The notes beneath the pieces were generated by a model, which had not been told where the DNA came from, searched no databases, and saw nothing but the letters and a program-made list of their open reading frames with translations. Both the position numbers and the translations under genes were made by a program. A stretch of DNA of 64,000 nt from Actinomycetota bacterium. GTDB lineage: Bacteria > Actinomycetota > Acidimicrobiia > Spongiisociales > UBA5794. The stretch spans positions 459 through 64,458 of the forward strand of contig JASJXX010000002.1 of assembly GCA_030123765.1 (NCBI GenBank). Direction: 5' to 3'. This document shows positions 1 through 64,000 of the stretch, piece by piece (within the stretch, counting starts at the first letter, position 1; each line of letters opens with the position of its first letter).

Positions 1-1
1 C

Positions 2-1777
2 CGGGTGACCGACCTCGCCATCTTCGTCGTCGACGCCGTTGAGGGAATCGAGGTGCAGACGGAGTACGCGTGGCGGATCGCCGAGCGCCTCGAGGTGCCC
101 CGGATGATATTCATCAACAAGCTCGACAAGGAACGGGCGTCATTCGAGCGGACACTCCTCCAGTTGCGGGACCGTTTCGGGTCTGGCATCGCTCCGATCG
201 AGCTTCCGATCGGCGAGGAAGCTTCGTTCCATGGCGTTGCAGACCTTTTCCGGAGCAGGGCATACATCTATGACTCGGGCAAGGCCGAGGTCGTCGGCAT
301 GCCGGAAGAGATCGTCGAGCAAGAGAGCGAGGTACACGACAATCTCGTGGAGGGCATCGTCGTCGCCGACGACACCCTGTTGGAGCGGTATCTCGAAGGT
401 GACATCCCTGGCGTCGACGAGCTAGAGCACACCATGGCGGTAGGCGTCGCAGCAGCAACTGTCTTCCCTGTCGTGTGCGGATCGGCGATCGGGCCTATCG
501 CTGTCGACAGGCTCGCTGATTTCATCATCGAACTCGGACCCTCGCCCCTCGACCGACCACCGGCGATCGTCGCGGCAGGCGACCAGGAGGTCGAGATCGA
601 GAAGGATCCGAACGGCGACCCTCTCGCATTCGTCTTCAAGACACTCGCCGACCCTTACGTTGGCCAGATCTCGCTGCTGAAAGTGATGTCGGGCACTCTC
701 AGGCCGGAGACCCATCTCACGAATAGCCGATCCGGCCAGGACGAGCGTCTCGCAAAAATCGCGACCATGTTCGGAAAGGAGACGACCCTCGTCGACGCCG
801 CACCCGCTGGTGACATCGTCGCAGTAGCGAAACTCACCGACACGAAGACGGGAGACACGCTCGCCCCCAAGCACAAGCCCGTCACCGCCGCACCCGTAGA
901 CTGGCCCGAGCCAGTCCTCGCTATCGCGGTCACGGCCCGCACTCAGACCGATGACGACAAACTCTCCGCTGCGCTGTACCGAATCCTCGCAGAGGACGCC
1001 TCCCTCCGGCTCGAGTGGAATAGCGAGACACGCCAGACCCTGTTGTACGGCCTCGGCGAGAGCCACGTGCAGACGGCGATTCAGAAGCTCGAACGGAAGT
1101 TCGGCGTGCAGGTGGACCAGGAGAAGGTGAAGGTCCCCTACCGCGAGACGATCACGCGCCCATCCGAGGCCGAAGGCCGACACAAGAAGCAGTCCGGGGG
1201 CCACGGCCAGTACGGCGTCTGCCACCTGCGGCTCCGTCCCACTGCGCGAGGAGAAGGACTCGCCTTCGTCGACAAGGTCAAAGGTGGCTCGATTCCTCGC
1301 CAGTTCATCCCGGCCATCGAGAAGGGTGTCATCGAGACCATGGAGGCCGGCGGCGCCCATGGTTTCCCCGTCGTGGACGTCGAAGTGACTGTTGACGACG
1401 GCAAGTACCACGCAGTCGACTCTTCCGAGATGGCATTCAAACTCGCGGCGAGGGATGGCTTCAAGACGGCCTTCGCCCTTGCGGCCCCGGTCGTGCTCGA
1501 GCCGATATCGCGGGTCGCCATCACGATCCCGGCGGCCTTTCAGGGTGACGTGATGGGGGACATCGCTGCGCGACGGGGGGCGGTACAGGGCTCCTCCGCC
1601 GGCGAGAACGGCGCACAGATCATCGAAGCCCTCATCCCGACGAGTGAGATCGTCCGATACGCGATTGACCTTCGATCGCTCACCCACGGCTGGGGGCGTT
1701 ACACGGCATCCTTCGAGCATTACCAGGAACTTCCGTCACACCTCGTCGACCGTGCAATGGCTGACGCCGCAGAGTGA
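2..1777 (+). CDS. Elongation factor G family GTPase, N-terminus outside the window (probable EF-G paralog)
   Basis: The frame is open to the window edge. It has the G4 motif NKLDKE and the EF-G domain IV signature KKQSGGHGQYGVCHL, and domains II-V are recognisable. It is not in an rpsL-rpsG-fusA-tuf context. Confidence 0.85.
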   Translation, partial: RVTDLAIFVVDAVEGIEVQTEYAWRIAERLEVPRMIFINKLDKERASFERTLLQLRDRFGSGIAPIELPIGEEASFHGVADLFRSRAYIYDSGKAEVVGMPEEIVEQESEVHDNLVEGIVVADDTLLERYLEGDIPGVDELEHTMAVGVAAATVFPVVCGSAIGPIAVDRLADFIIELGPSPLDRPPAIVAAGDQEVEIEKDPNGDPLAFVFKTLADPYVGQISLLKVMSGTLRPETHLTNSRSGQDERLAKIATMFGKETTLVDAAPAGDIVAVAKLTDTKTGDTLAPKHKPVTAAPVDWPEPVLAIAVTARTQTDDDKLSAALYRILAEDASLRLEWNSETRQTLLYGLGESHVQTAIQKLERKFGVQVDQEKVKVPYRETITRPSEAEGRHKKQSGGHGQYGVCHLRLRPTARGEGLAFVDKVKGGSIPRQFIPAIEKGVIETMEAGGAHGFPVVDVEVTVDDGKYHAVDSSEMAFKLAARDGFKTAFALAAPVVLEPISRVAITIPAAFQGDVMGDIAARRGAVQGSSAGENGAQIIEALIPTSEIVRYAIDLRSLTHGWGRYTASFEHYQELPSHLVDRAMADAAE

Positions 1778-1782
1778 CGCTC

Positions 1783-2691
1783 TCAGCGGGCAAGTAGCGA
1801 AGCTGCGAGGCCGTCGAGAAGGTCGTGTTCGCTCACAACGATCTCCTCCACTCCCGTCCGGGCCAACGCCCGCTCCGCGATCACGGCGCCCGCGAGAATG
1901 ACGGGCGCCCGCTTCGGATCAAGCGAGGGAATCGCCGCAGTCTCGGCGACGTCGAGCAGACTGAGCGCGGTGATCGCCGCCCTGATATCGCCTATCGTGA
2001 GCACGGATTGTTCGACCGCGTCGCGGTCGTAGGCGTCGAGGCCCAGCGCAATCGCCTTGAGGCTGGTGAAGGTGCTCGCAACACCGACCGTCGTGCCCGG
2101 CGTCCCGGGAATCTGAACCCTTGACAGCTCGACATCCGTGTGGGCTGCAGCCTCATCGAGCTGCCGCATGGACGACGGACGGTCAGGGAGTCGGCGCTCG
2201 GTGAGACGCACCGAGCCGATGTCGATGCTCACGGCATAGGAGGGCGCCGCGTCACCGTAGACGAATTCTGTCGAACCACCCCCGATGTCGATGACCAGAA
2301 AGGGGGGATCACCTCGCAGATTCGCCGTCGCGCCTGCAAACGAGAGTCCGGCCTCATCGGTGCCTGAGATGATGGTCGGCTCCGTGCCGATGACTCCGGC
2401 GATCGAACGCATGAGCGCGTCCCCGTTCGAGGCATCACGCGACGCTGACGTCGCGACCGCGCCGACACGAGACACCGAGTGACCGTTCATCACGCCGAAG
2501 TACCGCTGCAGCACATCGAGCGTGTCGGACATCGTGTCCTCTCTGAAGCAGCCGGAGGAGTCGACACCTCGGCCAAGACCCGTGATCGTGGCTTCTCGAT
2601 ACAGCTCGAGCCCACCGCGATCTGTGATGAGCAAGCGGACAGAATTCGACCCGATGTCGATGGCGGCAACGTTCACGCAGGCTCGACCCAC
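1783..2691 (-). CDS. ppx: Ppx/GppA family phosphatase (exopolyphosphatase-like)
   Basis: It has the ASKHA motifs AAIDIGSNSVRLLI and VIDIGGGSTEF. It sits in the conserved position next to DUF501-ftsB-eno. Confidence 0.85.
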   Translation of the reverse strand: MGRACVNVAAIDIGSNSVRLLITDRGGLELYREATITGLGRGVDSSGCFREDTMSDTLDVLQRYFGVMNGHSVSRVGAVATSASRDASNGDALMRSIAGVIGTEPTIISGTDEAGLSFAGATANLRGDPPFLVIDIGGGSTEFVYGDAAPSYAVSIDIGSVRLTERRLPDRPSSMRQLDEAAAHTDVELSRVQIPGTPGTTVGVASTFTSLKAIALGLDAYDRDAVEQSVLTIGDIRAAITALSLLDVAETAAIPSLDPKRAPVILAGAVIAERALARTGVEEIVVSEHDLLDGLAASLLAR

Positions 2692-3189
2692 TGCTCGTTG
2701 CGGATGATCTCACCCCGGGTCTCGACGACACATCGGAGGGTGCAGTCAAGAGGTTCGACCGTGCACGCAACCTTCCGCCCGACCGGGTTCTCGTTGCCTG
2801 CAGCCGTGTCTGCATACTGGGCATGGAGGCACTTCACCCCCCCCTTGGAGCCCGCGATGCCCCCGCTCGGGAGCGGACCATCCCAGCCATCGGGGATCAA
2901 TCCAGAGCGATGTTCCTCGTAACGCCGCATCGCCGCAGCGAACTCCTCCGCGAGTTCGGGGTCCGAGGCGATCGACTCGTCTGCTTCACGGACTCCACCA
3001 TCGGCCTCGAGCCGTGCTATCCGGATCTTGGCGAGCGGACATGTGAGCCAGTGCGTTGTGGGGAACGGTGTTCCATCGTCGAGGATCGGCGGCACATCAA
3101 TGACGACTGGGAGTCCTAAGGCGCATCGCAGAGCAACATGCACCTCCGATCGAGGAGGTCTCCCCATCTGGATCGTCACGACCGAACGA

Positions 3190-3197
<8 letters not shown>
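2673..3197 (-). CDS. DUF501 domain protein
   Basis: It shows conserved actinobacterial DUF501-like sequence (PFPTTHWLTCPL, GGIAGSKGGVKCLHAQYA) between ppx and the ftsB-like gene. The start was chosen at ATG 3197; the track ORF runs to 3311. Confidence 0.7.
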
Positions 3198-6445
<3,248 letters not shown>

Positions 6446-7330
6446 CGACTGGCGGGTACCACGTGCCGATCTGGCTTCGAACTTTGATGTCTGCGCTCTC
6501 GACAGCATCATTGAGCCATCTTCCCCAGGGGCCGTCAAGGAGCGTGTCAGGGATCCACTTCAGTGGATCAGCCGCGAGCTCCTCGAGCGACTCGGGCACG
6601 TCACGTGACTCAACGAAGATCACATGCCACCCGAACTGCGTCTCGATAGGCCCTGTGAACTCTCCAACAGGAACGGTAGAGATGGCCGCGGCGAACGGTC
6701 CCACGAACGAGCTAGGCGATATGGGGCACGGGAGCGCTCCACCCGGTGAAGTAGTGTCGAGGGAGACCGCATCCGCGAGAACCGCAAGGTCTTCTCCTGC
6801 GTTGAGCCGACCGAGCACCTCCTCCGCCTCGACCTGTGTAGCAACAAGGATGTGGCTGACGCAGATCTGAAGGAGGAAGGGCTGGTCGTCCTGCCAGATC
6901 TTCTGGAGAACATCGTCTCGCAACGCGAGAGCCTTGCGCACCTCGGATCTCAGCAGAAGCTGTGTGATGAGGACATCGATAGCACTCTCGGTGAAGGCAG
7001 GGTCAGCCTTCATAGAGTCAATCAAGTTCCGTCCCGAGAGCGGCGCCTGTTCTTCGAACGCCTCCCTCGCTTGCGGCGTGTCAAGACCGGTCAACCCGAA
7101 CTCTGTCTCTGCGGCGGCGAGCATCGCCTCGGTGAAGATGAGCCTCGACAGGTCGGATCTGAATTCCTCGGAGGACACGGAGCTTTTTGTGACGTCACGA
7201 GGCCGGAGACTCAGCACATACGCGTCGGTGATCTCGGAGCCGTTCACGGTGGCTGCAACGTCGGCAGAGCTGCAACCTGAGGCAAGGACGGCCGACGCTG
7301 TTAGAGCGAGCACGATTCGTCGTGTTCTCA

Positions 7331-10300
7331 TCATGGTGTCCCATCGGGTTCGGTTGGTGCTGGCCACATTGTACGGAGGAACTCGGCAATCGCTGTAGCC
7401 GGTGAGCCGACGGGAGGGGGGAGATACAATTCAGATCCCCGCAGAATCGCCCCACGCGCGATCCGGCGCAACCGTACTTCCTGGGACGCCTTCATCGTTA
7501 CCGGAGCGATCTTCACTTCGCGACGGTTCTGCACTACCTCCGTGATTCCGATTCTGAGCGCCTCGACGCGTACCCGCGCAACGTCGATCAGGTCGCCAGC
7601 GCGCTTCGGCAGGTCGCCGAAGCGATCCTCCCACTCGGTAACGACATCGTCCACGGCTTCAGTCGTCGTTGCCGCAGCGAGTCTCCGGTACGCCTCGAGA
7701 CGCGCCTCGATGCCAGGTGCGTAGTCGTCAGGCAGGTGGGCATCGACGTACAGGTCGATCCGAACCGGCTCGGGCTCTGGATCTGAGGGAGCCACCCCCT
7801 TCAGCTCGTTCACCGCGTCTGCAACAAGTTCGGTGTACAGATCGAAGCCCACCGCTGCGATGTGACCGGACTGGGTCTCGGACAGGATGCTGCCAGCACC
7901 GCGTATCTCGAGATCGCGCATCGCAAGCTCGAACCCGCTCCCCAGATCAGCGAACTGGCCGATCGCCTCGAGTCTGCGATAAGCGGTCTCGCTGAGTGTC
8001 TCCTCAGCGGGGTGGAAGAGGTAGGCGTACGCCCGCTGGCTGGAACGTCCGACCCTGCCACGCAGCTGGTAGAGCTGGGCAAGTCCAAGCCTGTCCGCGC
8101 GGTCGACGATGATCGTGTTCACTCGCGGAAGGTCAAGGCCAGACTCGATGATCGTCGTGGCGACGAGGACGTCGAAGTCGCCGTTCCAGAAGTCGAACAT
8201 GACCTGCTCGAGTCGCCCCTCAGACATCTGCCCGTGCGCGACCGCGAACCGCGCATCCGGCACGAGATCTCTCAGTCTGGCCACCGCGTGGTCGATCGTC
8301 TCCACACGGTTGTGCACGACGTACACCTGCCCCTCGCGCAGTATCTCGCGCCGGATCGCGGCTACCACGACACGCTCGTCGTACGGACCGACGTAGGTGA
8401 GAATCGGGTGCCGATCCTGGGGCGCGGTTCGAATGCTGCTGACGTCTCTGATGCCCGTCAGCGCCATCTCAAGAGTTCGTGGGATTGGCGTCGCGGTCAG
8501 CGTCAGCACATCGACGCTCGCTCTGAGCTCTCTCAGGCTATCTTTCGCTGCGACCCCGAAACGTTGCTCTTCGTCGATGACCACCAGGCCGAGCGACTTG
8601 AATTCGATGTCGGGGGACAACAGCCGGTGTGTTCCCACCACAATGTCAACAGACCCATCGCGGATGCCTGCGATGACCTCCCTCTGCTGTCTCGCTGTCA
8701 GGAATCGTGAGAGCATCTCAACCCGTACGGGATACGGGGCGAAGCGCTCTTTGAACGTGGCGAAGTGCTGCTGTGCGAGCAGCGTGGTCGGGACGAGCAC
8801 TACGGCCTGTCTCCCATCCTGAACAGCTTTGAACATCGCACGGATCGCGACCTCGGTCTTCCCGAACCCCACATCTCCAAAGATGAGCCTGTCCATGGGC
8901 AGGTCAGACTCCATGTCCGCCTTCACGTCATAGATCGCCTGAAGCTGATCAGGGGTCTCCTCGTATGGGAAAGCGGCCTCAAATTCGGCCTGCCACGGTG
9001 TATCGGGTGAGAACGCGTTACCACGAGCTGCAGCCCGTCTCCTGTGGAGTGCTACAACCTGGTCTGCGACGACCGCGATCTCCTTGCGAATTCTGCTGCG
9101 GGTCTGGCCCCAGTCGGATCCACCCATCTTCGACAGGCGGGGAGCCTCACCACCCGTGTAGCGCGTCACCGCGGCAAGCTGGTCCGTCGGGACGTAGAGC
9201 CTGTCGCTCCCCGCGTACTCGACAAGGAGATAATCTCGCTCAACCCCCGCGATATCCCTGTGGACGAGACCGGCGAACCTGCCGATCCCGTGGTGGCGAT
9301 GCACGACGTAGTCGCCGGCGTTGAGATCCCGATAGGCATCAACCACAGGTCTTCGAGTGCCCCGTCGAGCCGAACGGTGAGCCCTCCGCCTCCCTGCAAC
9401 CTCCCTCTCCCCTACGACTCCAAATCCGAGAGCGGGGAATACGAACCCGTTGTGGATGCCGACTGCCGTGACAGCCGCTTCCAACGTAACGATGCGATCC
9501 ACGACTGGCAGGTCAGCTCCGTGCTCACCGAGAACTCTCGCGACACGTTCTGCCGCAGCCTGGCCATCCATCGCGACGACGATGTCGACACCTCGCCCGC
9601 TCCATCTGTTGATGGCTTCTGCGATCGACTCGGGATCACCGGGCACCCCGTCAAGCGAGCGGATCTCATAGCCGCGGTCCCCCGGTCCCGAGGGATGAGG
9701 TGGTGCTTCGATCAGGCGATCCGCGATCGCACCCGTATCAAGGGGGAGGAATAGCGCGGGATGTGCGGCGGGGTCGGGGCTCTCGATACCCCAGGTGCCT
9801 GAGAGCGCATTAGCGAGATCAGCTTCTTCGGTGATGAGTTCCTCTGCCCGCGCGGCGCACCGCACCGGGTCGAAGAGGAACACCGGTGCGTCTGTCTCGT
9901 CGAGAACTGTCCGTGGCGGAGCCATCCACGGCAGCCACGACTCCATTCCCTGGAACGGAATTCCGTTGAGGACACGGTCCCACGTCTCCGCTGCCCATGG
10001 CGCGTCAACGAGGAGTTCACGAGCACGAACCGCCAGTTCGGCGTCGATGAGAACCTCGCGTGCGGGGTAGATCGCGACCGATTCGAGCACTTCTTCGGAT
10101 CGCTGGGATACGGCGGAGTATGTGCGGAGCTCGTCGAGGATGTCACCATAGAAGTCGAGCCGGATCGGGAGGTCTGCGTTCGGCGGGAACACGTCGACGA
10201 TCCCGCCCCGGACGGCGAGGTCGCCTCGCGCCTCCGCTCGATCAACACGGTTGTACCCGAGGCCGACCAAGCCAGCGACGACGTCTGACAGGTCGTAGGA

Positions 10301-10699
10301 CTCGCCCCGGGCGAAGACGGTAGGAGCGACCGGAGTGGGAGAGACGCGCTGCACCACTGCCCGCACGGAAGCGACCACGATGAGGGCGCCGGGTTGACCC
10401 ATGCGGTGTCGCGCCTCGACACGGGTCGCCATCGTCACGACGTTTGGTGATACATGTTCGAACGGGAGCGTCTCCCACGCAGGCAGACGGATCACGTCCG
10501 AAGTAAAGATCGCTACGTCGTCTGCCAGATCATCCGCCTCGCGTTCGCCCGGAACCACGGCGAGGACCGACCGATTGAGCCGCTTCGCCATCGCAGCCAC
10601 GATGTAGGCGCGCGCGGAGGGCGCAACGACCACGCGACCGGGGAGGGGAGCGTCTAGGTCGCGACGCCAGCGATCGAGGAGGACGCTGAGCGGAGCCAC
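7331..10699 (-). CDS. mfd: Transcription-repair coupling factor Mfd
   Basis: The product is 1122 aa with a superfamily-2 helicase core (GDVGFGKTEVA, DEEQRFG), a CarD-like segment (YVVHRHHGIGRF) and a TRCF C-terminal domain. Confidence 0.95.
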   Translation of the reverse strand: MAPLSVLLDRWRRDLDAPLPGRVVVAPSARAYIVAAMAKRLNRSVLAVVPGEREADDLADDVAIFTSDVIRLPAWETLPFEHVSPNVVTMATRVEARHRMGQPGALIVVASVRAVVQRVSPTPVAPTVFARGESYDLSDVVAGLVGLGYNRVDRAEARGDLAVRGGIVDVFPPNADLPIRLDFYGDILDELRTYSAVSQRSEEVLESVAIYPAREVLIDAELAVRARELLVDAPWAAETWDRVLNGIPFQGMESWLPWMAPPRTVLDETDAPVFLFDPVRCAARAEELITEEADLANALSGTWGIESPDPAAHPALFLPLDTGAIADRLIEAPPHPSGPGDRGYEIRSLDGVPGDPESIAEAINRWSGRGVDIVVAMDGQAAAERVARVLGEHGADLPVVDRIVTLEAAVTAVGIHNGFVFPALGFGVVGEREVAGRRRAHRSARRGTRRPVVDAYRDLNAGDYVVHRHHGIGRFAGLVHRDIAGVERDYLLVEYAGSDRLYVPTDQLAAVTRYTGGEAPRLSKMGGSDWGQTRSRIRKEIAVVADQVVALHRRRAAARGNAFSPDTPWQAEFEAAFPYEETPDQLQAIYDVKADMESDLPMDRLIFGDVGFGKTEVAIRAMFKAVQDGRQAVVLVPTTLLAQQHFATFKERFAPYPVRVEMLSRFLTARQQREVIAGIRDGSVDIVVGTHRLLSPDIEFKSLGLVVIDEEQRFGVAAKDSLRELRASVDVLTLTATPIPRTLEMALTGIRDVSSIRTAPQDRHPILTYVGPYDERVVVAAIRREILREGQVYVVHNRVETIDHAVARLRDLVPDARFAVAHGQMSEGRLEQVMFDFWNGDFDVLVATTIIESGLDLPRVNTIIVDRADRLGLAQLYQLRGRVGRSSQRAYAYLFHPAEETLSETAYRRLEAIGQFADLGSGFELAMRDLEIRGAGSILSETQSGHIAAVGFDLYTELVADAVNELKGVAPSDPEPEPVRIDLYVDAHLPDDYAPGIEARLEAYRRLAAATTTEAVDDVVTEWEDRFGDLPKRAGDLIDVARVRVEALRIGITEVVQNRREVKIAPVTMKASQEVRLRRIARGAILRGSELYLPPPVGSPATAIAEFLRTMWPAPTEPDGTP

Positions 10700-10826
10700 T
10701 TCCGGCAGGTTACCGGGGACGCCGGCCAGCAGACACTTGTTGCCGCTCGGCAGCGTACTCGACCATGTCCTGCTGCATCAGGCGACCATCGACGCGCTCG
10801 CCTCCGATGGCGGCGATAATCGGCTG

Positions 10827-11966
10827 ATGCAAGTCCCCTCCAGCATTCTCTATGGCGGCCGTCGAGGTACCCCGCCTGCGCTCATCGCCGCAACGGCGGC
10901 CGTGACTCTACTCTTCGTCGCGACCCCCTTCCTGATCACTCCCCTCTCTCAGCGATACGGGATCTCGGAGGGCTTCGCAGGCTCGATCTCCGTGGCACAA
11001 GTCGGGGCCTTCGCCGTTGCAAATTTCCTTTTCCCGCGACTACTCCGCCCATCCGGGAAGCTGCTGCGTCTCGCGGCAGTCGCCCTCGTCGCGCTGAACG
11101 TTCTCAGCGTTCTTGCAGGCGAGTACGCCCTCCTCCTTCTCCTTCGCATGTTGGCAGGAGCGGCCGCTGGAACGATGACGTGGCTGACGTGGTCCAACGC
11201 GATGCGGCGGAGACGCGCAATGTCTTCGATCGCTGCAACCGGTCCGATGACGGCGTTGTTCGCGACCCCTCTCATAGCGGTCGTCGCTGGCTGGGGGGGA
11301 GATCAGGCCGTGTATGCGTTCCTCGCCATCGCTGCCCTCCCTGCGGCTGTGTTGTGGGCGCCTGTCGGGGGTCGCAGACGCACGAGGAGAGTCATCTCCG
11401 GGTCACGGTCAAACCGGATCCTCCTCGCTTCGCTATTTTGCTTGACCTTCTTCGGCTCTGCGATGTTCATCAACCTGACGATCGTCGCGAGGGAGATTCA
11501 TGGACTGTCGCCCTTCGCGGCTTCGATCGCGTTCAGCTTCAATGCCGCAGGAGCCCTCCTCGGTGCTCGCCTCTCGACGCGTCACCGCCGTCCCGGGTGG
11601 TTCCTGGCGTCGATCGGACCCGCCGCGCTGTGCACCGCCATCGGACCGGCATGGCTGTTCTACGTGGGCATGACGTGGTGGGGCTTCGCGTTCTGGATGG
11701 GTATTCCCGGAGTGCTCCAGATGCTCGTCGACCGCTCGCTTGAACCGAGCGAGCGCGCCGGCGACGGACAGGGTGTCCTCGCCCTGGGTCGAGCAGCAGG
11801 CCCAGCCCTCGGCGGAGCCCTCGTCGACGGCGGTGCTCTCATCGCCCTCGCCATCATGTCGGCGATGGGATCAGTAGTGTCGGGCCTGACGGTCGTCGGC
11901 GTCAAAGAGGGCCGCGACCGCCTCCCACCCACCGACCGACGCACAATCGACCAGCAGGACGAGTAG
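10827..11966 (+). CDS. MFS transporter
   Basis: It has about 12 predicted hydrophobic helices with MFS-like loops. The start is uncertain; the track ORF begins at TTG 10737 and ATG 10827 was chosen. Confidence 0.65.
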   Translation: MQVPSSILYGGRRGTPPALIAATAAVTLLFVATPFLITPLSQRYGISEGFAGSISVAQVGAFAVANFLFPRLLRPSGKLLRLAAVALVALNVLSVLAGEYALLLLLRMLAGAAAGTMTWLTWSNAMRRRRAMSSIAATGPMTALFATPLIAVVAGWGGDQAVYAFLAIAALPAAVLWAPVGGRRRTRRVISGSRSNRILLASLFCLTFFGSAMFINLTIVAREIHGLSPFAASIAFSFNAAGALLGARLSTRHRRPGWFLASIGPAALCTAIGPAWLFYVGMTWWGFAFWMGIPGVLQMLVDRSLEPSERAGDGQGVLALGRAAGPALGGALVDGGALIALAIMSAMGSVVSGLTVVGVKEGRDRLPPTDRRTIDQQDE

Positions 11967-13030
11967 TGCATCTGGCTATACCCGACGGTCTGGGATCCAT
12001 CACACCGGAGTGGCTCACAGAGGCGTTAGCTCTCGGAGGAGCCAGCTCAGCAGCGACCGTGACATCGATTCGGATGGAGCGAGTGGGCGAGGAGCAGGGG
12101 TGGACGGGGGAGGTCGCTCGTTGCGAACTCTCCTACTCCCACCTCGTCGAGGGAGCTCCGGCTTCACTCATCGTGAAGTTCTCCCCGCGTGACCCTGACC
12201 CCGTGTTCGGCCTGCGTGAAGTCAGGTTCTACCAGGAGATCGCTGCCGGACGAGACCTCCCCGTTCCCCTCTACTACTACGGCCAGATCGATCCCCGAAA
12301 CGGAGCCAATGTTCTCCTATTGGAGGATCTGAGTCGGTTCCGCACGGTGAATTTCGTGGACGGCTGCACTCCCGCCGAGGCCGCGGTCGCGGTCGCCGGC
12401 CTGGCGAGCATCCATGCTGCCTGGTGGGGCGACGATTCCCTTGAGAGCAAGGATTGGCTGTTCACGATCGCCGACACCGACTTCGCCGACTGGTGGGGTC
12501 AGTACCCTCGAAGTATCAAGACGATCCTCCCGGAGATCGAGGTCTCACGCGGTCTCATGGAGTTCGGTGACCGGTTCGTCGCGGAGATGCCGCTGATGCT
12601 CGACCGGATCGAGGGCGCACCCTTCACCTTCATCCACAGGGATGCCCACATAGACAACATCCTCTTCGGATCCGATCCCGCCGATCGGCCTGCCGTCCTG
12701 GTCGACTGGCAGACGGCGGGACGCGGCAGAGGGGTCAGCGACGTCGCCTACCTGCTGATCAGCTCGCTCAGGCCTCCGGACCGCCGCCGATCAGAGAGAA
12801 GGCTCGTCGCCACGTACCACCGGCATCTCATCGAGTTGGGGGTTGCGGGCTACACCCTCGATGAGTGCTGGACCGACTACCTGATCGGCGCTGCAAGCAA
12901 GCTGCTCATCACGGTCACGGCAACGGTGCTCCTGGACAACACGAGTCCTCACCGCAGGGCATGGCGAAGATCCGACCTGGAGCGGCTCACGGCATTCATC
13001 GAGGATCACGACCCGATCAGTTATCTCTGA
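11966..13030 (+). CDS. Phosphotransferase (APH/choline-kinase-like) family protein
   Basis: It has the kinase catalytic loop IHRDAHIDNILF followed by LVDWQ. Its length and layout fit the APH-like fold. The substrate is unknown. Confidence 0.7.
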   Translation: MHLAIPDGLGSITPEWLTEALALGGASSAATVTSIRMERVGEEQGWTGEVARCELSYSHLVEGAPASLIVKFSPRDPDPVFGLREVRFYQEIAAGRDLPVPLYYYGQIDPRNGANVLLLEDLSRFRTVNFVDGCTPAEAAVAVAGLASIHAAWWGDDSLESKDWLFTIADTDFADWWGQYPRSIKTILPEIEVSRGLMEFGDRFVAEMPLMLDRIEGAPFTFIHRDAHIDNILFGSDPADRPAVLVDWQTAGRGRGVSDVAYLLISSLRPPDRRRSERRLVATYHRHLIELGVAGYTLDECWTDYLIGAASKLLITVTATVLLDNTSPHRRAWRRSDLERLTAFIEDHDPISYL

Positions 13031-14006
13031 TCAGGCCCTCTTCCCTGAACCACCTCACCGTGCGCGCGATCGTGTCGGACACCTCTGTGTAGGTGAGACG
13101 CAGGTCCGCCGCTGCCTTCGACCCGTCGAAACGATGGCCGTGGAGGAGGGTCCGGATCAGCTCGGGGCACACGTCCAGAGATGGCTTCACGACGAAGGCG
13201 ATCCTCGCTGCCGGGATCCCCAAACGCCGGACGAGACTCCTGCTCACCCAACGGGGTGTGATTTGACGCCCGGCTCCGTCTGCGAGCAGCTCGACCGCCT
13301 CGACAACCGAGAACGTCGCGCCCGACAGGATGTAACGCTCCCCGGGCACTCCGAACTCCGCCGCGTTGATGTGTCCGTTGGTGCAGTCCTCGATGTCGAT
13401 GATCGAGAGCGTCGACTCAACGAGGAGCGGACGTCGCGAGTTGAGAACGTGCAGGAGGAGCTGTGCCGAGCCTGTCGCCCTACCAGGGCCCTGCACGGAG
13501 GATGGGTTCACGATGACCAGGTCGACGCCGAGCCGCACAGCTTCAGCCGTGACCCCCAACTCCGCGAGATGCTTGCTGCGCGCATATGGCGACACGTACT
13601 CCCCCGAGTGGACAGTCTGCTCGGTACCGACCACGCCTTGACGCTCGCCGATCACCACGGCGGAGGATGTATACACGACGCGCCCAACACCGGTTCTAGC
13701 CGCGGCCCGAATCACCTCGAGGGATCCGTCCACGTTGACCCGGTCCATCGCTCGTCGGTCGCCCGAACACATCTCGTTCACACCCGCAACGTGGTACACC
13801 ACGTCGGTGCCTCCCATGCCTTCGGCCAACGCATCAGCGTCGAACAAGTCGCCGATGACCGGAATAGCTCCGTGGTGTGAGACCGTACGAGCAGCAACGT
13901 CGTCTCGGGCAAGCGCACGCACCGAAGCCCCTCTGTCTATCAGTGCGGCAAGTAGATGACCGCCCACGAGACCGCTGCCGCCGGTGAGGAATGCGTCACT
14001 CTGCAC
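13017..14006 (-). CDS. NAD-dependent epimerase/dehydratase (extended SDR)
   Basis: It has the Rossmann motif LTGGSGLVGGHL and a YxxxK-type core (YARSKHLAE). Confidence 0.8.
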   Translation of the reverse strand: MQSDAFLTGGSGLVGGHLLAALIDRGASVRALARDDVAARTVSHHGAIPVIGDLFDADALAEGMGGTDVVYHVAGVNEMCSGDRRAMDRVNVDGSLEVIRAAARTGVGRVVYTSSAVVIGERQGVVGTEQTVHSGEYVSPYARSKHLAELGVTAEAVRLGVDLVIVNPSSVQGPGRATGSAQLLLHVLNSRRPLLVESTLSIIDIEDCTNGHINAAEFGVPGERYILSGATFSVVEAVELLADGAGRQITPRWVSRSLVRRLGIPAARIAFVVKPSLDVCPELIRTLLHGHRFDGSKAAADLRLTYTEVSDTIARTVRWFREEGLIRDN

Positions 14007-14550
14007 GATCGCGCGGTGAGAAAACCGCCCGGAAGCGAGAGAAGTAGTCGCCTGCGGACAACACGGTCACCACAACCGCGAGAGCCATCAACCACTGATC
14101 GAGACGCCACCCGGCGAGCACGACGTCGAGTCGTATTATCGCGAACGAGACCGCTGTGAATTGGACTGCGGCCTTCGACTTCCCCCAGATAGATGGGGGC
14201 ACCGTCGACTGGTCGAGAGCCGCGACCGAGCGTAACCCCATGATCGATATCTCGCGCCCGATGATGATGAAGGCGACCCAGCTGCTCATCGTGCCGATCT
14301 CCACCAGGGCCACAAGCGCCCCGGAGACGAGGACCTTGTCGGCAACGGTGTCGAGGAAGGCACCGAGGGTCGTCGTGATCCTCCACCTTCGTGCGAGGTA
14401 GCCGTCTGCGAAATCGGTGAGAGCGGCGATGACGAACACGATTGTCCCCGCGACGGCCAGGTCCTGACGGTCTGGAGACAGCAGGATCAGATACATGGCG
14501 ACGGGCGTGAGGATCAGCCTGAGAATTGCGAGCAGGTTCGGGATCGACAT
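13996..14550 (-). CDS. pgsA: CDP-alcohol phosphatidyltransferase (PgsA-like)
   Basis: It has the signature DFADGYLARRWRITTTLGAFLDTVADK (DxxDGxxAR...GxxxDxxxD). The start at ATG 14550 (MSIPNLL) sits just after the glpK stop. Confidence 0.85.
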   Translation of the reverse strand: MSIPNLLAILRLILTPVAMYLILLSPDRQDLAVAGTIVFVIAALTDFADGYLARRWRITTTLGAFLDTVADKVLVSGALVALVEIGTMSSWVAFIIIGREISIMGLRSVAALDQSTVPPSIWGKSKAAVQFTAVSFAIIRLDVVLAGWRLDQWLMALAVVVTVLSAGDYFSRFRAVFSPRDRAE

Positions 14551-14590
14551 CGACGTGCAGCCTATCGGGGTAGCGAGTGCGAGACCGGCA

Positions 14591-16075
14591 TCACGGCTCG
14601 ATCCAATTGAGCGACCGGTCGATCGCTCTCGACCAACCGGCCAGAAGACGGCTTCTGACCGCATCCTCCATGGCGGGCTGGTATCGGGTTGCTTCGCTCC
14701 AGTGACGCGTGACCTCATCTATGTCGCTCCACAGGCCCCCGGCGAGCCCAGCGCCGAAGGCCGCTCCGAGCGCAGTGGTCTCGGTGACCGACGGCACAAC
14801 TACGTCGATGCCGAGCACATCGGCCTGAAATTGCATGAGCAGCGCATTCGCGACCATACCCCCATCGACCCTGAGCTCGGACAGCGCACGGCCCGTGTCG
14901 GTGACCATTGCATCGAGCACGTCCTTCGTCTGGAACGCCGTTGCTTCTAGCACCGCCCGCGCGATGTGCCCCTTGTTCGAGTAGTGGGTGAGCCCGACGA
15001 GGACGCCTCGCGCGTCGTCTCGCCAGTGTGGGGCGAACAGGCCCGAGAACGCGGGAACGAAGTAAACGTCTCCGTTGTCAGGAACGGTCGAAGCAAGAAC
15101 CTCGATCTCTTCGGCGCTCGAGATGAGCCCGATGTTGTCCCGCAGCCACTGTACTGCGGATCCAGCGACCGCTACCGAGCCCTCCAGCGCGTATCGAGGG
15201 GACTCTCCTGCGATCTGATAGGCGACGGTCGTGAGCAGACCGGATGACGAAGAGACGATCTCCGTACCGGTGTTCGATACCAGGAATGCCCCCGTCCCAT
15301 AGGTGACTTTCGTATCACCGACGCTGAAAGCGGCCTGGCCAACCAGAGCGGCGTGCTGATCACCGAGAATCGTCATGAGCCTTGTGCCTTCCAGGACTCC
15401 CGAACATGCTCCGATATCCCCGATGGAGGGCACTATCTCGGGGAGTAGAGCCATCGGGACGCCGACCGCGTCACAGAGATCCTCGTCCCAGGCGAGGGTT
15501 GCAAGATCCATCAGCATCGTCCTGCTGGCATTCGTGACGTCCGTCACATGCCTACCAGTCAAGTGCCACGCAAGCCACGAATCGATCGTGCCGAACGCGA
15601 GATCACCATTGATCGCGCGCCGGGCCAGATCGGGGCTCTGATCAAGTATCGAGCGGATCTTGGGACCAGCAAAGTACGTCGCAGGGGGCAGACCTGTCTT
15701 CTGTCTGAAGGCTTCAGAGCCGTAACTCGCAGCAAGCGACTTCACAAGGTCCGCGGTGCGGGTGTCCTGCCACACGATCGCGTTCGTTACAGCCTCCCCC
15801 GTCAGACGATCCCAGACGACGGTCGTTTCGCGCTGGTTCGCAATGCCCACGCCGAGAAGGTCCGACGCGCGCAGACCGGCGAGATCAAGCGCGTCCTGGA
15901 TGACCGCACGCGTGTTCGCGAGGATCTCTTCGGGACGATGCTCGACCCGCCCCGGGCCGGGCAGTACCTGAGCATGCTCCATCCGGGAGACAGACACGAA
16001 GGCACCTTCAGCGTCGACGATCACGAAACGCGTGCTCGTAGTCCCCTGGTCGATCGCTCCCACGAATGCATCCAC
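14591..16075 (-). CDS. glpK: Glycerol kinase
   Basis: It has GAIDQGTTSTRF, GDQHAAL and FGGY-family kinase sequence over its full length (494 aa). Confidence 0.95.
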   Translation of the reverse strand: MDAFVGAIDQGTTSTRFVIVDAEGAFVSVSRMEHAQVLPGPGRVEHRPEEILANTRAVIQDALDLAGLRASDLLGVGIANQRETTVVWDRLTGEAVTNAIVWQDTRTADLVKSLAASYGSEAFRQKTGLPPATYFAGPKIRSILDQSPDLARRAINGDLAFGTIDSWLAWHLTGRHVTDVTNASRTMLMDLATLAWDEDLCDAVGVPMALLPEIVPSIGDIGACSGVLEGTRLMTILGDQHAALVGQAAFSVGDTKVTYGTGAFLVSNTGTEIVSSSSGLLTTVAYQIAGESPRYALEGSVAVAGSAVQWLRDNIGLISSAEEIEVLASTVPDNGDVYFVPAFSGLFAPHWRDDARGVLVGLTHYSNKGHIARAVLEATAFQTKDVLDAMVTDTGRALSELRVDGGMVANALLMQFQADVLGIDVVVPSVTETTALGAAFGAGLAGGLWSDIDEVTRHWSEATRYQPAMEDAVRSRLLAGWSRAIDRSLNWIEP

Positions 16076-16088
16076 TGCCAGGCTCCGG

Positions 16089-16646
16089 CTAGTCGTTCAA
16101 TTCCCCGGCGAATTGGCGAGCATCCTCGCCACCGGCGATGATGAATCGTTGAATCACCTCGGCTGCACGGTACACCGATACGTCAGCGTCCGGCCGCTGA
16201 GAGCGGGTGAACTTCCCGAGAACATAGGCGGCAGGATCCATTCTCCCCGGGGGACGCCCGACTCCGATCTTGAGCCGCCAGAAGTCGCGGGACTTCAGAG
16301 ATCCAGCGATAGAACGGACACCGTTGTTCCCACCGTGGCCACCGGACCACTGCACCTTCAGCCTTCCAAAGGGCACATCGATGTCATCGTGCACGATGAG
16401 TACCTCAGACAGTTCGACGCCGTAGTAGCGCACGAGGGGTTGGACCACCTGGCCAGATTCGTTCATGTAAGTCGTCGGCAACGCAAGCACGGCTCGGTGG
16501 CCTTCTGTGTTCACATCCGTGATCTCAGCGCGCATCCCTTGCGGGGCACGCTTGAGCCCCGCTCGCGCGTCCTGCAGATACCGGCTCACGGCCTCGCCAC
16601 CTATGTTGTGGCGAGTCCCTACGTATTCACGTCCCGGATTCCGCAA
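16089..16646 (-). CDS. pth: Peptidyl-tRNA hydrolase
   Basis: It has GNPGREYVGTRHNIG and the conserved position after rplY. Confidence 0.93.
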   Translation of the reverse strand: MRNPGREYVGTRHNIGGEAVSRYLQDARAGLKRAPQGMRAEITDVNTEGHRAVLALPTTYMNESGQVVQPLVRYYGVELSEVLIVHDDIDVPFGRLKVQWSGGHGGNNGVRSIAGSLKSRDFWRLKIGVGRPPGRMDPAAYVLGKFTRSQRPDADVSVYRAAEVIQRFIIAGGEDARQFAGELND

Positions 16647-16678
16647 CCCGACGACAAGGCGATTGCCCGACGGGGTGA

Positions 16679-17338
16679 TCAGCCCTGATCCTCTTCGGTG
16701 CCTTCGGACGAGACCTCTTCTTCTTCTTCGCCCTCCTCGCCCTCCTCGCCCTCAAGAAGTGACGACACCGCTGCAACCTCCGCGGCGGGCAGGCTCACCG
16801 TGATGAGCGGATAGTCGCCATCATGGAGATAGGTGACGCCTTCGATCTCGATGAGGTCGCTGACAGTGAGCGTTGCGTGCAGCGCCATCCCCGAAATGTC
16901 CACCTCGATCGATGAAGGGATCGCGTTCGGGAGGGCGGAGATCGTCACGCTGGGCTCAAGCATCTGGACAATCCCGCCATCTTCGGTCACACCGATCGGG
17001 ATTCCGACGAAATCAAGTTGCACCTCAGCTTCGATCTCAGTGTCCAACGACACCTGGATGAAATCGAGATGATCGATCTCGCCGCGTGCCGGATGACGCT
17101 GAACCTCGCGAGCAACGGTGAGCACGGTGTCTCCGTCAACGTCAAGCTCAATGATCGCGTTGAGGCCGGCTTCAGTGTTCAGAACGGCGCTCAGGTCATG
17201 CTTGGACACGTGGACCGCGACCGCGTCGATGTCTACTCCGTAGACGACGCCAGGCACGCGTCCCTCACGGCGGAGCCGTCGTGAGGGACGACTTCCCGCG
17301 GTCACGCGCTTCGCTGCGCGCAGAATCTCCTGCTGCAT
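16679..17338 (-). CDS. rplY: 50S ribosomal protein L25 / Ctc-type
   Basis: It has the N-terminal RREGRVPGVVYG and a two-domain Ctc form with an acidic tail EGEEGEEGEEEEE. Confidence 0.9.
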   Translation of the reverse strand: MQQEILRAAKRVTAGSRPSRRLRREGRVPGVVYGVDIDAVAVHVSKHDLSAVLNTEAGLNAIIELDVDGDTVLTVAREVQRHPARGEIDHLDFIQVSLDTEIEAEVQLDFVGIPIGVTEDGGIVQMLEPSVTISALPNAIPSSIEVDISGMALHATLTVSDLIEIEGVTYLHDGDYPLITVSLPAAEVAAVSSLLEGEEGEEGEEEEEVSSEGTEEDQG

Positions 17339-17448
17339 GTGTGGTCTCCAGGCAAATCGGGTGGGGGTTCATCTGTGAGTTTACGCGGATCGCGACAGAA
17401 GCGCTATAGAGCTGGCTGCAACAATCCCTCACCCCGCGTTCTCACGTC

Positions 17449-19143
17449 TCACTGTTCCAGGGTCCGGGACCTTCGATATGGGAGAATCTCGATGATCTCG
17501 CCAGCAACGATCCGATCCTGCACACCCTGCCAGAAGTCGATGTCGAACAAGTCAGAGTGGTAAACGTCAAACACTTCTCTCAACTCTCCCGTCAGTCCGA
17601 GGAAGCGGGGCAGTTCCTCGGGGAAGACATCGTTGGGACCAACACCGAAGGGGGGTGTGGCACTGAGTTCGTCGAGAGGATCATCTAATTGCGGAAAGCG
17701 CCTGAACTTGCATTCGGTGATCTCGCACAGTTCGTCATAGTCGTAGAACACGATCCGCCCCCTGGATGTGACACCGAAGTTCTTGAGAAGCATGTCACCC
17801 GGGAAGATATTCGTCGCGGCGAGATTCTTGATCGCCGTTCCGTAGTCGATGATCGCCCGGGCAGCGTCGTCACTACCGGCCTCTCTCAGAAAGATGTCGA
17901 GCGGTATCACTCGCCGCTCGACATACACGACCTTGAAGTTCACATCGCCGTTGTGAATCTCTACTGAGCGTGCAGCCTCGGAGAGAAGCTCGTTGAGTAG
18001 TACCTCGTCAAACCGGTCGCGCGGAAGCCTCAGATCAACGAATCGCTGCGCTTCCACGAGCCTACCCGCACGGTCATGGCGCGCCACGATGCGGTACTTG
18101 CCCGCGACCGCAGCGGGCGTGAAGTTCTTCTGAGGCGGGAAGTGGTCACGGATCACCTTGAAGACGACGTCGTACCCCCCGAGCGTGAACACAATCATGA
18201 CGAGGCCGGGAACGCCGTCGGCATACACCAGCTTGTCGGTTGATGTCTCGAGGTAGCGGGCGAGATCCCTGTACCGCTCCGTTTTGGCCTGCTTGCGAAA
18301 ACCGATCGAGGCATAGAGCTCCGCCGGTTTTCTCTTCGGGAGCAGATCGGAGAGGAACGCTACGAGATGACTCGGAATGTCCACGGAGACGAGGAACGCC
18401 GAGCGGGTATATGAGAACAGGATCGCCACATCCTCCTCTCCGACGAGCACCGCGCTGAGCTGCAGCCCGGATCGCCGATGCCGAATCGCGAGGGCGAAAG
18501 GCGTCTGTGTCGCGCCATGGAACATCCTGCCGATGAGATATGCCCCCTTCCCCCGGTAGAACAGTCGATCGACAACCTCGACCCGGTCCGGACACCCGGG
18601 CATCAGATCGACAGCGGCATCAAGGTTCCTGTGGATGTCTGCCCACGATGCATGGAATCGGCACTCCCTCAGCAGGTCGGCCAGCAGCGAACGGACATCA
18701 GATGGGCGGTCGTACACACGCAGCAGCGGATGGGTGGGCAGGATCGTCGGCTTCGGCGGAACGCCGAGAAACTCGATCTGTGGGTCGATGCCCTCGGTGC
18801 TGAACAGCCTCCTTGCGACCGAGTTGAAGAACGTCTCCGCGATCTCGGTGTACGGATCCGACGCGTGCTGGATGCGAAACAGGGACCTCGCGTCAGACCA
18901 GGCTTCCCTGTCGCCTGTGTCGTAGCCGGCATCGACGAGCGATTCGATCGTCGCAGCGAGATTCGACCCGTACGCGTCGAATCGCTCGAGATCGTCTCTG
19001 CGAATCGAGGGCCAATCCCTGCTCTCGAACCGAGCGGCGGCTCGCCTCGTCGAGGACTGGAACCGACGCCTGTAGGACTGAAACCCGATCGCGATCAGTG
19101 CGGCAATCTGTTCAGGAGCGAGGCTCATACGTGCCCACCACAA
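17449..19143 (-). CDS. aceK: Isocitrate dehydrogenase kinase/phosphatase AceK
   Basis: It is near-colinear with E. coli AceK from memory. Matching blocks include GVPGLVMIVFTLGGYDVVFKVIRDHFPPQKN, HDRAGRLVEAQRF, NIFPGDMLLKNFGVTSRGRIVFYDYDEL and NDVFPEE. Confidence 0.9.
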   Translation of the reverse strand: MWWARMSLAPEQIAALIAIGFQSYRRRFQSSTRRAAARFESRDWPSIRRDDLERFDAYGSNLAATIESLVDAGYDTGDREAWSDARSLFRIQHASDPYTEIAETFFNSVARRLFSTEGIDPQIEFLGVPPKPTILPTHPLLRVYDRPSDVRSLLADLLRECRFHASWADIHRNLDAAVDLMPGCPDRVEVVDRLFYRGKGAYLIGRMFHGATQTPFALAIRHRRSGLQLSAVLVGEEDVAILFSYTRSAFLVSVDIPSHLVAFLSDLLPKRKPAELYASIGFRKQAKTERYRDLARYLETSTDKLVYADGVPGLVMIVFTLGGYDVVFKVIRDHFPPQKNFTPAAVAGKYRIVARHDRAGRLVEAQRFVDLRLPRDRFDEVLLNELLSEAARSVEIHNGDVNFKVVYVERRVIPLDIFLREAGSDDAARAIIDYGTAIKNLAATNIFPGDMLLKNFGVTSRGRIVFYDYDELCEITECKFRRFPQLDDPLDELSATPPFGVGPNDVFPEELPRFLGLTGELREVFDVYHSDLFDIDFWQGVQDRIVAGEIIEILPYRRSRTLEQ

Positions 19144-19150
19144 CCTGCGG

Positions 19151-20125
19151 TCAGATGTTCTCGCCCTTGAACAGCTCGCTCACGGACGAATCGCTGAAGA
19201 TTGCCTCGATTGTGCCTGCAACGATCGGTGCGACCGACAACACAGTCAGGTTTGGCAGCGAGAGGGCCTCAGGAGTGACAGGGAGCGTGTTTGTGATGAT
19301 GATCTCGCTGATCGGAGCGGCCGAGAGCCGCTCGATCGCCGGCGGTGAGAGAATGCCGTGCGTGGCAGCCACGATGACCGAGAGAGCTCCACGTTTGACG
19401 AGCAGTTCAGCGCTCGCTACCACGGTGCCCGCGGTGTCGATCATGTCATCGACGATCACGCAGTGCCTGCCTTCGACGTCGCCGACGACCCACTCGGCAT
19501 CGACATCGTTCCGCAGTTCGCCGCGACGCCTCTTGTACACGAACGCAACCTCAGCGTCGATGTGGCTGGCAAACCTCGTGGCACGTTTCACGCCGCCGGA
19601 ATCGGGAGATACAAAGGTGATCGGGCCATGGAGCCTGTGAGCGAAGTACTCCTCGAACAGGGGCATTGCGGTGAGCGAATCGAACGGCGCATCGATGAAG
19701 CCCTGGATCTGGCCCGTGTGCAGGTCAACAGATGCGATGCGGTTCGCTCCCGCCGCGATAAAGAGATCACCCATCATCTTTGCGGTGATCGGTTCGCGTG
19801 GTCGACCCTTCTTGTCCTGGCGTGCGTAGCCATAGCATGGGACAACGGCAGTAATCCGTTTCGCCGACGCACGTTTGAGCGCGTCGATCATGATCAACTG
19901 CTCCATGATGTGTTCATTGACTGGATCCGAGTGGCTCTGGATCACAAAACAGTCTGCGCCTCGCACGGACTCGGTGTAGCGGATGTATATCTCGCCGTTC
20001 GCGAACGTCGATCGCTCCACGCCACCAAGTTCGGTGTCGAGGAGCTTGGCTACCTCAGCCGCAAGATCCTCGTTTGCCGACCCCGAGAACACCATGAGCC
20101 TCTTGAGCCCCGGACGCATCATCAC
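19151..20125 (-). CDS. prs: Ribose-phosphate pyrophosphokinase
   Basis: It has the PRPP-binding loop VIVDDMIDTAGT and GGVKRA. It is 324 aa and lies downstream of glmU. Confidence 0.95.
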   Translation of the reverse strand: MMMRPGLKRLMVFSGSANEDLAAEVAKLLDTELGGVERSTFANGEIYIRYTESVRGADCFVIQSHSDPVNEHIMEQLIMIDALKRASAKRITAVVPCYGYARQDKKGRPREPITAKMMGDLFIAAGANRIASVDLHTGQIQGFIDAPFDSLTAMPLFEEYFAHRLHGPITFVSPDSGGVKRATRFASHIDAEVAFVYKRRRGELRNDVDAEWVVGDVEGRHCVIVDDMIDTAGTVVASAELLVKRGALSVIVAATHGILSPPAIERLSAAPISEIIITNTLPVTPEALSLPNLTVLSVAPIVAGTIEAIFSDSSVSELFKGENI

Positions 20126-21504
20126 TCCTCCGACTCCTTCTCCGCGCGTAGCCGCCGCCTCTCAGCGTAGCCAGGGATGTTGCGTTGTGAACTTCGCTCA
20201 ATGCCGAGGGAACCTTCGGGTACGTCATCCGTGATGACGGACCCCGCTCCCGTGTAGGCGTCATCCCCGATCATCACAGGGGCCACCAGCATCGTGTCTG
20301 AGCCGATCCGCACACGGTCTCCGATTGTCGTGCGATACTTCTTGTGACCGTCGTAATTGACGGTGACGGTGGCCGCCCCGATATTCGTATCCCTGCCGAT
20401 GGTGGCGTCACCGATGTAGCTGAGGTGGGGGATCTTGGATCCCTCGCCGATCTCAGAATTCTTGACTTCGACGTAGGCCCCAATCTTGGTTCCGCCGGCG
20501 AGAACGGTGCCGGGACGCAGATACGTGTACGGGCCGATCAAGGAGTTCTCGCCCACTACTGCACCGCGGAGTACGGCGTGGACAACTATGGCATCTGCAC
20601 CGATGACCGAGTCGTGTACCTGCACGCTCGGGCCGATGCACGCACCGACCGCGACGGTCGTATCGCCCGTCAGGTAAGTATCGGGGTAGATCTGACTTCG
20701 GGGGGCGACGTCGACTCCTGCGTCGATGTACACGCGTGATGGGTCGAGCATCCAGACACCCGACTCCATGAGCGTGGTGTTGATGCGGGTTCTGAGCACC
20801 GCTGCCACCTCTGCGAGCTGAGCCTGAGTGTTGACTCCGACCCCCTCCTCGGCATCGGTGAGGAACCCTGCCACCCGGTGACCCGCAGCAACAATGACGC
20901 TGACGGCATCGGTGAGGTAATACTCACCCTGGTCGTTCTCATTCGAGATCTGTTCAAGCGCCTCCGCGAGCAGCGCACCGTCAAAGACGTAGACGGAGGT
21001 GTTCACCTCGCTGATAGAACGCTGTTCATGCGACGCGTCGCGCTCCTCGACGATCGCTGCAACATCTCCGTCCAACCGGATGATCCGTCCGTACCCGTGC
21101 GGGTCATCGAGTTTGACCGTGAGGACTGTCGCCGCGGCAGCGCTCTGATTGTGGCGTTCCACGAGCCCACGGAGCGTCTCTGCCTTGATGAGAGGCATAT
21201 CACCGGGAACGACGACCACGATGTCGTGGACCCTGGTGAAACCGCCGAGACCGACCATGGCGGCATGTCCTGTTCCGTTCTGCGGTTCCTGGACCGCGGT
21301 GATGATCCCCTCCGCGAGCCCGGAAGTCACCTCGTCGGCTTGAACTCCAACGACGACGGAGGTCTCGTCTGGGTCAAGCATGCCTACGGCTTCGAGAACC
21401 CAGTCGAGCAGTGTTCGACCTGCTGCGGTGTGGAGCACTTTGGCCAACCCGGTCTCCATCCGGGTACCTCTGCCTGCTGCGAGAATGATCACGCCGACAC
21501 TCAT
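20122..21504 (-). CDS. glmU: Bifunctional GlcNAc-1-P uridyltransferase / GlcN-1-P acetyltransferase
   Basis: It has ILAAGRGTRM at the N-terminus and a left-handed beta-helix hexapeptide C-terminal half (NYDGHKKYRTTIGD). Confidence 0.95.
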   Translation of the reverse strand: MSVGVIILAAGRGTRMETGLAKVLHTAAGRTLLDWVLEAVGMLDPDETSVVVGVQADEVTSGLAEGIITAVQEPQNGTGHAAMVGLGGFTRVHDIVVVVPGDMPLIKAETLRGLVERHNQSAAAATVLTVKLDDPHGYGRIIRLDGDVAAIVEERDASHEQRSISEVNTSVYVFDGALLAEALEQISNENDQGEYYLTDAVSVIVAAGHRVAGFLTDAEEGVGVNTQAQLAEVAAVLRTRINTTLMESGVWMLDPSRVYIDAGVDVAPRSQIYPDTYLTGDTTVAVGACIGPSVQVHDSVIGADAIVVHAVLRGAVVGENSLIGPYTYLRPGTVLAGGTKIGAYVEVKNSEIGEGSKIPHLSYIGDATIGRDTNIGAATVTVNYDGHKKYRTTIGDRVRIGSDTMLVAPVMIGDDAYTGAGSVITDDVPEGSLGIERSSQRNIPGYAERRRLRAEKESEE

Positions 21505-21529
21505 CTGATCACAACCTTTGGTCGTTTCG

Positions 21530-21601
21530 CTGGGGGGACAGGACTCGAACCCGTACTAGGTGGACCAAAACCACCTGTGCTGCCAGTTACACCACCCCCC
21601 A
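21530..21601 (-). tRNA. tRNA-Gln (anticodon UUG)
   Basis: A hand-folded cloverleaf has a 7-bp acceptor stem UGGGGGG/CCCCCCA, a 4-bp D stem, an anticodon stem GGUGG/CCACC with loop UUUUGGU, and a T arm ACGGG-UUCGAGU-CCUGU. There is no encoded CCA. It lies between glmU and ispE as in other actinobacteria. Confidence 0.9.
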
Positions 21602-21657
21602 CTGTGGTGGCGCGCACACCAAGTCTAGAGGAGGGTCGAGCGTGTATCCCTTCGCTG

Positions 21658-22506
21658 TCACCCATCAACCCGCTCCCATCCGCGCCCGACGAGCGCAACG
21701 GCTTCGGCAGCTCTCAGTGGTACATCGATGCTGCGAACAGCGCCCTCTGCTTCTTCGAGGGTACCAAAGAAGCCGAAGAGCGCGGAGCCCGATCCCGTCA
21801 TGGCGACGGCCGTCCCCCACCTCGCCGCGATCTCCGAGCGCCAGTCGCCGATACGGGGGTCAAGCGAGAGTGCGGCAGGCAATAGGTCGTTTCGGATCGG
21901 AAGGCCGCCTCTAAGGATCGGAGGCAGGTACCGGTCCTCGATCACCTCACCCGTCGGCCCGTCAAGGCGATCCCACTCGGCGAACACGGCAGGCGTCGAG
22001 AGAGCAAACGGTGGAACGATGATTCCGAGTGCGAAGCCGGCCAACGGATCGAGTTCGCTGAGTCGCTCACCCCTCCCCTCAACGAGCTGGGTCCCTCCTA
22101 TTAGAGAGAAAGGAACGTCGGCGCCGAGCGACTCCGCTAGCTCTGCCTGCGCCTCGTCGTCAAGTCCAAACCTCTCCGCCATCAGACCGAGGGCAGCAGC
22201 GGCGTCGGCGCTTCCGCCTCCGAGGCCCGCCCCCGCCGGGATCCGCTTGTGCATCTCCAGAGCGACAGGCGCAGTGACACGCGCGGAACGCCTCACCGCC
22301 TGGACCGCCTTCCACGCCAGGTTGGACTCGTCCTCTGGCGCCTCACCGTTCGTGACGATGATCGCGTCGTGCGACGCCGGCATCACCGCGACATCGTCGT
22401 GAAGCGAGACAGATTGAAAGATCCCACGGAGCGGGTGAAACCCGTCTGCCGAACGCGGGTAGATCGCGAGAGCAAGATTGACCTTGGCGTACGCCACCGC
22501 ATTCAT
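21658..22506 (-). CDS. ispE: 4-diphosphocytidyl-2-C-methyl-D-erythritol kinase
   Basis: It has AYAKVNLAL and the GHMP kinase motif KRIPAGAGLGGGSADAAA. Confidence 0.9.
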   Translation of the reverse strand: MNAVAYAKVNLALAIYPRSADGFHPLRGIFQSVSLHDDVAVMPASHDAIIVTNGEAPEDESNLAWKAVQAVRRSARVTAPVALEMHKRIPAGAGLGGGSADAAAALGLMAERFGLDDEAQAELAESLGADVPFSLIGGTQLVEGRGERLSELDPLAGFALGIIVPPFALSTPAVFAEWDRLDGPTGEVIEDRYLPPILRGGLPIRNDLLPAALSLDPRIGDWRSEIAARWGTAVAMTGSGSALFGFFGTLEEAEGAVRSIDVPLRAAEAVALVGRGWERVDG

Positions 22507-23333
22507 GCCCCAAGCTCCTCTGCCTCGGCGATTCGGACGAACTCAGAGGGTGCGAGCTGTTCCGGCCTTGCTGTCGGGTCAATGCGCGCCCTCACGAGGA
22601 TCGACGTTGGATCGACAAGGATGGCGGCCAGGGACCGTCTGAGCATCTTACGGCGCTGGCCAAACGCCACACCTGCGAGCTTCATCGCCCTCGCAGCGGC
22701 AGCGGGCGCTTCCTTACGGTCGAGAACGATCACCGCTGACGCGACTCTCGGCTGCGGCTCGAATACCTGAGGTGGCACCGCAAACGCGAATCTTCCCTCA
22801 GCGTGAAGCCCGACGATGACAGACGGGAGCCCGTACGTCTTGGATCCTTCATCGGCCAGCAGCCTATCGGCAACTTCTCTCTGAACCATGACCACGATGC
22901 GCGTGACCTGTGACACGTGTCGGAGCGTGTCAAGCACGATCCCTGTGCCCACGTTGTACGGCAAGTTCGCGACCATGGTCCACACCCCGGCGCCCAGGGC
23001 CGCGTGGAGATCAATGCGAGCAGCATCCTCGAATCGGAGTTCGACATTTTCGAGGTGCCCTACCGTCTCTTCCAGGATAGGTGCGAGGGACCGATCGATC
23101 TCGTAGGCAACAACGCTTCGAGCTCGGCCCGCCAGAGCCGAAGTGATCGTCCCGGTACCTGCCCCTATCTCAACGACCTGTGAAGAGTTGTCGAGGTCAG
23201 CCTCCGCGACGAGACGTCTCACAATGTTCGGATCAGCGAGGAAGTTCTGACCGTACGAGTAGGTCGGCTGCTGGCCGTGCACTCTCAACAATCGGCGGAT
23301 CTCGCTGCGGGCCTGTGTCCCGTCGTCAACCAC
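22503..23333 (-). CDS. rsmA: 16S rRNA (adenine1518/1519-N6)-dimethyltransferase
   Basis: It has GQNFLADPNIVRRL and the SAM motif VEIGAGTGTIT. The GTG 23333 start was chosen to avoid a long overlap with tatD; the track ORF starts at 23423. Confidence 0.88.
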   Translation of the reverse strand: MVDDGTQARSEIRRLLRVHGQQPTYSYGQNFLADPNIVRRLVAEADLDNSSQVVEIGAGTGTITSALAGRARSVVAYEIDRSLAPILEETVGHLENVELRFEDAARIDLHAALGAGVWTMVANLPYNVGTGIVLDTLRHVSQVTRIVVMVQREVADRLLADEGSKTYGLPSVIVGLHAEGRFAFAVPPQVFEPQPRVASAVIVLDRKEAPAAAARAMKLAGVAFGQRRKMLRRSLAAILVDPTSILVRARIDPTARPEQLAPSEFVRIAEAEELGA

Positions 23334-24111
23334 GAGGGAGACCGAACACTCGTGCCGCCGTCTCTGAGGTGAGCCGAGCAACCTCGTCGATCTCCACACC
23401 CCATACCTGCCCGAGTGCGGCACCGATGAGCGACACGTTCGCCGGCTCGTTGGCTCGCCCTCTCAGCGGCTCCGGGGTCAGGTACGGACTGTCGGTTTCG
23501 AGCATCGTGCGATCTCTGGGTGCGTGGCGTGCAGCAAGACGCAGTGTCTCGCCCGTCGGGTAGGTCAACGGGCCGGCAAAAGAGAACGTCACGTCGAGTT
23601 CCCTGAATCGTTTCGTCCACTTGGGCCCTCCTGTCCAACAGTGCAGCACCGCACGAGCTCCAAGGTCGGCTTCGGCGAGCATCTCGAAGACGTCTCGGAA
23701 CGCGTCCCTGCAGTGGACGATTACCGGCTTGTCGAGATCCGCTGCGAGATCGAGCTGCTCCCTGAAAGCAAGGACCTGGTCTTCGCGCGAGGCAAGATTC
23801 CGGTACCAGTCCAGGCCGCACTCCCCGATCGCGTCCGCGTCAATCGCGAGTTCCGCGATCTCGTCCGCGGCCGCAGGCCAGTCCGCCGCGCTGTGCGGGT
23901 GCAGGCCCGCCGACCAGAGCACGCGATCCGGCAACCGATCGGCGAGCGCCCGTGATCGCCTCGACGATGCGACATCGACGCCGGGACAGAGCAACCAATC
24001 GACACCTGCATCACGAGCGCGGTCAAGCACTCTGTCAGGCTCGTCCTCCATGAGGAAGAGATGAGCGTGCGTGTCGACCCACGCGGGTGAGGCCGCGGCA
24101 GGCACCGTCAT
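23326..24111 (-). CDS. tatD: TatD family metal-dependent hydrolase
   Basis: It has WVDTHAHL, ECGLDWY, VIVHCRDA and LETDSPYL. The ATG 24111 start lies right after the metG stop. Confidence 0.9.
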   Translation of the reverse strand: MTVPAAASPAWVDTHAHLFLMEDEPDRVLDRARDAGVDWLLCPGVDVASSRRSRALADRLPDRVLWSAGLHPHSAADWPAAADEIAELAIDADAIGECGLDWYRNLASREDQVLAFREQLDLAADLDKPVIVHCRDAFRDVFEMLAEADLGARAVLHCWTGGPKWTKRFRELDVTFSFAGPLTYPTGETLRLAARHAPRDRTMLETDSPYLTPEPLRGRANEPANVSLIGAALGQVWGVEIDEVARLTSETAARVFGLPRG

Positions 24112-24112
24112 C

Positions 24113-25768
24113 TCAGTCGGAGACGTCAATGTCGACCTTGGCGAAGAGAGGCCCAAGGTCGCCGAGCGTCATTCCAGGGGCGATCTCCGGGACCTCCCAC
24201 GCGGGCACTCGACCGGTCACCGGCGCACCGAGCGCTGCAAGTACCCGACGCGAGGTCGCCGGCAGATACGGCGAGAGCGCCACCGCCACAGCTCCGATCG
24301 TCTGGAGCGCCACCCACAGCGTCGTGCCGGTTCGCTCCATGTCGGTCTTGGCTGTCTTCCATGGCGCCATCTCGTTGAGATAGACATTGGCTTCCTGGGC
24401 GCCCGACATGGCCCGTTCGAGCCCTGCACGGAGCTTTACCAAGTACAGAAGGTCTCCTACATCACGTAGCGTCGCCGTGCGACCCGCAAGCGCACGCTCA
24501 TCCGTCGCTGCAAGGTCCGCGGGTGCCTGGACGACACCGTCAAAGTACCTGTTCACCATCGAGACAACCCGGTTGACGAGGTTCCCCCACGTCGCCACTA
24601 GCTCGTCATTGATCCTGCGCACGATCTCATCGTCGGAGAGCTCACTGTCGTCTGATTCGGGGAATGACCTCGCAAGGGCGTAGCGGAGCGCGTCTGGCTC
24701 AAAGTGGTCCAGATACCATCTAAGCGATGCTCCCACTCCTCGTGACTTCGATGCTTTCTCTCCGCCGAAGGTGACGAACTGATTCGCGGGAACGTTCGTC
24801 GGCAGATTCAGCCCTCCATGGCCCATGAGGAGTGCCGGCCAGTACACCGCGTGGAACGGGATGTTGTCCTTGCCGACGAAGTAGTAGCTCTCTGCGTCCG
24901 GATCCTCCCACCAGGCCTTCCAAGCATCCGGCGTACCCTGCTGCTCGGCCCACTCCTGGGGCGCCGACAGATACCCCATGACGGCCTCCCACCACACGTA
25001 TATCGACTTTCCCGGACCGAGGTCGTCGACGGGGACCGGGATCCCCCAGTCGAGATCTCGGGTGAAGGCTCGGTCGTGCAGACCGCCCTCGACCATGCCG
25101 ATGGCGAAGTTGACGACGTGGGGCCGCCAGCCATCGCGGGACGTGAGCCACTCGAGCAACGGCTCATTGAAGGCGCTCAGCCTCCAGTAGAAGTGCTCGG
25201 TCTCCTTGAGCACCGGGGATGACCCCGAGAGCTTGGAACGGGGCTCAAGCAACTCCGTCGGGTCGAGCGTCTTTCCACAGTCGTCACACTGGTCGCCCCG
25301 GGCGTCAACATACCCACAGTGGGGACACGTCCCCTCGACATACCGGTCGGGGAGGAACCGCCCAGCTGTCTCGTCGAAGTACTGCTCAGAGGTCTCCGTG
25401 TAGAGGTATCCGTTCTCGAGCAGCTTGAGGAAGAAGGCCTGGACGACCCTCTTGTGCGTCTCGGTCCCTGTCGTAGTGAAGAGGTCGAAGTCGATTTCGA
25501 GATCACGCCAGTAGGAGAGGAACTCGGAGTGGTACTTGTCGACGATCTCTCTCGGTGTCACGCCGAGCTCGTCAGCCTTGACCGTGATCGGCGTCCCATG
25601 GATGTCCGATCCCGAGACCATCAGCACGTCGTCACCGACGGAGCGCCGGAATCTCGCGTAGATGTCCGGTGGCAGGTACGCGCCACCTATATGTCCAAGA
25701 TGGAGCGAGCCCGTGGCGTACGGCCATCCCACCGCTACAAGAACCTTCTTCGGCTGTGTGTCAGTCAT
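24113..25768 (-). CDS. metG: Methionine--tRNA ligase
   Basis: It has the HIGH motif SLHLGHI, the zinc knuckles CPHCGY...CDDCG, and the KMSKS-type GEKASKSRG. The start is ATG 25768 (MTDTQPKKVLV). Confidence 0.95.
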   Translation of the reverse strand: MTDTQPKKVLVAVGWPYATGSLHLGHIGGAYLPPDIYARFRRSVGDDVLMVSGSDIHGTPITVKADELGVTPREIVDKYHSEFLSYWRDLEIDFDLFTTTGTETHKRVVQAFFLKLLENGYLYTETSEQYFDETAGRFLPDRYVEGTCPHCGYVDARGDQCDDCGKTLDPTELLEPRSKLSGSSPVLKETEHFYWRLSAFNEPLLEWLTSRDGWRPHVVNFAIGMVEGGLHDRAFTRDLDWGIPVPVDDLGPGKSIYVWWEAVMGYLSAPQEWAEQQGTPDAWKAWWEDPDAESYYFVGKDNIPFHAVYWPALLMGHGGLNLPTNVPANQFVTFGGEKASKSRGVGASLRWYLDHFEPDALRYALARSFPESDDSELSDDEIVRRINDELVATWGNLVNRVVSMVNRYFDGVVQAPADLAATDERALAGRTATLRDVGDLLYLVKLRAGLERAMSGAQEANVYLNEMAPWKTAKTDMERTGTTLWVALQTIGAVAVALSPYLPATSRRVLAALGAPVTGRVPAWEVPEIAPGMTLGDLGPLFAKVDIDVSD

Positions 25769-25896
25769 GGCGTCGATGCTACCTCTCCGTCGGCGATCGC
25801 CATCCACCGGCGTCCGTTGCCGGTGAAGTGGCGGTAGCATGATGGGGTCGGCGCCAGGCCGACATTGACGACGGAGGTCCGGCTTTGGACACACTC

Positions 25897-26124
25897 ATGG
25901 TCAGAAAGATCGATGATCTTGGGAGGGTCGTCGTTCCGGCGGAGACCCGCCGACTGTTCAACATCCATGAGGGGGATGAGCTCGCCATAACCGTGGAGAA
26001 CGGCGGCATCGTGCTCCGTAGGCTCGACGCTCTCTGCGTGTTCTGCGGAGAAGCTGAAGACATCGCACCTTTCGAGGGTCGGGGCGTCTGTAAGCCATGT
26101 CGAGACAGGATCGCTGCGCTCTAG
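25897..26124 (+). CDS. AbrB/MazE/SpoVT-family DNA-binding protein with C-terminal CxxC...CxxC
   Basis: It has the swapped-hairpin motif MVRKIDDLGRVVVPAETRRLFNIHEGDEL and the C-terminal CVFCGEAEDIAPFEGRGVCKPC. Confidence 0.75.
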   Translation: MVRKIDDLGRVVVPAETRRLFNIHEGDELAITVENGGIVLRRLDALCVFCGEAEDIAPFEGRGVCKPCRDRIAAL

Positions 26125-26951
26125 GACCGGCCTTTGATGACGACGTCGTAGAGTTCCCGCCGGCTCACACCGGTCCTTACGGCGACCCTTCGTACCGCAT
26201 CTGATGCGCTCAGGCCCTCTTCGATCAGGCGCTTCGCCGCTTCTAACGCTCCCGCGACGTCTGGCTCGGGTTGGGGGGAACCTTCGATCACCAGTGTGAT
26301 CTCCCCCCGGATGTTCTCTCTCTCTCCCCAGTGCCGGGCTGCCTCGTGCAGAGTTCCGCGCCATACCTCCTCGTGCAGCTTCGTGAGCTCCCTGGCGACA
26401 ACGACTCTCCGGCCCGGTTCTGACTGCTCGCCGAGCTCGGCAAGGTCCTTCACGACGCGGCTTGGTGCACAGAAGAGCACCGTCGTCCGCTCCTCCCTCG
26501 CGATCGCGCTGAGGACCGCTGATCGGGATCTCCCCCGCCGCGGCATGAAGCCCTCGAATACGAACCGGTCACCGTTGAACCCGGAGAGCGCGACAGCCGT
26601 CACGACGGCAGAGGGGCCAGGGATCGCGGTCACGTCTGCACCTACCTCAAGGGCGGTCTCCACCGCCGACATCCCCGGGTCGGATACGACCGGCATTCCG
26701 GCGTCGCTGACCAACACGACCGAGTCGCCCTTCTCCAGATGCGCCGCAAGCACGTCGAGCCGTGAGCGTTCGTTGTGGGCGAAGAAGCTCTTCATCGGGA
26801 CTGAGGCACCGATGTGGTTCAGTAGTCTCCCCGTTCTCCTCGTGTCCTCAGCAAAGATCACATCGGCTCCCCGGAGGGCAGCCGCCGCGCGATCAGAGAG
26901 GTCCCCGAGGTTCCCGATCGGCGTCGCACAGAGGATCAGTGTTCCCGACAT
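26121..26951 (-). CDS. rsmI: 16S rRNA (cytidine1402-2'-O)-methyltransferase
   Basis: It has GTLILCATPIGNLGDLS and a tetrapyrrole-methylase fold. The start is ATG 26951. Confidence 0.9.
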   Translation of the reverse strand: MSGTLILCATPIGNLGDLSDRAAAALRGADVIFAEDTRRTGRLLNHIGASVPMKSFFAHNERSRLDVLAAHLEKGDSVVLVSDAGMPVVSDPGMSAVETALEVGADVTAIPGPSAVVTAVALSGFNGDRFVFEGFMPRRGRSRSAVLSAIAREERTTVLFCAPSRVVKDLAELGEQSEPGRRVVVARELTKLHEEVWRGTLHEAARHWGERENIRGEITLVIEGSPQPEPDVAGALEAAKRLIEEGLSASDAVRRVAVRTGVSRRELYDVVIKGRS

Positions 26952-27303
26952 CGATCGACATAGTAGATGCCATGATCTGCGTCCCCGGCAGAGGGAGAGA
27001 CCCCGTCGATCGGTACTCGACAACCCAGCGGGTCGTGCGGAAGATCAGGAGCCTCCAAGGGGGCAGCACACGACACGACTGCACAACGCCGGTCTCGCTG
27101 AGCTCAACGACCGCTATGGGGGAGCTGAGGGTGAAGGTGTGGATCGACTTCGTCAACAGCATCACAGGCGATCCATGGGATCCCCTGATGCCCGAGAGCC
27201 TTGCGCGGGGTGTCCTGAGGATCTGCACGTGGGCGAGACACCATCCGCGGCCAGAGAGGCGGATTCGGCGGTACATCAAGGCGCCTGGTACGCTTGGCGC
27301 ACT

Positions 27304-27387
27304 ATGGCAAAGGCAAAACGACGCAAACTCCGCGCTCGCCGCTCGAAGGCGAACCACGGCCGCAAGCCCAACGCTGGCCGCGGCTGA
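27304..27387 (+). CDS. Candidate 50S ribosomal protein bL37 (27 aa)
   Basis: An ATG...TGA ORF encodes MAKAKRRKLRARRSKANHGRKPNAGRG. The basic peptide with the ANHG(K/R)(R/K)PN signature resembles the actinobacterial bL37 mini-protein as I recall it. In the track it is hidden in the tail of a 363-aa antisense ORF. Confidence 0.55.
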   Translation: MAKAKRRKLRARRSKANHGRKPNAGRG

Positions 27388-27473
27388 TCAGCTAACGCGT
27401 CCCTTCCGTTCTCCGTGTTCTGGTTCACACAACCTGTGTACACCGCGCGGGGTTCGATGGGAAGGGGCTTCTC

Positions 27474-28901
27474 TCAGACACCGAGCTGCTCACGGAGCGA
27501 GACGCCCGCCATCGGATCGGTTGACGCCACGAAATAGATCCTCTCGTCGACCCGGTCGATGAATACATAGGTGGACTCCCCGTCGAACAGGAGGCCTCCC
27601 CCGGACTCCTGAGGTGCACCGGCGTTCATTGAACTTCTCACATGCGCGATCAGAGCGGTGGCCAGATCTTCAGCGTCCTGGATCGTCTCTCCTTCATACA
27701 CCCACGCGATGGCTGCGTCATCACCGCTGAGGAATGCCCTGTAGCGGTCGTTCCCCCACCCTGCTGCGGCCTGAGTCGCCTTCCCCGGTCGGGTCGATCC
27801 GATGAGCAGCATTCGGATTCCCCACTCTCCGAACGTGCCTTCGTCGAACAGTTCCCACCCCTCGAGTGTCGCTTTGAGCGGCGCGAGCTCGGTCGGCCGC
27901 TCGAAACGCAGGTACTTGTGCGGATGCAAGATCTGCTCGCTTGAGATCGGAGGACGCAGATAAGCCTCGTCGATGCCTCTGAGGCCGTTCTCGTTGATGA
28001 GGAAACCTGCGAACGCGAGGCCCTGCTCGTAAGGGAACGCGAGTTCCTGCTTGATCCAGGCGGGGGCGCTGTCGTACACGGTCGTGTCGAACGAGAGTGA
28101 TTCGAGAACCGCCTCAGCCGCTTCACCCGGATCCATCGACTCGAGGTACAGGAACTGCTGGTACGTCGCGTCCCCCTCCACCAGTGCGAGAAGGCTCGAC
28201 GCATCGTCCCCGCTGCTGTCTTCGATCCGTGCTTCGTACACGTCGTTGAAGTCGAAGTGCTGGTCGGTGAGGGCGTGGATGAGTTCGTGAACGATGACCA
28301 CTCTCTGCAGCGGTGTGATGCCGTCCCCGGAGACAGATATGACGAGTTCCTCCGAGTCGGGGTCGTAGAATCCGGCTACCTGTTCGGTGAAGAGCTCAAT
28401 GAGAAATTCGTACAGGTCAATGCTTCCGTCAAGCATGCCGAGCAGCTCGAATATCGCTTGATCTCCTGCGAGCTCGACGGGGTCGAGGTCCTCCTCCATG
28501 GAGGTGCGCACCCGTGCAGCAAAGTCTGTCTCGTCGAGAATCGTGACGGTCGGGATCCTGAGGTACGGCAGGCGTCGCGCTTCTTCCACCTCAAGTACGA
28601 GCATGCCGATCTCGTGACGCAGAGCTTGCGCCACCTCCTGAGAGATCGACGGCGAAGTCGCCCCCGGGATCGATCCAGGCGGAATCGAGGTGAGCAGCGT
28701 CGTCGTCGTGACGACGGGGGCCGTCGTCGTGGCGCCGCCGGTGGCGGTCGTTGGTTCGCTGACCCCCGATTCACACGCGGCACCAACGAGGACAAGAACG
28801 AGCGCTACGACGAGCAGACGAAGAGCTCGTGGCGTACGTGAACGGGTCGGCACAACCGCAAGGGTAACCCGCCTCCCGCGAAGCGGAGTCCCCGTCAGCA
28901 T
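27474..28901 (-). CDS. Secreted lipoprotein with HExxH zinc-metallopeptidase motif
   Basis: It has the lipobox LVLVGAACES after a basic n-region, a Thr/Pro-rich linker, then VIVHELIHALTDQH and a downstream EGDATY. The start ATG 28901 was chosen; the track ORF is 136 codons longer. Confidence 0.65.
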   Translation of the reverse strand: MLTGTPLRGRRVTLAVVPTRSRTPRALRLLVVALVLVLVGAACESGVSEPTTATGGATTTAPVVTTTTLLTSIPPGSIPGATSPSISQEVAQALRHEIGMLVLEVEEARRLPYLRIPTVTILDETDFAARVRTSMEEDLDPVELAGDQAIFELLGMLDGSIDLYEFLIELFTEQVAGFYDPDSEELVISVSGDGITPLQRVVIVHELIHALTDQHFDFNDVYEARIEDSSGDDASSLLALVEGDATYQQFLYLESMDPGEAAEAVLESLSFDTTVYDSAPAWIKQELAFPYEQGLAFAGFLINENGLRGIDEAYLRPPISSEQILHPHKYLRFERPTELAPLKATLEGWELFDEGTFGEWGIRMLLIGSTRPGKATQAAAGWGNDRYRAFLSGDDAAIAWVYEGETIQDAEDLATALIAHVRSSMNAGAPQESGGGLLFDGESTYVFIDRVDERIYFVASTDPMAGVSLREQLGV

Positions 28902-28949
28902 CGTCGATCGATCACTGTCTACTATCGGGGCCAAACGAAGGAGTGCAGA

Positions 28950-30692
28950 GTGGCGAAGACGACGGGTGGCGGCCTGGTCGCACAGATGCTCGCCGCAGAA
29001 GGCGTCGACACGGTGTTCGGACTGCCCGATGGGACGTACCAGGGCCTCATCGCGGGGATGGCAGACCGAGGAGTCAATCTCGTCACAACACGCCACGAGT
29101 CCTCTGCACTCCACGCAGCAGGTGCGTATGCCCGACTGACGGGGAGGCTCGGCGTGGCGATCGCCTCGAACGGCCCCGGGGTAGCGAACGCACTCCCGGG
29201 CGTCGCCGTGGAGAGTGCTGAAGGCAACCGGCTGCTGCTGATCACCTCGTCCCGAAGACCAGGGATCGGAAACCCGGATCGCGGGGGAACGTATCAGTAC
29301 TTTGACCACGTCGCCGTGATCTCCCCGATGGCGAAGTGGTCAGCAACTGCCGGATCAGCAGACCGCATACCTGAGCTCATGCGCACAGCACTTCGGATGT
29401 CGTTCACCGGGAGGCCCGGGGTAGTGCATCTCGACATCCCCGAGTCAGTGATGAATGGCAGAACGAAGGAGATCTCCTCAGGGCTCCCGGCCTCCTACCG
29501 GCGAGTCGAACCTATCGAACCGGCATCAGGTGATGTGAGGAGAGCCGCGAGCCTGCTCGCGAGCGCCAGGTTGCCGGTCATCCACGCCGGGGGAGGCGTC
29601 ATCCACGCCGGTGCGTTCGATGCCCTCGCTGCGGTCGCACGAAAGCTCAGCGCCCCTGTGACAACATCCTGGTCGGGGGCAGGCTCACTCCCCCACACGG
29701 ATCCCCTCGTCTGGCCGATCTCGTCGATCGAGGGCACAAGCGAGGTGCGCAGAGCTGCCGACGTACTGCTCCTCCTCGGGAGCCGGATCGGTGAGACCGA
29801 CTGGTGGGGGAGAGTCCCGAACTGGAACACGACCGCAGAGGTGATCCACGTCGACATCGATCCGACGGTTCTCGGGATGAACAAGCCTGTCGACCTCCCG
29901 ATCGTCGGTGACGTCGGCGTCTTCCTCGAAGCGCTCTCCGCCCTGCTCTCCGAAATGGATGATGCCCCCGCTGAACGGGTCGCTGCCGTACGTGCTCTGC
30001 AGCGCTCTCGCGATGAACATGCGACGAAGCTGAGGAAGCATCTGGCCGACGACTCCGATCCGATGGTAACCGCCCACGTCCCTTCCATCGCGAGACAGAT
30101 CTTTGATGACGACGCGATCCTCATCGTGGATGGCGGCAACACAGCCGTGTGGTGTGCGTTCTTCTGGACGATCACCCGCCCGAACACGACACTCGGGACT
30201 CCCCACATGGGCCACCTCGGTGCTGGAGTTGGCCAGGCACTCGGTGCAGCTGAAGCTCACCCGGGTCGACAAGTCGTGTGCATCACGGGTGACGGCGCAT
30301 TCGGGATGCATCCCCAAGAGATCGAGACCGCGGTACGAAACGGCTATCGGATCGTCTTCATCGTGGTCGCGGACAGACAGTGGGGCATGGTGAAGATGAC
30401 GCAGTCCGTTGCAGTACGCCCGGTCAAGATGATGATCAAGAAATCCCTCGACGAGAGCGAGACGTTCAACGCCGACCTCCGCGAGATCGACTACGCGATG
30501 CTCGCCCGGTCAATGGGCGGACACGGCGAGCGTGTGTCCGCTCCAGGCGATCTGGCTGGAGCCATCGAGCGGAGCCTTGCGTCAGAGACGACGGCGGTCA
30601 TCCACGTCGATGTTGACCCCGTGAAGAACATGTGGGCACCTGGGCTGCTCCACTTCAAGAAGATGCACCAAGAGCCAGGAGGAGAAGCCTGA
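28950..30692 (+). CDS. Thiamine-pyrophosphate-dependent enzyme (acetolactate synthase large-subunit family)
   Basis: It has the N-terminal Pyr domain GGLVAQMLAAEGVDTVFGLPDG and the TPP motif ITGDGAFGM...VVADRQWG. It is 580 aa. Confidence 0.85.
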   Translation: MAKTTGGGLVAQMLAAEGVDTVFGLPDGTYQGLIAGMADRGVNLVTTRHESSALHAAGAYARLTGRLGVAIASNGPGVANALPGVAVESAEGNRLLLITSSRRPGIGNPDRGGTYQYFDHVAVISPMAKWSATAGSADRIPELMRTALRMSFTGRPGVVHLDIPESVMNGRTKEISSGLPASYRRVEPIEPASGDVRRAASLLASARLPVIHAGGGVIHAGAFDALAAVARKLSAPVTTSWSGAGSLPHTDPLVWPISSIEGTSEVRRAADVLLLLGSRIGETDWWGRVPNWNTTAEVIHVDIDPTVLGMNKPVDLPIVGDVGVFLEALSALLSEMDDAPAERVAAVRALQRSRDEHATKLRKHLADDSDPMVTAHVPSIARQIFDDDAILIVDGGNTAVWCAFFWTITRPNTTLGTPHMGHLGAGVGQALGAAEAHPGRQVVCITGDGAFGMHPQEIETAVRNGYRIVFIVVADRQWGMVKMTQSVAVRPVKMMIKKSLDESETFNADLREIDYAMLARSMGGHGERVSAPGDLAGAIERSLASETTAVIHVDVDPVKNMWAPGLLHFKKMHQEPGGEA

Positions 30693-31609
30693 TGGGCGTA
30701 GATCATGTGGTACTGAATTTCGATGAGAGTTCGCTCATCGCGCTCAACGTGCTCATCGGCCTGATGATGTTCGGCATGGCCCTAGGAATCGAGACCAAGG
30801 ACTTCCGGGCGCTCACGAAGTCCCCGAAACCTGCAGCGATCGGACTCACGGCGCAATTCATCCTTCTCCCGTTCGCGACCTTCCTGCTCACGCTCGTTCT
30901 CGATCTGACGCCGTCAATCGAGCTCGGCATGATCCTCGTCGCGGCCTGCCCTGGTGGCAACCTCTCGAACGTGATGACCTACCTCGGGCGCGGAAATGCC
31001 CCGCTCTCCGTCGGAATGACGGCAGTCTCCACAGCCGTTGCGGTCGTGATGACCCCCCTCAACTTCTCCGTGTGGGGAAGCCTCAACCCGGCGACGAACG
31101 AACTTCTCACCTCGGTGTCGTTGAACCCGTTCACCCTGTTCGTGACAATTGTCGTCATCCTCGGCCTGCCGCTCGGGGCGGGCATCCTGCTCGCGAAACT
31201 AAAGCCCGCACTCGCGGCAAGGATGGAGAAGCCCTTCAAGATATTCTCGGTGGTGACGTTCGTGCTCTTCGTCCTCCTCGCACTCATCAACAACTGGGGT
31301 ATCTTCGTCGCTCACATCGGGCTGCTCATAGGCATCGTTGCTCTACACAATGCCATCGCACTCGGCCTCGGCAATGCATCTGCGAGGCTCGCAGGGCTCG
31401 CTCCTGAGGATCGACGAGCGGTGACGTTCGAGGTCGGCCTCCAGAACTCCGCGCTGGCGCTCGTGCTCATCTTCACGTTCTTCGCCGGGCTCGGCGGCAT
31501 GGCGCTGATCGCAGCCTGGTGGGGTATCTGGCACATCATCGCTGGCCTCAGTCTCGCCTGGTTCTGGTCCAAGCGACCGATCGATGTGCCTTCCCGCGCG
31601 ACAACATGA
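30692..31609 (+). CDS. Bile acid:sodium symporter (BASS/SBF) family transporter
   Basis: It is a polytopic membrane protein with SBF-like sequence (ACPGGNLSNVMTY). ATG 30692 overlaps the upstream TGA (ATGA) and is preceded by AGGAGGAG. Confidence 0.8.
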   Translation: MGVDHVVLNFDESSLIALNVLIGLMMFGMALGIETKDFRALTKSPKPAAIGLTAQFILLPFATFLLTLVLDLTPSIELGMILVAACPGGNLSNVMTYLGRGNAPLSVGMTAVSTAVAVVMTPLNFSVWGSLNPATNELLTSVSLNPFTLFVTIVVILGLPLGAGILLAKLKPALAARMEKPFKIFSVVTFVLFVLLALINNWGIFVAHIGLLIGIVALHNAIALGLGNASARLAGLAPEDRRAVTFEVGLQNSALALVLIFTFFAGLGGMALIAAWWGIWHIIAGLSLAWFWSKRPIDVPSRATT

Positions 31610-32553
31610 CCACATCCGTTCTCATCACCGGTGGTGGTGGGTACGTCGGGACGCTACTGGGCGCATCTCTGTCCGCGGATGCCGCGAGCCTGACGACGAT
31701 CGTGTCAGCCGACATCAGAGAGCCCGTGGAACGCCTTGCCAGCATCACGTACGTCGTGAGCGACATCCGTCGCCGATCTCTTGTGGACCTTCTCACGGCG
31801 CATGACATCGAGGTAGTGGTGCACCTCGCCGCTGTCGTGTCTCCCGGGAGGAGCCCGGACCGCGACCGCGAGTACTCCATCAACGTTGAGGGAACCCGCA
31901 ACGTACTCGAGTGCTGCCTTGAAGCCGGGGTGAGGAAGATCATCGTGTCCTCATCGGGCGCTGCCTACGGCTACCACGCAGACAATCCCGAATGGATCGA
32001 CGAGGCTGACGCACTGCGAGGAAACTCGGAGTTTGCCTACTCGGACCACAAGCGCCTCGTGGAGGAGATGCTCTTGCAGTGGAGACAGAAGCATCCGCAG
32101 CTCGGCCAGCTCATCTTCCGTCCCGGAACCATTCTCGGCGCGTCGACGCAGAATCAGATCACCGACCTCTTCGATCGCCGCGTGATACTGGGCGTCTCGG
32201 GTTCGCGAACGCCGTTCGTATTCGTCTGGGACCAGGACGTCGTTGGAGCGATCCGTCAGGGAATCCTCACGGAAGCCACCGGCATCTACAACCTTGCCGG
32301 TGACGGCACTCTCACCCTCGTCGAGATCGCGAACCGAATGGGTAAACGGTATATAGCGCTGCCCGGCAGCGTCATCGCTGGTGCACTGTGGCTCCTCCGC
32401 AGCGTCGGCGCCACCCAGTACGGGCCAGAGCAAGTGGACTTTCTTCGCTACCGCCCCGTGCTTGCGAACCGGCGGCTCAAGGAGGAGTTCAACTACACGC
32501 CGGCGAAGACGACCGAGGAGGTGTTCGACCTCTTCTGGAAGGCACGCTCCTAG
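31606..32553 (+). CDS. NAD-dependent epimerase/dehydratase (SDR)
   Basis: It has LITGGGGYVG and SSSGAAYG...YSDHK. There is an ATGA overlap with the transporter gene. Confidence 0.8.
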   Translation: MTTSVLITGGGGYVGTLLGASLSADAASLTTIVSADIREPVERLASITYVVSDIRRRSLVDLLTAHDIEVVVHLAAVVSPGRSPDRDREYSINVEGTRNVLECCLEAGVRKIIVSSSGAAYGYHADNPEWIDEADALRGNSEFAYSDHKRLVEEMLLQWRQKHPQLGQLIFRPGTILGASTQNQITDLFDRRVILGVSGSRTPFVFVWDQDVVGAIRQGILTEATGIYNLAGDGTLTLVEIANRMGKRYIALPGSVIAGALWLLRSVGATQYGPEQVDFLRYRPVLANRRLKEEFNYTPAKTTEEVFDLFWKARS

Positions 32554-33677
32554 GCGATACCGGACAGCATCGATCGCAGAGAGTGCCGGTCGAACCGGCA
32601 GGGGCTGTTGGCGAGGCGGACCCGGCTGACAGCTCCTGCGATCGCATCCTTTGCCTCGCGCGATCCAGCCCCGACCCCTCCAAGCGTCGGTTCGAGCCCG
32701 ACTGCCTCGATGAGGTCGTACAGCTTCGCCCTACCGGCTCCCGGATCACGCACTTTCAGGATGTCGGTGATGTCGGTGACCGTGCTCGCGACGTGCCTGA
32801 CCCCTCGCGGATCGAGAATGTCGCTCTCGTCTACGCCACCGATGTACTCGAGGACACCACCGAGAGTGAGCGCTACAGCGTGTCCGTGCGGTACCCCGTG
32901 GGTAGTCGTGAGATGGAACGACAGGGCATGGGGCGCCGATGTGGGAGCCCGGTTGATAGCAACTCCCGACAGATGGGACGCTTCGAGCATCGCTGCGCGC
33001 GACGGCGGATCCGGTCGGTTCACGACAGCTTCGATGTTGTCTACCGCGAGTTGAAGGGCGCGAGAGGCGGTTCCGATCGACTCCGCGTCAGACCGCACCG
33101 ACCACATCGACTCCATCGCCTGAGCGAGGGCGTCGAGACCCGTAACAGCACTCACATGAGGAGGCAGGGAGTAGCTGAGTTGCGGATCGAGGATGACGTG
33201 AGCAGGGAGGAGAGCATCGTGCCCCACGGGCACCTTCTCACCGTCAACCGTGATGACGGCGTACCTCGTCGCTTCGGACCCCGTACCCGATGTCGTCGGA
33301 ATCGCAACGAGGGGCGCACCCGCGCCGTCGAAGGGCCGCTCGCCAAGAATGTACGCGCGAGCGTCCTGCGAGCGCGGGGCGACCGCGTTGACAACCTTCG
33401 CGAGGTCGATGGTCGACCCACCGCCGACGGCGACGACAAGTTCGGGCTCCGCCGAGCGGTAGCGCGCAATGGCCTCGTTCACGGCATCCAGATCAGGGTT
33501 CGGCGCGATGTTCCGGATGTAGGTGGCCGATCGTGATGTGAGCGCCCTGTCAACCACCGACGCTGCACCGCTCGTCGCATACGACGCGCCACCTGTGAAG
33601 ACGATGACGGAGGCCGGATCGAAGGATTCAATGATGGCGGAGAGGGTGTTGATGCTCCCCGGATCGATGGAATTCAT
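32550..33677 (-). CDS. Iron-containing alcohol dehydrogenase family protein
   Basis: It has the Fe-ADH motif VAVGGGSTIDLAK and His-rich metal-site regions. It is 375 aa. Confidence 0.85.
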   Translation of the reverse strand: MNSIDPGSINTLSAIIESFDPASVIVFTGGASYATSGAASVVDRALTSRSATYIRNIAPNPDLDAVNEAIARYRSAEPELVVAVGGGSTIDLAKVVNAVAPRSQDARAYILGERPFDGAGAPLVAIPTTSGTGSEATRYAVITVDGEKVPVGHDALLPAHVILDPQLSYSLPPHVSAVTGLDALAQAMESMWSVRSDAESIGTASRALQLAVDNIEAVVNRPDPPSRAAMLEASHLSGVAINRAPTSAPHALSFHLTTTHGVPHGHAVALTLGGVLEYIGGVDESDILDPRGVRHVASTVTDITDILKVRDPGAGRAKLYDLIEAVGLEPTLGGVGAGSREAKDAIAGAVSRVRLANSPCRFDRHSLRSMLSGIA

Positions 33678-33813
33678 TGGTCGACCTCATATAGATACCC
33701 GGATTGTGCCACATGGCGGTGAACTCACCCCTTAGGATGGCACAGTGACAGACGAAGCACCTGTTCGGAACGACAAGCGAACTATCTTTGGATGGGCGAC
33801 GTAGGCTTCAGTG

Positions 33814-35628
33814 TCAGGCAGCCGTGATGAGTTGCAACTCCTCGAAACGCAGTGCTGGTAGGACCTCCGTCGCCTTCCACCACCAGGTGTCCTTGTACGC
33901 ATCACCCACAACCGACTCCAATGTGGCGATGGGTATGAGGTCGATGTGAACATTGAGACTCTCAATGAGGTGGCGCCTGTCCTCACCGTCCGTGATCTCC
34001 CGTAGCCGAGCCACATCAGACGACCCATCCAGCCACTTCGCTACGTCCTCCTCTGACGGACCAGCAGCAGTGAGCCGAGCCTGCACCGCTCCGACTTGGT
34101 CGATCACCATGTCAGCCTGAGCGTTCAGGTCACGTACGGCGTCTCGGAGTGATGCAGCCGCGCGTTCATCGGTGGTGGTGTACGAGTCTGACCTTGCCCG
34201 AACAAACGCATCCTCCAACGTGACAAGCCGAGTCCGCATCGTGGCGAGGTCCAGTCTGTCCTGAAGGACGTCGTCGCTGTTGCCTGTCTGTGCCTCGGCA
34301 ATGGTCGCTGCCAGATCAATCGATGGCGTGTCATCGAGGTAGTCACCAGCATCTTCCAAACGGTGTCCTCCGAGGCTTGAGCGTCCACGTACTTGCGTTC
34401 AAAGTCGCAGCCCTTGTACCCGGCGTTGGAACACCCATACCGTCGTGCATCTCGACGCCGGCCAGCGCATCTCCGATGACCACCGCAGGTCTTCCCTCCG
34501 CAGTGATCCGCGTTGACAGTGGATAGACGGACAGCGTCTCCGGCACGCCTCGTGTTCGTGCACGCAACGTGCCCATCACGTCTGCATGCACGGAAGGTTT
34601 GATGATGACCGGATGCTTGATCAGGTATTCGCCGTGGTGGGTGTGACCGGAGGACAGACGATTCTGGAGATACAAGTGACGGACCTTGTTGTGCGACCAT
34701 TTCGTCTTGCGTGAGGTCACCAGTCCGAGCGAACCGCCCCCTAAGGGGTGTGTTGTCTTGTCCTTGTCTTTCCTGCCCGATGTGGGTGATCCTGGCACAG
34801 TCTTGGTGACGGAGGTAGGTAATTCGACCAAGGTAGAACCCCCTACTCAGAGTGAAGGAGAATCACGTGACAATCGTCGAAGTAGTGGCAGAGGAAACGC
34901 AGAAGTTCAGGACAGGACAGACAACGCAATCGGAGTTCGTGGAACGGGTGACGGCAGCGGACCAGTACAGGCAGGATCAGCTGGCAGCCCTCGGCGGGGA
35001 AGGCGTGTTCAGCGTCGTTCGCCACGTCATGAGCCCCGAGCGTCTCGCTCAGTTCCAGTAACCGTGGAACAGCCAACCATCTGGGTACGCAAGGCGCCGC
35101 CGTCAAAGATCACGACGTGGCCGTTCACAAGGAGGGGCATCCCAGACCTCACTGACAGGCCGAAGGTCTGTGAGCACTGTGGAACGTGAGGTAGCCGTCG
35201 GAACGGATACCCCCTCCGCTGCGCCAAGGCTGAGAGCGTTGGGTACGAATCGGCATGACGCCGCCCGTTGTGTGACGCAGAAGACAGGCCTTGAGTGGGG
35301 GAGGAGATGCAACATGATTGACGGGAGTACGCCGGTGTCGAGAGAGGTCAACAACCTCGTGATCTGTTGGCGAGGTCTCGACCTGAACAGAGCGATGGGT
35401 TATCCCCTCGTTGAGGTGGAGAGTGGTGGCACGTCGAAGGACAGACGGGTGCAAAGGAAGACGGTGTTCAATGGACCGGGTGCGAACGGGATGACCTTCG
35501 GCATCGGCTCGACCAGATGCTGGAGGGTCTTGGAATCCTGCCCCTTTCGTCGGAACGTATACCCCCCGTCGGGGCAGGATCAGATGGGATAGGGGACAGC
35601 TCCCGATGAGGCGGCATGGAACAGCCAT
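33814..35628 (-). pseudogene. Large serine recombinase, multiply frameshifted remnant
   Basis: Three different minus-strand frames carry successive domains. The recombinase domain is KWSHNKVRHLYLQNR...KHPVIIKPSVHADVMGTLRAR (34343-34831 frame). The zinc ribbon is YGCSNAGYKGCDFERKYVDAQASEDTVWKML (34125-34700 frame). The C-terminal coiled coil lies in the 33814-34359 frame. Weak resolvase-like traces (EVVDLSRHRR) lie upstream of 35100. Local GC is about 52 %. Confidence 0.55.
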
Positions 35629-36186
35629 GGTCGTCGCGCACAGGCAAGGTACTGAGTCATACCTGGTGATGCTTGAGGGTGACCGGATGGCTGTCTAGGA
35701 GGCACCGAGTGAGGGAGAGCAGGACAGGGTGACCGGCAGTCGGTTCAGTGACGATTGTTCAGGCAACTCCGAGTCGCTCCTAGACCCCGCAACTGCATCA
35801 CGTCCGCTACCAGTGAGAAGCAGTTTTGAGCCACCTCAGCAGGCTCTCTCAGCGATCGATTCAGGGATGAACGACCAGACCCATACACACGAGGGAAACA
35901 CGAGGCAGGTACTGAGGTGGCTCTCACGGCCGCATCGAACTCGTCCGAAATCGAGACCGAGTGCACCCCGGCAATCTGGTCCGGGGATCGATTTGATCGG
36001 TGCCTCTGTCGTCAAGGTTGCACCGGGTGGCGGAGGAGTGATCGCCGTTGTCGACTCTGGCAGGGTTGTTGTACCAGTCGAGCCGTCACATGCCGCGACG
36101 ACCTCGACGAGGACGCGCCCGCTGCGCACAGGGGGTTTCATAACGGTCGGATCCTAGAGCGGTGTCAGGAAAACCCATGGAGGCCA

Positions 36187-37407
36187 TCACAGCGTACGAA
36201 GTGCCTCGGTTGGGGACACCCGTGCGGCGCGCATGGCCGGGTACAGCCCGGCAACAGCACCGATGACAAGCGCCGCTGCGATCCCACCAACGATCGCAAC
36301 AGCCGGGACAAGCACTTCCCAGCCCCGGTACGTCGCATACGCCGCCGTCACGGCAGCGCCCATCAGCACACCGCCGATACCTCCGATGGTCGAGAGCAGC
36401 AGCGACTCGCCAAGGAACTGGACAGAGATGTGGCGTCTCGTCGCTCCAAGCGCCCTTCTCAGACCGATCTCCCCTCGTCGCTCGAGAACCGATATCACCA
36501 TCACGTTTGCGATGCCGACACCCCCGACCAGCAACGCAACAGCTCCAAGCCCGAGGAAGAGGTTCGTCAAAGCGGATTCAGCAGCCTCCCTCGCTTCCAG
36601 CGCGTCGGAAGGCCTCGTGACCTCGACCTGATCCGGATTCTCGGGGTTGACGGTGGCTGCCATCACGTTGCGGACATCGTCAATAGAAGACGGGTCCATC
36701 CGCACGTAAATCGTCGACGGGACGAGGTCGGACTCGAGGTAGGTCTCAGCCGCTCCGACGGTGACCAGCGCTGCACGGTCGAGGTCGGGAGACAGATCAA
36801 GGCTCTCCAGGATCCCGACCACTGCGAACCATTCGTCACCGAGCCACACCGATATCGCAGTGTCAAGCGATCGGATCCCAAGCCGGTCTGCAGCCACGGA
36901 GCCCAGCACGACAACCGGGTATTCGGGACTCGCCTGATCGAGAAACACGCCGTCGGCCATCGAACCCTGCAACGTGCTGAGAAGATTCGTGTCCACCGCT
37001 CGCACGTTCAGGCCGCTCGTCTGGCCCGAAGGTACATAGTCAGATCGATAGACGCGTGCGCTCCCGACATCGGCAACCGCTGCGACGGCCTCCACTGGCG
37101 CGATCCGCGTGATCATCGCTGGGGCATCGCCCGGCAGCTCCCCGGGGCCAAGGCCGATCCCCGTGCTCGCCCGGACCTGGAGCATGTTCGTCCCGAGCTG
37201 ATCGAGCTGCGCCAGAAGATCAGATTTGGAGCTCTCGGACAAGCCGAGCACAGCGACCATCGCGCCGACACCGATCATGATGCCGAGCGCGGACAGCACG
37301 GACCGCAAACGTCGCGTCCGAAGGCCGATTCCCGCGGCCCTGATCATGTCTGCGGGTGCCAGACGTGAGGGGGCGATCGTGTCGCCGGCTGGGGCTTCGA
37401 CCGTCAT
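36187..37407 (-). CDS. ABC transporter permease, MacB/FtsX type
   Basis: It is 406 aa with an N-terminal TM helix, a large extracytoplasmic domain, and three C-terminal TM helices of FtsX type. It overlaps the ATPase gene. Confidence 0.88.
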   Translation of the reverse strand: MTVEAPAGDTIAPSRLAPADMIRAAGIGLRTRRLRSVLSALGIMIGVGAMVAVLGLSESSKSDLLAQLDQLGTNMLQVRASTGIGLGPGELPGDAPAMITRIAPVEAVAAVADVGSARVYRSDYVPSGQTSGLNVRAVDTNLLSTLQGSMADGVFLDQASPEYPVVVLGSVAADRLGIRSLDTAISVWLGDEWFAVVGILESLDLSPDLDRAALVTVGAAETYLESDLVPSTIYVRMDPSSIDDVRNVMAATVNPENPDQVEVTRPSDALEAREAAESALTNLFLGLGAVALLVGGVGIANVMVISVLERRGEIGLRRALGATRRHISVQFLGESLLLSTIGGIGGVLMGAAVTAAYATYRGWEVLVPAVAIVGGIAAALVIGAVAGLYPAMRAARVSPTEALRTL

Positions 37408-38114
37408 CCCGAGTCCGCCACATCGCTCTCGATACGACCGTCGAGAATCGAGACCTGGCGAGGGAACCTCTGCGCCAGCTCACGGTCGTGTGTGATCACA
37501 ACGATCGTGGTTCCGTCAGCGTTCAACGAGAGGAGCAGGTCGACGATCGCCGCACCGGTCTTGCTGTCAAGGTTCCCTGTCGGTTCGTCTGCCAGAACGA
37601 TGCTGGGACTTCCGATGAGCGCCCGCGCGATTGCGACACGCTGTCGCTCCCCACCAGAGAGCTTCGTCGCCATGTGCGAGGATCTGTGTGCGAGCCCGAC
37701 GCGATCGAGAGACGCGCGTGCGTGCTCTCTCCGGTGCGACAGCGGCATGCCCGTGTACAGAAGCCCATCAGCCACATTGTCGAGGGCGGTCTCGCCTGCC
37801 AGCAGGAAGAACTGCTGGAAGACGAACCCTATGTGCCTCGATCTGATTGCAGCGAGATTCTTATCTGGCTGGGTTGCGACGTCGACGCCCGCTACGGTGA
37901 CCGTGCCAGATGTTGCTCTGTCGAGCGTTCCCATAATGTGCAGCAACGTCGACTTACCGCTCCCTGAGGGGCCGACAATGGTCACCAATTCACCGTCGGC
38001 TATCGAGAGGTCCACGTCAACGAGCGCCCGCACCGGGGGGGTCCCATCGTACGTCTTCGTTACCCCTGACAGCCCAAGCGCCAGACGCTGAGGTGCGATG
38101 ATGCTGGCAGTCAC
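37404..38114 (-). CDS. ABC transporter ATP-binding protein (MacB/LolD-like)
   Basis: It has Walker A GPSGSGKST, the signature LSGGERQRVAIARAL and Walker B IVLADEPT. Confidence 0.93.
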   Translation of the reverse strand: MTASIIAPQRLALGLSGVTKTYDGTPPVRALVDVDLSIADGELVTIVGPSGSGKSTLLHIMGTLDRATSGTVTVAGVDVATQPDKNLAAIRSRHIGFVFQQFFLLAGETALDNVADGLLYTGMPLSHRREHARASLDRVGLAHRSSHMATKLSGGERQRVAIARALIGSPSIVLADEPTGNLDSKTGAAIVDLLLSLNADGTTIVVITHDRELAQRFPRQVSILDGRIESDVADSG

Positions 38115-39667
38115 GGAAGGACTACTTCCATTCCCTCGGCCAGTACATCGGAGGTGACCTCGACGAGCCCGTCCGCGAACAGACCCGGGTCGACGGCCAC
38201 GAGAACGACCGAACCTTCCTCCGTCACGACCTCAACGGCGTAGCCGCCCTCGGAGAGCGCGAGAAGCGCGGTGACAGGCACCGCAAGCACGTCGTCGGCG
38301 CGGTCACTCACAATCTCGACGTCGACCGGTGCCTCATCGAGGCCAGGAGCGGCGTCCGGGTCCACCAGGGTCACCAACATCTCGAAGAACGTGGCCCCCT
38401 GCTGGTTCGCCTGGACGACAGTGCCTATCTCGGAAACGACACCTGGCTCTCTCGACGCGTCTGGGAGGATCACGACGACGGAGAGGCCAACCTCCACAAG
38501 GTCCTGATCGTCCGTCGAAAGGTCGACCGAAACATTCGTGGCATTGGACGATGCCGAAAGGATCTGCATGCCGTCTCGCAACTCGTCACCCACGGAGACC
38601 AGCGTTTCTCCGACGCGGATGGGTTCGGGGAGGAACACGACGTCTCCGAGGTTCACGATCCCGTCGGGTCGTGCGCCAACCGACACCTGCCACAGAACGA
38701 CGGCCGCTGCGGTCGCAACGTTGAACGTGCCGTCAGATGCCAGGCCGGATCCGAACCCGAGTTCTTCGAGGGCAACCTGGAGTTGGAGGACGTCTGCCCC
38801 CTCGACGCCGACCTCCATGAGGCGGTAGGCCGGTACGTCACCGAGGAGCAACACGACGGGCTCGCCATCGATCGCCAACAACACGTCGCCCTGATCGAGA
38901 GTCTCACCTTCGGCAACGAGGTGCGTGACAGTCCCGGTGAGTGCGCGAGACGTCGTCACAATGCCACTCCCGGCACCTATCTGATCCCCGACTCGCACGA
39001 GCACCTCAGAGACGTAGGTCGCATCCGAGCCGAACAGGACCGCTCCAAGTTCGAGTCTTCCGGTCTCGTCGGCGCCTATGGACTCCTGAAGCAGCTCGAT
39101 GGCGTCCCTCGTTGCGCTCGTGAAATCCTCGTCGATCGTCATGTCGCCATCGGGATCGAACCCGAGATCGGCAAGCGCCTGTTCGAGCTGTTCAATGTCG
39201 GTCCCGTCGCTCATGCGAGAGTGGAACGACCGGTATTGGGGCGTATCGCCTGCAAGGACGACAACGGGGACCGTGTTCACGTCGTACAGCACATCGCCCG
39301 GCGTCACCACGGCGCCCTCGTCGACGATGTCAGTCACGACTCCGGCTGCCAGCCCCGTCACAACGGTCACACCGACGGGCGACGTCCGAAAGATGACGGT
39401 GTCCGTGGAGCCGAAGCCGAGCGTGCCCGAGAGCGTCACCGTCTCGACGATATCGGTCCGTTGGACGGTGGCAGTGGTCAGCGACCCGGCATCAGCCACA
39501 TCGTCCGCGGCTCCGTCGGAGAGCACGGCGACCGCGATTCCTGCGACCGCGACAAGCCCGATCGACACGGCGACGATCCATAGCCATCGCCTCCGCCTCG
39601 ACCCTGACGACTCAACCATCGCTTCTGAAGGCGGGGACGCTTCGGTTTCAATGCCATCCACGGTCAT
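38111..39667 (-). CDS. Membrane-anchored HlyD-like adaptor with two peptidoglycan-binding (PG_binding_1-like) repeats
   Basis: It has the N-terminal TM WLWIVAVSIGLVAVAGIAVAVL. Two repeats, DIEQLEQALADLGFDPDGDMTIDEDFTSATRDAIELLQ and DVLQLQVALEELGFGSGLASDGTFNVATAAAVVLWQ, are embedded in a beta-rich adaptor. Confidence 0.75.
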   Translation of the reverse strand: MTVDGIETEASPPSEAMVESSGSRRRRWLWIVAVSIGLVAVAGIAVAVLSDGAADDVADAGSLTTATVQRTDIVETVTLSGTLGFGSTDTVIFRTSPVGVTVVTGLAAGVVTDIVDEGAVVTPGDVLYDVNTVPVVVLAGDTPQYRSFHSRMSDGTDIEQLEQALADLGFDPDGDMTIDEDFTSATRDAIELLQESIGADETGRLELGAVLFGSDATYVSEVLVRVGDQIGAGSGIVTTSRALTGTVTHLVAEGETLDQGDVLLAIDGEPVVLLLGDVPAYRLMEVGVEGADVLQLQVALEELGFGSGLASDGTFNVATAAAVVLWQVSVGARPDGIVNLGDVVFLPEPIRVGETLVSVGDELRDGMQILSASSNATNVSVDLSTDDQDLVEVGLSVVVILPDASREPGVVSEIGTVVQANQQGATFFEMLVTLVDPDAAPGLDEAPVDVEIVSDRADDVLAVPVTALLALSEGGYAVEVVTEEGSVVLVAVDPGLFADGLVEVTSDVLAEGMEVVLP

Positions 39668-40266
39668 CAGCCGCCACCGTCACGGCTACCGCCGCCACCG
39701 AATCGGAAGCCACCACCGAACACGTCCCGGCACTCCTCGAACGCCGACTGAAACTCCGGGTCCTGCGGATCGAAGTCCTCGCCGAAGGGGCCTCCGCCAC
39801 CACCACCCTGGCCTCCAAGGAAGTTCGAGAAGTCTGGATCCGGCATGTCGTAGCCGTTGTCGCGTATGCACACGGCGAATTCGTACAGCGTATCTTCGAT
39901 CTCTGACCGGTCGATGCTCCCCGGGCCGAATGCGAGGCCTACGAGATGCTCCTGACAGGCCTCGAACGCCGCCCTGATCTCGGCCCTGTCGGCTTCGCTG
40001 TTGCGCTGCGCACCGCCGAAACGGAAACCGACGGAGCCATCTGCCCCGATGTCAGGATCTTCGAAGTCCTCGATGCCGTTGTCCCTCATGCACTGTGCGA
40101 AGGCAAGAACAGCATCCTCGTCGATGCCATCGAGCGGAACATCTTCGGTCTCGATCCCGAGATCGGCGTTGAGCTCTTCAAGTGATGCGACAGCCGTCCC
40201 AACGTCGCCGCTACATGCGGCGAGGATGAGCGCACAAGCGCTCAGGGCGATGAGTATTCGTTCCAT
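39667..40266 (-). CDS. Lipoprotein with repeated Cys-containing acidic modules
   Basis: It has the signal plus lipobox LSACALILAACSGD. Internal repeats are FAQCMRDNGIEDFEDPD and FAVCIRDNGYDMPDPD, plus FEACQEHL and FEECRDVF. It has a Gly-rich tail and is the first gene of the ABC operon. Confidence 0.7.
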   Translation of the reverse strand: MERILIALSACALILAACSGDVGTAVASLEELNADLGIETEDVPLDGIDEDAVLAFAQCMRDNGIEDFEDPDIGADGSVGFRFGGAQRNSEADRAEIRAAFEACQEHLVGLAFGPGSIDRSEIEDTLYEFAVCIRDNGYDMPDPDFSNFLGGQGGGGGGPFGEDFDPQDPEFQSAFEECRDVFGGGFRFGGGGSRDGGG

Positions 40267-40569
40267 GGATGCTCCTGATAGATGGCTGCCCCTTGTAGTT
40301 AACAGGTCGCGCCTAAATGCAGGCTAATAGATGCCTAAGGAGAGTCTGAGAATCCGATACACCAGTTCGAGCATGCGCAACCGCATCGAGCTACCGTCGC
40401 CCCAACCATCGGCCTGTCGTCGTGTCCGTAATCGTACACGACGATGCCTCGAGTGAACTCCACGCCTTTCGCCGTCAGCTCTCTCACTCGTCGCGACAGA
40501 CCGCGAAAGGGCGCAGCACAGCTCCGCTGTCGTCGCCAGCTGGTCATCTCCGTATGCTCCAGACCGTGA

Positions 40570-40875
40570 GCGAAGGGAGCGTGCGGATCTCTGACCGGTT
40601 CTCGTCCAACCAACGCCGATAAGGGTGCGAGTGGTTGCTCGTGGGTTGCGGTGGCGTCAGCCGATCAGCCGATGTGTCCGCAGGTCGAGGTCGCCTTCCA
40701 CCAATTAGGGCATAGCAGCCATGGCTGCCGCAAGGCGCGGAGTATTCATGTGGGCGTCGAGCGCATCACCGTCCTGATACTCCTCGACCACGCCGCCTGC
40801 TCCCTCAACACTCGGCCTCGACAAACCCTCAACGACATGACACCATCAGAGAAACTCCTCCAAGTGTTGCAATGA
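40570..40875 (+). mobile_element. IS30-family transposase C-terminal remnant
   Basis: The open frame ends in SLNTRPRQTLNDMTPSEKLLQVLQ, matching the LNxRPRKxLGxxTPxE tail typical of IS30 transposases. No catalytic DDE region is present, and local GC is low. Confidence 0.35.
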
Positions 40876-40972
40876 CCCGCTGAACTCGCATCACATATGG
40901 GCGACTACTGAAAACGCCTCAAGAGCGACACGGCGGACCTTCGCGACGTCAACGGTCCCTGAAACAAGCAGA

Positions 40973-41001
40973 GGGACGGACCCCTTTGCGGAATCCGTCC
41001 C
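40973..41001 (-). terminator. Stem-loop downstream of the 41015-41368 gene
   Basis: There is a perfect 8-bp inverted repeat GGGACGGA (40973-40980) / TCCGTCCC (40994-41001) with a 13-nt loop, 14 nt after the stop codon. On the minus strand it is followed by a moderately T-rich stretch (TCTGCTTGTTT). Confidence 0.4.
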
Positions 41002-41014
41002 TTCCACTCAGTGA

Positions 41015-41368
41015 TCAGACGATAACTGAGAGTGCGTCGAACAGGTCGGCCTTCTTCATCGAGCTGTAGCCCTTGACTCCCTCCGCTTCCGCGATGGTCT
41101 TCAGGTTGGCTGCGCGAGCGACTGGAACATGCTCCTCGAAGGAAGCGAGTTCATCGTCTGTTGCGAGCCTGAAGGTGACTTGGTCGATCTTCACCAGGTG
41201 GCCGTTGAACTTGGCGATGTGCCGAGCCTTCGCTCTCGCTTCGCCCTCGTTCATACCGACCTTCTCGGCGAACTCAACCGTGGTGAGTTCTGCCTTCTTC
41301 GTCTCGGTGAGGACGTTGTAAACGGAACCGATACGGCTGTTCTTCCGGTAAGAAGCGTTGACTGACAT
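41015..41368 (-). CDS. Small protein with C-terminal Rho_N/SAP-like helix-extended-helix
   Basis: The C-terminus reads NLKTIAEAEGVKGYSSMKKADLFDALS. ATG 41368 is preceded by AAAGGA at 8 nt. GC is low relative to the genome. Confidence 0.6.
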   Translation of the reverse strand: MSVNASYRKNSRIGSVYNVLTETKKAELTTVEFAEKVGMNEGEARAKARHIAKFNGHLVKIDQVTFRLATDDELASFEEHVPVARAANLKTIAEAEGVKGYSSMKKADLFDALSVIV

Positions 41369-41652
41369 TGTGTGTCCTTTCGGATTGTCCCTTGGCGCTG
41401 GTCGGCCTTCCATTCACCGGCTGAGGTCAATGAATGCAGGGGGAACCAGCGCAAGACTTTTGACTTGCTGTCTGGTCACTTCCTCCATCCCGCTGTTTCC
41501 GTATCCGGCATTCTGGGCTGTCCCGCCCGGGCGATGAATGCTTTGGGGGAGGCGTCCCTCCGTATGCGGCCCTAAGGGGGAAGTAAGGGCAAAGTAACCC
41601 CCGCGTGTAATGTTGTACAGTCGATAATCAATGAATTGTGAGCAGTGGTGTT

Positions 41653-42969
41653 ATGCAGGTGAATCCCAGTGACGACAAGGGCTATCGCAATAACTCTAAA
41701 GTGATATTCGGATGGGCGATGTACGACTGGGCTAACTCGGCCTATATCACCATCTTCGGCGCGATCGTTGCTGCCTTCTTCGCCAGCGAGATCATGACGA
41801 ACGACACACACTGGGGTTTATCAGCGGAAGCCCTATGGTCGATCTTCATCGGGCTCGGGTCCATCGTCCTGCTGCTCGCCATGCCGATCCTCGGCGCCAT
41901 CGCCGACTACACGAATGGGAAGAGACGCTTCCTCAGGAACTTCGCCATCGTCGGCGCTCTGTTCACGATGCTCATCTCGCTCGTGCCCGGGGGGCAGGTG
42001 TCGCTCTTCCTCTTCGTCCTTGTCGTGAGCCAGTTCGGATTCGTGGCCGCGAACGTCTTCTATGACGGCTACCTGCCAGAGATCGCTTCAGACGACACGA
42101 TCGACCAGGTATCATCCAAAGGGTTCGCCCTCGGCTACCTCGGTGGCGGCATATATCTCGCCTTCGCCCTCGTCCTCATCTTGACCTCAAGCGATCAGGC
42201 CAGCGCCATTCGGATCGCGATCTTCGGCTCCGGGGTCTGGTGGTTGCTCTTCTCGGTCGTCTCGCTCGTCAGGCTTCCTTCCGACAGTGCCATCCTCAAG
42301 AAGAAGAGCCTGCGCGAGTACACCTCGATCGGATTTTCGAGGACGATGGCCACGACGCGCAAGCTCAGAGAATTCCCGCAGCTCCTGCGCTTCATCGTCG
42401 CATTCGTCATCTACAACTCCGGTACCGGAACGGTCATCGCCGTGTCGGGTGTGTACGCGATAGAGACTCTTGAGCTCGACGTAACGATGGTCGCGATGGC
42501 TTTCTTGATCGTGCAGTTCGTCGCATTCTTCGGCGCGTTCTTGCTCGGCGCGCTCGCGAGACGGATCGGACCGAAGACAGCGGTCATGATGACCCTGGTC
42601 GTGTGGGTCGGCGTCGCCGTCGGGGCGTACTTCCTCCCGGTGGGAGCGTCCTTAGGGTTCCTGGGACTCGCGGGTGTCATCGGATTCGTCCTCGGCGGAG
42701 TACAGGCACTCTCTCGCAGCCTCTATGGAACGATGATCCCGGAGGAGGCGTCCGCGGAGTTCTTCGGTTTCTACTCGGTGTTTTCGAAGATGTCGGGCTT
42801 CGGGCCGCTGATCTTCGGTATCGTGGCCGCGGTGAGCGGGTCCGGCCGGGCCGCCATCCTGTCTGTCGCGTTGTTCTTCATCGTCGGTCTCATTCTGCTC
42901 GCCCGTGTAGACATCGACGAAGCTCGTGCGTCACGTGACCGCTGGGATTTCGCAACGACCGATGGCTGA
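41653..42969 (+). CDS. MFS transporter, UMF1/Atg22-like family
   Basis: The N-terminus VIFGWAMYDWANSAYITIF is typical of the UMF1 family. It has about 12 TM helices. The start is ATG 41653 or GTG 41638. Confidence 0.8.
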   Translation: MQVNPSDDKGYRNNSKVIFGWAMYDWANSAYITIFGAIVAAFFASEIMTNDTHWGLSAEALWSIFIGLGSIVLLLAMPILGAIADYTNGKRRFLRNFAIVGALFTMLISLVPGGQVSLFLFVLVVSQFGFVAANVFYDGYLPEIASDDTIDQVSSKGFALGYLGGGIYLAFALVLILTSSDQASAIRIAIFGSGVWWLLFSVVSLVRLPSDSAILKKKSLREYTSIGFSRTMATTRKLREFPQLLRFIVAFVIYNSGTGTVIAVSGVYAIETLELDVTMVAMAFLIVQFVAFFGAFLLGALARRIGPKTAVMMTLVVWVGVAVGAYFLPVGASLGFLGLAGVIGFVLGGVQALSRSLYGTMIPEEASAEFFGFYSVFSKMSGFGPLIFGIVAAVSGSGRAAILSVALFFIVGLILLARVDIDEARASRDRWDFATTDG

Positions 42970-43010
42970 CGAGCGACGGCACACGCCATCGATGTGTGCA
43001 ATACTGCCGC

Positions 43011-43535
43011 ATGAACCTCAGTGATATCACCATCTCGGAGCCTTCCGGGGCATCCGTCCAGCTTGCGGACGTCATTGCAAGCCCAACCGTCATAGTGCTT
43101 ACGAGGTACTTCGGCTGAGCGCCATGCCTTAAAATGCTGGCGCAGTTCGCGGCAGTTCACGACTCGATCAAGACACAGGGCGGGGCAGTCATCGGCATTG
43201 CTCCGGCGGCTCCTCATCAGGCGGAACGTCTGATGGGAACTTCCATCTCGTTCGCTCTCTACCTGGACCCCGGCCAGCTCGTGGGGGAGCGAATGGGCAT
43301 CGGAAGACAGTCCCTTGGCCGGTTCCTCTTCAACGTACCTGCGTGGGGTCGGTACACCAGCGCGCTCGTGACGAGCCGGCGCCAGGGGCGCATCACCGGG
43401 CACTACTCGAACCTGCCGGGGATCGCTGTCACCGATGCGGCCGGTGACGTCACGTACCTCTACAGAGGAACGGGGCTCGGCGACTACCCGCCGCTCGCGA
43501 CCGTCCGCTCTGAACTCGATGCTCTCACCGGCTGA
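43011..43535 (+). CDS. Peroxiredoxin-like (AhpC/TSA_2, PRXL2/SelU-type) thioredoxin-fold protein with in-frame TGA at the first redox Cys (candidate selenoprotein; alternatively a nonsense pseudogene)
   Basis: ATG 43011 opens 35 codons, then TGA at 43116-43118, and the same frame continues into the track ORF 43134-43535. The motif reads VIVLTRYFG-TGA-APC where family members have FGCxxC. Confidence 0.55.
43119..43155 (+). promoter_or_regulatory. Candidate bacterial SECIS region (two mutually exclusive hairpins)
   Basis: Hairpin A pairs GCGCCA 43119-43124 with UGGCGC 43138-43143. Hairpin B pairs CUG(G)CGC 43137-43143 with GCG(G)CAG 43149-43155, with a 5-nt loop AGUUC starting 28 nt after the U of UGA. 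Confidence 0.35.
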
Positions 43536-43881
43536 TACTCCCGCCTCCGCCCGGCCGGACCATGTACGGGGGAGACGTCGCATCGACCACCTGAAGGAAG
43601 GACCGCACACGCCCTCTCGGGCCGGTGATCGATATCATGTCGTCCGCTATGGCAGATGACATGGCGAGCCTCCGCATGCACACCTGGTAGAGCGTCGCGG
43701 TGTCGGCCGTGACGACGAGGTCAACTTCGAGGCACGGGTCGTCCAGACAGAGAGACACTTCCCCGGCATCGGCGACGATCCAGGAGCGACCGGGACGGGG
43801 TCCGCTGAGACGGAATTCCACGACAAGGCGGTCCGTTCCTGGGAGAATCATGTCCGGCATCCAGTTCTTTGAGGCCCGCAT
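43525..43881 (-). CDS. Hypothetical protein, SCP2 / MDMPI-C-like fold suspected
   Basis: It is 118 aa. The pattern LVVEFRLSGP..SWIVADAGEVSL....VDLVVTADTATLYQV..RRL....AIADDMISITGP resembles sterol-carrier-like small proteins of actinobacteria. This is similarity by eye only. Confidence 0.4.
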   Translation of the reverse strand: MRASKNWMPDMILPGTDRLVVEFRLSGPRPGRSWIVADAGEVSLCLDDPCLEVDLVVTADTATLYQVCMRRLAMSSAIADDMISITGPRGRVRSFLQVVDATSPPYMVRPGGGGSISR

Positions 43882-44042
43882 CGGAGATCAGCTCCTCCCG
43901 GTCTCCTTCTATCTGGATCTGCTGAGCCGCCACGGTTTCCGAGACATCGGCCACTTCGACATCACCCCGATCCACGCGGTGACCTACGGTCGGGCATGAC
44001 CGACAGATAACCTCGTGGACATTTCTTCCCGACTGCACCACA

Positions 44043-44528
44043 ATGGCCGTCATGGCAAGTGAGCAACAGAGCGGCAGAGTCCTCATGGTGGTTGGAACCG
44101 TGGTTGCGCTGCTGATCGGTGTAGCGGTCGTGGTCGCCATCCAACCTCCACCGGTGTTCGACCCTTCCACCCCCCAGGGCACAGCACAAGGATATTTCAA
44201 CGCCGTGCTCGACGACGACGACGATCTCGCGTTCACCTACTTCAGCGAGAACCTCGAAGAGAGATGCGACGACGACTTCCGTCGATACGACCGAACCGGT
44301 GCCGGTCGGGTCGTGATCACCCGTACCGTAACCGACGGTGACCGTGCCGAACTCGATGTAGTGATCACGGTGAGGCACAGCAGCGGTCCCTTCAGCGACG
44401 GCTCGTACGACGTCGAGGTGACGCTGGTCATGGAGCGCCACGGTGACCGGTGGCTGATCACCGAGCTTCCGTGGCCGTGGGATCTCTACCCCTGTAAATG
44501 GGAACCGGAAACTGAATCGAAAGGTTGA
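44043..44528 (+). CDS. Membrane-anchored hypothetical protein
   Basis: It has a single N-terminal TM (VLMVVGTVVALLIGVAVVVAI) followed by a soluble alpha+beta-looking domain. Its stop overlaps the TTG start of the next gene. Confidence 0.55.
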   Translation: MAVMASEQQSGRVLMVVGTVVALLIGVAVVVAIQPPPVFDPSTPQGTAQGYFNAVLDDDDDLAFTYFSENLEERCDDDFRRYDRTGAGRVVITRTVTDGDRAELDVVITVRHSSGPFSDGSYDVEVTLVMERHGDRWLITELPWPWDLYPCKWEPETESKG

Positions 44529-46279
44529 CCTTGAACATTCTGCTCGGCCTCTTCGGCCTCGCCATTCAATTCGCGATCATCGGTGGCATCGTCTTTCTCA
44601 TCGTGCGACTCGTGGCAAATCGCGACAGCGCTAGCAGCGAAGGCACAGGCATCGCGATCCGTCGCTTCTTCCAGTACACGGTCATGCTTGCGATGCTCCT
44701 GCTCACGGGTATCGGGCTCGCAGGGCTGATCAATGCTGCAGTAGCATCGACAGCGACGATTGCCCGGGGCAGCGCGTCGACCGCGCTCTGGATCTCTTTC
44801 GTCTTCGTAGGACTCCCCGTCTTCGTGGGCATGTCGATGTACACGCTGCGACGCCTCAAGGATGGCCCGCGAGAGCAGAACTCGCTTGGCTGGGCGTTCT
44901 ATCTCACGATCGCGCTCGTAGGCTCGCTCGTGACCGTGATGTCGCTGGTCGTCGCGTTCCTCGCCGAGCTGCTCGACGACCGGCGCGTCGATCGCACGAT
45001 CCTCGTCCACGCGGTGGTCTGGACCGCTGTCTGGGTGGGCCATTGGTGGGTAGCCCACCGGTGGGTCCCGAGGCACGGCGCGCGTCTCCATCTCCTCCTC
45101 GGCTCGGCTGCAGGCCTCATCGCGACGCTCACCGGTGTGATCTCGGGCCTCATCGCCGTCCTCCAACAGATTTACGACAGGATCTTCCTCGTATCGGTTC
45201 TCGGCTCCGGCCTTGAGGATCTCGTACGGCCGCTGATCATCCTCGTTGTCGGTGTTCCCGTGTGGTGGTGGTACTGGTTCCGCCACACCCGGGACGGCAC
45301 GCGAACCACACTCTGGCTCGCGTACGTGATCCTCCTTGGCATCCTCGGAGGGGCTGTCACTGCCATCTCCGGCGCCGGGATCATGCTCTTCGGTCTCCTT
45401 CAATGGATCGTGGGGGATCCGTCTTCAGCTACCGCAGCGGGCCATTTCGCTCTCCTCCCCGGAGCCTTGGGCACCATCGCCGGCGGTAGTGCCGGCTGGG
45501 CGTACCACTCACTCGTCCTGGGCAGACGCCCGCAGCAAGAGCGCTCCGAAGTCGACCGGGTCCACGACTACGTATTAGCTGGTGCGGGCCTCGCCGTCGC
45601 CGCGACCGGGATCACGACTCTCCTCAGTGTCACGCTCCGGGCACTGGGAGCACGACCGATCACCGAGTCCGGCCCGGGGGACAGCGTCGCCGTCGCTCTC
45701 ACGCTGCTGGTGATCGGTGTTCCGCTCTGGTGGCGCTACTGGTCGGCGATCCGCCGAAGCCGGGAGATGGATCTCACGGGAGAGCTCCACTCGATCACGC
45801 GACGCATCTACATCTTCCTGATCTTCGGTGTGGCGGGAATCGTGACCGTGATCAACCTCATCGTCGTCGTCTTCATCACGTTCGAGGACATTCTTGACGG
45901 GGCATTCGGGGGCGCGACTCTGAGGAGCGCAGCGGTGCCGATTCCTCTGCTCCTGACGGCGAGCGCACTCGCGTGGTACCACTTCACGGTGTTCCGCGAG
46001 GACCGCGCCGCTTTGGAGTCCGAGGATGCCGAGTCGGCGGAGGCGGAAGCGCTGGCTCCGCGCAGCGTCATCGTCGTATCTCGAGACGGTGAGGAACTCA
46101 TAGAAGCGATCAGGACTCGAACGAACGCCTCGGTGAGCTCCCTGCATGTCGTCGGCGACCGAACCGCAGCGCGCTCCCTTGAGGACGTGCTCGAAGTTCT
46201 GGCAACCGGCCAACACCAGCGGGTGATAGTCGTTCTCCGCCGGGACGACGGATACGACGTCATACCTATCGCAGAGTGA
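44525..46279 (+). CDS. Polytopic membrane protein with internal repeats and a C-terminal soluble domain
   Basis: It is 584 aa with about 12 or more TM helices. A recurring module ends in GLPVFVGMSMYTLRRLKDG, VGVPVWWWYWFRHTRDG and IGVPLWWRYWSAIRRSRE. It has a cytoplasmic tail of about 100 aa. Confidence 0.6.
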   Translation: MTLNILLGLFGLAIQFAIIGGIVFLIVRLVANRDSASSEGTGIAIRRFFQYTVMLAMLLLTGIGLAGLINAAVASTATIARGSASTALWISFVFVGLPVFVGMSMYTLRRLKDGPREQNSLGWAFYLTIALVGSLVTVMSLVVAFLAELLDDRRVDRTILVHAVVWTAVWVGHWWVAHRWVPRHGARLHLLLGSAAGLIATLTGVISGLIAVLQQIYDRIFLVSVLGSGLEDLVRPLIILVVGVPVWWWYWFRHTRDGTRTTLWLAYVILLGILGGAVTAISGAGIMLFGLLQWIVGDPSSATAAGHFALLPGALGTIAGGSAGWAYHSLVLGRRPQQERSEVDRVHDYVLAGAGLAVAATGITTLLSVTLRALGARPITESGPGDSVAVALTLLVIGVPLWWRYWSAIRRSREMDLTGELHSITRRIYIFLIFGVAGIVTVINLIVVVFITFEDILDGAFGGATLRSAAVPIPLLLTASALAWYHFTVFREDRAALESEDAESAEAEALAPRSVIVVSRDGEELIEAIRTRTNASVSSLHVVGDRTAARSLEDVLEVLATGQHQRVIVVLRRDDGYDVIPIAE

Positions 46280-46291
46280 TCCGCGAGTTGG

Positions 46292-47752
46292 CTACGCCTC
46301 GTCGACTGATGCGTTAAAGGATTCGATCATCTCGTCGATCGGATCTACCAACGCCTGAATACCCGTCCAGTAGTCCGAGTCGTACCACTGGGACTGGATC
46401 TCCTCATACGTCTTACCCTGCTGTTCGACCCACGTGTAATACTTCAGGTTGTGGACTCGCTTACGCTCGTAGTAGTCGAGCTCCTGCACATGTTGGAGGC
46501 TCTGGCCCATGAGATGCTGGTGGTAGGCGGCCGCAGCATCATGCGCCGTGAACTCGCCCCGCTCGTCGTTGAGTTCCGCCAGACGCGACCCGTACATCTC
46601 CATCGAGTCCGTCCCGACCGTCATCACGACGTCGTTCCCTGTGAGCTCGTACCACTTCGCGAACTTGATGGCCATCAACATGTTCGCGACCCCGGAGATA
46701 CCAAGGAGCGGAAGCTTCTCGATGAACGCCGCAGATGCTCCCTGGGCAGCCAGGTAGGCAAGGCCTGCAGGCTCGTTAAAGAGACGGATCAGGCTGATCG
46801 ATGACTCGTCATCGATCCCCATCACCATGTCTGTGTTGCGCACGTTGTGGATCCACGGGATGTGCTTGTCCCCGATCCCTTCTATCCGGTGCTCACCAAA
46901 GCCGTTGTAAAGCATTGTCGGGCACTCGGTCGCTTCACCCGCAACGATCTTCGAGTTCGGATACTGCTGTTTGAGGTAGTCTCCCGACGCGATCGTTCCG
47001 GCCGAGCCCGTTGTCAGGGTCACGCCGGCGAACCGGTCGAGCGGGCCCATGACCTCCCTGAGGACCTCGAACATGGCCGGGCCTGTGACCGAGTAGTGCC
47101 AGAGATAATTTCCGAACTCGTCGAACTGGTTGAAGATCACGAGATCCTCGCCCGAGACCCGCAACTCGTTGCACTTGTCGAAAATCTCTTTGACGTTCGA
47201 CTCGGTTCCCGGCGTCCTGATGATCTCGCCTGCCACGCTCTCGAGCCAATGGAACCGTTCGGCACTCATCCCTTCAGGGAGGATCGCGATCGACTCGCAC
47301 CCGAGGAGATTCGAGTCGTAGGCGCCGCCCCGACAGTAGTTGCCGGTCGAGGGCCATACAGCCTTCTGCGTTGCGGGGTCGAACTGGCCGCTGACGAGCC
47401 TCGGGACGAGGCAGCCGAACGCCGCGCCGACCTTGTGGGCGCCGGTCGGAAACCACTTTCCCTCGAGCATGATGATGCGAGCGTCAACACCGCTGACCTC
47501 GGGGGGAACTTCGAAGTAGTTCACCCCACCAAACCCTCCGCCCGAGGGTGTCGGGTCGTTGTGCCAGGTGATGCGGTACAGGTTGACGGGGTCGAGATCC
47601 CACAGCCCGACGCTGCCGAGGCGCTGCTTCACCTCTTCAGGGACCAGGCTCGGGTCCCGCATCTGCTTGAACGTCGGGATCTTGAAATTCCGCGCCTTTG
47701 CCTGGATGACGGCGGAGCGGAGAACAGACTCGTTGACGGTGAGGTCGATCAT
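46292..47752 (-). CDS. Fold-type II PLP-dependent enzyme (cysteine synthase/CBS-like core with long N- and C-terminal extensions)
   Basis: The candidate PLP-lysine segment is FPTGAHKVGAAFG, followed by WPSTGNYCRGGAYDS...AILPEGMSAERF, which parallels the PxGSxKDR...SGNxG...MPExMSxER pattern. It is 486 aa and the last gene of the carbamate-kinase operon. Confidence 0.7.
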   Translation of the reverse strand: MIDLTVNESVLRSAVIQAKARNFKIPTFKQMRDPSLVPEEVKQRLGSVGLWDLDPVNLYRITWHNDPTPSGGGFGGVNYFEVPPEVSGVDARIIMLEGKWFPTGAHKVGAAFGCLVPRLVSGQFDPATQKAVWPSTGNYCRGGAYDSNLLGCESIAILPEGMSAERFHWLESVAGEIIRTPGTESNVKEIFDKCNELRVSGEDLVIFNQFDEFGNYLWHYSVTGPAMFEVLREVMGPLDRFAGVTLTTGSAGTIASGDYLKQQYPNSKIVAGEATECPTMLYNGFGEHRIEGIGDKHIPWIHNVRNTDMVMGIDDESSISLIRLFNEPAGLAYLAAQGASAAFIEKLPLLGISGVANMLMAIKFAKWYELTGNDVVMTVGTDSMEMYGSRLAELNDERGEFTAHDAAAAYHQHLMGQSLQHVQELDYYERKRVHNLKYYTWVEQQGKTYEEIQSQWYDSDYWTGIQALVDPIDEMIESFNASVDEA

Positions 47753-47777
47753 GACGGACGGTCCTTTCCGTTGCCTC

Positions 47778-49031
47778 TCAATTGCTCAGGGCTGCTTTGA
47801 GCGCCTCGAGGTTCGGGTCGATGTACATGGGCTCGGTCCCGACCGCGGCTACAGCGCTCATGACCGAGGCAACGTCCTTGAGGCCGCTCCCGGTCGCGAG
47901 CATCACGACTCGGTCTCCGGCTCCGATGAGACCACGGTCAAGAGCCGCGACGATACCGGCGTACGGCGCAGCTCCCGCCGGTTCAGCGAAGACGCCCGAT
48001 CCGCGCGCCAACGTCGGTATTGCGGCAAGAATTTCGTCGTCTGCGACACGGAGATACGCTCCCCCCGTCTCGGTGACGGCTGCCATCGCCTTGATACGGT
48101 CACGGGGCAGATCGGCACTGATCGAGTCGGCAACAGTCTCCGCAGAGATAGGGGGCTTGGTCAGCACGTCCTCACCGCTCTCGAAGGCTTGAACGAGATA
48201 GTCACTCCCTGCGGCCTGAATGCCGAAGATACGCGGCACGCGGTCGATCCATCCGAGGGCGAAGGCATCCTTCACGGCCTTGTGGACCCCGCCGATGATC
48301 GACCCGTCGCCGACGCTCACGAAGATGGCGTCGGGGGCCTCCCATCCGAGGTCTTCGAGGATCTCGAGACCGGCGGTTTTCTTCCCCTCCGTCATGAACG
48401 GGTTGTACCCGGTATTGCGGTTGTACCAGCCGTACTCGGCGACGGCCTCCATGCAGAGTTCGAATGCGTCGGTGTACGTGCCATTGACGAGAGCGACCGT
48501 AGACCCGTACGCGAGCAACTGGGCGATCTTCGCTTCCGGCGCGGAGGAGGGGACGAATATCACGCTGCGCAGCCCGACGCTCGCCGCGATTCCGGCGAGG
48601 GCTGCTGCGGCATTCCCCGTCGACGCGGTGGTGACGACCTCCGCCGCACGCGCCTGCGCCTTGACGACGGCCATCGCCGAGGCACGGTCCTTGAGCGACG
48701 CCGTCGGCTGACGCCCCTCGTCCTTTACCCAGAGGTTCGCTATCCCGAGCCTGGCCGCGAGTGGCTTCACGTCATAGAGCGGCGTCCCTCCGATGCTGAG
48801 CGGCGGGACCACCGTGTCGCTGGCGAGCGGCATGAGCGGGAGATATCGCCACATCGTGCGATCTCGATTCTCGGCGAGTACCTCGCGCGTGAAGGTTGCT
48901 CCGATGCGCTCATAGTCGTAACGGACATCGAGTATCCCCTCGTTGCCGTGATCCGTGCAGACGTAACCTGCAAAGTCTTCCGGGTACATCGTGCCACAGA
49001 TCACGCACGCGAGTCCGATGACGTTACTCAT
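47778..49031 (-). CDS. Threonine synthase-like PLP enzyme with N-terminal zinc-ribbon
   Basis: It has the N-terminal CVICGTMY...YVC, then GGTPLY, KDEGRQPTASLKDRAS (PLP Lys) and TASTGNAAAALA. It is 417 aa and has an ATGA overlap with carbamate kinase. Confidence 0.8.
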   Translation of the reverse strand: MSNVIGLACVICGTMYPEDFAGYVCTDHGNEGILDVRYDYERIGATFTREVLAENRDRTMWRYLPLMPLASDTVVPPLSIGGTPLYDVKPLAARLGIANLWVKDEGRQPTASLKDRASAMAVVKAQARAAEVVTTASTGNAAAALAGIAASVGLRSVIFVPSSAPEAKIAQLLAYGSTVALVNGTYTDAFELCMEAVAEYGWYNRNTGYNPFMTEGKKTAGLEILEDLGWEAPDAIFVSVGDGSIIGGVHKAVKDAFALGWIDRVPRIFGIQAAGSDYLVQAFESGEDVLTKPPISAETVADSISADLPRDRIKAMAAVTETGGAYLRVADDEILAAIPTLARGSGVFAEPAGAAPYAGIVAALDRGLIGAGDRVVMLATGSGLKDVASVMSAVAAVGTEPMYIDPNLEALKAALSN

Positions 49032-49969
49032 CGAACGATCCTGGTGCCGGTCTCGCCGGCCATGGCCCGCTCGAGGTTCTCAGGATTTGTGATCAGTGCT
49101 TCGCTGCCTCCAGCCTCGAGGAACTGGACGACGGCACGCATCTTGGGGGCCATCGAACCCTCGGCGAAGTGTCCGCCCTCCTCAAGGTACGCCTTCACCT
49201 CGTCGAGCGTGAACTCATCCATCCACCGCTGATCCGGTGTACCGAAGTTGAGCGCGACCTGCTCGACTGCGGTGCAGATGAGCAGGAGATCGGCTCCGAT
49301 CTCGCTCGCCAGGAGCGCCGACGCGAGATCCTTGTCGATCACCGCCGCGATCCCTTCCAAATCTCCCTCTTCGTTCACAACGACCGGGATACCGCCGCCG
49401 CCGACGGCGATGGTGACGATTCCGGCGTCAACGAGGACCCGGATCACATCAAGTTCGACGATCCGCATCGGATGGGGGGAGGCCACGACACGACGCCAGC
49501 CGCGCCCGGCATCCTCAACGACATCCCAACCCTCCTCGTCGCGCCGGCGCACTGCCTCGTCCTCGTCCATGAAGGATCCGATTGGCTTCGTCGGCTTGTC
49601 GAACGCCGGATCGGCACGATCGACCTCGACCTGTGTGACAACCGTGACGACGCTCTTGTCGATGCCGCGCTGGCGAAAGTCGTTGACCAGGTTCTGCTGG
49701 AGCATGTACCCGATCGCGCCCTGTGTGTCAGCCCCGCAGTAATCGAGCGGGACCTCGTGAAGCTCGTTACTCGCAAGCTCGGACCGTCGCAGGATGAAAC
49801 CGATCTGGGGTCCATTGCCGTGAGAGATCACGACGTCCCACCCCTGCTCAACGAACGTTGCGATACGGTCGTCGGTCTCGGCCGCGGCTGCGTACTGGTC
49901 CTGGACCGACTGGTGCCTGGCGTCCGGGATCAGCGAATTACCGCCAATGGCGATAACGAGTCTGGGCAT
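49028..49969 (-). CDS. arcC: Carbamate kinase
   Basis: It has MPRLVIAIGGNSL and VISHGNGPQIG and is 313 aa, matching the amino-acid-kinase fold of ArcC/YqeA type. Its start overlaps the upstream stop (TAATG). Confidence 0.9.
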   Translation of the reverse strand: MPRLVIAIGGNSLIPDARHQSVQDQYAAAAETDDRIATFVEQGWDVVISHGNGPQIGFILRRSELASNELHEVPLDYCGADTQGAIGYMLQQNLVNDFRQRGIDKSVVTVVTQVEVDRADPAFDKPTKPIGSFMDEDEAVRRRDEEGWDVVEDAGRGWRRVVASPHPMRIVELDVIRVLVDAGIVTIAVGGGGIPVVVNEEGDLEGIAAVIDKDLASALLASEIGADLLLICTAVEQVALNFGTPDQRWMDEFTLDEVKAYLEEGGHFAEGSMAPKMRAVVQFLEAGGSEALITNPENLERAMAGETGTRIVR

Positions 49970-50928
49970 TACTCCCAGGCTCCGAGCACGGACGACAGCA
50001 GAGCCATGCGCATCACGACACCGTTGTAGGCCTCCTGCCAGTACCGGGCATGCTTGAGCTGGTCAACCTCCGGGAGCAGCTCGTCCATTCGCGGGAGCGA
50101 GTGGAGGATGATCGAGTCGCCCTTGGCCCGCTTCATGACCTCAGGAGTGATCTTGTAGTTGGCCGGGGTGAGGCCGTAGTCGTCGGGCCTCTCCTGAACG
50201 GAGAGGGTGTAATCGGGCTGGATGACCGGCTCCATGTAGATCACGTCGGCTTCGGCGATGACATCGTCGATGTGATCGACGACACGGTAATTCGTGCCCT
50301 TCTCGTCGAGCTCGGCAAGGAACTCCGGGAGAGGGGACATCTCCTCGGGAGCGAGGATGACCATCTCGACGTCGAATTGTGACAGGGCGTATCCGAGGGA
50401 GTGCATCGTCCGCATCCGGTGGTCACCGATGGCGACGAACGTGAGCCCGTCGATGGTGCCCTTCTCCTTCAACACGGTGTAGAGATCCGTGAGGATCTGG
50501 GTCGGATGCTCACCCCAACCGTCACCGGCGTTGATGACCGGGATTGAGCACCACTTGGCGGCCTCGTGGGGAGCACCCTGCTCAAAGTGGCGCATGACCA
50601 GGACATCGCCGTAGTACTCCAACATGTGGACCGTGTCTTTGATCGACTCCTGGTAGAAGTCGCCGGCACGCGTCATCTTGGCGTCCGAGAAGCCCGTCAC
50701 GTGACCGCCGAGGCGGTGCATCGCGGCCTCGTGGGCGAGCCGCGTCCGTGTGGAGGGCTGATAGAACGCGGTCACAAGCGTCTTGTGGGCAAGGAGATCC
50801 GTGTTTCGGCGTTCCCGGGCGATCGGCTCAAGGCGGTCGGCAATCTCGAAGAGGTGGAAGAACTCGCTCCGCTCGAAGTCCTTGAGGGAGAGAATGTCGC
50901 GTCCGGTGAAGCTACGCATGCCTGGCAT
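49969..50928 (-). CDS. ATCase-fold carbamoyltransferase with non-canonical acceptor site (not a plain PyrB)
   Basis: The carbamoyl-phosphate motifs STRTRLAHE, VMRH, GEHPTQ and the ATCase-type LHSLPRMDEL are present. The E. coli PyrB segment YMTRVQKER (Arg229, Gln231) reads YMEPVIQPD here. Confidence 0.8.
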   Translation of the reverse strand: MPGMRSFTGRDILSLKDFERSEFFHLFEIADRLEPIARERRNTDLLAHKTLVTAFYQPSTRTRLAHEAAMHRLGGHVTGFSDAKMTRAGDFYQESIKDTVHMLEYYGDVLVMRHFEQGAPHEAAKWCSIPVINAGDGWGEHPTQILTDLYTVLKEKGTIDGLTFVAIGDHRMRTMHSLGYALSQFDVEMVILAPEEMSPLPEFLAELDEKGTNYRVVDHIDDVIAEADVIYMEPVIQPDYTLSVQERPDDYGLTPANYKITPEVMKRAKGDSIILHSLPRMDELLPEVDQLKHARYWQEAYNGVVMRMALLSSVLGAWE

Positions 50929-50956
50929 CCTTTGAGTCGGCTTGGTACATTGGCCA

Positions 50957-50966
50957 TACTATAGTA
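50957..50966. promoter_or_regulatory. Perfect 10-bp palindrome TACTATAGTA in an AT-rich divergent promoter region (candidate GntR/HutC operator)
   Basis: It lies between the divergent starts at 50928 (-) and 50982 (+). It is flanked by GTACA repeats (50946-50950 and 50964-50968) and overlaps -10-like hexamers TATAGT, TACAAT and TATTAT. Confidence 0.45.
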
Positions 50967-50981
50967 CAATATTATGACCCT

Positions 50982-51734
50982 ATGCCATGCGGAGTGCTCC
51001 CGATGATTACCCGCAACCCGTCACTCACCGACCAGGTGAAAGCGCACATCAAAGAGCTCATCCTCACCGACGGTTTCGAGGATGCCCGAATCCCCCCCGA
51101 GACGGAGCTCGCCGCCGACCTCGGAGTCAGCCGCACCACCGTCCGCGACGCGCTGAGTCGCCTCCAGAGCGAGGGAGCGATCTATCGCCGTCAGGGCGCA
51201 GGCACCTTTGTCAACCAGCAGGGCCTCCAGATCAAGTCCCGCCTCGAAGACATCTGGTCCTACGAGAAGCTCCTCGAAGACCACGGATTCGAACCGTCGG
51301 TGCGAGTGCTCGCCGCATCCAAGGCTCCCGCCGACTCCCCCACCGCCGAGGCCCTGGGCCTCAACGACGGCGACATGGTGCTGATCATCGAGAAACTCTT
51401 CCTCGAAGACGAGAAGCCGGTCATGCTGACGATCAATCGCATCCCGACCCACTTCCTGAGCGGAACCGACTACGCCGACGATGAGGCGGCCCCGATCTAC
51501 GAGTTTCTCCAGGACCACTGCGACCGCTCACTGAGCTACTACCTCTCAGAGATCATCCCGGTCGCCCTCGACGCCGACACGGCGTCCAAGCTCGGGGTTG
51601 ATCCGGGCACACCGGCGATCTCATTCGACGAGATCGGATTCGACCAATCCAACGAGCCGCTCGTGCGGGCGACGTCACACTTCCGCGATGACCTCCTTCG
51701 GTTCCGGCTCATCCGCAAGAGAAGCGGGGCATGA
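50982..51734 (+). CDS. GntR family transcriptional regulator, HutC subfamily (UTRA effector domain)
   Basis: It has the winged HTH ETELAADLGVSRTTVRDALSRLQSEGAIYRRQGAGTFV followed by a UTRA-like C-terminal domain. The alternative start is ATG 51003. Confidence 0.88.
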   Translation: MPCGVLPMITRNPSLTDQVKAHIKELILTDGFEDARIPPETELAADLGVSRTTVRDALSRLQSEGAIYRRQGAGTFVNQQGLQIKSRLEDIWSYEKLLEDHGFEPSVRVLAASKAPADSPTAEALGLNDGDMVLIIEKLFLEDEKPVMLTINRIPTHFLSGTDYADDEAAPIYEFLQDHCDRSLSYYLSEIIPVALDADTASKLGVDPGTPAISFDEIGFDQSNEPLVRATSHFRDDLLRFRLIRKRSGA

Positions 51735-51775
51735 ACCATCCTCAGCCAGAGTCACGAGCCACAAAGGAGTAGTTG

Positions 51776-52750
51776 ATGCAGACCTATCTGCGGGGCCGCG
51801 ACATGATCACGACCCAGGAGTGGACCAAGGACGAGCTCGACACGGTGATCGATATCGCCCTCGACCTGAAACGCCGACGGGCTCTCGGTGAGCCGCACGC
51901 TCTGCTACGCGACAAGGTCCTCGCGATGTTGTTCTTCTTCTCAAGCACTCGAACCAGAGCAAGCTTTGAGGCCGGCATGGCCCAGCTCGGCGGCCACGCC
52001 ATGTTCCTCGACTCGACGAGCACCCAGATCGGCCACGGCGACACCTGGAAGGAGATCGGAGACATTCTGGGCCGCTACAACGATGGGATCGCCATCCGCC
52101 AGGTCGACTGGGGCATCGGCAACGACTACATCCGCGCCGTTGCGGAGGCCAGCCGCACCCCGGTGCTCAACATGCAGTGCGACTGGTATCACCCCTTCCA
52201 GGCACTTGCGGACCTGCTGACGATCATCGAGCAGAAGGGCGACCCCCGCAAGCTCACCATCAACATGAGCTACGCGTACGCAGCCAGCTATCAGAAGCCC
52301 ATCAGCGTGCCGCAGAGCCTCATCCTGCTCATGACCCGGTACGGCGCGAACGTGCGCCTCACCCATCCGCCGGAGTTCAAGCTCATGCCCGAGATCATCG
52401 CTCAGGCTGAGGAGAATGCCAAGAAATCCCACGGGTCCTTCGAGATCGTCGAAGACTTCGAGGAGGGGATGCGCGGCGCAGACGTCGTCTACGCCAAGGC
52501 GTGGGGTTCGATGCTCACCACCTCTGACCATGAAGAGTCAGCAAAGATCTCGGCGCATTACCAGGACTGGATCGTCGACCCGAGGCGGATGGAGATGGCC
52601 CACGAGGATGCCATCTACATGCATCCGCTCCCGGCCGACCGAAACGTAGAAGTGGCGGACGCCGTCATCGACGGGCCATCAAGCCGCGTGTTCGACCAGG
52701 CCGAGAATCGGCTCCACGTGCAGAAGGCGGTGATGGCGCTCACGATGTGA
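51776..52750 (+). CDS. YgeW-like (knotted) carbamoyltransferase
   Basis: It has SSTRTRASFE. NMQCDWYHPFQALADL matches E. coli YgeW NLQCDIDHPTQSMADL. SYQKPISVPQSLILLMTRYGANVRLTHP matches SYGKPLSVPQGIIGLMTRFGMDVTLAHP. It also has YMHPLPADR. The RBS AAGGAG lies 6 nt before ATG 51776. Confidence 0.8.
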   Translation: MQTYLRGRDMITTQEWTKDELDTVIDIALDLKRRRALGEPHALLRDKVLAMLFFFSSTRTRASFEAGMAQLGGHAMFLDSTSTQIGHGDTWKEIGDILGRYNDGIAIRQVDWGIGNDYIRAVAEASRTPVLNMQCDWYHPFQALADLLTIIEQKGDPRKLTINMSYAYAASYQKPISVPQSLILLMTRYGANVRLTHPPEFKLMPEIIAQAEENAKKSHGSFEIVEDFEEGMRGADVVYAKAWGSMLTTSDHEESAKISAHYQDWIVDPRRMEMAHEDAIYMHPLPADRNVEVADAVIDGPSSRVFDQAENRLHVQKAVMALTM

Positions 52751-52801
52751 GCGCTGTCGTGGATCCGGATCGTTGCGTCTCACCACGAGAGGACGCACGA
52801 G

Positions 52802-53380
<579 letters not shown>

Positions 53381-53433
53381 GGAGATGTGACCATGAGAAG
53401 AGTCGTCGGATATGTCGACGGTACCGACTCGGC

Positions 53434-53673
53434 GTGCGCATCGGTCACGTTCACAAGGTTTACGCCCCCCACGACAGCGTGCCGCCGGGAGGTGTCACCT
53501 ACCAGGACATCTTCCACGTCTGCCGCACCTTCGACACCCCTCTCCTCATTGAAGTCCACAACGGGCTCCGCGACAAGGCGGAGACGCTCGTCGCCGACAT
53601 CCCGGATGTCGTAGAATTCGTGGATCCAGCGGCGATGCTCTCCAAGGTGCGGGACAATCTCGAGAACAAGTAA
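53434..53673 (+). CDS. Hypothetical small protein (79 aa)
   Basis: It has a GTG start, high third-position GC and a protein-like sequence (VTYQDIFHVCRTFDTPLLIEVHNGLRDKAETLVADIPDVVEFVDPAAM). I recognise no family. The overlapping minus-strand ORF looks like a mirror artefact. Confidence 0.4.
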   Translation: MRIGHVHKVYAPHDSVPPGGVTYQDIFHVCRTFDTPLLIEVHNGLRDKAETLVADIPDVVEFVDPAAMLSKVRDNLENK

Positions 53674-53714
53674 CAGACGCTTCGGCGTCCTCAGCGATCC
53701 AGAAAGGGGCGTCG

Positions 53715-54860
53715 ATGCCTCCTCACGCATGGACTGTGCACAACCCGACCGGCAGTCGCCGCGTCATTGTCACGAAGGAGCTCCCCGGGAGCCGGTGGCT
53801 CCACATCCTGACTGCCGCCGACTGTCGTGTGGAGGTCTGCACATCGGATACCGCCCTCACCGTCGATGAGATCGCCGGACAGATCGGTGACTCCTGCGAC
53901 GGAGTGATCGGCCAACTGACCGAAGACTGGAGCGCCGAGCTCTTCGCCATCCTTGCCGCAGCGGGAGCGAAGGCCTACTCGAACTACGCGGTCGGGTACA
54001 ACAACGTCGACGTCAACGGAGCGACGGCTGTAGGCATCCCGGTCGGGAACACGCCGGGCGTTCTCACGGAGACGACGGCGGAGATGGCTGTTGCGCTGAC
54101 CTTCTCGGCCGGTCGCCGTATCTGCGAGGCTGACAGGTTCATGCGCGACGGGAAGTATCACGGCTGGCTCCCGAGCCTGTTCATGGGGAAGCGTTTCCAC
54201 GGTGAAACCGTCGGCATCGTCGGTGCGGGACGGATCGGCGCTGCCTACGGGAGGATGATGGTCGAGGGTCACAAGATGAACCTCGTCTACTTCGATCTGT
54301 ACCCCAACGAGGCGCTCGAGCAGTACGTCAGTGCGTACTCGGCCTTCATCCAGGCCCGGGGAGAGGAACCGGTGACCTGCCGCCGGATCGCGACGATCGA
54401 AGAGCTACTCGCACTCTCAGACATCGTCAGCCTCCACACGGTTCTCGATGACAGCACGCATCATCTCATCAACGCCGAGCGACTGGCAGCGATGAAACCG
54501 GATGCGATCCTCATCAACTCGAGCCGGGGTCCCATCATCGACGAGGCAGCGCTCGTTGCACACTGCCGGACACATCCACAGTTCACCGCAGGCCTTGACG
54601 TGTTCGAAGACGAGCCCGCCATGAAGCCGGGCCTCGCCGATCTCGAGAACGTCGTCATCGTGCCGCACATCGCGTCCGCGTCGAAGTGGACCCGCGAAGG
54701 CATGGCGACCCTCGCGGCAGCGAACGTCGCAGCCATCCTCCAGGGGTACCCCTTGTGGAGCGGTGACGACGTTCTGCCATTCCTCTCGGGTGACGTGCCC
54801 CAAGCGGCGCCGAGTATCGTCAATGCCGTTGAACTCGAACTGCACGAGAAGGGAACCTAG
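53715..54860 (+). CDS. hprA: Hydroxypyruvate/glyoxylate reductase (glycerate dehydrogenase), plant HPR1-like
   Basis: It looks colinear with plant peroxisomal HPR1 from memory. Matching blocks include CDGVIGQLTEDW, YNNVDV, GNTPGVLTETTAE, GWLP, VGIVGAGRIGAAYGRMMVEG, LDVFEDEPAMKPGLADLENVVIVPHIASASKWTREGMATLAA and APSIVN. Confidence 0.85.
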   Translation: MPPHAWTVHNPTGSRRVIVTKELPGSRWLHILTAADCRVEVCTSDTALTVDEIAGQIGDSCDGVIGQLTEDWSAELFAILAAAGAKAYSNYAVGYNNVDVNGATAVGIPVGNTPGVLTETTAEMAVALTFSAGRRICEADRFMRDGKYHGWLPSLFMGKRFHGETVGIVGAGRIGAAYGRMMVEGHKMNLVYFDLYPNEALEQYVSAYSAFIQARGEEPVTCRRIATIEELLALSDIVSLHTVLDDSTHHLINAERLAAMKPDAILINSSRGPIIDEAALVAHCRTHPQFTAGLDVFEDEPAMKPGLADLENVVIVPHIASASKWTREGMATLAAANVAAILQGYPLWSGDDVLPFLSGDVPQAAPSIVNAVELELHEKGT

Positions 54861-54864
54861 AAAA

Positions 54865-56058
54865 ATGCGTATCGCCGATCGTATCGCCGACCTCGGGACC
54901 GAGACCGCATTCGCGGTGTCGGGCGAGGCTGCAACCTTTGCCGCACAAGGGAACCGGGTATATCCCTTCCATCTCGGAGACATCAACCTTCCTACCCCGT
55001 CGACCGTCGTCGAAGGGGCTGAGAAGGCGATCGCGGATGGCAAGACCGGGTACTGCCCGAACGCCGGGATCCCACAGCTCCGCGAAGCCATCGCCTCTAA
55101 CGTCGCTGCCTCCCACAAAACCGATTACACGGCCGAGAACGTCGTGATCCAGCCGGGTGGCAAGCCGACGATCGGTAAGTTCATCCTCACGCTGATGAAC
55201 CCGGGAGACGAGGTGCTCTACCCGAACCCGGGGTACCCCATCTACGAGTCCCAGATCGAGTTCCACGGTGGAGTCGCCGTCCCGTACGGGTATGTCGAGG
55301 GTGTCAAGAACTTCGAGTTGGACTTCGATTCGATCGAGCGTGGCATCACGGAGAAGACCCGCCTCCTGATCCTCAATGACCTGCAGAACCCGATGGGCGC
55401 CGAGTGCTCCATCGAGGAGCACGAACGGCTCGCCGAAATCGTCCGCGCACACGACCTGTACGTCCTCGCCGACGAGGCCTACTTCGACATGCGCTACTCG
55501 GGGGAGAGCACATCCTTCGTTGAGCAGCCCGGCATTGCGGAACGAACTGTCGTGTTGTACACCTTCTCAAAGAAGTTTGCAATGACCGGGTGGCGCCTCG
55601 GTGCGAGCATCGGCCCGAAGGAGATCATGGAGGTAATCGCCAAGATCAATGTCAACGACGAATCCTGCTCGAACCACTTCGTCCAGTACGGCGCTCTCGC
55701 AGGGCTACGCGGGGACCAGAGCGAGGTGCAAGCGATCCTCGACACGCTCGAAGCACGAAGGGACGCGACCGTCAACGGGTTAAACGCGATCGACGGGATC
55801 ACCACGTTCACGCCCGACGCCACCTTCTACCTGTTTCCCAACGTCACCGAGCTGATGGAGCGGAAGAACATCAAGAGCTACGAGGTGTTCCGCCGCGCGG
55901 CCCTCCACGCCACGGGGGTGTCGTTCACCTCCCGGATCCACTTCGGCCGACAGGTCGATGACGAGTCGAACCGATACATCCGCTTCGCCTACTCAGGCAT
56001 CGACGTCGCCGACATCGAAGAGGGCCTCGGCCTCTTCAAGGAGTGGGCAGAGCGGTAG
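54865..56058 (+). CDS. Class I/II PLP-dependent aminotransferase
   Basis: It has the PLP-lysine region YTFSKKFAMTGWRLG, NPGYPIY, and LILNDLQNPMG. It is 397 aa and starts 5 nt after the hprA stop. Confidence 0.85.
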   Translation: MRIADRIADLGTETAFAVSGEAATFAAQGNRVYPFHLGDINLPTPSTVVEGAEKAIADGKTGYCPNAGIPQLREAIASNVAASHKTDYTAENVVIQPGGKPTIGKFILTLMNPGDEVLYPNPGYPIYESQIEFHGGVAVPYGYVEGVKNFELDFDSIERGITEKTRLLILNDLQNPMGAECSIEEHERLAEIVRAHDLYVLADEAYFDMRYSGESTSFVEQPGIAERTVVLYTFSKKFAMTGWRLGASIGPKEIMEVIAKINVNDESCSNHFVQYGALAGLRGDQSEVQAILDTLEARRDATVNGLNAIDGITTFTPDATFYLFPNVTELMERKNIKSYEVFRRAALHATGVSFTSRIHFGRQVDDESNRYIRFAYSGIDVADIEEGLGLFKEWAER

Positions 56059-56068
56059 CCCGAGGGGG

Positions 56069-56656
56069 CTACTCGCTCTGCAGTTCCTCGTAGTCTCGGG
56101 GGGTGTTGATGTCGCGAGGTGCACTCTGCGCCACCGCAACTTTTACCACGCGGTCGTCCTGCGCGTCGACAAGGAGGCGCCACAGCACCTTCTCCCCCAC
56201 CATCGACGCAGCACACTCCACCGCGTCGCGTGACAGAAGGAAAGGGTGGGCGACCCGGTCGCGGTACGCGGCCACCGCTGCCCAGGGTCTCTCCTCCGTC
56301 CAGACCCCGACCATCGTATTGATGACGGTGGTCCGAACCTGGGGCAGATCGCCCGCCACGAGCAGGAATGCGGCGGCGTCAGGATCCGCGGTAGTCGCCG
56401 TGAGGAGTGACGACATGTTCCCACGGCGGTAGTCCGGATTCGTCACGACCGTCACGGAGACGGCCTTGATCGACGCTTCGACCATCTCTGCATCGCACCC
56501 GGTGACGACGATCACCCTGTCAAGCATGCTCGCCTGGACCGCATCAATCGTCGCGTTGAGTACCGTCGTCCCCTGGTACTCCAGCGTGAGCTTCGATGCT
56601 GCCATCCGCGTCGAGGCGCCTGCGGCGAGAACGACCCCGACGATTGGACGCGGCAT
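56069..56656 (-). CDS. mocA: Molybdenum cofactor cytidylyltransferase (MocA-like nucleotidyltransferase)
   Basis: It has VVLAAGASTRM, matching the MobA/MocA NTP_transf_3 fold. It is the last gene of the Mo-hydroxylase operon. Confidence 0.8.
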   Translation of the reverse strand: MPRPIVGVVLAAGASTRMAASKLTLEYQGTTVLNATIDAVQASMLDRVIVVTGCDAEMVEASIKAVSVTVVTNPDYRRGNMSSLLTATTADPDAAAFLLVAGDLPQVRTTVINTMVGVWTEERPWAAVAAYRDRVAHPFLLSRDAVECAASMVGEKVLWRLLVDAQDDRVVKVAVAQSAPRDINTPRDYEELQSE

Positions 56657-58876
56657 TCAGACCCCGACAATGTCGGTAGGGAGCACCGGAACCCTCGTCA
56701 GTGATCTACCCGTCGCCGCTCGAATAGCCGCGACGATCGCCGGTGTCGAACTGATCGTGGGTGACTCCGCTATCCCCTTCGCCCCGAAGGGACCCCAGTG
56801 GTCCCCCTCTTCGATGATCCGGACTTCGACGTCGGGGGCATCGAGGAACGTCGGAATCAGGTAGTCGGTGAACGTCGGATTCCGGATGACACCCCCGTCA
56901 ATGACAAGCTCCTCCATCACCGCGAAGCCCATGCCTTGCATGATGCCACCCTCGAGCTGCCCCACTATCGCCTGAGGATTGAGTGCCCTGCCGACATCCT
57001 GAGCCGTATCGACACGGACCACGCGCACGAGGCCGAGCTCCGGGTCGACGTCCACCACGGCACGGTGGGCAGCGACGACGAACCCGGCGTGGATCTCCCC
57101 CTGGCCGTCGGCGTCAGGCGGGTAGGTCTTCGGATGCCTGAAGCGAACATGACATTCGACGGGGCCATCGCTGCAGATCTCGTTGACCGTCGCGACAAGC
57201 TCGCCCTGTTTGTACACACCATCATCGCGGAGCTCGTCTCCGCCGTGGAGCGAGAGAATCTGATCACGGAGCCCGACGGCAGCATCATGCACGGCGCCCC
57301 CGGTCATCTGGGTCTGACGGGACGCCGAAGTGGACCCGGCCGAACCGATCTGTGAGGTGTCCTTCCATACGACAGCTACTCGATCAACTCCCAGAACGGT
57401 CCGGGCGATCTGCTGGCAGACGGTGACAAGACCCTGTCCCACCTCTATCGCCGCCGTGTGGATCTCGATGCCTGCGGGGGTCATCACCACCCGGGCCTCG
57501 GCGAAATCGTCGAAGCCTTCGGAGAAAGCGAGGTTCTTCAACCCGACGGCGTACCCGACGCCGCGAACGACCGCTGACCGAGGCGTCGTCAACCCCGTCC
57601 CGCCGGGAGCGAGCCGCGGGTCGTCCGAGGGGATCGGATCCGGAATCGGTATCGATTCGAGCGCATCGATCACCGCGACCGTCGGGAGCGAGCCCTGTAT
57701 GACCTGGCCGGACGTGGCAAAGGGGTCGCCGGGAGCGAGCGCGTTGCGCCGCCGGAGTTCGAGGGGAGCGAGGCCGATCGCCTCAGCGAGGCTGTCCATC
57801 TGGCTCTCGGACGCGAAGCAGGCTTGCACCACGCCGAATCCGCGCATCGCACCCGCCGGAGGATTATTCGTTCGGACGACCACCGCATCGATGACGACGT
57901 TGTCGCAACGATACGGGCCAACGCTGAAGAACGCTGCGTTGGCTATGACCGCCGGGCTCGTGTGGGCGTAGGCCCCACCGTCGAGAATCAGCCGTGCCGT
58001 GACCTTCACCAGATTCCCGTCCTCGTCCGCCTCGTGGCGGTACCACATGCGTGACGGGTGCCGCTTCACATGACCGACGAACGACTCAGATCGGTCGTAC
58101 ACCATCTTCACGCTGCGGCCGGTCGCGAGGGCGAGCATGGCGACGTGGATGTGCAGCGAGATGTCCTCCCGCGAGCCGAACGCGCCGCCGATCCCTGCAG
58201 GGTGGCAACGGACCTGATCGGGTTCCAGATCGAGGCATGCGATGATCTGGCGGTGGTCCACGTGGACCCACTGGCTCGTGATGTACAGGTCGAGACCTCC
58301 CTCCCCGTCCGGGATCGCGAATCCCGCCTCAGGTCCGAGCGGCGCCTGATCCTGCGTCGCTGTCTCGTAGAACCCCTCGACGACAACACTCCCCTCTGCC
58401 GTCTCGTCCCCGCGGCGGATCCTCATCTCGCGGAATGTCGAGCCGATCTCCGCAGCTCTCTCAGGATCATCAAGCGGGTCAAGCGGCTCCCACACCGCCA
58501 CGATCGCCGCAGCGGCACGCCTCGCGGTCTCCTCGTCGTCGGCTGCCACTACGGCAACCGGTTCACCCCAATATCTGGCTGTTCCGTCGCAGAGCACAGG
58601 CTGATCCTGCTCCACCTGACCGAACATGGGGCTACCGACCACGTCGTCCTGCGTCAGGACAGCGTGCACGCCGACCATCGCGAGGGCGGGGCCGATGTCA
58701 AGTTCCGTCAGCGTGGCGTGAGCGTGCGGGCTCCGCAGCGTCGCGCCCCACAGCATCCCCGGCGAGGACAGATCGGACGCGAAGGCGAAGTTCCCTGTGA
58801 CCTTCGGCTCTCCGTCCGGCCTCCCGACGCTGGTACCGATGCCCCCCCGTACCCTGGGCAGCGTTCGAGTCGTCAT
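56657..58876 (-). CDS. Xanthine dehydrogenase family, molybdopterin-binding large subunit
   Basis: It is 739 aa with the N-terminal a/b-hammerhead (GRPDGEPKVTGNFAFASD) and the Moco domains GIGGAFGSRED and GPFGAKGIAESP. Confidence 0.9.
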   Translation of the reverse strand: MTTRTLPRVRGGIGTSVGRPDGEPKVTGNFAFASDLSSPGMLWGATLRSPHAHATLTELDIGPALAMVGVHAVLTQDDVVGSPMFGQVEQDQPVLCDGTARYWGEPVAVVAADDEETARRAAAAIVAVWEPLDPLDDPERAAEIGSTFREMRIRRGDETAEGSVVVEGFYETATQDQAPLGPEAGFAIPDGEGGLDLYITSQWVHVDHRQIIACLDLEPDQVRCHPAGIGGAFGSREDISLHIHVAMLALATGRSVKMVYDRSESFVGHVKRHPSRMWYRHEADEDGNLVKVTARLILDGGAYAHTSPAVIANAAFFSVGPYRCDNVVIDAVVVRTNNPPAGAMRGFGVVQACFASESQMDSLAEAIGLAPLELRRRNALAPGDPFATSGQVIQGSLPTVAVIDALESIPIPDPIPSDDPRLAPGGTGLTTPRSAVVRGVGYAVGLKNLAFSEGFDDFAEARVVMTPAGIEIHTAAIEVGQGLVTVCQQIARTVLGVDRVAVVWKDTSQIGSAGSTSASRQTQMTGGAVHDAAVGLRDQILSLHGGDELRDDGVYKQGELVATVNEICSDGPVECHVRFRHPKTYPPDADGQGEIHAGFVVAAHRAVVDVDPELGLVRVVRVDTAQDVGRALNPQAIVGQLEGGIMQGMGFAVMEELVIDGGVIRNPTFTDYLIPTFLDAPDVEVRIIEEGDHWGPFGAKGIAESPTISSTPAIVAAIRAATGRSLTRVPVLPTDIVGV

Positions 58877-59340
58877 GCTCCCTCACTTGTCAGTGCGGTG
58901 AAGGCGCGCAGGATCGCCCCGTATCCAGTGCACCGGCAGATATTGCCAGATAACGCCTCACGAATCTCAGGCTCGGTCGGGTGCGAGTTCGTCTCGAGCA
59001 GATGCACGCCAGTAACGATGAACCCGGGAGTGCAGAAACCACACTGGACGGCACCCTCTGCGAGCATCACCTCCTGGAGTGGGTGCAACTGCGCGCCCTC
59101 CCCGATTCCCTCGACGGTCGTCACTGTCGCGCCGTCGGCGTCCGCCGCCATGACAAGACACGAGCAGACGGCTGCACCGTCGAAGATGACGGTGCATGAT
59201 CCACACTCCCCCTGCTCACACGCGTCCTTCGTACCCGGCAGACCAAGATCGTTACGAAGTGTGTGCAGCAGGCTCTCGGAACCCGCAACATCCACGGAAC
59301 GTCGCTCTCCGTTAACGGTGATCACGATGGGCACGGTCAC
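58873..59340 (-). CDS. [2Fe-2S]-binding small subunit (CoxS/XdhC-iron-sulfur type)
   Basis: All eight Cys ligands are present: CEQGECGSCTV...CSC and CGFCTPG...CRCTGY. The GTG 59340 start overlaps the upstream TGA. Confidence 0.9.
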   Translation of the reverse strand: MTVPIVITVNGERRSVDVAGSESLLHTLRNDLGLPGTKDACEQGECGSCTVIFDGAAVCSCLVMAADADGATVTTVEGIGEGAQLHPLQEVMLAEGAVQCGFCTPGFIVTGVHLLETNSHPTEPEIREALSGNICRCTGYGAILRAFTALTSEGA

Positions 59341-60137
59341 GCGAGACACCGTTCGGCGAGCCTGCGCGCAAGCACCCCCGCAGCGTGACGTCGATACCCC
59401 TCCGTCGATCGGTGATCGGTGATCGGGCGAACCTCCTCCGACACGATCCGGGAGAACTCCTTGAGCGCCTCTTCGGTGATCCTCGCCTCGGCATTGAGCA
59501 TCTCCTCTGCCCTCGTCACCCGTATAGGCGTCGGCGCCACCGATCCGAGAGCAACACGGAAACCGTCGTCGCCGCGCATGACCACGCAACTCACAATGGA
59601 GATGACCATCGCGTTGCGAGTCCCGACCTTGGCGAACTCCTGAGCCGTAGGGACGTCATCGGGAATAGCGACACCGGTGACCACCTCGTCAGGTTCGAGC
59701 GAGGTGTGTTTGACACCGGTGAAGAACTCGTTCCAGGGAATGACTCGCTCGCCACGCTCCTTCGATCGGACAACGATTCGGGCATTCGCGGCAGCGATCC
59801 AGGGAAGGCCGTCACCAGCCGGGCTCGCGGTCGCGACGTTGCCTCCAATCGTTGCAACGGCACGGATCTGCGGCGAGCCGATGGTCCGGGCAGCCTGAGC
59901 GAGAGCGCCGTGATCCGAGCCCTCGAGTCGGGCCCAGGTAACGCCGGCTCCGATACGGTTCGATGTCATCTCCCTGAGCTCTTCTACGCGTCGCAGGGAG
60001 ATGACCCGCGACGGCCGGCGGTGGGCGATGTTCACCTCCACCATGAGGTCGGTCCCGCCGGCGAGGAGCTGCGCGTCGGGTCGTTGAGCCTTCGCTGCGA
60101 GCGTTTCGTCGAGATTCCGGGCAGCGAGAAAGTCCAT
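59337..60137 (-). CDS. FAD-binding subunit of molybdopterin dehydrogenase (CoxM-like)
   Basis: It has LLAGGTDLMVEVN and ATIGGNVATASPAGD (FAD_binding_5). The start is ATG 60137 (MDFLAARNLDE). Confidence 0.88.
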   Translation of the reverse strand: MDFLAARNLDETLAAKAQRPDAQLLAGGTDLMVEVNIAHRRPSRVISLRRVEELREMTSNRIGAGVTWARLEGSDHGALAQAARTIGSPQIRAVATIGGNVATASPAGDGLPWIAAANARIVVRSKERGERVIPWNEFFTGVKHTSLEPDEVVTGVAIPDDVPTAQEFAKVGTRNAMVISIVSCVVMRGDDGFRVALGSVAPTPIRVTRAEEMLNAEARITEEALKEFSRIVSEEVRPITDHRSTEGYRRHAAGVLARRLAERCLA

Positions 60138-60217
60138 GACCGTACCGTAGCCCGCGGCCCGCTGCCACTTGTCCGTCGCCCGTGGCCGGCGAAGGGCTCC
60201 CGCTGCTCCTCTCCCCG

Positions 60218-61582
60218 TCACCCCACCAGACGCTTCGCGGCCCGATTGTGCTCCTCAATCAGCTTCGGTAGCTCGACGCCCACCAGTTCGCCGTCGCGGA
60301 CGACAGGTTTGCCGTGTACGAAGGAGTGGTCCACGCGCACAGCAGCGGCGAACAGGACTGCCGCGACGGGATCGTGCAACGCCCCGGCGTACTCGATGCG
60401 GTCGAGCGAGATAGCGATGAAGTCCGCGCCTCTGCCAGGCTCAAGCGAACCGATGTCGTCCCTCCCGAGAACCGCTGCCGATCCGCGGGTCGCGATGCGC
60501 AGAACCTCCCTAGCAGTGAGCAGCCTCCCGCCCTCGATCGAGGGCGCCGCCGCGAGGCGGGAGAGCAACATGGCCTGCCGGGCCTCTCCGAGCAGGTGGC
60601 TGCCGTCGTTGCTCGCCGATCCATCGACGCCGATGCCGAGCCGGACGCCGGCCGCCAGGTAGCGGCGAACCGGAGCGATACCCGAACCGAGGCGCATGTT
60701 CGACGATGGGCAGTGGGCGATCCCGGTGCCAGATTCAGCGAGACGGTCGATCTCACCATCGTTGATGTAGACACCGTGGGCGTACCACACGTCATCCCCG
60801 ACCCACCCGAGATCCTCCATGAGCTCGACGGGACGCCGCCCGAACCTCTCGATGCAGAACTGCTCCTCGTCGTACGTCTCAGCAACGTGGGTGTGGAGGT
60901 GGACGCCGTGACGGCGCGCAAGGTTCGCCGATTCGCGCATCAGCTCCTCCGTCACCGAGAAGGGGGAACACGGGGCGACCACGATTCGGGTCATGGCGCC
61001 CGGAGCCGGGTCGTGGAACGCTTCGATGACCCTCTCGGTGTCGAGCAGGATCGCCTCTTGGTCCTCGACGACGGAGTCGGGAGGCAGCCCGCCGTCGCTC
61101 TCGCCGAGGCTCATCGACCCACGCGCTGCGTGGAAGCGCAGACCGACCCCGGCGGCACCCTCGATCTGGTCGTCGAGCCTCGATCCGTTAGGGAAGACGT
61201 ACTGGTGGTCTGACGAGGTCGTGCACCCGGAGAGGGCGAGCTCCGCGAGGGCGAGCCGGGTCGCGATCCGCACGTCGTCGGGTGTGATCCGTGCCCAGAT
61301 TGGGTAGAGCGTGCGGAGCCAGTCAAAGAGGCCGACGTCCTGAGCGCCGGGGACCGCCCGCGTGAGGGTCTGGTAGAAGTGATGATGCGTATTGATGAGC
61401 CCGGGGAGCACGACGTGCCCGGAGAGATCGAGAACTTCGTCTGCGCTGTCGGGGAGCTCGGAGGTCGTGCCTACGTGTTTGATGATCCCGTCCACGGCGT
61501 AGAGACCGCCGTCCGCGATCTCGGTTCCGTCGTCGTCCATGGTGGCCAGAACCTGCGCGTGCCGGACAAGAAGTGTGCTCAT
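60218..61582 (-). CDS. 8-oxoguanine deaminase-like amidohydrolase (guanine deaminase/SsnA superfamily)
   Basis: It has the metal ligands NTHHHFYQTLTR, HTHVAET and VDGSASND. The subgroup blocks SSDHQYVFPNGSRLDD and RFHAARGSMSLGESDGGLPPDSVVE match what I remember for 8-oxoguanine deaminases. Confidence 0.75.
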   Translation of the reverse strand: MSTLLVRHAQVLATMDDDGTEIADGGLYAVDGIIKHVGTTSELPDSADEVLDLSGHVVLPGLINTHHHFYQTLTRAVPGAQDVGLFDWLRTLYPIWARITPDDVRIATRLALAELALSGCTTSSDHQYVFPNGSRLDDQIEGAAGVGLRFHAARGSMSLGESDGGLPPDSVVEDQEAILLDTERVIEAFHDPAPGAMTRIVVAPCSPFSVTEELMRESANLARRHGVHLHTHVAETYDEEQFCIERFGRRPVELMEDLGWVGDDVWYAHGVYINDGEIDRLAESGTGIAHCPSSNMRLGSGIAPVRRYLAAGVRLGIGVDGSASNDGSHLLGEARQAMLLSRLAAAPSIEGGRLLTAREVLRIATRGSAAVLGRDDIGSLEPGRGADFIAISLDRIEYAGALHDPVAAVLFAAAVRVDHSFVHGKPVVRDGELVGVELPKLIEEHNRAAKRLVG

Positions 61583-61682
61583 AGAAGTGAATGTACCAAC
61601 CTACTCAACTCCTACGTCGCTCTCCGAGCTCCGTTCTCTCGGTAAAGTGGAGGCACGGGATAGAAGAGGAGCCGAGACGAAC

Positions 61683-62423
61683 ATGACCATGCAGTACTCC
61701 CGACCCCTCACCCTCGATGAGGCCACCACCCTTGCAGCCCGGCCCGACACCGTGATCATGGCGGGGGGAACGTCCGTTAACGCCGGAGGCGGTAGCTCCG
61801 GTGTCACCGCCGTGGATCTGCAAGCGCTCAACCTCGCCGGAATCGAATCTCTTGGTGCGTTCATCCGCATCGGGGCGATGACGCGCCTTCAGGCACTCGT
61901 GGAATCAGACCTCGTCCCGTTCACTCTCCGCGATCTCGCCCGACGCGAAGCCCCCAGCACGATCCGTAACGCGGCGACGGTCGGTGGTACCGTCGGTGCC
62001 GCGGATCCCGAGAGTGAACTCCTCGCCGGCCTGCTCGCGTTCGGTGCCGTCGTCACTCTCGCGAGGGTGGGTTCAACGACCGACCATGCCCTCGACGACA
62101 TCCTCCACGATCCAGGGCTGATCAGCCAGGCGATCATGACGAGTGTCACGATCCCGACCACCGGAGTCGCTGCCGCCGAACGTACCGGTCGCACGCCGAT
62201 GGACCGACCGATCGTGATGGTCGTTGCCCACAGAGGCGCGGCAGAAGCCGTCCGTATGGCCGTGACCGGAGTCGCACACGTTCCGGTGGTCGTGGATCCA
62301 GAGCGGATCAAAGACCTCGATCCGCCGTCAGACTTCCGCGGGTCACCCGACTATCGAAGGCACCTCGCCACCGTGCTCGCAGACCGGGTCCTTACCGCAG
62401 TCACGGAGAGTGATCCGGAATGA
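61683..62423 (+). CDS. YgfM-like short FAD-binding subunit
   Basis: It is 246 aa with IMAGGTSVN and ATVGGTVGAADPESE (FAD_binding_5). The RBS GAGGAG lies upstream, and there is an ATGA overlap with the next gene. Confidence 0.8.
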   Translation: MTMQYSRPLTLDEATTLAARPDTVIMAGGTSVNAGGGSSGVTAVDLQALNLAGIESLGAFIRIGAMTRLQALVESDLVPFTLRDLARREAPSTIRNAATVGGTVGAADPESELLAGLLAFGAVVTLARVGSTTDHALDDILHDPGLISQAIMTSVTIPTTGVAAAERTGRTPMDRPIVMVVAHRGAAEAVRMAVTGVAHVPVVVDPERIKDLDPPSDFRGSPDYRRHLATVLADRVLTAVTESDPE

Positions 62424-64000
62424 CGATCACCCTCACCATCAACGGGGTCGAGCAGATCCTCTCCTGCGAGCCCCACGAATCGCTACGTTCGGTGCTGCGA
62501 AGAGCCGGATACTTCAGCGTCCGTTACGGGTCGAGCACGGGGGAGACAGGTGCAGCCGCCGTCCTCGTCGACGGCAGCCTCATCTCCGCCGACGTCATGC
62601 TCGGTGCGCAAGCCGACGGCCACGATGTCGAGACGATCGAAGGTCTCAGCACACTCGGCCAACTCCATCCGATCCAGAAGGCATTCATCGACTCGGGCGC
62701 GATCCAGTCCGGGTACTCGACTCCGGCGACGATCCTCGCCGCGAAAGCCCTCATCGACCGGAACCCGAGACCCACCGAGGACGATGTCAGGGATGCCCTC
62801 TCAGGAATACTCGACCGCGAGACGGGTTATCTGCGGCCCGTCCACGCCGTGTTGCGCGCCGCTGCGGTGATGCGGGGAGAGGAACCTGATGACATCGCCA
62901 TCACGCACCTCGATCCTCTCCTTGATGGTGGCAGCGACGCAGCGAGCGCCGATCGCGCCCGGGTCTCCGAGATCGCCCCTCGCGTCGTGCCGTGCAGTGA
63001 CGTCCCGCGGACCCGCGTCGTCGGGCACGCAGAGCCGAAGGTCGACGCTATCAAACTCGTCAAGGGGAACCCTGCGTTCACCGACGATGTCGACCTGACC
63101 GGGACCCTCATCGCGAAGGTCCTCTACAGCCCGCATGCCCACGCGAGAATAACCTCGATCGACGATTCGGCAGCGCGATCTCTCCCCGGCGTCCACGCGG
63201 TCCTGCATCACGGCAACGTGACCCAGGTACGGTACGCGTCTGGTGGTCAGAGTTACCCGAACCCGCTCCCCTACGACCAGGTGAGCTTCGGCGACAAGGT
63301 CCGTTATGTCGGGGACCGTGTCGCCGCCGTTGCCGCCGACACCGAGGAGATCGCGCTCTCTGCGCTCGACCTGATCGATGTCACCTACGAGGTGCTCCCC
63401 GCGGTCTTCGACGAGAACGAGGCAATCCTCGAGGGTGCACCGGTGATCCATGACGAACCTGGGATGGAGGGCGCGCACGATCCGTCCCGCAACATCGTCC
63501 ATCATCTCAAGGCCGACACCGGCGACATCGAGGAAGGCTTCGCTGCTGCCGACCGGATCTTCGAACAGACCTATCGCGTGCACCAGGTACAGCCGGCTCC
63601 GATCGAACCACACGTTGCGATCGCCGCGTGGGACTCCGACGAACGACTTGTCATCACCTCCTCCACCCAGGTGCCTTTCCATATCCGGCGCATGGTCGCG
63701 CCGCTCCTCGGTCTTCCTGTGAAGCGGATCCGCATTATCAAGCCCCGGATCGGTGGTGGGTTCGGAGTCAAACAGGAGCTGCTGATCGAGGATATCGTCG
63801 GTCACCTTACGATGGCTACAGGTCGTCCTGTCCGCCTCGAACTCACCCGCGCAGAGGAGTTCGTCTCGAGCCGCACACGGCACCCTCAGACGATCACTTT
63901 CAAGACCGGTGTCGACGCTGACGGGAGACTCACCGCCCAGGAGATGCGCATCATCGCCAACACCGGTGCATATGGCACTCACGGCCTGACGGTCCAGCTC
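62420..64000 (+). CDS. XdhD-like molybdenum hydroxylase: Cys-less [2Fe-2S]-like domain fused to the molybdopterin subunit (3' end outside the window)
   Basis: This frame is not in the ORF track because it has no stop inside the window. ATG 62420 gives MTITLTINGVEQ...IQSGYSTPATILAAKAL...ALSGILDRETGY then ...HAEPKVDAIKLVKGNPAFTDD...DRVAAVAADTEEIALSALDLIDVTYEVL...IIKPRIGGGFGVKQE, which looks colinear with E. coli XdhD as I recall it. Confidence 0.8.
   Translation, partial: MTITLTINGVEQILSCEPHESLRSVLRRAGYFSVRYGSSTGETGAAAVLVDGSLISADVMLGAQADGHDVETIEGLSTLGQLHPIQKAFIDSGAIQSGYSTPATILAAKALIDRNPRPTEDDVRDALSGILDRETGYLRPVHAVLRAAAVMRGEEPDDIAITHLDPLLDGGSDAASADRARVSEIAPRVVPCSDVPRTRVVGHAEPKVDAIKLVKGNPAFTDDVDLTGTLIAKVLYSPHAHARITSIDDSAARSLPGVHAVLHHGNVTQVRYASGGQSYPNPLPYDQVSFGDKVRYVGDRVAAVAADTEEIALSALDLIDVTYEVLPAVFDENEAILEGAPVIHDEPGMEGAHDPSRNIVHHLKADTGDIEEGFAAADRIFEQTYRVHQVQPAPIEPHVAIAAWDSDERLVITSSTQVPFHIRRMVAPLLGLPVKRIRIIKPRIGGGFGVKQELLIEDIVGHLTMATGRPVRLELTRAEEFVSSRTRHPQTITFKTGVDADGRLTAQEMRIIANTGAYGTHGLTVQL

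Follow-up and report, generated by a model that had tools for sequence, protein, structure and literature searches.

A pseudo-aspartate carbamoyltransferase coupled to carbamate kinase and linked to reductive purine-degradation genes in uncultured Acidimicrobiia

What does an enzyme with the fold of aspartate carbamoyltransferase (ATCase) do once the residues that bind aspartate are gone and its gene is coupled to a carbamate kinase? The question is raised by a gene in a stretch of DNA of 64,000 nucleotides from an uncultured member of the Acidimicrobiia, referred to here as the window, for which a preliminary description had proposed a catabolic, phosphorolytic role on a non-aspartate ureido compound. 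The ATCase fold claimed there was borne out by Pfam matches (OTCace_N and OTCace), by its top matches of solved structure, which are ATCases (P. abyssi 1ML4, E 4e-73; E. coli PyrB, about 1e-58), and by an AF2 model with an ATCase fold (pLDDT 94.5), which matches PALA-bound ATCases with a TM of about 0.9 (0.88-0.91). The protein scored 253.6 bits with TIGR00670, above its cutoff of 236.95, 232.7 with NF002032, below its cutoff of 263, and 30.6 bits with TIGR03316 (YgeW), far below its cutoff of 500. A database search with the window ORF as query returned 7,892 proteins at E <= 1e-30. As the best 120 of these homologues, at least 84% identical to the query, all start with MRSF and are 316-332 aa long, and as an AAAGGA ribosome-binding site precedes the second ATG of the window ORF, the true start most likely yields a 316-aa protein encoded at 49969..50919.

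In ATCases, R229 and Q231 are the ligands of the aspartate beta-carboxylate, R167 is that of the alpha-carboxylate, and S80 and K84 are supplied by the adjacent chain. Residues were mapped onto PyrB through a profile-profile alignment (hhalign) of eight members of the pseudo-ATCase clade with 36 canonical ATCases headed by E. coli PyrB, whose sequence was checked to be identical to that of PDB 1EKX. S52-T55 (STRT), R105, H134, Q137 and R167 are all kept, and the segments STRTR, VMRH and EHPTQ are invariant in the clade, in agreement with the intact carbamoyl-phosphate site described earlier. In the 240s loop, T228 is replaced by E, R229 by P, Q231 by I and E233 by P, with R234 becoming V after a five-residue insertion. 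Thus the RxQxER motif, which is common to all known ATCases (PMC4581275), is replaced as a whole, and the changes of Arg229 to Pro and Gln231 to Ile, first read by eye, proved correct. If one gap is opened, as pairwise HMMER can do, the Gln of VIQ falls on Q231, a placement with which MAFFT and hhalign disagree; the loss of Arg229 is the same in all three. The altered 80s loop, TRAGDFYQES, was likewise confirmed, with S80 replaced by R, K83 by F and K84 by Y, and a two-residue insertion. The HxLPR motif, previously regarded as intact and ATCase-specific, is present, as HSLPR, but is not fully ATCase-like: P266 of PyrB is replaced by S, so that the HP[LG]P of ATCases reads HSLP, which is itself diagnostic of pseudo-ATCases (PMC4016543). 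Since MTRAGD[FWY]YQE[ST], EPV[VI]Q[PA]DYT (in 90 of 90) and HSLPR[MR]DE are nearly invariant across 90 clade sequences of 72-100% identity from Acidimicrobiia, Chloroflexota, Nitriliruptoria, Verrucomicrobiota and Zixibacteria, the substituted motifs are, on this sequence evidence, not the outcome of decay.

With regard to its family, the protein is, to judge from its sequence, a pseudo-ATCase orthologous to A1SH59 of Nocardioides sp. JS614. The pseudo-ATCase family is already known: it was described by Barba et al. (2013), who placed A1SH59 in 'subgroup 2' (PMC4016543). The two proteins are 63% identical over the published trimmed sequence (E 1e-149), and the next-nearest representatives are at most 50% identical. 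The window protein carries the HSLPRM of the Nocardioides-type subgroup and its V-x-P in place of R-x-Q, which reads VQP in most members and IQP here. The context of that subgroup is also found, with an A1SH60-like neighbour and a xanthine dehydrogenase in the window, and HyuA only in close relatives. A literature search for a characterised member of this subgroup found none. A large 'RAGD-loop' clade of the ATC/OTC superfamily was also noticed.

The gene lies in the following arrangement, in window coordinates:

46292..47752, minus strand: long CysK-like PLP enzyme, 486 aa (PF00291, weak CysK-type matches)
47778..49031, minus strand: ThrC-like PLP enzyme (fold type II) with an N-terminal Zn ribbon (PF00291)
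49028..49969, minus strand: carbamate kinase (NF009007 397 bits, TIGR00746 379.6 bits, both over cutoff)
49969..50919, minus strand: pseudo-ATCase, 316 aa, most likely start (listed ORF to 50928, 319 aa)
50949..50979, no strand: AT-rich inverted repeat resembling an operator, which separates the pseudo-ATCase from the divergent GntR gene
51003..51734, plus strand: GntR/HutC-family regulator with a UTRA domain, divergent (listed ORF starts at 50982)
51776..52750, plus strand: short YgeW-type (YTC) transcarbamylase, 67% identical to Nocardioides A1SH60
53715-54860, plus strand: D-2-hydroxyacid dehydrogenase, variable accessory
about 54865-56058, plus strand: class I/II aminotransferase, variable accessory
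56069..56656, minus strand: MocA-like molybdenum cofactor cytidylyltransferase (TIGR03310 131.8 bits)
56657..60221, minus strand: three-subunit xanthine dehydrogenase, comprising the next three genes
56657-58876, minus strand: PucD-like Mo subunit
58873-59352, minus strand: PucE-like 2Fe-2S subunit
59337-about 60140, minus strand: XdhB-like FAD subunit
60218..61582, minus strand: amidohydrolase of the 8-oxoguanine deaminase family (NF006055 679.8 bits, over the cutoff of 532)
61683..62423, plus strand: YgfM-like FAD subunit (best NCBIfam match TIGR03312; start from comparison with locus L001)
62420..64000, plus strand: XdhD-like Mo/Fe-S subunit, cut at the window end (best match TIGR03313, 424 bits over the 526 residues present)

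The overlap TAATG, reported previously between the pseudo-ATCase stop and the kinase start, is real: plus-strand positions 49967-49971 read CATTA, and the single base 49969 is common to the stop TAA (49971-49969) and the kinase ATG (49969-49967). The kinase stop in turn overlaps the start of the ThrC-like PLP gene by 4 nt. The product of this gene scored 294 bits with NF006050, slightly under the cutoff of 303, and its best PDB match is ThrC 2D1F (6e-50). The two PLP enzymes are not orthologous to YgeX (NF006058, only 54 bits), and we propose that the ThrC-like enzyme could be a functional analogue of YgeX. The YTC-type neighbour, whose counterpart A1SH60 carries the label YTC in the Barba et al. 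tree, lacks the OTCase motifs in an alignment to OTCase 1PVV, where DxxxSMG is KxxxSML and HCLP is HPLP, and its NCBIfam scores fall under every cutoff. The inverted repeat reads GGTCATAATATTGTACTATAGTATGGCCAAT on the gene strand, and the motif GGTCATCAT.TTGTA.TATAGTATGACCAAT recurs upstream of the pseudo-ATCase in many Acidimicrobiia loci; it is a putative operator, probably bound by the GntR/HutC-family regulator. The amidohydrolase at 60218-61582 was considered as a ring-opening SsnA equivalent and rejected, as it passes the 8-oxoguanine deaminase cutoff and reaches only 128 bits with SsnA models; relatives have a separate, shorter SsnA-like gene. Profile searches found no pyr genes in the 64-kb window, consistent with the earlier statement that the gene is not in a pyr operon.

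Synteny was counted in 80 pseudo-ATCase loci, which represent at least four phyla. Carbamate kinase lies next to the gene in 72 of them and a YTC-type transcarbamylase, 61-94% identical to the window copy, in 67; the ThrC-like PLP enzyme is present in 53/80 and the long CysK-like one in 36/80. The GntR/HutC-family regulator occurs in 41 of 43 close loci, the dehydrogenase and aminotransferase in just 9-11 of the 80, and an amidohydrolase 61-69% identical to that of the window in 20 of 37 Chloroflexota-type loci. XdhD/YgfM, YqeB/YqeC, YgfK, SsnA-like, HyuA or YgeY genes are also carried by the loci of relatives. Because the window ends inside the XdhD-like gene, the evidence for YgfK, SsnA and HyuA comes from relatives alone. 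The region past the window end was reached by a metagenome scan with the XdhD-like fragment; an exact look-up of the YgfM-like protein gave short contigs only. In close relatives, the pseudo-ATCase, the kinase and the two PLP genes are directly followed by an SsnA-like gene and by a YgfK orthologue (TIGR03315, 890.9 bits against a cutoff of 835.3). The XdhD-like gene is followed in relatives by XdhC-YqeB (YqeB, TIGR03309), YqeC (PF19842), HyuA (TIGR02033, 522.7 bits against 393) or YgfK, and an SsnA-like gene. In loci L054, L053 and L007, which have no YTC-type partner, the pseudo-ATCase adjoins an orthologue of YgeY (TIGR03526, about 470 bits, cutoff 321.5). An alternation of the YTC-type enzyme with YgeY is not clean, since L082 has YgeY together with both transcarbamylases.

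The preliminary description also implied a separate ATCase gene. In close relatives, such a gene (RIQKER, K84-type 80s loop, R167 and HPLP) shares its contig with the pseudo-ATCase, as shown by a search with the intact-motif ATCase from L044 as query: it lies at L044:1838-2815, on the 2.75-Mb contig ctg125059 (L169/L170) and in L173. As it often lies inside or beside the pseudo-ATCase cluster, and adjoins UbiX/UbiD in L172, this ATCase may be other than the housekeeping enzyme. An ATC_I-type PyrB query (Acidimicrobium ferrooxidans, from the Barba alignment) retrieved ATC_I-type genes in Acidimicrobiia metagenome-assembled genomes; in no case could their contig be matched to one that carries a pseudo-ATCase.

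A specific substrate can now be proposed because the reductive urate (2,8-dioxopurine) pathway was worked out in 2025. In this pathway, urate is converted to 2,3-diureidopropionate via XdhD/YgfM, YgfK, SsnA and HyuA; YgeW and YqeA then yield ATP from 2,3-diureidopropionate (bioRxiv 10.1101/2025.04.24.650524), and the ureides become pyruvate through the action of YgeW, YgeY and YgeX (PMC12507026). The two papers disagree on which ureido group is cleaved by YgeW. The window itself holds XdhD-like, YgfM-like, xanthine dehydrogenase and MocA genes. The conserved kinase, the second transcarbamylase and the purine-degradation genes support the catabolic, phosphorolytic role suggested at the outset. 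On balance, we favour a pseudo-ATCase that acts as a catabolic carbamoyltransferase in a variant of this pathway, where it attacks the 2-ureido group of a 2,3-diaminopropionate (DAP) ureide by phosphorolysis; we infer the substrate, the reaction direction and the ureido group that would be cut. The enzyme would keep the chemistry of ATCases, with the carbamoyl-phosphate site, R167 and attack at an N-alpha-carbamoyl group, and would use phosphate to cleave the 2-ureido group of 2,3-diureidopropionate or 2-ureido-3-aminopropionate. With both R229 and Q231 gone, and with an invariant Glu beside the position of the lost Arg, the pocket could fit a neutral ureido or a cationic amino side chain rather than the aspartate beta-carboxylate. 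The 3-ureido group would be cleaved by the short YgeW-type neighbour, or by the YgeY hydrolase in some lineages; both carbamoyl phosphates would pass to the translationally coupled carbamate kinase for ATP formation, and the released 2,3-diaminopropionate would be deaminated by the downstream PLP enzyme or enzymes. An earlier assignment, in which the OTC-like gene replaced YgeY and the pseudo-ATCase replaced YgeW, was dropped because the OTC-like gene is orthologous to the YTC-type A1SH60.

Several observations count against the proposal, among them the gene content of L082 and the disagreement over YgeW given above. The PLP enzymes are not YgeX orthologues, and XdhD, YgfK and HyuA are absent within 10 kb in the Chloroflexota loci, including that of Pelolinea submarina (L073). 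These loci have only the amidohydrolase, an adenine deaminase, a Bmp-type ABC transporter, the kinase with both transcarbamylases, and a single PLP enzyme. Moreover, ATCases use L-aspartate, but in E. coli the intermediate is reported to have the (R) configuration. It is plausible, at somewhat less than even chances, that the whole cluster represents an all-phosphorolytic reductive urate pathway, with two unrelated transcarbamylases for the 2-ureido and 3-ureido groups, one kinase and a non-YgeX PLP finish; such a pathway would occur widely among uncultured Acidimicrobiia and Anaerolineae from marine and sediment settings.

The absence of upstream reductive-pathway genes within 10 kb of the Chloroflexota clusters would also fit another N-carbamoyl substrate, such as N-carbamoyl-beta-alanine, N-carbamoylglycine or a ureido-imidazole of a clostridial-type xanthine pathway, with the purine genes merely feeding that route. 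HyuA belongs to the dihydropyrimidinase family, FTCD and FolD genes lie near some clusters, and a 2015 review predicted catabolic transcarbamylases for pyrimidine ureides (PMC4581275). We nevertheless regard such a substrate as unlikely: the invariance of the alpha-carboxylate ligand R167 argues for an N-alpha-carbamoyl alpha-amino acid over a beta-ureido acid, the constant presence of a second transcarbamylase or the YgeY hydrolase implies a di-ureido substrate, and the direct neighbours in Acidimicrobiia are YgfK, SsnA-like and XdhD genes.

A di-ureido acid is also at the centre of a further reading, in which the enzyme would be a ureidoglycine carbamoyltransferase (UGTCase) like Rxyl_2847, converting allantoate and phosphate to ureidoglycine and carbamoyl phosphate, with the second transcarbamylase acting on a later ureide, e.g. 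oxalurate. As allantoate carries two ureido groups, two transcarbamylases and one kinase would be explained, and UGTCase shares the ATCase branch, H[ST]LP (HSLP here), the carbamate kinase neighbour and a purine-degradation context (PMC4016543, PMC4581275). However, the G-x-[SC] at the RxQ position and the ATCase-like 80s loop (S102, K106) of UGTCases are missing: C. ljungdahlii D8GTE4 has a canonical 80s loop, SSV-AKDES, and PGCS for RxQ, whereas ours reads TRAGDFYQES and EPVIQP. Neither uricase nor allantoinase was found among the genes annotated in the window and in the other loci inspected, and the sole cyclic amidohydrolase nearby, in relatives, scores as a D-hydantoinase (522.7 bits) rather than an allantoinase (281 bits). 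The linked XdhD, YgfM, YgfK, SsnA-like, YqeB/C and YgeY genes belong to the reductive and not the oxidative pathway, and the tightly linked PLP enzymes are unneeded in an allantoate route, which makes this reading improbable.

A genuine or reverse-acting ATCase is highly improbable: every source names the protein aspartate carbamoyltransferase, and its ATCase-like fold and TIGR00670 score agree, but RxQxER is completely replaced and K84 lost (PMC4581275), NF002032 is missed, pyr context is lacking and relatives hold an intact-motif ATCase on the same contigs. Co-occurrence with the YTC-type protein in 67/80 loci and the unusual conservation of both across phyla could suggest a paralogue without catalytic activity that serves solely to assemble with the YgeW-type transcarbamylase or to regulate it, a reading that is scarcely credible given the invariant carbamoyl-phosphate and catalytic residues (S52-T55, R105, H134, Q137) and the loci (L054, L053, L007) without that partner.

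The database label aspartate carbamoyltransferase, carried by thousands of such proteins, is almost certainly wrong, and it inflates the apparent pyrimidine-biosynthesis capacity of Acidimicrobiia and Chloroflexota metagenome-assembled genomes. If the favoured reading, phosphorolysis of the 2-ureido group, is true, one transcarbamylase clade gains a function and anaerobic urate degradation a second ATP-yielding step; under the all-phosphorolytic scheme, the substrate-level ATP per urate would be doubled compared with E. coli. The enzyme would be the first of the ATCase fold specific for N-alpha-carbamoyl-2,3-diaminopropionate or 2,3-diureidopropionate, and the result would bear on the published disagreement over the ureido group cleaved by YgeW-type enzymes.

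Among known systems, A1SH59 shares AKMTRAG.FYQES, GDMRMRTMHS, DVIYMEPVVQADYT and HSLPRMDEL with the window protein, as well as the YgeW-type neighbour (A1SH60) and a purine context of xdhABC and hyuA. In contrast to A1SH59, the window gene belongs to another lineage, the uncultured Acidimicrobiia, and is translationally coupled to carbamate kinase, which is followed by two PLP enzymes. The UGTCase Rxyl_2847 of Rubrobacter xylanophilus, the only assayed pseudo-ATCase, is likewise an ATCase-branch paralogue without RxQ, with H[ST]LP, beside carbamate kinase, and works by phosphorolysis in the breakdown of purines. It differs in its 80s and 240s loops and in its oxidative context (uricase, allantoinase), whereas ours is reductive (XdhD, YgfK, SsnA, HyuA). 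PyrB and 1ML4 have the same fold, 36-41% identity, an identical carbamoyl-phosphate site and R167; the pseudo-ATCase departs from them by T228E, R229P, Q231I, E233P, S80R, K84Y and P266S, by insertions in both specificity loops, and by the lack of a pyr context and of a regulatory chain gene.

YgeW (YTCase; E. coli, C. sporogenes), the 2,3-diureidopropionate carbamoyltransferase, phosphorolyses a DAP ureide and feeds the carbamate kinase YqeA, as is proposed for our enzyme, but is a knotted transcarbamylase of the AOTCase/SOTCase branch, whose relative in the cluster is the neighbouring gene. YgeY, an M20 hydrolase, takes off the second ureido group of the DAP ureide, yet does so hydrolytically, with an unrelated fold and no ATP yield. 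Finally, the catabolic OTCase or PTCase and carbamate kinase of the arginine and agmatine deiminase pathways form the same energy-conserving module, in which a ureide and phosphate give an amine and carbamoyl phosphate, and the latter gives ATP; these belong to the OTCase branch, act on other substrates and employ a single transcarbamylase.

The pseudo-ATCase of the window, annotated as aspartate carbamoyltransferase (ATCase), is an ATCase-fold protein with altered 80s and 240s loops. It lies among the following features.
49969..50928, minus strand: pseudo-ATCase reading frame, 319 aa as called
50949-50979: AT-rich inverted repeat GGTCATCAT.TTGTA.TATAGTATGACCAAT, between the GntR/HutC gene and pseudo-ATCase
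51776-52750, plus strand: YTC-type (YgeW-type) transcarbamylase, or 'OTC-like' gene
52958-53380, plus strand: NADP-glutamate dehydrogenase fragment, 140 aa, covering profile positions 54-156 of 445, then a short unrelated tail
Since all close homologues start at the second methionine (MRSF...), whose ATG is preceded by an AAAGGA ribosome-binding site, the gene is most likely 49969..50919, encoding 316 aa. The protein contains both transcarbamylase Pfam domains and passes the NCBIfam ATCase model TIGR00670 (253.6 vs a cutoff of 236.95), which explains why every source names it aspartate carbamoyltransferase; it fails a second such model, NF002032 (232.7 vs 263). The nearest solved structures are ATCases (1ML4, E 4e-73; E. 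coli PyrB, about 1e-58), and the AlphaFold2 model (mean pLDDT 94.5, pTM 0.93), in which confidence falls only at the 80s and 240s loops, aligns with PALA-bound ATCases at TM 0.88-0.91.

With regard to the catalytic site, eight members of the pseudo-ATCase clade were compared with 36 canonical ATCases by profile-profile alignment, with the E. coli PyrB reference, whose numbering is used here, checked against PDB 1EKX. S52-T55, R105, H134, Q137 and R167 are kept. The 240s loop exhibits T228E, R229P, Q231I, E233P and R234V with a five-residue insertion, the 80s loop exhibits S80R, K83F and K84Y with a two-residue insertion, and P266 is replaced by serine. The by-eye alignment of the preliminary description, with Arg229 read as Pro and Gln231 as Ile, was therefore right. 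MTRAGD[FWY]YQE[ST], EPV[VI]Q[PA]DYT and HSLPR[MR]DE are near-invariant across 90 clade sequences (72-100% identity), which indicates that the replaced motifs are under selection.

A family search of 1.84 billion representatives revealed a large, diverse ATCase-branch set sharing the 'T-RAGD-xY-E' 80s loop without RxQxER. Within it, the window protein forms a tight clade with two representatives at 73-75% identity, all others being at most 50% identical. The RAGD-loop set (P0129-P0261) varies in its 240s loop and HxLP motif (HPGPR, HTMPR, HPLPR and others) and presumably comprises several more uncharacterised transcarbamylase specificities; P0129 adjoins an HMGL-like enzyme and an aminotransferase. 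Such proteins were named 'pseudo-ATCase' by Barba et al. 2013 (PMC4016543), whose tree labels read HPLA for the marine group and H[ST]LP for the ureidoglycine carbamoyltransferase (UGTCase) group, and whose Table 1 row numbers do not match the subgroup numbers of the text.

In the window, four co-directional genes encode pseudo-ATCase, carbamate kinase and two PLP enzymes, the first ThrC-like and the second CysK-like. The reported TAATG overlap of the pseudo-ATCase stop with the carbamate kinase start is real, as the sequence confirmed, and the carbamate kinase gene shares 4 nt with the one after it. On the other side of a conserved operator-like palindrome, the GntR/HutC regulator and the YTC-type transcarbamylase are transcribed divergently; the inverted repeat, likely the operator of this regulator, is kept upstream in L009, L011-L018, L028, L033-L038 and other loci from our genome and metagenome scans. 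Beyond the YTC-type gene lie MocA, a three-subunit xanthine dehydrogenase and an 8-oxoguanine-deaminase-family amidohydrolase, then YgfM-like and XdhD-like genes, the last cut by the window end. In L036:6781-8127 and L113:7418-8764 the glutamate dehydrogenase gene in this position is intact, with 448 aa; in the window's genome it has probably decayed.

A homologue scan with one genome per species gave 80 loci, from Acidimicrobiia (83-100% identity) and from Anaerolineae, including the cultured Pelolinea submarina, Nitriliruptoraceae, Verrucomicrobiia and Zixibacteria (72-77%). Within 10 kb of pseudo-ATCase, carbamate kinase occurs in 72/80 loci, the YTC-type transcarbamylase in 67/80, the ThrC-like enzyme in 53/80 and the CysK-like enzyme in 36/80. 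L010, L021, L025, L038 and L044 share the gene order and a pseudo-ATCase 84-100% identical to that of the window, which is of the Acidimicrobiia type; their MAGs are named Chloroflexota, Kiloniellales, Acidobacteria, Gemmatimonadales and Gammaproteobacteria, probably through binning errors. A YgfK orthologue (TIGR03315, 890.9 vs 835.3) directly follows the PLP genes in nine Acidimicrobiia loci, in most of them beside a short SsnA-like amidohydrolase. In the window's closest relatives, found by scanning metagenomes with the XdhD-like fragment, XdhD is followed first by XdhC-YqeB (TIGR03309) and YqeC, and then by either HyuA (TIGR02033, 522.7 vs 393; ten loci) or YgfK and the SsnA-like gene.
L106:12871-15196; L117:7737-9679: XdhC-YqeB and YqeC after the XdhD-like gene, in 22-33 of the XdhD-anchored loci
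L034:14086-15108; L117:13164-14186; L169:1823-2953: SsnA-like amidohydrolase, 340-376 aa vs about 442 aa
NZ_AP018437.1, 2567222-2588172: L073, compact one-strand operon of the cultured anaerobe Pelolinea submarina
XdhC-YqeB and YqeC mark the selenium-dependent molybdenum hydroxylase trait, which suggests that the Acidimicrobiia XdhD-like enzyme uses a labile-selenium cofactor. The short SsnA-like proteins match only profile positions about 57-346, and their scores lie below the SsnA cutoffs. Contig L007 and the Verrucomicrobia loci L053 and L054 carry a YgeY orthologue (TIGR03526, about 470 vs 321.5) next to pseudo-ATCase and lack genes for carbamate kinase and the YTC-type transcarbamylase. 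The Pelolinea operon opens with two EamA transporters and an 8-oxoguanine-deaminase-like amidohydrolase; GntR, pseudo-ATCase and the YTC-type transcarbamylase come next, then carbamate kinase, a Bmp/PnrA-type ABC transporter and, last, the ThrC-like enzyme. This organism is tractable for pathway tests.

No pyr gene is among the annotated genes of the window, in agreement with the claim that pseudo-ATCase lies outside a pyr operon. In the 64-kb window, tblastn found no second ATCase with the RxQxER motif. A candidate for the separate pyrB occurs in relatives, where an intact-motif ATCase stands near pseudo-ATCase.
L044:1838-2815; L169:6001-6978 (= L170:6652-7629); L173:7001-7978; L172:7001-7978: third transcarbamylase, 325 aa
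This CAD-like (STRTS) enzyme, with RIQKER, a K84-type 80s loop, R167 and HPLP, lies 2-6 kb from pseudo-ATCase in L044, the 2.75-Mb contig ctg125059 and L173, and pseudo-ATCase is therefore not the sole ATCase-type gene of these genomes. The third transcarbamylase follows a short SsnA-like amidohydrolase in L173 and UbiX, a UbiD-family decarboxylase and a Bmp-type ABC transporter in L172; it may be a housekeeping PyrB or a catabolic ATCase. Matches to ATC_I-type PyrB were found in Acidimicrobiia MAGs, none on a contig matchable to a pseudo-ATCase contig.

The reductive route of urate breakdown, the 2,8-dioxopurine pathway described in 2025, employs XdhD/YgfM, YgfK, SsnA, HyuA, YgeW, YgeY, YgeX and YqeA (bioRxiv 10.1101/2025.04.24.650524; PMC12507026). 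YgeW cleaves 2,3-diureidopropionate with phosphate, after which carbamate kinase gives ATP (bioRxiv 10.1101/2025.04.24.650524), and YgeY then acts hydrolytically on the ureide that is left, releasing 2,3-diaminopropionate, which YgeX converts to pyruvate (PMC12507026). The two papers disagree on which ureido group falls to YgeW and which to YgeY (bioRxiv 10.1101/2025.04.24.650524 vs PMC12507026), so the cleavage steps may come in either order.

Pseudo-ATCase retains its carbamoyl-phosphate site and R167, the ligand of the alpha-carboxylate, and the positive beta-carboxylate pocket (R229, Q231, K84) is gone, with an invariant Glu beside the lost Arg. The enzyme would bind an N-alpha-carbamoyl alpha-amino acid in the geometry kept from ATCases, with a pocket that would fit a neutral ureido (2,3-diureidopropionate) or ammonium (2-ureido-3-aminopropionate) side chain. 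On these grounds, we propose that it phosphorolyses the 2-ureido group. The YTC-type neighbour would cleave the 3-ureido group, since AOTCase and SOTCase, to which it is related, attack N-alpha-acylated citrulline at the side-chain ureido group; where YgeY replaces this neighbour, the hydrolase would do so. Carbamoyl phosphate from both transcarbamylases would pass to the coupled carbamate kinase, and diaminopropionate would be left to the PLP enzymes. A family profile search rejected the PLP enzymes as YgeX orthologues, and the E. coli pathway intermediate is reported as the (R)-isomer; both are weak points of the proposal. The conserved pathway context supports and sharpens the catabolic, phosphorolytic role on a non-aspartate ureide put forward in the preliminary description.

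That pseudo-ATCase acts on another ureide is an outside possibility. The sole assayed pseudo-ATCase subgroup, the UGTCase Rxyl_2847 of Rubrobacter xylanophilus, converts allantoate and phosphate to ureidoglycine and carbamoyl phosphate (PMC4016543). This activity is possible for the window protein but improbable and disfavoured: the specificity loops differ, neither allantoinase nor uricase is among the annotated genes of the window or the loci examined, and the neighbours belong to a reductive pathway. A true ATCase, despite the annotation, and an inactive paralogue are both very unlikely.

Phosphorolysis of the 2-ureido group remains the preferred reading, and the function of the window protein is now directly testable. 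The XdhD/YgfM, YgfK, SsnA, HyuA, YgeW and YgeY types of the window and its relatives correspond to enzymes of the 2,8-dioxopurine pathway; YgfK, the SsnA-like protein and HyuA are seen in relatives only, the window ending inside the XdhD-like gene, and Chloroflexota clusters have no upstream reductive-pathway genes within 10 kb, which are further weak points. In the published supplementary alignment, A1SH59 of Nocardioides sp. JS614 shows the exact motifs of the window pseudo-ATCase, at 63% identity, which places the latter in a family already described but never characterised. The A1SH59 gene adjoins a ygeW homologue, xdhABC and hyuA, and its function was left open (PMC4016543). In the Barba tree this homologue, A1SH60, carries the label YTC together with Anaerolinea, Moorella and Petrotoga proteins (PMC4016543); it is 67% identical to the product of 51776-52750, in which the OTCase motifs DxxxSMG and HCLP are replaced by KxxxSML and HPLP.

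Follow-up and report, generated by a model that had tools for sequence, protein, structure and literature searches.

An XdhD-like molybdenum hydroxylase with a fused iron-sulfur domain that has lost all eight cysteine ligands

The window, by which we mean the whole stretch of 64,000 nucleotides analysed here, ends inside the gene of a fused molybdenum hydroxylase. Its N-terminal domain is homologous to the [2Fe-2S] small subunits of xanthine dehydrogenases and has none of the cysteines that bind the two clusters. Our best explanation, which we hold to be fairly probable, is that the protein is an XdhD-like enzyme of the 2,8-dioxopurine dehydrogenase group in which this domain is a cluster-free scaffold and electrons come to the molybdenum by another route.

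A fused molybdenum hydroxylase at the window end

The reading frame of the XdhD-like protein opens with an ATG at 62420 on the + strand and is stop-free through base 63998. It gives 526 of about 964 codons (62420..64000), recognised by stop-free translation and by Pfam and NCBIfam matches; the full-length orthologs of Acidimicrobiia have 963-970 residues. As the earlier note on this DNA had pointed out, the frame is absent from the list of open reading frames, which excludes those running off the window, and two wrong-frame ORFs stand in its place (e.g. 62410-62889 and 62550-62870). Searches for the rest of the gene found no database record of the neighbouring amidohydrolase and, as best genome locus, one that is just 88% identical; an exact 48-mer was absent from the metagenome contigs. 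One contig of 2616 bases, from run X5, reaches about 1.7 kb beyond the window end.

Residues 1-75 (62420..62644, +) are equivalent, by alignment to small subunits, to the plant-ferredoxin-type [2Fe-2S] II sub-domain. Residues 76-150 (62645..62869, +) are equivalent to the [2Fe-2S] I sub-domain, Fer2_2 (PF01799, residues 72-144, 74.8 bits, E 6e-21, for a cutoff of 30.3). The NCBIfam model XdhC_XDHase, of 151 positions, covers both lobes (residues 2-146, 113 bits, E 8e-33). Pfam did not detect PF00111 (Fer2) in this domain, and the canonical small subunit encoded nearby does match it. A weakly conserved linker (residues 151-198, 62870..63013, +; pLDDT 52-73) separates the Fe-S-like from the Moco part, which comprises the a/b hammerhead domain Ald_Xan_dh_C (63014..63400, +; PF01315, residues 216-327, 92 bits) and the first part of MoCoBD_1 (63485..63997, +; PF02738, residues 356-525, 189 bits), cut by the window end at profile positions 6-175 of 244. 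The motif GGGFGVKQE occupies residues 445-453. Those marks of the xanthine oxidase family that fall within the window (Ald_Xan_dh_C, MoCoBD_1 and GGGFG) are present in the same frame as the small-subunit domain, which upholds the claim of an in-frame fusion to a molybdopterin subunit. Full-length orthologs that are 77-88% identical carry, in the region past the window end, the motif GPFGAKAIAEIP with the catalytic Glu.

The AF2 model has a mean pLDDT of 85, with residues 1-75 mostly at 88-97. In fold it comes closest to two fused FeS-Moco aldehyde oxidoreductases, 1sij (query TM-score 0.75) and 1dgj (0.72). Family searches and sequence searches against solved structures back the same architecture. 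The homology of the N-terminal domain to the 2Fe-2S small subunit is well founded: the Fer2_2 and XdhC_XDHase scores are far above chance, and model and fold agree with them. The single-chain FeS-linker-Moco layout is that of the aldehyde oxidoreductases of Desulfovibrio gigas and D. desulfuricans (1sij/1vlb and 1dgj; 30% identity). Unlike the window protein, these have two [2Fe-2S] clusters on eight Cys, act on aldehydes, and lack an FAD partner.

Loss of the eight ligands

The alignment with [2Fe-2S] small subunits runs through the whole of residues 1-150, and none of the eight ligand columns holds a Cys. In the II lobe they are occupied by S38 (62531-62533), T43 (62546-62548), A46 (62555-62557), and D58 (62591-62593), and in the I lobe by S97 (62708-62710), S100 (62717-62719), D132 (62813-62815), and E134 (62819-62821), all on the + strand. 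The corresponding motifs are GSSTGETGAAAV (residues 37-48), ISADV (55-59), QSGYSTPA (96-103), and DRETGY (132-137), and the expected ligand pattern, C-x4-C-x2-C...C followed by C-x2-C...C-x-C, is absent. The only Cys within residues 1-160 is C16, outside the ligand columns.

An internal comparator lies close by. The canonical three-subunit xanthine dehydrogenase at 56657..60221 (-) consists of a large (56657-58876), a small (58873-59340), and an FAD subunit (59337-60221), the large one scoring 731.6 bits on pucD. The small subunit reads CEQGECGSCTV..CSC, CGFCTPG, and CRCTGY. The position-for-position replacement of its ligands described in the earlier note stands in all eight columns, and the alignment with small subunits and XdhD that had been proposed as a check returns 0/8 Cys. 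With no Cys ligand left, the domain is unable to bind either canonical cluster. The comparator, of PucCDE/XdhABC type, shares the domain families of the XdhD-like protein, and its small subunit aligns with residues 1-150 of that protein; it differs in having separate subunits, 8/8 Cys, an N-domain identity of 34%, and no GEG insertion.

The Cys-less state is conserved

Not one of the eight ligands survives in the window ORF or in any of the 80 genome loci at species level, which come from Acidimicrobiia and Chloroflexota MAGs, while neighbouring canonical small subunits keep 8/8 Cys. The N-terminal domain is conserved about as well as the catalytic domain and is under purifying selection: compared with the window, 82 orthologs have a mean identity of 70% in the II lobe, 77% in the I lobe, 78-79% in the catalytic domains, and 38% in the linker. 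At site I, the commonest residue reaches 100% for S97, 87% for S100, 96% for D132, and 100% for E134 among 83 sequences, for a domain mean of 80%. At site II, one ligand position is Ala in 62 of the 83, and another varies between Ser and Ala. The Cys-less domain is thus a clade-wide selected state, neither decay nor frameshift.

A frameshift within 62420-62900 that hides a separate Cys-containing subunit, named in the earlier note as a way for its reading to fail, is ruled out. Both alternative frames of this region are interrupted by stops, metagenome contigs of four runs from four different studies span 61600-64000 without an inserted or deleted letter, and the fused frame recurs in 80 species. 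Strain SNPs within the ORF number nine, seven of them synonymous third-position changes in the called frame.

Relation to E. coli XdhD and origin of the loss

The Cys-less state of E. coli XdhD, to which the earlier note pointed, is real: the MG1655 sequence holds both strings given there, QSGYNDPAA and FSRDAGW, and has D, A, D, S, S, N, S, D in the eight ligand columns (0/8 Cys). The further proposal that the window protein is an XdhD ortholog holds in part. In its favour, the best NCBIfam family of the ORF is TIGR03313 (XdhD/YgfN; 424 bits over half of the model), the architecture is fused, and the adjacent upstream gene is of YgfM type by best hit. Against it, the 88%-identical full-length ortholog (locus L004) scores 733.9 bits, under the whole-protein cutoff of 1101.9 (E. 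coli XdhD scores 2122.8), and has 683 bits on XdhA_XDHase. All-Cys relatives are also closer. The catalytic part of the window protein is 59-65% identical to all-Cys fused proteins versus 49% to E. coli XdhD, and its N-domain 50-58% versus 34%.

E. coli XdhD has an all-Cys close relative of its own, P0134, joined to it at 99.5% bootstrap in neighbour-joining trees of 317 columns, where support is only 43-56% at some deep nodes. Because all-Cys proteins are nearer to the window protein than E. coli XdhD is, the Cys were lost at least twice independently. By these sequence comparisons, the Cys-less state is convergent between the window clade and E. coli XdhD and does not descend from a common Cys-less ancestor. 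We reject a single shared origin in view of the identities and the bootstrapped trees. Forms keeping the cluster-I Cys alone exist, and we found no full-length form keeping the cluster-II Cys alone among the relatives compared. Such repeated loss suggests that the clusters are dispensable in this subfamily.

The two enzymes otherwise have much in common: the fused FeS-like/hammerhead/Moco layout, the absence of all eight Cys ligands, an FAD-subunit gene immediately upstream with overlapping stop and start, YqeB, YqeC, and MocA accessory genes in the neighbourhood (YqeB and YqeC, on the side of the window clade, in relatives), and a GEG motif with Glu606, which E. coli XdhD shares with the full-length orthologs of the window protein. 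They differ in sequence (about 40% identity overall), in the replacement residues, in the separate origin of the Cys loss, and in the position of the ortholog below the TIGR03313 cutoff. YgfK and SsnA are not adjacent in the window. The hosts differ as well, E. coli being a gut bacterium and the window host an uncultured Acidimicrobiia-type bacterium of sediments.

The FAD subunit and the gene neighbourhood

The gene upstream encodes a YgfM-like FAD-binding subunit of 246 aa (61683..62423, +) when read from the ATG at 61683; the mechanical ORF starts earlier, at 61539. The stop TGA of this gene (62421-62423) overlaps the ATG at 62420 in an ATGA junction, which bears out the translational coupling reported earlier. 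The best NCBIfam family is TIGR03312 (71.9 bits, under the cutoff of 241.5), and Pfam finds FAD_binding_5 (80.8 bits). The FAD motifs AGGT and T-V-GG are kept, the ortholog in L003 likewise has 246 aa, and of 82 related loci, 74 have a YgfM-like gene beside the XdhD-like one.

Divergent from this pair lies an amidohydrolase (60218..61582, -) that matches 8-oxoguanine deaminase (NF006055, 679.8 bits, cutoff 532). The product of the predicted deaminase would be urate. The same gene gives the only SsnA-like match in the window, a weak one (24%). A MocA-like molybdenum cofactor cytidylyltransferase follows the canonical dehydrogenase (56069..56656, -; TIGR03310, 131.8 bits, below the cutoff of 186.45), and its syntenic counterpart in L002 is 29% identical to E. 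coli MocA. Among the marks of selenium-dependent hydroxylases given by Haft and Self (2008), which are YqeB, YqeC, and MocA genes close by and selD in the genome, the MocA-like gene is present in the window; in relatives, YqeB- and YqeC-like genes lie directly downstream of the XdhD-like gene, at a position past the window end. Further window genes code for two carbamoyltransferases, for PLP enzymes, and for a carbamate kinase that is 47% identical to YqeA.

A ygfK-like partner, whose presence nearby had been suggested as a check, was found neither in the 62 kb of the window upstream of the XdhD-like gene nor, for L004 and L013 as the closest relatives, in the 10 kb downstream. A YgfK homologue lies within 10 kb in 8 of 82 relatives (including L002, L019, L020, L024, and L025), SsnA-like genes are near in 15, and HyuA-like genes in 14. 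These homologues are 36% (YgfK), 35% (SsnA), and 43% (HyuA) identical to those of E. coli.

Predicted function

Li et al. report that XdhD-YgfM of E. coli makes 2,8-dioxopurine by reducing urate, that it is active with NADH, and that only a protein of about 30 kDa co-purified with XdhD; they propose that Glu606 orients urate (PMC12507026). The GEG motif that contains this residue is found in the orthologs L004, L013, L024, and L078 and is missing from XdhA and canonical XDH. A Cys-containing enzyme, XdhAC of Clostridium sporogenes, is described as converting urate to 2,8-dioxopurine with methyl viologen and as working in both directions (bioRxiv 10.1101/2025.04.24.650524). Conversion of urate to 2,8-dioxopurine is on record for these two enzymes only. 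It resembles the XdhD-like enzyme in being a fused Fe-S and Moco protein at the same pathway step, a likeness taken from its description. It differs in having, according to its authors, iron-sulfur cluster binding domains, no FAD subunit, and a use of methyl viologen rather than NAD(P)H (bioRxiv 10.1101/2025.04.24.650524).

From homology, the GEG motif conserved in full-length orthologs, and gene context, we infer that the XdhD-like enzyme likely performs the urate-to-2,8-dioxopurine step of reductive uricolysis. Since the L004 ortholog is under the TIGR03313 cutoff, the XdhD-like enzyme may act on another substrate than E. coli XdhD does. Two observations count against our best explanation as a whole: the window stops short of the catalytic half of the gene, and no more than 8/82 relatives have YgfK within 10 kb, while the window has none.

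Electron route

The earlier note held that electrons cannot take the usual route from Moco through 2Fe-2S to FAD, and the replacement of all eight ligands makes this route impossible. With the canonical wire (Mo-FeS I-FeS II-FAD) absent, electrons must reach or leave the molybdenum another way. Under the scaffold explanation, a fused hydroxylase of about 964 residues would be made together with the YgfM-like FAD subunit. Its N-terminal domain would keep the two-lobed small-subunit fold and serve as a cluster-free structural adaptor, holding the flavoprotein onto the Moco domain. The patch formed by S97, S100, D132, and E134 probably packs against the pterin, at the former cluster I site. Catalysis, most likely of urate to 2,8-dioxopurine, would take place at the molybdenum centre. 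We see three candidate routes: the Mo site may exchange electrons directly with a second substrate or some small reductant, a separate Fe-S protein may act as partner, or electrons may pass from FAD by very slow long-range transfer. The more far-reaching statement, that a branch of the xanthine oxidase family dropped both clusters at least twice, kept the empty domain and the FAD subunit, and brings electrons to Mo by an undescribed route, is one that we regard as possible and rather doubtful.

The reported NADH activity of E. coli XdhD-YgfM and the tightly conserved FAD subunit hint at a route from FAD to Mo that a pure scaffold leaves unexplained. The high conservation of S97, D132, and E134 could likewise reflect a bound ion or cofactor, and not packing alone.

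Internal clusters would be redundant if a separate Fe-S protein docked near Moco, and the old YgfK/YgfM/YgfN proposal offers YgfK for this part. Haft and Self name the three as Fe-S, FAD, and Mo subunits, the E. coli genes stand in the row ygfK-ssnA-ygfM-xdhD, and some relatives have the homologue within 10 kb. However, published work assigns YgfK a reaction of its own, the reduction of 2,8-dioxopurine. Only 8 of 82 loci have YgfK close to the gene, and it is missing both from the upstream 62 kb of the window and from the downstream 10 kb of the two closest relatives. The single co-purifying protein named in the E. coli report, of about 30 kDa (PMC12507026), also argues against it, and we consider this partner improbable.

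We find it about as improbable that the N-terminal domain holds a redox-active or metal cofactor through Ser, Thr, Asp, and Glu, so that an altered FAD-to-Mo wire survives. The 87-100% conservation of S97, S100, D132, and E134, the retention of an FAD subunit with its FAD motifs, and the NADH-dependent activity of E. coli XdhD-YgfM (PMC12507026) would fit such a cofactor. Yet the Ala found in 62/83 sequences at site II, and the Ser/Ala variation elsewhere, make a metal site implausible there, and the chain would still be broken beside FAD. The replacements are also not the same in E. coli (D,A,D,S/S,N,S,D) as in the window clade (S,T,A,D/S,S,D,E). Moreover, no all-oxygen-ligated [2Fe-2S] cluster is known.

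Just as unlikely, in our judgement, is a ping-pong at the Mo centre that needs no external electrons, in which the enzyme acts as a transhydroxylase or dismutase, a putative purine or aldehyde-type substrate is oxidised, the Mo thus reduced dehydroxylates urate, and the FAD subunit is only structural or a slow re-activator. This would agree with the loss of both clusters at least twice in the subfamily, the FAD-side cluster first, and with the report that the C. sporogenes homologue catalyses its reaction both ways. The genes next door for a canonical xanthine dehydrogenase and a predicted urate-forming deaminase would also fit it. However, an E. coli strain without xdhA is reported to have left xanthine unconsumed, so xanthine oxidation in vivo is not the work of XdhD alone, and the FAD subunit keeps its FAD-binding motifs.

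A decaying relic gene or domain, or a Cys-less reading due to sequencing or assembly, is effectively refuted: frameshifted copies do occur in three related contigs (L002, L003, and L031), but the break traced in L002 comes from one inserted base where 42 other loci stay in frame, and those in L003 and L031 sit elsewhere. Of 32 loci examined, 29 encode full-length proteins (963-1008 aa), conservation of the N-domain is 70-77% with the same eight replacements in 80 species, and independent contigs are free of indels with 7/9 SNPs synonymous.

Implications for reductive uric acid breakdown

XdhD-YgfM was assigned in 2025 as the entry enzyme of oxygen-free bacterial uric acid removal, a pathway of interest for gout. 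The papers available to us treat it as a regular complex of the xanthine dehydrogenase kind, in which NADH feeds FAD. In all relatives characterised so far, two clusters link FAD with molybdenum; neither E. coli XdhD nor the window clade can have them, and how the enzyme is reduced becomes a concrete question. The searchable literature, taken outside subscription journals, gave no mention of the missing XdhD ligands. The window clade is large, comprises Acidimicrobiia and Chloroflexota of sediment and soil, and lost the ligands independently of E. coli; it would extend this module of the purine pathway to marine-sediment actinobacteria and offer an example of a cofactor-binding domain that lost its cofactor and was retained for its shape. 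If a branch of the xanthine oxidase family did drop both clusters at least twice and kept the empty domain and the FAD subunit, the first enzyme of reductive uric acid breakdown feeds its Mo by a route undescribed for this family. The route could be direct redox exchange at Mo, perhaps as a redox-neutral shuffle of hydroxyls between purines, or involve a new docking partner. In RefSeq, E. coli XdhD is labelled as an Fe-S binding subunit.

A fused molybdenum hydroxylase without cluster ligands

The XdhD-like gene starts at an ATG at 62420 (+) that overlaps the TGA of the upstream ORF (ATGA), and its translation runs for 526 codons without a stop up to the end of the window. Only wrong-frame ORFs are listed at this place, as the earlier note had pointed out, because the listing leaves out ORFs that run off the source. 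The architecture is the one claimed there, a small-subunit-like domain fused to a molybdenum cofactor (Moco) enzyme: Pfam detects Fer2_2 (residues 72-144, 74.8 bits), Ald_Xan_dh_C (216-327), and MoCoBD_1 (356-525, cut by the window end), and residues 2-146 fit NCBIfam models for stand-alone small subunits nearly end to end (113 bits for XdhC_XDHase). The quoted motifs are each in their place, and the small subunit of the canonical xanthine dehydrogenase (XDH) of the window (58873-59340, -) bears the Cys motifs attributed to it. In the alignment, all eight ligand columns of the fused protein are replaced, by S38, T43, A46, and D58 at the cluster II site and by S97, S100, D132, and E134 at the cluster I site. 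The initial observation is correct, well above chance. The sole cysteine in residues 1-160, C16 (62465-62467, codon 16, in ILSCEP), lies outside the ligand positions; it is conserved in 78 of the 83 members of the Cys-less clade and is missing from the canonical small subunit of the window.

The fold of the N-terminal domain is retained in an AlphaFold2 model built with 49 homologues, which points to a loss of the ligands alone. The model has a mean pLDDT of 85, with most of the domain above 88. Among solved structures, it best matches two Desulfovibrio aldehyde oxidoreductases of the fused FeS-Moco type, at query TM-scores of 0.75 and 0.72. This enzyme type is the best match in both sequence and fold, with 30% identity in the fold alignment; sequence and fold searches of our PDB copy revealed no solved XdhD-type structure.

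A frameshift in 62420-62900, which the earlier note had considered, or another artefact can be ruled out. Both other frames of this stretch contain stops, and contigs from four runs, one from each of four studies, cover 61600-64000 without insertions or deletions. Seven of the nine strain substitutions within the ORF are synonymous third-position changes in the XdhD-like frame. The region occurs in sediment and marine-sediment metagenomes of several studies, with 84-100% of sampled words, and strain-level SNPs, in those of three studies and lower shares in runs of further ones. It is also found in contigs from libraries labelled metatranscriptomic (WGA), where DNA carry-over is possible, and may thus be expressed. 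[quoted passage not shown] The one we traced, in L002, is a single-base insertion where 42 other loci are in frame; L003 and L031 break at other places. All three probably reflect misassembly or pseudogenes of individual strains.

Conservation and family assignment

We compared the gene with relatives in 80 species-level loci, nearly all from MAGs of Acidimicrobiia or Chloroflexota, and in two metagenome contigs. The nearest relative (L004, from an Actinomycetota MAG) is 88% identical. Full-length orthologs measure 963-970 aa in Acidimicrobiia, and those of Chloroflexota reach 1008 aa. The pattern [S/A]-T-[A/D/S]-[D/E] / S-[S/A/T]-D-E is found in all 80 genome loci and both contigs, except for a Cys at position 132 in three loci, and every canonical small subunit encoded nearby has its eight cysteines. 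Mean identity of the orthologs to the window protein is 70% in the Fe-S II-like lobe, 77% in the Fe-S I-like lobe, and 78-79% in the catalytic domains, with 38% in the linker. The site I replacements are conserved at 100% (S97), 87% (S100), 96% (D132), and 100% (E134), for a domain mean of 80%. The whole clade shares the Cys-less state, which is under selection.

The best NCBIfam match of the half-length window fragment is the XdhD/YgfN model TIGR03313 (424 bits), and that of the upstream gene is TIGR03312 (YgfM). The full-length L004 ortholog scores 733.9 bits on TIGR03313, well below the curated cutoff of 1101.9 and followed by XdhA_XDHase (683 bits), whereas E. coli XdhD scores 2122.8. Best match, architecture, and partners are thus XdhD-like and the cutoff is missed, which places the gene in the XdhD-like 2,8-dioxopurine dehydrogenase group, outside the curated equivalog. 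The parallel that the earlier note drew with E. coli XdhD is accurate: the N-terminal 150 residues of the MG1655 protein include QSGYNDPAA and FSRDAGW and lack cysteines, the eight ligand positions being D, A, D, S / S, N, S, D, although RefSeq labels it an Fe-S binding subunit. The feature is not peculiar to the window, being visible in E. coli K-12, and it has a direct bearing on how an enzyme first characterised in 2025 works.

Independent losses of the cysteines

Our survey of the ligands covered 104 proteins that contain an Fe-S-like domain; 100 are representatives at 50% identity. All eight cysteines are present in 83, and 12, some of them fragments, have none at the aligned positions. 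Seven others (again including fragments) lack the cluster II cysteines and keep some or all of those of cluster I; no full-length protein among the 104 has cluster II cysteines only. These half-Cys forms suggest that the FAD-proximal cluster was lost first. One of them, P0119 (L085 6541-9514, called as two pieces of 703 and 306 aa), has the cluster I ligands only and no FAD-subunit gene alongside.

Two fused proteins with all cysteines, P0122 and P0083, are closer to the window protein (59-65% identity in the catalytic region, 50-58% in the N-terminal domain) than is E. coli XdhD (49% and 34%), which is itself 62% identical to the all-Cys P0134 in the catalytic region. In neighbour-joining trees (317 columns, 200 bootstraps), the Cys-less clade of the window is monophyletic in 86.5% of replicates and the E. 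coli clade, including P0134, in 99.5%; the Cys-less members of the latter are never monophyletic on their own. Judging from these sequences, the Cys-less states of the window clade and of E. coli XdhD are convergent. Since a return of all eight cysteines is implausible, complete loss happened at least twice; the deep nodes that bear on the exact number are weakly supported (43-56%). With separate Cys-less lineages and a missed cutoff, calling the gene an XdhD ortholog was too strong; the earlier reading holds for the architecture, the ligand loss, the E. coli parallel, and the broken electron route.

Function and electron transfer

Li et al. (PMC12507026) report that E. coli XdhD co-purifies with a protein of ~30 kDa taken as YgfM and, with NADH, converts urate to 2,8-dioxopurine (end-point LC-MS assay, 10 µM enzyme); the authors use Rhodobacter xanthine dehydrogenase as the template for their model and suggest that Glu606 orients the substrate. 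Liu et al. (bioRxiv 10.1101/2025.04.24.650524) demonstrate this reaction for Clostridium sporogenes XdhAC, said to carry Fe-S binding domains, with use of methyl viologen and not of NAD(P)H. Missing ligands are not mentioned in the searchable sources on XdhD, YgfM, YgfN, and YgfK, as far as these are accessible, and the loss appears to be unremarked there. Both the window protein's full-length orthologs and all-Cys relatives have the GEG motif with Glu606, which is missing from XdhA and canonical XDH. The window enzyme probably also converts urate to 2,8-dioxopurine.

The two canonical clusters cannot bind, which breaks the usual route from Moco through 2Fe-2S to FAD. Selection nevertheless maintains the FAD subunit as well as the empty domain. 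We propose that the N-terminal domain would act as a structural adaptor joining the flavoprotein to the Moco domain. In the D. gigas structure, the amino group of the pterin is presumably in contact with the second Cys of the C-x-C motif. The residue aligned with this Cys is E134, which would account for why the site I residues are so strongly conserved. The cofactor spacing in characterised relatives puts FAD and Mo some 30 Å apart or more, a distance at which direct tunnelling would be much too slow to sustain metabolism. Electrons could instead be exchanged at the Mo site with a second substrate, for which xanthine is a poor candidate, as no xanthine is consumed by an E. coli strain without xdhA. 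A non-Cys cofactor in the N-terminal domain could also supply a route, but Ala occupies one site II ligand position. An external Fe-S partner such as YgfK, which the earlier note suggested seeking nearby, could do so too, but YgfK has its own assigned reaction and is seldom adjacent (only 8 of 82 loci have it within 10 kb), and no ygfK homologue was found in the window.

FAD subunit and gene neighbourhood

In 74 of 82 loci, a YgfM-like gene adjoins the XdhD-like one. The most probable start of the window's copy is 61683, for a product of 246 aa, the length seen in L003; this product retains the AGGT and T-V-GG motifs that characterise the family's FAD-binding subunits. The FAD-subunit homologue beside P0095, an all-Cys sister (L084 7226-7999), has THGV in place of AGGT, and its sequence suggests that FAD binding may be altered. 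That pair has all the cluster cysteines and a changed FAD motif, whereas the window has intact FAD motifs and no clusters.

Downstream of the pair, relatives encode an XdhC-like protein, a match to the C-terminal half of YqeB, and then YqeC. The 541-aa E. coli YqeB corresponds to two adjacent genes in the clade (L002 12875-14484, L004 4736-6351), one of XdhC/CoxI type and one for a protein of about 265 aa with 49% identity to the YqeB C-terminal half. Some relatives have homologues of HyuA, YgfK, and SsnA (43%, 36%, and 35% identical to those of E. coli in L002). In L002, a second fused Fer2_2 and Moco gene (21053-22712; 854-aa product, running off the locus) stands beside them. The next genes in L004 encode a PnrA-type nucleoside ABC transporter and adenosine deaminase, and the cluster of L013 ends after a HyuA-like amidohydrolase.

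Upstream of the pair, the window has a divergent gene for an 8-oxoguanine-deaminase-type amidohydrolase, whose product would be urate, as well as canonical XDH and a MocA-like gene. Farther upstream, the ORF at 44525-46279 (+; 584 aa), which has no NCBIfam match, could be a genuine orphan, unless the GC-rich DNA has left the frame open by chance. It is followed by two PLP beta-family enzymes (46292-47752 and 47778-49031, both -), a carbamate kinase (49028-49969, -; 47% identity to E. coli YqeA), an aspartate-carbamoyltransferase-like gene (49969-50928, -), a GntR/HutC regulator (50982-51734, +), and an ornithine-carbamoyltransferase/YgeW-like gene (51773-52750, +; 36% identity to YgeW, 325 aa, without the knotted insert). 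The stretch 46292-52750 is possibly the downstream half of a uricolysis-type pathway, in which the two carbamoyltransferases might stand in for YgeW and YgeY.
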